Positions 1 to 14,960 are shown, counted from the stretch's first letter. The stretch: 14,960 nucleotides of DNA from Armatimonadota bacterium (GCA_016235455.1 JACRKZ010000022.1:1-14960); one strand, 5' to 3'. Numbers and translations are program-made. Notes: generated from the letters alone by a model not told the origin.

Positions 1-2439
1 CCAACGCTCCTGCTGGTCGCCGTCCATCTGCTGGAGCGCCAGCGTCTGCTTGGCTATGTCCGTCAGTGCAGCCGGTCTGTCATCCTCGATCCGCTCTAGC
101 TCAGCCGCAACGAACCAACAGAAAGCCGCGAAATCGCCAGCGGCGCCAGCGGCCTCGAAGACCGCGTCCTGGTCGTTGCGGATGCGGTCTTCGAGTTCCT
201 CAAGCGCCGCCATTGCGGCGGTGCCCGCGAGCGACGAAAGCACCTCGTTGCCCGCTGCCCGGAGCTCGTTGTGCGGCACGACCTCCTTGCTGTGATGGGC
301 CAGGACCGCTACCCCCTCAGTCTCGCGCATCGCCCGGCCAGCTCTGCCAAACGCATTGAGCAGCTTGGCGCTGTCGACAACCCGTTTGCATTCATCCCCA
401 TGCCGCACGTCGCGACTCGCGACAAACACGCTCTGTACACCCAGGTTCACGCCATCAGTGACAGTGGTTGTGGCGACAACGCAACGCAGCAGGCCGTGGC
501 GCACTGCTCTCTCTACGGCAGCGCGGACGTCATCGGGCAGCGCGCCGGTATGCACAGCTACGCCCGACTGGAGGTAGGTCGCCAGCGAGTGCTGCGTACC
601 AAGGCGGCGATGCACCAACGTCAGCAGATGGTCGAGCCGCTCCAGTGAGTCAGGCGGCGGCAAGTGCAGGCTGATTTCGCGGGCAAGACGGTCCGCCTCA
701 TCTCTTGTCGCGGCAATAACGAGCAACGGCGGCGCCACCGTAGCTAGAGTGGCAGCGATGTAGGCGTTTGTCTTGTAGAGCTGTGTCGAGCCGCCGAGCT
801 TACGCCAGTCCGATGGGCCTGGCTTGGCTTTCGTCGCTGCCTGGTCAAGGACGCCGATTGCCTTCGTTGTCCGGCGGTAGCTGCCAGGCGTGGCCGTTGG
901 CCGCAAGGCTCCGTAGAGCGGCACGCGTCGGCGCCGGAAACCACTGCGTCCCGGAGCCAGCTCCTCGGCGGCGTCCCACTCAGGCTCAGTGGAGTAGAGG
1001 CAGGTCAATCGTCGAGGACCGCGCCAGTCGCTGTGGCGCTCAGTCGCTGGAGCGCCATCTAGCGCCAGCCATTGCGCGAAGTGGGTGCGGTTCCCGATCG
1101 CCGCCGATATCAGCAGGATGCGGCTTGGCTGGTCTTTCAGCCGGAAATGGAGATAGGAGACGGCAGCCTCCAACGTCCAGCCTCGATGCTCATCAGCGAC
1201 ATGGTGCGCTTCATCAAAGACGAACATGCCGAACCGCGACACCACCTCGTCGGCGTTGGTGCGGAGCAGGGCGGCCAAGCGCTCAGGCGTCATCACCTCC
1301 ACTTCGGCGCGCGAATCCACGTCCTCAGCGACGCTGCCCCAGTCGGGCCTTTCTGGTGCGACGTGCTTGTTCAAAGGTCGTAGTCTGCGCCCCAGATCGG
1401 CGCGTATCTCAGCGCAGAGGCTCCGCGATGTAGCCACATAGCAGACACCGGTTGACTCGGACACAAGGTGCGTGGCCACGGCAATCTGTGCCAAGGCCGT
1501 CTTGCCAGCGCTGGTTGGCATAGTCAGCACCATGCGGCGAGCGTCGCTGTCGAGTAAGCCTGGTGCCCCTGCCCCGGTGGGCGCCAGGAACGCTAGTTGT
1601 GGTGGCCATAGCGTCACCACGCGTGGTGGCACATGTGCTAGCGCTCGACGGACCCAGGCCGGCACCTGAGGCGGCAGCACGGTCCAGATCGAACTAGCCA
1701 CCAGTTGGTCGGAGATCCGCCGCAGATGCCACGCCACCCAGCGAGAGGAGTGGTCCGCCGTAGCACCTGGGGCGCGAAGCGCGGCGTCAAAGCAACGTCT
1801 TGCATCTCCCATCCCCTCGCCATCGGTCAGGAATCGCAGACAGTGGTGGATCCCTTCGACGCAGTGCGCGGCAGCTGCGAACTGCGTTCGATCGATATCG
1901 TCGACGTCCCAACGTGTAGGCAGTCCGCTAGCCTGGGTGACGGCGCTGCGCAGGTGTCGGGCCAGGAAGTCAGTGTCCATGCCCAGGAGCGCGATGCCGA
2001 AGTCGAGGCAGATGCGGTCAAGATCGCTGATGATGTCGTAATGCGCTGGCTCCGGCCTGGCTGCCCGTCTACTCAAGGCTACGGCGTTAGGATCGGCGCC
2101 AGAGCCTAGCGCACACACCTGGGCTGCGAACGTGTAGCACGCCCGATCCATCCAAGGCCGGTCTTGGCTGCGCAGCGCTAAGTCAAGGATGTGTCCAGCG
2201 ACGGCAAAGGCTGCTCGCTGGCGGGCAACGCCATACCGTTCGGTAGCCTCGGCGCTCGAAGCAACTGCCAGCAGTAGCCAGCCGGTGTTCTCCAGAGCCG
2301 CGTCGGCCCCATCGATGTCGCCAAAGAGCAGGCCAAGCTCAGCAGAGGCAATCCGATCAGCCAGCTCCGTTGGGTCCGGCCAGCCTGGGCCATCGCCAAG
2401 GGCAGTCTGGAGCAGTGCCCGAGCTAGAGCCCTTTCCAT
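1..2439 (-). CDS. Ski2-like SF2 DEAH-box helicase, Hachiman HamB-like; 3' end truncated by the left window edge (813 codons visible)
   Basis: Manual translation gives an uninterrupted frame from ATG 2439 (MERALARALLQTALGDG..., AAGGA upstream) to position 1. Motifs: Q motif LWPPQ (1597-1611), Walker A MPTSAGKT (1498-1521), Ia YVATSRSLCAE, Ib VMTPERL, II FVFDEAHH (DEAH 1204-1215) followed by Ski2-type RGWTLE, III ISAA, IV LLVIAATRDEA, GVAVHTG, V VATTTVTDGVNL, VI NAFGRAGR (334-357). About 275 aa of N-terminal extension precede the Q motif. Overlaps the upstream nuclease ORF by 16 nt. Confidence 0.9.
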   Translation of the reverse strand, partial: MERALARALLQTALGDGPGWPDPTELADRIASAELGLLFGDIDGADAALENTGWLLLAVASSAEATERYGVARQRAAFAVAGHILDLALRSQDRPWMDRACYTFAAQVCALGSGADPNAVALSRRAARPEPAHYDIISDLDRICLDFGIALLGMDTDFLARHLRSAVTQASGLPTRWDVDDIDRTQFAAAAHCVEGIHHCLRFLTDGEGMGDARRCFDAALRAPGATADHSSRWVAWHLRRISDQLVASSIWTVLPPQVPAWVRRALAHVPPRVVTLWPPQLAFLAPTGAGAPGLLDSDARRMVLTMPTSAGKTALAQIAVATHLVSESTGVCYVATSRSLCAEIRADLGRRLRPLNKHVAPERPDWGSVAEDVDSRAEVEVMTPERLAALLRTNADEVVSRFGMFVFDEAHHVADEHRGWTLEAAVSYLHFRLKDQPSRILLISAAIGNRTHFAQWLALDGAPATERHSDWRGPRRLTCLYSTEPEWDAAEELAPGRSGFRRRRVPLYGALRPTATPGSYRRTTKAIGVLDQAATKAKPGPSDWRKLGGSTQLYKTNAYIAATLATVAPPLLVIAATRDEADRLAREISLHLPPPDSLERLDHLLTLVHRRLGTQHSLATYLQSGVAVHTGALPDDVRAAVERAVRHGLLRCVVATTTVTDGVNLGVQSVFVASRDVRHGDECKRVVDSAKLLNAFGRAGRAMRETEGVAVLAHHSKEVVPHNELRAAGNEVLSSLAGTAAMAALEELEDRIRNDQDAVFEAAGAAGDFAAFCWFVAAELERIEDDRPAALTDIAKQTLALQQMDGDQQERW

Positions 2440-3305
2440 AGCTCTTCCTTCACAGCCGTTGCGAAACAGCCCACTGAGTCGATGCCAGAGAGCACGGCGC
2501 GGAACTGGACCGGCCCCGTCATCCAAGGGAGGTGCTTGGACCAAGAGTCGAACGCCGCCGCGGTCGCCGTCGTAGCATGGGACATTGGCCCCACCACCAC
2601 GGCCCCGGCACCGGCCTGCTCGCTTCTGTTGGCCCACAGCTCTGGTGCACTCATGAACAGGTCCGCTGCCCCTGTGTGGCCGATCTGCGGTCGGTCCTGC
2701 ACCAGGCTGGCCAAGTAGCGCCCGCCGTTCTCGGCCAACTGACGGCAGGCCTCGGCTGCTGATCCAGCCAAGTCCGCAGTGTCGGTTGCCTTGCTTTCCC
2801 ACAGCCTGAACGAGTGCTGTGCAATGCCCGTCTCGAACACAACGAAGCCGTCGGCACCGTGGTCAGTAGGGTCCAGCTTTGGCCGGCGCGCGTATGTGGG
2901 TGACGTATCTACCGTTCCGACGATGCAGAGGAAGTAAAGGAGGTTCTCAGCTACGAGCCCCTTTAGGTGTTTGGCCGAGTCGGTCCTGAATCCCGTCATG
3001 ATATGGTCGGAGATAAGGTTCTGGTCCCCCTGTGTGCGCGTCGGTGAGCTGCCATCGGCCTTCTCTCGCCAGCTCGAGTAGTGTCTTGGCAGGTGCTCCA
3101 GGCGGAGTGCTGCAATCCCATCAGCGACGCGCGAAGCCAGTTCCGCGCGGGCCGCCGTTGGCGCAATGCACCGCCCGATTGGCGGCGCATTGCTGAGGAC
3201 GTCGCGTTGTAGTAGCCGCACGATTTGGACAGCTTTGCCGATTAAGTCTGGCGAAGCGAACGTGCATTGTGAATGGCGAGTCTGCATGTTACGCATCCAG
3301 GACAC
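2424..3305 (-). CDS. PD-(D/E)xK-family nuclease, Hachiman HamA (DUF1837)-like
   Basis: ~290-aa ORF with the pattern GLVAENLLY...PK...DHGADG (2847-2864)...LWESK (2790-2801). This resembles the E...D...ExK catalytic layout of HamA. It is translationally coupled to the helicase. Start uncertain: GTG 3305, ATG 3296 or ATG 3287. Confidence 0.7.
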   Translation of the reverse strand: MSWMRNMQTRHSQCTFASPDLIGKAVQIVRLLQRDVLSNAPPIGRCIAPTAARAELASRVADGIAALRLEHLPRHYSSWREKADGSSPTRTQGDQNLISDHIMTGFRTDSAKHLKGLVAENLLYFLCIVGTVDTSPTYARRPKLDPTDHGADGFVVFETGIAQHSFRLWESKATDTADLAGSAAEACRQLAENGGRYLASLVQDRPQIGHTGAADLFMSAPELWANRSEQAGAGAVVVGPMSHATTATAAAFDSWSKHLPWMTGPVQFRAVLSGIDSVGCFATAVKEELWKGL

Positions 3306-3309
3306 TCAG

Positions 3310-3315
3310 ATTGTA
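3310..3315 (-). promoter_or_regulatory. Possible -10 element (TACAAT) for the nuclease-helicase operon
   Basis: TACAAT on the minus strand just upstream of the candidate starts, conspicuous in GC-rich DNA. No convincing -35. Confidence 0.3.
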
Positions 3316-3410
3316 CTACGTTGTTCAGTGTGCGGAGTACCGGTGCCAACGGCCGCTCCGCGGAATCCTGCATCTCCATGCGCCATACTACCCAGAGAAG
3401 GAGCCCGGCC

Positions 3411-4250
3411 ATGTCCATCCGCGTCCGCCTGTCCGCCGTCGTCACGCTGTTGCCCAGCGCTGCGCTGTTGCTCGTCGCGCTGCCCGCGATGGCCCAGCCT
3501 GCCTCGCTCATGCCCGACAAGCCGTCCGCCGCCGCCTTGCGTGCCGAGGTGGAGACGCTGGCCTGGCTCGGGTCGATCGGCTTGTCGCCGGCCGAGGCCA
3601 AGAGCTGGATCACCGCGTTGGACGGCGTGCCGGCGCTGCTGGCCAACATCGAGTCGCAGGAGAACGCGCCCGAGGTCATCGCCGCGCTGACGGCCCTGCG
3701 CACCAAGGCGCTGGCTGGCGAGCCGGTCACCGACGAAGACTGGGCCACCGTGGAGGAGGCGCGCTGCCGCGTCGTGGCCGCGCGCGCGCTGGACGAGCCC
3801 GAGGCGCGTCGCCAGCAGGCCCTGCTGCCGCTGACCACGAAGCTGACGGTCGACCTGTCGCGCCCGCAGCAGCTGGTTCTGGCCGACAACGAAGTGCTGG
3901 AAATGACCAACCACTTCATGGGTGTCATCGTCGAGGGCCAGCGTGAGACCACCGACGACTGGCGCCAGCAGGTCAAGGAGATGCTCGACTCCGTCGCCCA
4001 GCGCTACGAGGCTAAGGGCGAGGCCGTGGCCAAGAAGGTTGGCGAACTGATCGAAGCCGGCCGAGCCATCAAGGCCGAGCAGTGGGCCAAGGAGCGCGTG
4101 ACACTGCGCGACGAGCTCGTCACCGCCCTGGGTGTGAACCACGAGGCCCGCGAACTGGCGCAGGAGGCCGCCGCCGGCCTGGCGCGCGCGGTCATCGAAC
4201 GGCCGCAATTGCCGGCCATGCTCAAGCTGTGGGCCGCGGCGCCGCGCTGA
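3411..4250 (+). CDS. Hypothetical exported, probably alpha-helical protein (279 aa)
   Basis: ATG 3411 preceded by AGAAGGAG. Sec signal peptide MSIRVRLSAVVTLLPSAALLLVALPAMA|Q. Strong G/C third-position codon bias. No recognisable catalytic motif. Confidence 0.8.
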   Translation: MSIRVRLSAVVTLLPSAALLLVALPAMAQPASLMPDKPSAAALRAEVETLAWLGSIGLSPAEAKSWITALDGVPALLANIESQENAPEVIAALTALRTKALAGEPVTDEDWATVEEARCRVVAARALDEPEARRQQALLPLTTKLTVDLSRPQQLVLADNEVLEMTNHFMGVIVEGQRETTDDWRQQVKEMLDSVAQRYEAKGEAVAKKVGELIEAGRAIKAEQWAKERVTLRDELVTALGVNHEARELAQEAAAGLARAVIERPQLPAMLKLWAAAPR

Positions 4251-4252
4251 GC

Positions 4253-4280
4253 GGCGTCGGGCGTGAGGCGTGAGGCGTCG
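4253..4280. repeat. Heptamer tandem repeat, 4 x GGCGT(CG/GA)
   Basis: GGCGTCG-GGCGTGA-GGCGTGA-GGCGTCG directly after the stop codon at 4250. Confidence 0.7.
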
Positions 4281-4330
4281 GGGCCATCTGGTCGCCGCTC
4301 TCGCTTGCGCCCAGTCCCACGGCTCTGCCC

Positions 4331-4359
4331 TTGACGTCGCACCCTCTCCGTAGCATCAT
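4331..4359 (+). promoter_or_regulatory. Sigma70-type promoter of the nik operon
   Basis: TTGACG (4331-4336), 17-nt spacer, CATCAT (4354-4359), about 30 nt upstream of GTG 4388. Confidence 0.55.
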
Positions 4360-4377
4360 TGCGGGCAATCGTGCTAC
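4350..4377. promoter_or_regulatory. NikR-type operator GTAGCA-N16-TGCTAC, embedded in a 46-bp palindrome (4341-4386)
   Basis: Perfect inverted half-sites 4350-4355 and 4372-4377 separated by exactly 16 bp, the architecture of the E. coli NikR box GTATGA-N16-TCATAC. It overlaps the -10 of a NikM-type transporter operon. Confidence 0.7.
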
Positions 4378-4387
4378 GGAGAGGGTC

Positions 4388-5335
4388 GTGCATCTGCCGG
4401 ACGGGTTCTTGAGCGCCTCGGTGAGCGGAGCGATGTACCTGGCCAGCGGCAGTGCCGTGGCGGTGGCGCTGCGGCGGGCCGAGGCGGACGGCGACGGCGC
4501 CGACCCGGGCGAGCGCGGCCGGTCGACGGTGATGATGGGTATTGTCGCCGCGTTCCTGTTCGTCGCGCAGATGATCAACTTCCCCGTGACCGGCGGCACC
4601 AGCGGCCATCTGCTGGGCGCTGCCCTGGCCACAGCGCTGCTCGGACCGTGGCGGGCCATGCTGGTCATGGCCGTGGTGGTCGGGCTGCAGGCCTTCATCT
4701 TTGCCGACGGCGGCATTGCCGTGCTGGGCGCCAATCTGTTCAACATGGGTGTCGCCGGCTGTCTGGCGAGCGGGCTGGTCCTGAGCCTGGCGGGCGCCGA
4801 CCATCGTCGCCGCCGGCTGGCCCTGGCCGCCGCGGCGTGGCTGAGTGTCCTGCTCGGCGCGGGGCTCACGGCGCTGGAGATCGGGCTTTCGGGCCGTGTG
4901 CCGCTGGCGGTGGTGCTGCCGGCCATGCTGTCGGTCCACGCGGTCATCGGGCTGGGCGAGGCGTTGGTGTCGGTGGCGGCCTGGTCGCTGCTGGTCGGCG
5001 CGCGGCCCGACCTGGCCACGGCCAGTCGCGAGCCGGGCGGTGAGCCGTGGCGGCTGGCGCTGGTGTTGGCGCTGGGCCTGGCCCTGGTGCCGCTGGCCAG
5101 TTCGCTGCCCGACGGGCTGGAGTCCGTGGCCGAGCGCCAGGGCTTCGCACAGGCGGCCGCGCCGGCTCGGCCGGCGCCATTGGCGGACTACGCGTTGCCC
5201 GGCCGCCGCGTCACGGGGTTCGACGCGCTGGGTACGTACCTGTCCGCCGGCGTGGGCATGGTGGGCTGCGCGGGGCTGATGCTGCTGGTGGGCGCGGTGC
5301 GCCGTCGCCGCCCGGCCGAGGCAGCGGGCTCGTGA
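4388..5335 (+). CDS. nikMN: ECF Ni2+/Co2+ transporter substrate component, NikM(CbiM)-NikN (PDGLE) fusion, 315 aa
   Basis: GTG 4388 after GGAGAGG gives the N-terminus MHLPDGFL (NikM-type MH(I/L)PDG, not CbiM MHIMEG). Contains QMINFPVTGGTSGHLLG, QAFIFADGGIAVLGANLFNMG and a C-terminal ASSLPDGLE (PDGLE) domain. Confidence 0.9.
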   Translation: MHLPDGFLSASVSGAMYLASGSAVAVALRRAEADGDGADPGERGRSTVMMGIVAAFLFVAQMINFPVTGGTSGHLLGAALATALLGPWRAMLVMAVVVGLQAFIFADGGIAVLGANLFNMGVAGCLASGLVLSLAGADHRRRRLALAAAAWLSVLLGAGLTALEIGLSGRVPLAVVLPAMLSVHAVIGLGEALVSVAAWSLLVGARPDLATASREPGGEPWRLALVLALGLALVPLASSLPDGLESVAERQGFAQAAAPARPAPLADYALPGRRVTGFDALGTYLSAGVGMVGCAGLMLLVGAVRRRRPAEAAGS

Positions 5336-6123
5336 CCAACACCGTGTGGCTGCTGTTGGGTGCCGGGCTGGTGGCCGCGGCGGCGGGGCTGAGCTTCTCG
5401 CGATCGTTCTTCTCGGGCCATGCCGGGCTGGGCGTGCTCGAGCCTATCGACCGCGACGGTCCGCTGCACCGTCTGCCCGCGCGCATCAAGTTGTTGGCGG
5501 TGATCACGCTGGCGCTGCTGAGCGCGTTCATCCCGGCGGGCCGGTTGGCGGTGCCGGCGTTGCTCGTGTTGGGCGCGGTGCTGGCCGCGCGCGTGCCGCT
5601 GGGCCGCTTCCTGGGCCGGCTGGGCGAGCTGGTGCCGTTCGTGCTGCTGGCCGTGCTGGGCGTGGCGCTGCGCGGCGACACGGCGTTGCTGGCGGTGACG
5701 CTCGGCCGCGCGGTGATGACCGTGATGGCGCTGACGCTGCTGGTCACCACGACCAGCGTGCCGGCGCTGGTGCAGGCCGCGCGGCAACTGGGTCTGCCGG
5801 ACCTGTTGGGCACGACGCTGGCGCTGGCGCTGCGCTATCTGAGCCTGTTGTGCGACGAAGGCAGCCGCCTGTCGCTGGCTTTCCAGGCTCGTGCCGTGGG
5901 TCCGCGCGACCTGCGACTGGCGCGGCCCCTGGGCCGCATGGTGGGCTCGCTGGCGGTGCGCAGCCTGGAGCGCGGCGAGCGCGTCCACCAGGCCATGCTG
6001 GCGCGCGGTTTCGACGGGCATCTGCCCTCGCTGTCGGCCGATGTACCGGCGCGCTGGCGTCACTGGGTGGGACTGGCGGCGTGGGTCGCCGCGTTGGGAG
6101 CGGCCGCATGGCCCAACTGGTGA
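5332..6123 (+). CDS. nikQ: ECF transporter transmembrane T component (NikQ/CbiQ), 263 aa
   Basis: GTGA overlap with the upstream stop. Contains LHRLPARIKL, LALRYL, QARA and RSLERGERVHQAMLARGFDG (Ala-Arg-Gly motifs of EcfT/CbiQ). Multiple TM segments. Confidence 0.88.
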   Translation: MTNTVWLLLGAGLVAAAAGLSFSRSFFSGHAGLGVLEPIDRDGPLHRLPARIKLLAVITLALLSAFIPAGRLAVPALLVLGAVLAARVPLGRFLGRLGELVPFVLLAVLGVALRGDTALLAVTLGRAVMTVMALTLLVTTTSVPALVQAARQLGLPDLLGTTLALALRYLSLLCDEGSRLSLAFQARAVGPRDLRLARPLGRMVGSLAVRSLERGERVHQAMLARGFDGHLPSLSADVPARWRHWVGLAAWVAALGAAAWPNW

Positions 6124-6824
6124 TCGACGCTCTGAGCTACAGCTATCCTGACGGCACGGCCGCGCTGGACGGTGTGAGTTTGACCCTCGAGCCGGGCGAA
6201 CGCGTCGGCCTGGTGGGTCCCAACGGTGCGGGCAAGTCGACGCTGCTGCTCCATGCGGTGGGCCTGCTGCCGGGCCGCGGCCGCGTGACGGTGGCGGGCC
6301 TGGATCCTGACCGCCACCCGCGCGAGGCGCGTAAGCAGGTGGGCCTGCTGTTCCAGGATCCCGACGACCAGTTGTTCATGCCCACCGTGGCTGAGGACGT
6401 GGCCTTCGGCCCGCTCAATCTGGGCCTGACGCGCGAGCAGACGCTGGCGCGCGTGGCGGAGTCGCTGGCCGCGGTGGGCCTGAGCGGACTGGGCCACAAG
6501 CTGCCCCAGCACCTGAGCCTGGGTCAGCGGCGGCGCGCGGCGCTGGCCACGGTGCTGGCCATGGGCTGCCGCACGCTGGTGCTCGACGAGCCCACGGCCA
6601 ACCTCGACCCGCGCGGCCGGCGCGAGTTGCTGGCACTGCTGACCGGGCTGGAAAGCACGCTGCTGGTGGCCACCCACGACCTCGACGCGGTGCTCGACCT
6701 GTGCCCGCGCACGGTGCTGCTCAGCGGCGGCCGCATCGTCGCCGACGGCCCGACGGAGACGCTGCTGAGCGACGCGGCGCTGATGGACGAGCACGGGCTG
6801 GAGGTGCCCTGGCGGCTGGCGTGA
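6108..6824 (+). CDS. nikO: ECF transporter ATPase (NikO/CbiO), 238 aa
   Basis: ATG 6108 after GGGAG. Walker A GPNGAGKST, Q-loop FQDPDDQLF, signature LSLGQRRR, Walker B LVLDEP, H-loop ATHD. Confidence 0.93.
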   Translation: MAQLVIDALSYSYPDGTAALDGVSLTLEPGERVGLVGPNGAGKSTLLLHAVGLLPGRGRVTVAGLDPDRHPREARKQVGLLFQDPDDQLFMPTVAEDVAFGPLNLGLTREQTLARVAESLAAVGLSGLGHKLPQHLSLGQRRRAALATVLAMGCRTLVLDEPTANLDPRGRRELLALLTGLESTLLVATHDLDAVLDLCPRTVLLSGGRIVADGPTETLLSDAALMDEHGLEVPWRLA

Positions 6825-6873
6825 GGGCCAGGCCGTCGGGTGCGCCGGCGATCCATGCGGAGCATAATGAGGC

Positions 6874-7206
6874 GTGGAGAGCATGATGGTTGACTGGGAC
6901 ACGCTGCTTCAGCCGGCGGCGTTGGGGCTGGCCAATTCGGTCGCTAGCATCGCGACGACCGAACGCCTAGACCTGTCCAACGTGCCGTACGTAGAGGCCA
7001 CGGTCGTGCTGCCCGCGGGCATCACCGACGACCGGCTCAACTGGGATCTGGTTGCGCCCATCCACGCCAAGGTGTGGGATTGCATCGCTGCGCATATCGA
7101 GGCCGGCTACCCGCATGTGACGTTCATCACGCTCGAGGACTACCAGGCCGCTCAACGTGGCGACTTCTACGACGAGGCCGCCGAGGGTCGCGATGCCGCT
7201 GCCTGA
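6874..7206 (+). CDS. Small acidic protein, possibly a degenerate minimal nucleotidyltransferase (MNT)-like antitoxin partner of the HEPN gene
   Basis: ~106-110 aa (GTG 6874, or ATG 6883/6886 after GGAG). CATAAT at 6863-6868 suggests its own promoter. Overlaps the HEPN start by 14 nt. The YPHVTFITLEDY tail resembles MNT C-termini, but there is no GS/DxD catalytic motif. Confidence 0.5.
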   Translation: MESMMVDWDTLLQPAALGLANSVASIATTERLDLSNVPYVEATVVLPAGITDDRLNWDLVAPIHAKVWDCIAAHIEAGYPHVTFITLEDYQAAQRGDFYDEAAEGRDAAA

Positions 7207-7704
7207 TTCGCTGCTCGCCGTGGCGCGCGACCTGTCCGCTCTGGATCCGAGGCGGCCCCGGCAGGCTTCTCTCCGTCGCGCGGTGTCGACGGCGTATTAC
7301 GCACTGTTCCATCTGCTGGCCGGCGAGGCAGCCAGACGGATGTGCGGCGCCGACGCCAGACTTCGCGAGTCTGCCTTTCGCGACTTCACGCATAGCGGCG
7401 TGAAGTCGGTCATCGCCGATTCGCTCATGCCAGCAGCGAACCGCCCCAAGCGGCTACAGGAGTTGCTCGGCAGCGCGGCGCTGAGCCCCCAACTCCAGGA
7501 CGTCTGCCAGGCCTCCACGACTCGCTCGCCGAGCGTGAGCGAGCCGACTATGAGTTGGGCAGGTACTACCGTCGATCGATGGTCACGCTTCTGCTCTCTC
7601 AGGTGGAGCGCGCCTTCGCCTCGTGGCAGGCCGTGCGAGCCACCGAGCAAGGTCAGCAGTTCATGATGGCGCTCGTGCTTTACAGTCGCGGCCGGAGCCG
7701 CTGA
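7193..7704 (+). pseudogene. HEPN-domain protein, frameshifted near 7514 (true pseudogene or sequence error)
   Basis: N-terminal half from ATG 7193: LLAVARDL...LRRAVSTAYYALFH...FTH. The expected C-terminal half HDSLAERERADYEL...FMMALVL is in the -1 frame and ends at TGA 7702-7704. Inserting one T (GCC TTC CAC) restores a 170-aa protein. Confidence 0.8.
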
Positions 7705-7753
7705 CCAGAGCGGCGCCGAGCCGCCACCACGGCCCGGCACCACGCTGCCAGCC

Positions 7754-8614
7754 CTACTTCGCCGGCGTCATCGCCGGCAACTGGATCATCGGCGTCGCGT
7801 CGCCACTGACGGTGGGCAACTTGCCATCCCACTTGGTCACGGCGTCCTTCTGGTTCTGCACCTGTTGCCAGCGGACCATGGTGTCGGTCAGGCTGGCCTG
7901 CAACTCGCGGTTAGCCTCGGCTTGACCCTTGGCCTCCTCGATCTTCTGCTGCGCCAGCGCCTTGGACTCACGCACCTTGTTCTCGGCGGCCACGGCCTGG
8001 TTGGTCGCGGCGATGCTGGCCGTGATGGAGTCCTGGATCTTGGGGTCGAGCCGCAGATCGGAGATGAACGACAGCATCTCCACGCGGAACCCGTCCGGCT
8101 CGAGCTTCTTGATCAGGTCGGCCTTGACCGCCTCCAGCAGCTTGCCCTTCTCCTCGCCGTAGATCTTGACGATCGGCATGGTCGAGGCGCGCACGTTCAG
8201 CGCGTCACGCACCTGGCTGCGGAGATTGGTGGCGACTATTTCGTCGATCGGCCGGCGGAACTTCTGGAACAGCACCGGCACCTTCTCAGGGTCAAGCGTG
8301 AAGGCCAGCGACACGTCGACGTTGATCTGCGCGCCTTCGGCAGAGTTGAAGCGCATGGCCTGGTCGACGGCGGCGCCCTCGTCCTTGCTCATCGTCCAGT
8401 TGACCGTCTGCATGAACGTGGGGAACCGGTAGATCGTCTCGGTCATGGGGTTGAAGGCCACGCGGCCCGTGCCGATGGGTTTGGCTTCGACGCCTTTCTT
8501 GCGGCCCAGCGCATTGACCTTGATGCCCACATAGCCCGGCGGGATGCTGGCGCAGCCGGTCAGGAACACAAACGACAGGGACAGCAGAATCCCCATTCTT
8601 CTCGCGGTTCTCAT
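7754..8614 (-). CDS. SPFH/Band 7 (prohibitin-like) domain lipoprotein, 286 aa
   Basis: ATG 8614, lipobox FLTG|C21. Contains IPPGYVGIKV, FPTFMQTVNW, an Ala/Glu/Gln-rich coiled coil (AVAAENKVRESKALAQQKIEEAKGQAEAN) and the C-terminal KWDGKLP typical of this SPFH subgroup. Confidence 0.9.
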   Translation of the reverse strand: MRTARRMGILLSLSFVFLTGCASIPPGYVGIKVNALGRKKGVEAKPIGTGRVAFNPMTETIYRFPTFMQTVNWTMSKDEGAAVDQAMRFNSAEGAQINVDVSLAFTLDPEKVPVLFQKFRRPIDEIVATNLRSQVRDALNVRASTMPIVKIYGEEKGKLLEAVKADLIKKLEPDGFRVEMLSFISDLRLDPKIQDSITASIAATNQAVAAENKVRESKALAQQKIEEAKGQAEANRELQASLTDTMVRWQQVQNQKDAVTKWDGKLPTVSGDATPMIQLPAMTPAK

Positions 8615-8793
8615 CGACGTACTCGCTTTCGGAGCAGGCAGAAGCCCGCCACGCTCACGTGGACAAAGGCCAGCGCCAGGGCGACGCCGAGCCAGACCTG
8701 CCCATCGGACGGGGCATTGATCAACTCGGCGCACCTGCTCCACACCGCACAGAGCAGGAGCAGATAGGCAATGGCTGGCACGATGTACCGCAT
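8611..8793 (-). CDS. Small two-TM membrane protein (60 aa) coupled to the SPFH gene
   Basis: AAGGTG SD before ATG 8793. Two hydrophobic segments joined by LINAPSDGQV, with a basic cytoplasmic tail RKRVRR. Its TGA overlaps the SPFH ATG (ATGA). Confidence 0.7.
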   Translation of the reverse strand: MRYIVPAIAYLLLLCAVWSRCAELINAPSDGQVWLGVALALAFVHVSVAGFCLLRKRVRR

Positions 8794-8799
8794 GGCGCA

Positions 8800-8824
8800 C
8801 CTTCGCTACTGGCCGTAGCGAAGG
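8800..8824. promoter_or_regulatory. Perfect 10-bp stem-loop covering the SD of the 60-aa gene
   Basis: CCTTCGCTAC-tggcc-GTAGCGAAGG. No U-tract on either side. Confidence 0.5.
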
Positions 8825-8861
8825 CCGAGGCGGTATCGTTCCCCGGGCTGTAGTGTGGTCG

Positions 8862-10202
8862 CTAGAGTGTCCAGCCCGCGCGGTACGGCACCTTGACCCA
8901 TACCGCCGCGTCGTCGCGGTTGGTGACCTTGAGGTTGCCCGCATCCCATTCGATGCGCGCGTCGAGTCGCTTGGCCACGTTGCCGAGCAGGCACATCTCG
9001 GTCAGCGGGCCGCTGTAGGCGAAGTCGGCGCCGGCCTTCTTGCCTTCGCGGATGGCACGGACCCAGTCCATCTCGTGGTTCTCTTCGGGCACGCGCGGGA
9101 TGGTCGGCGCGGGCCGCTTGTAGCCCTCCTGCAAGGCCTGGGGCAGGAGGAACGGGCTGCCGCCGTAGACGCCGGCGACGATCCTGCCTTCGCTGCCGTT
9201 GAAGATGATGCCGCCCTCGTCGGGCAGGTCGATGTCCTGGGGCAGTTCCTCGGGCCGCGGCGGACGGGTGCCCTCGTACCAGGTGAGCTTGAGCGGTGGC
9301 AGGCCGGCCCGCGCGGGGAAGCGGTAGGTGACGATGGCCGACAGCGGATGCGTGTCGGGATTGAGGCCGCAGGAGGTGGCCTCGATACTGCTGGGCGCAC
9401 CCAGCTTGAGCGCCCAGAAGGCCGAATCGAGCGTGTGTGCGCCGCGGTCGCCCATCATGCCCACGCCGAAATCCCACCAGCAGCGCCAGGTGGTTGGGTG
9501 GTAGGCGCGGTGATAAGGCCGCTCGGGCGCCGGTCCCAGCCACAGGTCCCAGTTGAGCCCTTGGGGTATCGGCATGGTCTCCTTGGGCCGCGCCCCCCAC
9601 TGCGAGCTCCAGCCGGCATGGCCCCAGGGGTAGTACGACAGGCTGCACCAGGCGTCGACGCTGCGCACCTCGCCGATGGCGCCGGCCCAGATCCACTCGC
9701 AGATCTTGCGGATCCCGCCGCCCGAATGGCCCTGGATGCCCATCTGCGTGACCACTTTGGTCTCGGCGGCGATGGTGGCGAGCTGGCGCGCCTCCCACAC
9801 CGAGTGGGTCAACGGCTTCTGGCAGTAGACATGCTTGCCCGCGCGCATGGCCGCCGCGGCAATGACCGCGTGGGTGTGGTCAGGCGTGGCGATGACTACG
9901 GCGTCCAAGTCCTTCTGTTGGGCAAACAGCTCGCGGTAGTCGGTGTAGAACTTGGCCCCAGGGAATCGGGCTACGGTGCCCGCGGCATAGTTGGCATCGA
10001 CATCGCACAGGGCGACGATGTTTTCGCCGGTGAGCCGCGCCAGATTGCCACCGCCCATGCCGCCGATGCCGATGCCGGCGATGTTCAGCTTGGTGCCCGC
10101 GGCTGGCGCCTGGGCGCGGGCCGGGGCCGACAGGCCGGCCAGCGCGGCGGCCGCCGCGGCTTGCTGCAAGAAGTGGCGACGACCCGTGGACGGCTCGTTC
10201 AT
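8862..10202 (-). CDS. Tat-exported Gfo/Idh/MocA family NAD(P)-dependent oxidoreductase, 446 aa
   Basis: ATG 10202 after GAGGGAG. Tat signal TGRRHFLQQ...ARA|Q, Rossmann GIGIGGMG, DAVVIATPDHTH, GKHVYCQKP, WDLWLGPAP, WWDFGVGMMGDRGAHTLD. Confidence 0.93.
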   Translation of the reverse strand: MNEPSTGRRHFLQQAAAAAALAGLSAPARAQAPAAGTKLNIAGIGIGGMGGGNLARLTGENIVALCDVDANYAAGTVARFPGAKFYTDYRELFAQQKDLDAVVIATPDHTHAVIAAAAMRAGKHVYCQKPLTHSVWEARQLATIAAETKVVTQMGIQGHSGGGIRKICEWIWAGAIGEVRSVDAWCSLSYYPWGHAGWSSQWGARPKETMPIPQGLNWDLWLGPAPERPYHRAYHPTTWRCWWDFGVGMMGDRGAHTLDSAFWALKLGAPSSIEATSCGLNPDTHPLSAIVTYRFPARAGLPPLKLTWYEGTRPPRPEELPQDIDLPDEGGIIFNGSEGRIVAGVYGGSPFLLPQALQEGYKRPAPTIPRVPEENHEMDWVRAIREGKKAGADFAYSGPLTEMCLLGNVAKRLDARIEWDAGNLKVTNRDDAAVWVKVPYRAGWTL

Positions 10203-10290
10203 GGCTGCAAACTCCCTCGATCGCCGGCCGATTCGCCCTCGTTCGGGTCCCCACCTCCCGCAATTCGGGCCGCGCGGGCCATCTTGGTAG

Positions 10291-10462
10291 TTATCCACAA
10301 CGGTGCTGCGGATAACTTCGGTGGCCGGGAGTCCGACTCGTCCCTGGCGGTCGTTGCCCAACGCGCGCCGAGCCGCATGTCCAGCGGATTTGCCGCCTGT
10401 CAAGTGAATCTGGATCGGCTTGCCAAGCGCCTCGGCCGCGCGGTGGATAACTCGGTGGAAAA
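10291..10462. promoter_or_regulatory. Cluster of four DnaA-box-like 9-mers in a divergent intergenic region
   Basis: TTATCCACA 10291-10299 (+, consensus). On the minus strand: TTATCCGCA 10307-10315, TTATCCACC 10442-10450 and TTTTCCACC 10454-10462. Confidence 0.55.
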
Positions 10463-10491
10463 GGTCCCTCGGAGACGCGGCAGGAGACGGT

Positions 10492-10508
10492 TACAATGGC
10501 GTTAGAAT
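10492..10508 (+). promoter_or_regulatory. Candidate -10 elements for the respiratory operon
   Basis: TACAAT (10492-10497) and TAGAAT (10503-10508), 11 bp apart. No clear -35. This would imply a ~260-nt leader. Confidence 0.3.
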
Positions 10509-10771
10509 GCGGCTTTGCGAGGGTGTAGGGGGCCATGCACGGCCATGCGACGACAGCGGGTGCCGCGGTTCGTCCGACTCGTCGAGAGCGCTATGCTGGG
10601 TCCTCGGCAGCGCGGCCGGCCTGGGTGGTTCGACAGTCGTCCGAGCGCCGAGTTCTTCGCTCGCCAAAACCTTCCGGCGGGCACCCAACAGGTCCTGTCA
10701 CATGGCGGTTGTGTTGCACACTAGGGAAGCTGAGCGGCCCGAGCCGCCGCGGAAGTGAGAGGATGGTAGAC

Positions 10772-11908
10772 ATGGGTCAATTCCCCGCCATCGATGTGAT
10801 CCCATTGCCGGCACCGGTCTGGCTGTTCAAGCTGCTGCATGTGCTGCTGCTGTCGCTGCATTTCGTCTGTGTTCAGGCGATGCTTGGCGGGTTGCTTGTC
10901 GCCGCGTTGTGGAGCCTGAAGGGCGGTCGCACGGCGGGCAGCCTGTTGGGTGAGGCCTCGCGCCAGGTGACGCGCACGCTGCCCACGCTCATGACCTATG
11001 TGATCAACCTCGGCGTGCCGCCGCTGTTGTTCGTGCAGGTGCTGTTCGGCCATGCGTTCTATGCGGCCAGCATCGTCATCGGCGCCTGGTGGATCAGCGT
11101 CATCCTCCTGCTGGTATGCATGTACTACCTGTTGTACGTGGCCAGCCAGCGTGCGCTAGACCAGCGGCCCTACTGGGGTGCTCTGGCCGCCTCGCTGCTG
11201 CTTGGCGTGGTCATCGCGTTCATCTACAGCACGTTGATGACGCTCATGCTGCGGCCCGAGCAGTGGGCTGACCTGTATGCGCTCAACGCGCATGGCACGT
11301 CGCTGCCGCCCCTCGACCCGACCAAGCTGCCCCGCTGGGGCTACATGCTGTGCGGCGGTCTGACGGTCGGCGGCGTGGCCGTGGTGGCGCTGGGCTCGAT
11401 GCGCTTCCAGCGCGCCGAGCTGCGCGAGGTCATGTTCCGCGAAGGCGGGCGCATCGCCGCGCTCGGCGTGGTGCTGCAGATGGTCATGGCCACGCTGGTC
11501 GCCACCCGGCAGCCGCTGGTGGTGCATGACCTGATCGGCGAGAGCTTCTTCTACCACGGCATGCAGTTGCTGTGGGTGCCCGCGGCGCTGGTGGTGCTGG
11601 CGCTGGCCGGCTTCCTGGCCACCCGGGCGTCGACCGTGTCGGCCGACGCCGCCAAAGCCAGGCGGATCGGCTGGGGCGCCTCGCTGGCGGCCGTGGTGCT
11701 GACGCTGGTGGCCGCGGCTTACCGCGACGGCGTGCGCGACCTGACGCTGAAGGCCAAGGGCTTCGATGTGTGGAGCCTGCCGGTGACCCCCAACTACCTC
11801 GTGCTGACCATGTTCCTGGTGGTCACGGTGATCACGTTGGCCATCGTGGGCATCCTGATCGCCACGGTGGTGCGGGCCCAGCCGGCCGAGGAGGCAGTGA
11901 CCCAATGA
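10772..11908 (+). CDS. Polytopic membrane protein, second (CydA-fold paralogue/subunit II-like) subunit of a cytochrome bd-like reductase, 378 aa
   Basis: ATG 10772, 9 nt after GAGAGG. Roughly 9-10 TM segments. Motifs IPLPAP..LF..L...LHF....LGG, INLGVPPLLFVQVLFG..FY, LMLRPEQW and RDGVRD loosely parallel the CydA-like gene at 13555. First gene of a coupled operon. Confidence 0.65.
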   Translation: MGQFPAIDVIPLPAPVWLFKLLHVLLLSLHFVCVQAMLGGLLVAALWSLKGGRTAGSLLGEASRQVTRTLPTLMTYVINLGVPPLLFVQVLFGHAFYAASIVIGAWWISVILLLVCMYYLLYVASQRALDQRPYWGALAASLLLGVVIAFIYSTLMTLMLRPEQWADLYALNAHGTSLPPLDPTKLPRWGYMLCGGLTVGGVAVVALGSMRFQRAELREVMFREGGRIAALGVVLQMVMATLVATRQPLVVHDLIGESFFYHGMQLLWVPAALVVLALAGFLATRASTVSADAAKARRIGWGASLAAVVLTLVAAAYRDGVRDLTLKAKGFDVWSLPVTPNYLVLTMFLVVTVITLAIVGILIATVVRAQPAEEAVTQ

Positions 11909-12459
11909 GCGAGGAAAAGGAACAGGCTGTGGACCAGCCGGCGGTCGAAGCGGCCGAACCGGTCGAGCCCGAGGCGGGGTGCTGCTGCCGCTGCGGTGAG
12001 CAGTCCGCCGACGAGCCCAGCGCGCCTGGCCGGCGCGCGGCCCTGGCCGCCGTGGTCGGCGGCGTGGGCTTGGTCTATGCCGCGGGGCTGGCCTATCCCG
12101 TCTACAAATACCTGGCCACGGCGGCGGAGCTGTCGGCGGCCGAGGAGAAGCAGACCGAGATCAGCCTGGACGGCGCCGACACCATGGCGCCGGGCACGGC
12201 CATGGTCTTCAAATTCGGTGGCCGGCCCACGCTGCTCATCCATCATCCCGACAGCACCTGGTCGGCGATGACAGCGGTGTGCACGCATCTGGGTTGCACG
12301 GTCGCCTATCAGGCCGACCAGAACCGCATCCACTGCGCCTGCCACGGTGGTGTGTACGACCCCAAGACGGGTGCCAACGTCTCCGGTCCGCCGCCCAAGC
12401 CGCTGAAGACCTACGCCGTGGCGGTTGCCGCCGGGAAAGTGGTGGTGTCCCGTGCCTAA
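11905..12459 (+). CDS. Rieske [2Fe-2S] subunit of a Rieske/cytochrome b complex, 184 aa
   Basis: ATGA overlap and GAGGAGG SD. Tat-type RR plus TM anchor (GRRAALAAVVGG...YPVYKYL). Box 1 CTHLGC, box 2 CACHGGVY, and GPPPKPL loop. Confidence 0.95.
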   Translation: MSEEKEQAVDQPAVEAAEPVEPEAGCCCRCGEQSADEPSAPGRRAALAAVVGGVGLVYAAGLAYPVYKYLATAAELSAAEEKQTEISLDGADTMAPGTAMVFKFGGRPTLLIHHPDSTWSAMTAVCTHLGCTVAYQADQNRIHCACHGGVYDPKTGANVSGPPPKPLKTYAVAVAAGKVVVSRA

Positions 12460-13540
12460 GCTCAAGGAGTTCTGCTGCACGGCCTGGAACTGGCTCGATG
12501 AGCGGCTCGGCATCGCGCCGCTGGTGGAGCACGCCAAGCACAAGACCGTGCCGCAGCACAAGCACTCGTTCTGGTACTACTGGGGCGGCCTGTGCCTGTT
12601 CTTCTTCATTGTGCAGGTACTCACCGGCCTGATGCTGATGGTCTACTATCGGCCGGGTCCCGATGCCTACGACTCGGTCCGCCGGATCACCACCGAGGTG
12701 CAGTTCGGCTGGCTGGTGCGCTCCATGCACTCGTGGTCGGCCAACCTGATGGTCTTCGCGGTGATGGTGCACATGTTCAGCGTGTTCTTCATGAAGGCCT
12801 ACCGCCGGCCCCGCGAGTTCGGCTGGTGGACCGGCCTGGGGCTGCTGGGCGCGGTCATGGTGTTCGGCTTCTCGGGCTACCTCCTGCCCATGGACGACCT
12901 GGCCTTCTTCGCCACGCGCGTGGGCCTCAGCGTCCCCGAGATCATGCCGGGCGCCAAGCCGATCATCACCGCCATCGCCCGCGGCGGCGGCGATGTGGGC
13001 CCCAACACCGTGCAGCGCTTCTTCCTGCTGCACGTCATGCTGTTGCCCATGATCTTCTCGGCGCTGCTGGGCATCCACCTGTGGCTGGTGCAGAAGCACG
13101 GCAACGCGGTGCCGCAGAGCGAAGCCGACAAGCCTGAGGAAGCGCGCCGCAGCGTGCCGTTCTTCCCCAACTTCATGCTGCGCGACGTGGCGGTGTGGCT
13201 GCTGATGCTCAACCTCTTGGCCATGCTGGCCGCCTTCTTCCCCTGGAAGTTGGGCGTGCCTGCTGACCCGTTGGCGGCGGCTCCGGCGGGCATCCACCCC
13301 GAGTGGTACTTCATGAGCCAGTTCGTCGTGCTCAAGATCCTGGGCAACTGGTTGCCCGGTGTGCTGGGCGAGTATGCGGGCGTCGGCCTGTTTACCGCCG
13401 GCATGGTCCTGTGGGGCCTGATACCGCTGTTCGACCCCGAGACGGCTGGTGGCAAGCGTGGCCGGCAGGTGACGTACTTCGGCCTGTTCGTGCTCGTTGC
13501 TCAGATCGTCCTGACCGTGTTGGCCTACCGACTGGCCTGA
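12452..13540 (+). CDS. Cytochrome b of a Rieske/cyt b complex (b6-like N-domain and subunit IV-like C-domain in one chain), 362 aa
   Basis: GTG 12452 overlapping the Rieske stop. Contains W.DERL, YYWGG, heme ligands RSMH-x13-H and LLH-x14-H, FSGYLLP, PFFPNF..RD and Qo motif HPEWYF. About 7 TM helices. Confidence 0.95.
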   Translation: MPKLKEFCCTAWNWLDERLGIAPLVEHAKHKTVPQHKHSFWYYWGGLCLFFFIVQVLTGLMLMVYYRPGPDAYDSVRRITTEVQFGWLVRSMHSWSANLMVFAVMVHMFSVFFMKAYRRPREFGWWTGLGLLGAVMVFGFSGYLLPMDDLAFFATRVGLSVPEIMPGAKPIITAIARGGGDVGPNTVQRFFLLHVMLLPMIFSALLGIHLWLVQKHGNAVPQSEADKPEEARRSVPFFPNFMLRDVAVWLLMLNLLAMLAAFFPWKLGVPADPLAAAPAGIHPEWYFMSQFVVLKILGNWLPGVLGEYAGVGLFTAGMVLWGLIPLFDPETAGGKRGRQVTYFGLFVLVAQIVLTVLAYRLA

Positions 13541-13554
13541 AGCGAGGCGCCGTC

Positions 13555-14960
13555 ATGAACTATCCGCATTGGGATGTGCCCATCCTCGGCAGTGGTCTGG
13601 TGATCGCGCTGATCGCCATCTTCCACGTCTTCGTGTCGCACTTTGCCGTCGGCGGTGGCTTCTTCCTGCCCATGATGGAGTCCGCTGCTGTCCGCCAAGG
13701 CAAGCCCGAGTGGCTTGAGGTGCTGCGGAAGCACACCAAGTTCTTCCTGATCCTCACCGGCGTCTTCGGCGCGGTCACAGGTGTGGCCATCTGGTTCGCC
13801 ATTGGCCTGGCCAGCCCCGAGGGCACCAGCACCCTGATCCACTACTGGGTCTTCGGTTGGGCCATGGAGTGGGGGGTCTTCCTCATTGAGTTGACCACCA
13901 TCGCCGTCTACTACTACCTGTGGGACAAGGTCGACCGGCGCACGCACATCCGCATCGGCTGGCTGTACGCCATCTCTTCGTGGCTCACGCTGGTGATCAT
14001 CAACGGCATCTTGACGTTCATGCTCACCCCGACACCCGAGTGGCTGGACCAGGTGGGCTCGGGCTCCGAGACCTACCTCTTCTGGCACGCGTTCTTCAAC
14101 GCGACCTACTGGCCGAGCCTCATTGCGCGCACGCTCATCTGCCTCTCGTTGGCTGGTGTGTACGCTCTGATCACCGCCAGCCGGCTGGATGGCGAGACGC
14201 AGGGCGACCTGAAGGTGGAGATCATCGGCTGGTCGCGGCGGTGGATGCTGCCCGCCTTCTGCCTGCTGCCGTTCGTCATGGCCTGGTACGTGGCCGTGGT
14301 GCCGCCCGAGAGCCGGGCGTTGCTGACGCGCGGCATCGCCAACTCGGCAGCCGGTCAGTTCGGTGCACCCACCCGCATGGCGCTGGGCATGTTGATCAGT
14401 TCGTTCGCCACGGTGGTGGTGGCCTACCTGTGGACCGGCAAGCACACCGCCCGCGACTTCGGGCTGGGTGCGGCGCTGGGCATCGCCTTCTGTGCCTATG
14501 CGGCCTTCGGCACCACCGAGATGACCCGCGAGATGCTGCGCAAGCCGTACGTCATCAGTAAGTACTCGTTCTCCAACGGTACGCGCCCCGTCGACACCGC
14601 CGAGCTGAACGCCAAGGGCTACCTGACCAACACCATCCTGGCCACGCCCGAGCAGAAGGCCCGCTGGGCAGCCGGCAACAAGGACCTGTATCAGGGCGAG
14701 TTGATGTACCGCGGCCAGTGCCTGTCGTGCCACACCGTCGACGGCTATCGCTCCATGCGCAAGCTGCTCGCCGGCCGCGACCGCAAGGGCATCGAGAACC
14801 TGCTGCAGGTGCTCCACGAATACAAGCCCGACTCCCCCTACATCGGCTACATGCCGCCGCTGGTGGGCACCGCCTTGGAGATCGAGGCGCTGGGCGACTA
14901 TCTGGCGACGCTGAGCGTCAAGCCGGAAACGGCGGCCACGGCCGCCCCGCCTGCCGCCGC
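13555..14960 (+). CDS. Cytochrome bd-family (CydA-like) subunit I fused to a C-terminal class I cytochrome c domain; 3' end beyond the window
   Basis: Manual translation, open from ATG 13555 (GAGG SD) to the edge, 468 codons: MNYPHW...IFHVFVSHFAVGGG, FGAVTGV, WAMEWGVFLIE, THIRIG, NGILTFMLTP, FFNATYWPS, TEMTREMLRKPY (cf. CydA ExGRQPW). Then GELMYRGQCLSCH (CxxCH 14719-14733), distal YMPP and EIEALGDYLATL. Confidence 0.85.
   Translation, partial: MNYPHWDVPILGSGLVIALIAIFHVFVSHFAVGGGFFLPMMESAAVRQGKPEWLEVLRKHTKFFLILTGVFGAVTGVAIWFAIGLASPEGTSTLIHYWVFGWAMEWGVFLIELTTIAVYYYLWDKVDRRTHIRIGWLYAISSWLTLVIINGILTFMLTPTPEWLDQVGSGSETYLFWHAFFNATYWPSLIARTLICLSLAGVYALITASRLDGETQGDLKVEIIGWSRRWMLPAFCLLPFVMAWYVAVVPPESRALLTRGIANSAAGQFGAPTRMALGMLISSFATVVVAYLWTGKHTARDFGLGAALGIAFCAYAAFGTTEMTREMLRKPYVISKYSFSNGTRPVDTAELNAKGYLTNTILATPEQKARWAAGNKDLYQGELMYRGQCLSCHTVDGYRSMRKLLAGRDRKGIENLLQVLHEYKPDSPYIGYMPPLVGTALEIEALGDYLATLSVKPETAATAAPPAA

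Follow-up and report, generated by a model that had tools for sequence, protein, structure and literature searches.

How does a Rieske/cytochrome b unit pass on its electrons when no cytochrome c1 is encoded with it, and why do its genes lie nested between those of two proteins resembling the membrane subunits of bd oxidases? These questions are raised by the 3' part of a 14,960-nucleotide stretch of an Armatimonadota genome (hereafter the window; contig JACRKZ010000022.1), for which the initial annotation had proposed a supercomplex joining a c1-less complex III to a bd-family enzyme. Four tightly packed genes are found there on the + strand: gene A (10772-11908, 378 amino acids), with an AGGA located 8 nt 5' of its ATG; gene B (11905-12459, start ATG at 11905), encoding a Rieske iron-sulfur protein of 184 amino acids; gene C (12452-13540, start GTG at 12452, stop at 13538-13540), encoding a cytochrome b of 362 amino acids; and gene D, which starts with the ATG at 13555, reaches the window end at 14960 and continues to contig base 15075, for a total of 506 amino acids. 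Re-reading the sequence reproduced the gene layout and order described initially, with an ATGA overlap between A and B (the start of B lying within the stop of A), an 8-nt overlap between B and C (the stop of B being at 12457-12459) and a 14-nt gap between C and D. A terminator-like hairpin with a 17-bp stem follows D at contig positions 15096-15134, and beyond it only minus-strand, convergent genes are encountered. The flank was read past the window end for a c1-like gene, and no c1/f gene was found among the four genes or 3' of D. No sigma70-like promoter was found upstream of the operon. Bioreactor metatranscriptomes (three runs, each from a different study) contain 5-7% of the sampled words, and the RNA contigs correspond to 12 short pieces (95-97% identity), some of them bridging the A/B and C/D junctions, with most of the operon uncovered; as DNA carry-over is possible in these libraries, this weak support is not counted as evidence for the operon.

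The two inner genes encode a Rieske protein and a cytochrome b with conserved cofactor-binding residues. B matches PF00355 (2.7e-14), and its two cluster boxes were read in the sequence as CTHLGC (box I, 12280-12297, + strand) and CACHGG (box II, 12334-12351, + strand). It carries an RR signal-anchor, the RR being present in all 74 homologues, 68 of which have CxHxGC; the CxCH box-II motif occurs in at least 67 of the 74, and the 12 commonest forms are all CxCHGGxY. C is an unsplit cytochrome b (PF13631 3.1e-41, PF00033 6.6e-39, PF00032 1.4e-7), in which the columns of the four haem histidines (H93, H107, H194 and H209) and of PEWY are invariant (alignment A3). This PEWY, already reported as intact, lies at 13298-13309 (+ strand) and is kept in 71/71 homologues. 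C has neither a CxxCH nor a haem ci cysteine, and CxxCH is absent from all 71 cytochrome b homologues. With both 2Fe-2S boxes, the four haem histidines and PEWY, B and C are predicted to form a Rieske/cytochrome b unit of the bc1/b6f type.

D consists of a CydA-like domain of 8 helices, followed on the periplasmic side by a monohaem c domain resembling class I, and of a tail rich in Ala and Pro. Positions 5-189 of PF01654 match residues 16-201 of D only (2.3e-17), so that the profile scores just the first four helices, at about 15% identity to solved CydA. The AlphaFold2 (AF2) model of D (pLDDT 83.4) retrieved CydA structures with Foldseek (8b4o_A, 1e-6; 5doq_A, 2e-6), and the best PDB matches are CydA chains with 14-17% identity. 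Among the four proteins, only D has a motif for haem c attachment, a single CLSCH (residues 389-393, 14719-14733, + strand), in agreement with the earlier statement that no separate c1/f lies among them, and M433 (14851-14853, + strand) is the likely sixth ligand of this haem. C389, C392, H393 and M433 are invariant (alignment A1), and exactly one CxxCH was counted in 78/79 D homologues. The description of D as a CydA-like protein fused to a cytochrome c is therefore borne out by the PF01654 match and by this single motif.

Three residues of the bd active site could be recognized in D. H24 (13624-13626), E105 (13867-13869) and E112 (13888-13890), all on the + strand and invariant in alignment A1, align with H21, E101 and E108 of 5doq_A, the position of H21 being presumably that of a haem ligand of the bd di-haem site. 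R192 (14128-14130, + strand) is an invariant arginine of the same alignment at the position of CydA His186, which we take to be a ligand of haem b558. The link between helices 6 and 7 spans about 20 residues in the AF2 model, leaving no Q-loop. E326 and R329 might correspond to the Glu and Arg of E-x-G-R-Q-P-W, which we assume to be the equivalent CydA motif, this weak second stretch scoring 5.1 bits (i-E 70). The two glutamates (E99/E107, or E101/E108) form the proton channel of CydA (Murali et al. 2021). Judging from these residues, D appears to keep the bd active site (H24, E105 and E112) without a quinol entry; its haem type (b or d) is not readable from the sequence.

A is a membrane protein of 9 helices, modeled by AF2 with a pLDDT of 89. 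It has no Pfam match; none of the four proteins, A included, matches NCBIfam above the cut-off, and a profile of A found no PDB sequence even at E 10. A Foldseek search of its model against the PDB returned CydA and CydB chains (8b4o_A, E 2.2e-5; 5doq_A, TMq 0.75), and hhalign aligned A with D over 199 columns (82.6% probability, E 9.7e-6). Structure searches of the AF2 models thus give a bd fold for both flanking membrane proteins and, together with the alignment to D, uphold the label "bd-like" that A had received, despite the absence of a Pfam or NCBIfam match. H30 of A is invariant among 26 homologues and no glutamate is (alignment A2); an RDGIRD motif occupies residues 318-323, and CxxCH was found in 0/72 homologues. 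By its model and its alignment to D, A is a distant paralogue of D with the CydA/CydB fold, resembling OR-C1b.

A survey of the synteny, which the initial annotation had suggested as a check, was performed by tblastn and yielded 80 related loci. The order A-B-C-D is found in 75 of them and the remaining 5 are cut by contig ends, so that all 75 informative loci have it without exception, and D is 50-61% identical to the window copy across phyla. According to record titles, the loci span at least 12 phylum-level labels, including Acidobacteriota, the largest host group, Verrucomicrobiota, Armatimonadota, Lentisphaerota, Hydrogenedentota, Sumerlaeota, Fibrobacterota, Nitrospirota, Planctomycetota, a Chlorobi-group MAG and FCPU426, among others. 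The D family comprises 2678 proteins at E <= 0.001 among 8000 candidates scored, with 587 confirmed places in species genomes. The four-gene order is conserved far beyond chance. A c1 hidden in inserts was also considered: of 13 Acidobacteriaceae-type loci with gaps >150 nt, 11 carry additional ORFs at the B/C or C/D junction, and those scanned match PF13561 (short-chain dehydrogenase) and PF05635 (23S-rRNA-IVS protein), neither of them a cytochrome. Clustering of the flanks of the 80 loci revealed no conserved ORF with a CxxCH, and no dedicated gene for cytochrome c1, f or a dihaem c was found in the operon, in the inter-gene inserts or in the conserved flanks. The nested gene order, the fused haem c and the lack of a c1 are thereby confirmed.

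Relatives with another arrangement occur in the window's own phylum, where D and A are directly adjacent, without Rieske/cytochrome b genes (loci L086, L087, L088 and L091). A quick tree sets the 81 nested D apart from 5 paired ones by a branch of length 2.22 (SH-aLRT 100). One representative, P0243, is a fusion of a CydA-like protein with A; since D and A are also neighbours in the un-nested loci, they are likely to be partners. Two other proteins, P0143 and P0148, both from metagenomes, join A to the Rieske protein, with a topology that fits a 9-helix A; as A and B overlap by ATGA, such a fusion could arise from a single indel error.

Contact between the two halves of the module was assessed by modeling a cytochrome b monomer with D, as a pair of two proteins. 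The ipSAE was 0.64 (0.67, 0.59 and 0.64 in three runs), a confidence score obtained with shallow alignments (24 and 28 rows), versus 0.00 for the best of 3 controls; in the calibration, the ipSAE mark was reached by 116/157 solved complexes and by 2/215 mismatched pairs. At least 95% of the contacts agree between runs and the partners have a pLDDT of at least 82. The predicted interface brings helices 7 and 8 of D (residues 261-320), which are those leading into the haem c domain, against residues 235-264 and 80-88 of cytochrome b. No solved complex similar to the cytochrome b-D pair was found, the closest PDB entries being CydA chains. The model supports the contact implied by a c1-less supercomplex.

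Taken together, these results lead us to favour, by a small degree, a single membrane complex in which a c1-less Rieske/cytochrome b unit and a bd-like A/D heterodimer provide an electron path to the probable reduction of O2. The lack of a c1, the conserved order, the bd folds, the single CxxCH and the modeled contact all support the supercomplex interpretation given initially. Quinol, probably menaquinol, would give up its electrons at the Qo site, where the PEWY of cytochrome b is intact; one electron would recycle via the two b haems, in the manner of a Q-cycle, and the other would pass to the Rieske cluster, whose head could then reduce the single haem c at the C-terminus of D. This haem c would do the work of cytochrome c1 and also that of haem b558, present in canonical bd oxidases but missing here, and would deliver electrons to a di-haem site in the first four helices of D. 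There the terminal acceptor, most likely O2, would be reduced with protons coming from the cytoplasm via E105 and E112. A would act as the haem-c-less partner of D, as CydB pairs with CydA. From textbook stoichiometries of the Q-cycle and of bd oxidases, about 2 charges per electron would be gained, versus 1 for a canonical bd.

Alternatively, the terminal acceptor of the same supercomplex might not be O2 but, for example, NO, H2O2 or a nitrogen oxide, or the complex might serve mainly in detoxification and not in energy conservation, which seems unlikely to us. Canonical bd oxidases handle NO and peroxide, and in 16 of the surveyed loci the operon has as its neighbour a gene, mostly divergent, for an Rrf2-family regulator (PF02082, 7.4e-29). 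The host is moreover equipped for anaerobic nitrogen-oxide respiration: its sole PF00115 gene, on contig C112, encodes a qNOR (E 1.2e-255 to solved qNORs in a search of PDB sequences; a scan of a 60-residue N-terminal piece and an NCBIfam search with the full ORF gave no match), and many multihaem c ORFs are present, one of which is NrfA-like, with five haems by motif count. Against this reading, a dedicated qNOR is already present in this genome, the conserved residues of D are those of the O2-reducing site and proton channel of bd oxidases, and the named carriers belong mostly to lineages of aerobic or microaerobic heterotrophs (for growth data of Acidobacteria, see Eichorst et al. 2018).

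We also consider it improbable that the module is solely a quinol:cytochrome c reductase, in which the haem c of D replaces c1 in passing electrons to soluble or other periplasmic cytochromes, while A and D contribute membrane anchors, or haems for another use, and reduce no terminal acceptor. Outside the operon, the genome has no PF00033 cytochrome b and no PF01654 gene; the Rieske/cytochrome b unit is thus the sole one in a host whose wealth of periplasmic multihaem cytochromes calls for a quinol-linked donor or acceptor, and just four helices of D resemble CydA in sequence. On the other hand, the invariance of H24, E105 and E112 and the high identity of D across phyla are hard to square with a passive anchor, the un-nested D-A pairs imply a function that D and A exert without Rieske/cytochrome b, and it is on these residues that Murali et al. 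(2021) class the family as oxygen reductases. Least probable of all, and quite doubtful in our view, are two separate enzymes that are merely co-transcribed, an ordinary Rieske/cytochrome b complex on one side and a cytochrome c oxidase of the OR-C type on the other, with a diffusible cytochrome c, encoded elsewhere, between them: un-nested D-A pairs are presumably fed by free cytochrome c, as Murali et al. (2021) suggest for OR-C, and operon sharing alone does not prove contact, but Rieske and cytochrome b would form an incomplete unit if they lacked every c1-type acceptor, the nested order is invariant in the informative loci, A::Rieske fusions exist and the cytochrome b-D model far outscores its controls.

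Returning to the single complex ending in probable O2 reduction, a bolder version of it can be formulated, which we regard as possible, though falling somewhat short of an even chance: a widespread and obligate "bc-bd" supercomplex, in which a Q-cycle would feed a bd-type O2 site via the fused haem c with about twice the charge yield of a bd oxidase, and which would be the sole O2 reductase in lineages such as the window's own. No COX2, CydB (PF02322) or FixO was found in the host genome, which is 93% complete, and the apparent absence of other oxidases might be due to genes lying in the remaining 7%. Nor is the complex necessarily the main oxidase of its carriers, since type A haem-copper oxidases are also present in all 24 acidobacterial genomes analysed by Eichorst et al. 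(2018) and Acidobacteriota are the largest host group.

The module appears to combine elements of known kinds, an OR-C-like bd pair and a c1-less Rieske/cytochrome b unit, probably to reduce O2. If this is true, it would be the first bd-family enzyme wired to a Q-cycle and a natural experiment on complex III losing its c1. The D family is large and unusually conserved, and its carriers include abundant soil and freshwater groups. In databases, D routinely bears the name "cytochrome ubiquinol oxidase subunit I", or else "cytochrome bd-type quinol oxidase subunit 1", and may enter surveys as a high-affinity quinol oxidase; bd-type catalytic subunits were indeed counted as high-affinity oxidases by Eichorst et al. 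(2018). Should D be unable to oxidise quinol and depend on the Rieske/cytochrome b unit, inferences on oxygen affinity and energy yield would need to be revisited.

Literature searches, in which papers on supercomplexes were covered by title and abstract, returned no nested module of Rieske/cytochrome b and OR-C bd-like genes, the hits being the OR-C study of Murali et al. (2021) and papers on Nitrospira/Nitrospina or unrelated systems. In Nitrospira, CIII_1, made of Rieske and cytochrome b only, is clustered with the oxidases bd-like_1 and bd-like_2, and the authors speculate on a III-IV supercomplex (PMC6606698). The likeness lies in a c1-less complex III core co-located with bd-like proteins; the Nitrospira clusters as described there differ in that cytochromes c are encoded by separate genes and an NxrC-like subunit is present, in place of a four-gene nested module, and Murali et al. 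(2021) assign their bd-like proteins to OR-N. Closer to D and A are OR-C1a, with 8 helices and a C-terminal haem c, and the adjacent OR-C1b, with 8 helices and without the proton-channel glutamates (Murali et al. 2021), which matches the OR-C type mentioned in the initial annotation. Like OR-C1a, D resembles CydA in its first four helices, with the site residues, lacks a Q-loop and a quinol site, and carries a periplasmic haem c C-terminal to its 8 helices, and its sequence and model would place it in OR-C; A is a paralogue without proton-channel glutamates, and the un-nested D-A pairs of the same phylum match the published adjacency. In contrast, A and D are split here by the Rieske and cytochrome b genes, with A first, A is modeled with 9 helices instead of 8, and the nested D form their own tree cluster. 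The main text of Murali et al. (2021) contains no occurrence of "Rieske" and proposes free cytochrome c as donor.

With canonical CydAB (PDB 5doq, 6rko and 7ose), the module shares the fold of both large subunits, and D keeps the TM1 His and the two TM3 Glu. Canonical CydA binds haem b558 through His186 and Met393 and carries the Q-loop in subunit I, whereas D has an Arg at the position of His186, lacks the Q-loop and bears a fused haem c. The CydB of PF02322 is absent from the operon and was not found in the whole genome, its place being taken by A, which has no Pfam match, and the predicted donor is the Rieske centre and not quinol. In the actinobacterial CIII2CIV2 (bcc-aa3), an obligate supercomplex, a haem c bound to the membrane connects Rieske/cytochrome b directly to the oxidase, and no soluble carrier takes part. 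A similar direct wiring is proposed here from genes and a model; the actinobacterial oxidase is of the haem-copper type and is served by a separate dihaem QcrC, whereas the present one would belong to the bd family, with the haem c inside the oxidase subunit. Green sulfur bacteria likewise possess a c1-less Rieske/cytochrome b unit, together with the membrane-anchored cytochrome cz, a haem c tethered to the membrane subunit of a partner enzyme. There too, the Rieske protein is thought to reduce the tethered haem c, the partner being a photosynthetic reaction centre in place of the bd-type reductase proposed here.

The initial annotation placed Rieske and cytochrome b genes between two bd-like genes in a tightly packed unit, and the forward-strand layout found here is exactly that. 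Gene A, a bd-like paralogue without haem c (10772–11908, +), has AGGA 8 nt upstream and a start that agrees with homologue N-termini; gene B, encoding a Rieske protein (start 11905), shares an ATGA overlap with A; gene C, encoding cytochrome b, has a GTG start at 12452 and overlaps B by 8 nt; gene D, encoding a CydA-like protein fused to haem c, begins at 13555, separated from C by 14 nt. The window covers bases 1–14960 of an 18,486-base contig, and D extends past its end, its reading frame crossing a short N run and closing with an Ala/Pro-rich tail at contig base 15075 (genomic locus L003). A terminator-like hairpin lies 21 bases after D (contig 15096–15134, 17-bp stem, 12 GC), and the genes beyond it are on the opposite strand; one encodes a secreted protein bearing a copper-amine-oxidase N-terminal domain, the other an AAA ATPase. 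The unit thus comprises four genes, with no c1-like gene after D. Upstream, a Gfo/Idh/MocA oxidoreductase gene is divergent. Elsewhere in the window are a large DEAD/ResIII-type helicase ORF running off its start (1–2802, -), preceded by a 293-amino-acid ORF with no Pfam family (2424–3305, -), and a CbiM(-PDGLE)/CbiQ/ABC-ATPase set (4331–6824, +) for ECF-type uptake of cobalt or nickel, lying in a stretch whose G+C content, 72–75%, exceeds that elsewhere in the window.

Gene B encodes a Rieske protein (PF00355, 2.7e-14) that has both cluster boxes, CTHLGC and CACHGG, as well as an RR signal-anchor. The cytochrome b encoded by C is unsplit and 362 residues long (PF13631 3.1e-41, PF00033 6.6e-39, PF00032 1.4e-7), and its haem histidines H93, H107, H194 and H209 and the PEWY motif are invariant among 24 homologues; PEWY, already reported as intact in the window copy, is present in 71 of the 71 copies surveyed. 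Its haem-His spacings of 14 and 15 residues are b6-like, and a Trp occupies the place of the haem ci cysteine of b6. We propose that electrons would pass from quinol through the Qo site to the Rieske cluster, the haem c of D, the di-haem site of D and finally O2, with cytoplasmic protons supplied via E105/E112 of D and with A as its CydB-like partner. From textbook stoichiometries, the expected yield would be about two charges per electron, versus one for canonical bd.

The host genome, which is 93% complete, contains a single PF00033 cytochrome b and a single PF01654 match, namely the operon's C and D. Its only PF00115 match, and only haem-copper-superfamily gene (contig C112:4968–7280, locus L084), encodes a 770-residue protein matching solved quinol-dependent NO reductases (qNOR) with an E-value of 1.2e-255, and no COX2, CydB or FixO was found. 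Thus, subject to the missing 7%, the operon supplies the sole complex III and the one visible candidate for O2 reduction in this organism. Among five same-family genomes, PF00115 was found in three and COX2 in none. In a less likely alternative, the bd-like site would serve an acceptor other than O2. The genome's many multihaem cytochrome c ORFs suggest versatile anaerobic respiration. Among them are ORFs with 18 (the maximum), 11, 9 and 8 CxxCH motifs (contigs C85, C4, C6 and C151), and on C151 a five-haem ORF adjoins a four-haem ORF, a pair that is NrfA/NrfH-like by motif count only.

In D, the PF01654 match is limited to the first ~200 residues (positions 5–189 of 418, 2.3e-17). The AF2 model (pLDDT 83.4) has eight transmembrane helices and, after them, a helical domain with a single CxxCH, and a Foldseek search of PDB releases up to April 2026 returned no structure of D's family, the ten best matches all being CydA chains (E 1e-6 to 1e-4, 14–17% identity). 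Alignment A1 covers 28 homologues of D drawn from several phyla, at a mean column identity of 57%; C389, C392 and H393 of the haem c site are invariant, as is M433, the likely sixth ligand. When D was mapped onto Geobacillus CydA (5doq_A, E 5.3e-7), the invariant H24 aligned with H21, E105 with E101 and E112 with E108, and the invariant R192 occupied the position of His186, the haem b558 ligand. As a hint only, a weak second stretch (5.1 bits) places the invariant E326-x-x-R329-K-P on the E-x-G-R-Q-P-W motif of CydA. In the modelled structure, the link between helices 6 and 7 is too short for a Q-loop. Taken together, H24, E105, E112, R192 and the missing Q-loop indicate that D appears to retain the di-haem reaction site and to exchange the quinol/b558 entry for haem c. 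The two CydA glutamates matched here (E99/E107, E. coli numbering) are the proton channel according to the preprint by Murali et al. (2021). A pure quinol:cytochrome c reductase, with the bd-like part as a passive anchor, is a less likely alternative that sits uneasily with the invariant H24, E105 and E112.

A matched no Pfam family, NCBIfam family or PDB sequence. Its AF2 model (pLDDT 89, nine helices) matches both CydA and CydB chains (8b4o_A 2.2e-5; 5doq_A TMq 0.75), and its profile (26 homologues) aligns in register with that of D (hhalign 82.6%, E 9.7e-6, 199 columns), the RDGIRD motif of A falling on REMLRK of D. Together with the structure matches of D, this upholds the earlier assignment of a bd fold to both flanking genes. 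Across the 26 homologues the TM1 histidine H30 is invariant and no glutamate is, a pattern matching the 'b'-type paralogues of Murali et al. (2021).

A two-chain complex model was built from cytochrome b (alignment A3) and residues 1–455 of D (alignment A1). The pair scored 0.64 (runs 0.67, 0.59, 0.64), the best of three controls 0.00, and the runs showed at least 95% contact agreement with partner pLDDT of at least 82; in calibration, 116 out of 157 complexes of solved structure came up to the mark, as did 2 out of 215 mismatched pairs. The confident interface joins D helices 7 and 8 (261–320), the two that connect to the haem c domain, to cytochrome b 235–264 and 80–88, so that in the model the last two helices of D lie on the helix before the PEWY loop. 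Since PDB releases up to April 2026 hold no similar complex, memorised structures are unlikely to account for the score. Contact between cytochrome b and D is predicted with the model's confidence, which is not proof.

The D family comprises 2678 proteins at E ≤ 0.001 among 8000 candidates scored, and identity to D does not fall below 53% in any of the top 120. Scanning one genome for each species confirmed at least 587 places, of which the 80 best were kept and searched by tblastn with the window's four proteins. The four-gene order is conserved: A, B, C and D follow one another on one strand in 75 loci, the other five have D within 1600 bases of a contig end, and no counter-example occurs among these best 80 of at least 587. 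Median identity to the window copy is 42% (A), 55% (B), 60% (C) and 54% (D), and carriers span at least 12 phylum-level groups by record titles. Exactly one CxxCH occurs in 78 of 79 D copies, and none in 72 copies of A or 71 of cytochrome b. Two independent enzymes, merely co-transcribed, would be compatible with the compact operon and fit poorly with this order and the predicted contact. Two records are probably mis-binned contigs, as their sequences fall within clusters of other phyla: the 'Actinomycetota' locus L013 is almost the same in sequence as the Blastocatellia locus L016, and the 'Dongiaceae' locus L044 falls among Verrucomicrobiota. In eleven Acidobacteriaceae-type loci an additional ORF interrupts the B/C or the C/D junction; the ORFs that were scanned encode a short-chain dehydrogenase or a 23S-rRNA-intervening-sequence protein rather than cytochromes, and leave the gene order intact (L028:3942–4706, L031:5522–5935 and similar loci). 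Conservation across the 80 loci does not extend to any flanking gene; the commonest, an Rrf2-family regulator (PF02082, 7.4e-29; for example L064:1966–2481, -), lies upstream in 16, divergently in 13 of these, and is absent from the window.

Un-nested relatives also exist. A D-like gene was found in 11 of 40 other genomes sampled from the same phylum. In four of these hits (L086, L087, L088 and L091) the D-like gene (32–49% tblastn identity, the L091 match being partial) stands directly beside an A-like gene, and neither Rieske nor cytochrome b genes occur within about 6 kb; in L085 and L089 the D-like matches (~40%) end at contig ends. The D-like proteins of these pairs combine PF01654 and cytochrome c, as in D. 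In a maximum-likelihood tree of 86 D proteins, built by a quick search and containing long branches, 81 nested sequences are set apart from five paired ones by a branch of 2.22 (SH-aLRT 100). Among 1.84 billion representatives, the A profile matched 1636 proteins at E ≤ 0.001, 536 of them at 1e-30, the longer matches including two A::Rieske fusions (P0143, P0148) and a CydA-like::A fusion (P0243). Both topologies are consistent: nine helices leave the A C-terminus cytoplasmic, where the Rieske anchor must start, and eight helices leave the haem c domain and the following A periplasmic. The A::Rieske fusions could be indel artefacts, because the A and B genes overlap. In distant A-like proteins the fusion partner is CusF plus SCO1/SenC copper-chaperone domains (P0261, 651 aa) or a Tll0287-like domain (P0196, 560 aa); the former is a hint that some relatives of A may have a connection with copper handling.

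The literature searched contains no description of the A-B-C-D module, whose parts are ordinary and whose wiring is highly conserved. In Eichorst et al. (2018), acidobacterial bd-type subunits are counted as high-affinity oxidases, and a footnote mentions one 'with a cytochrome C domain'. The preprint by Murali, Gennis and Hemp (2021) defines the OR-C and OR-C1a/b families by phylogenomics and suggests a cytochrome c donor, its main text making no mention of Rieske; the un-nested pairs correspond to its adjacent OR-C1a/OR-C1b arrangement. In Nitrospira, a Rieske and cytochrome b core is clustered with OR-N-type bd-like proteins, and Mundinger et al. (PMC6606698) raise a III-IV supercomplex of the two as a speculation.
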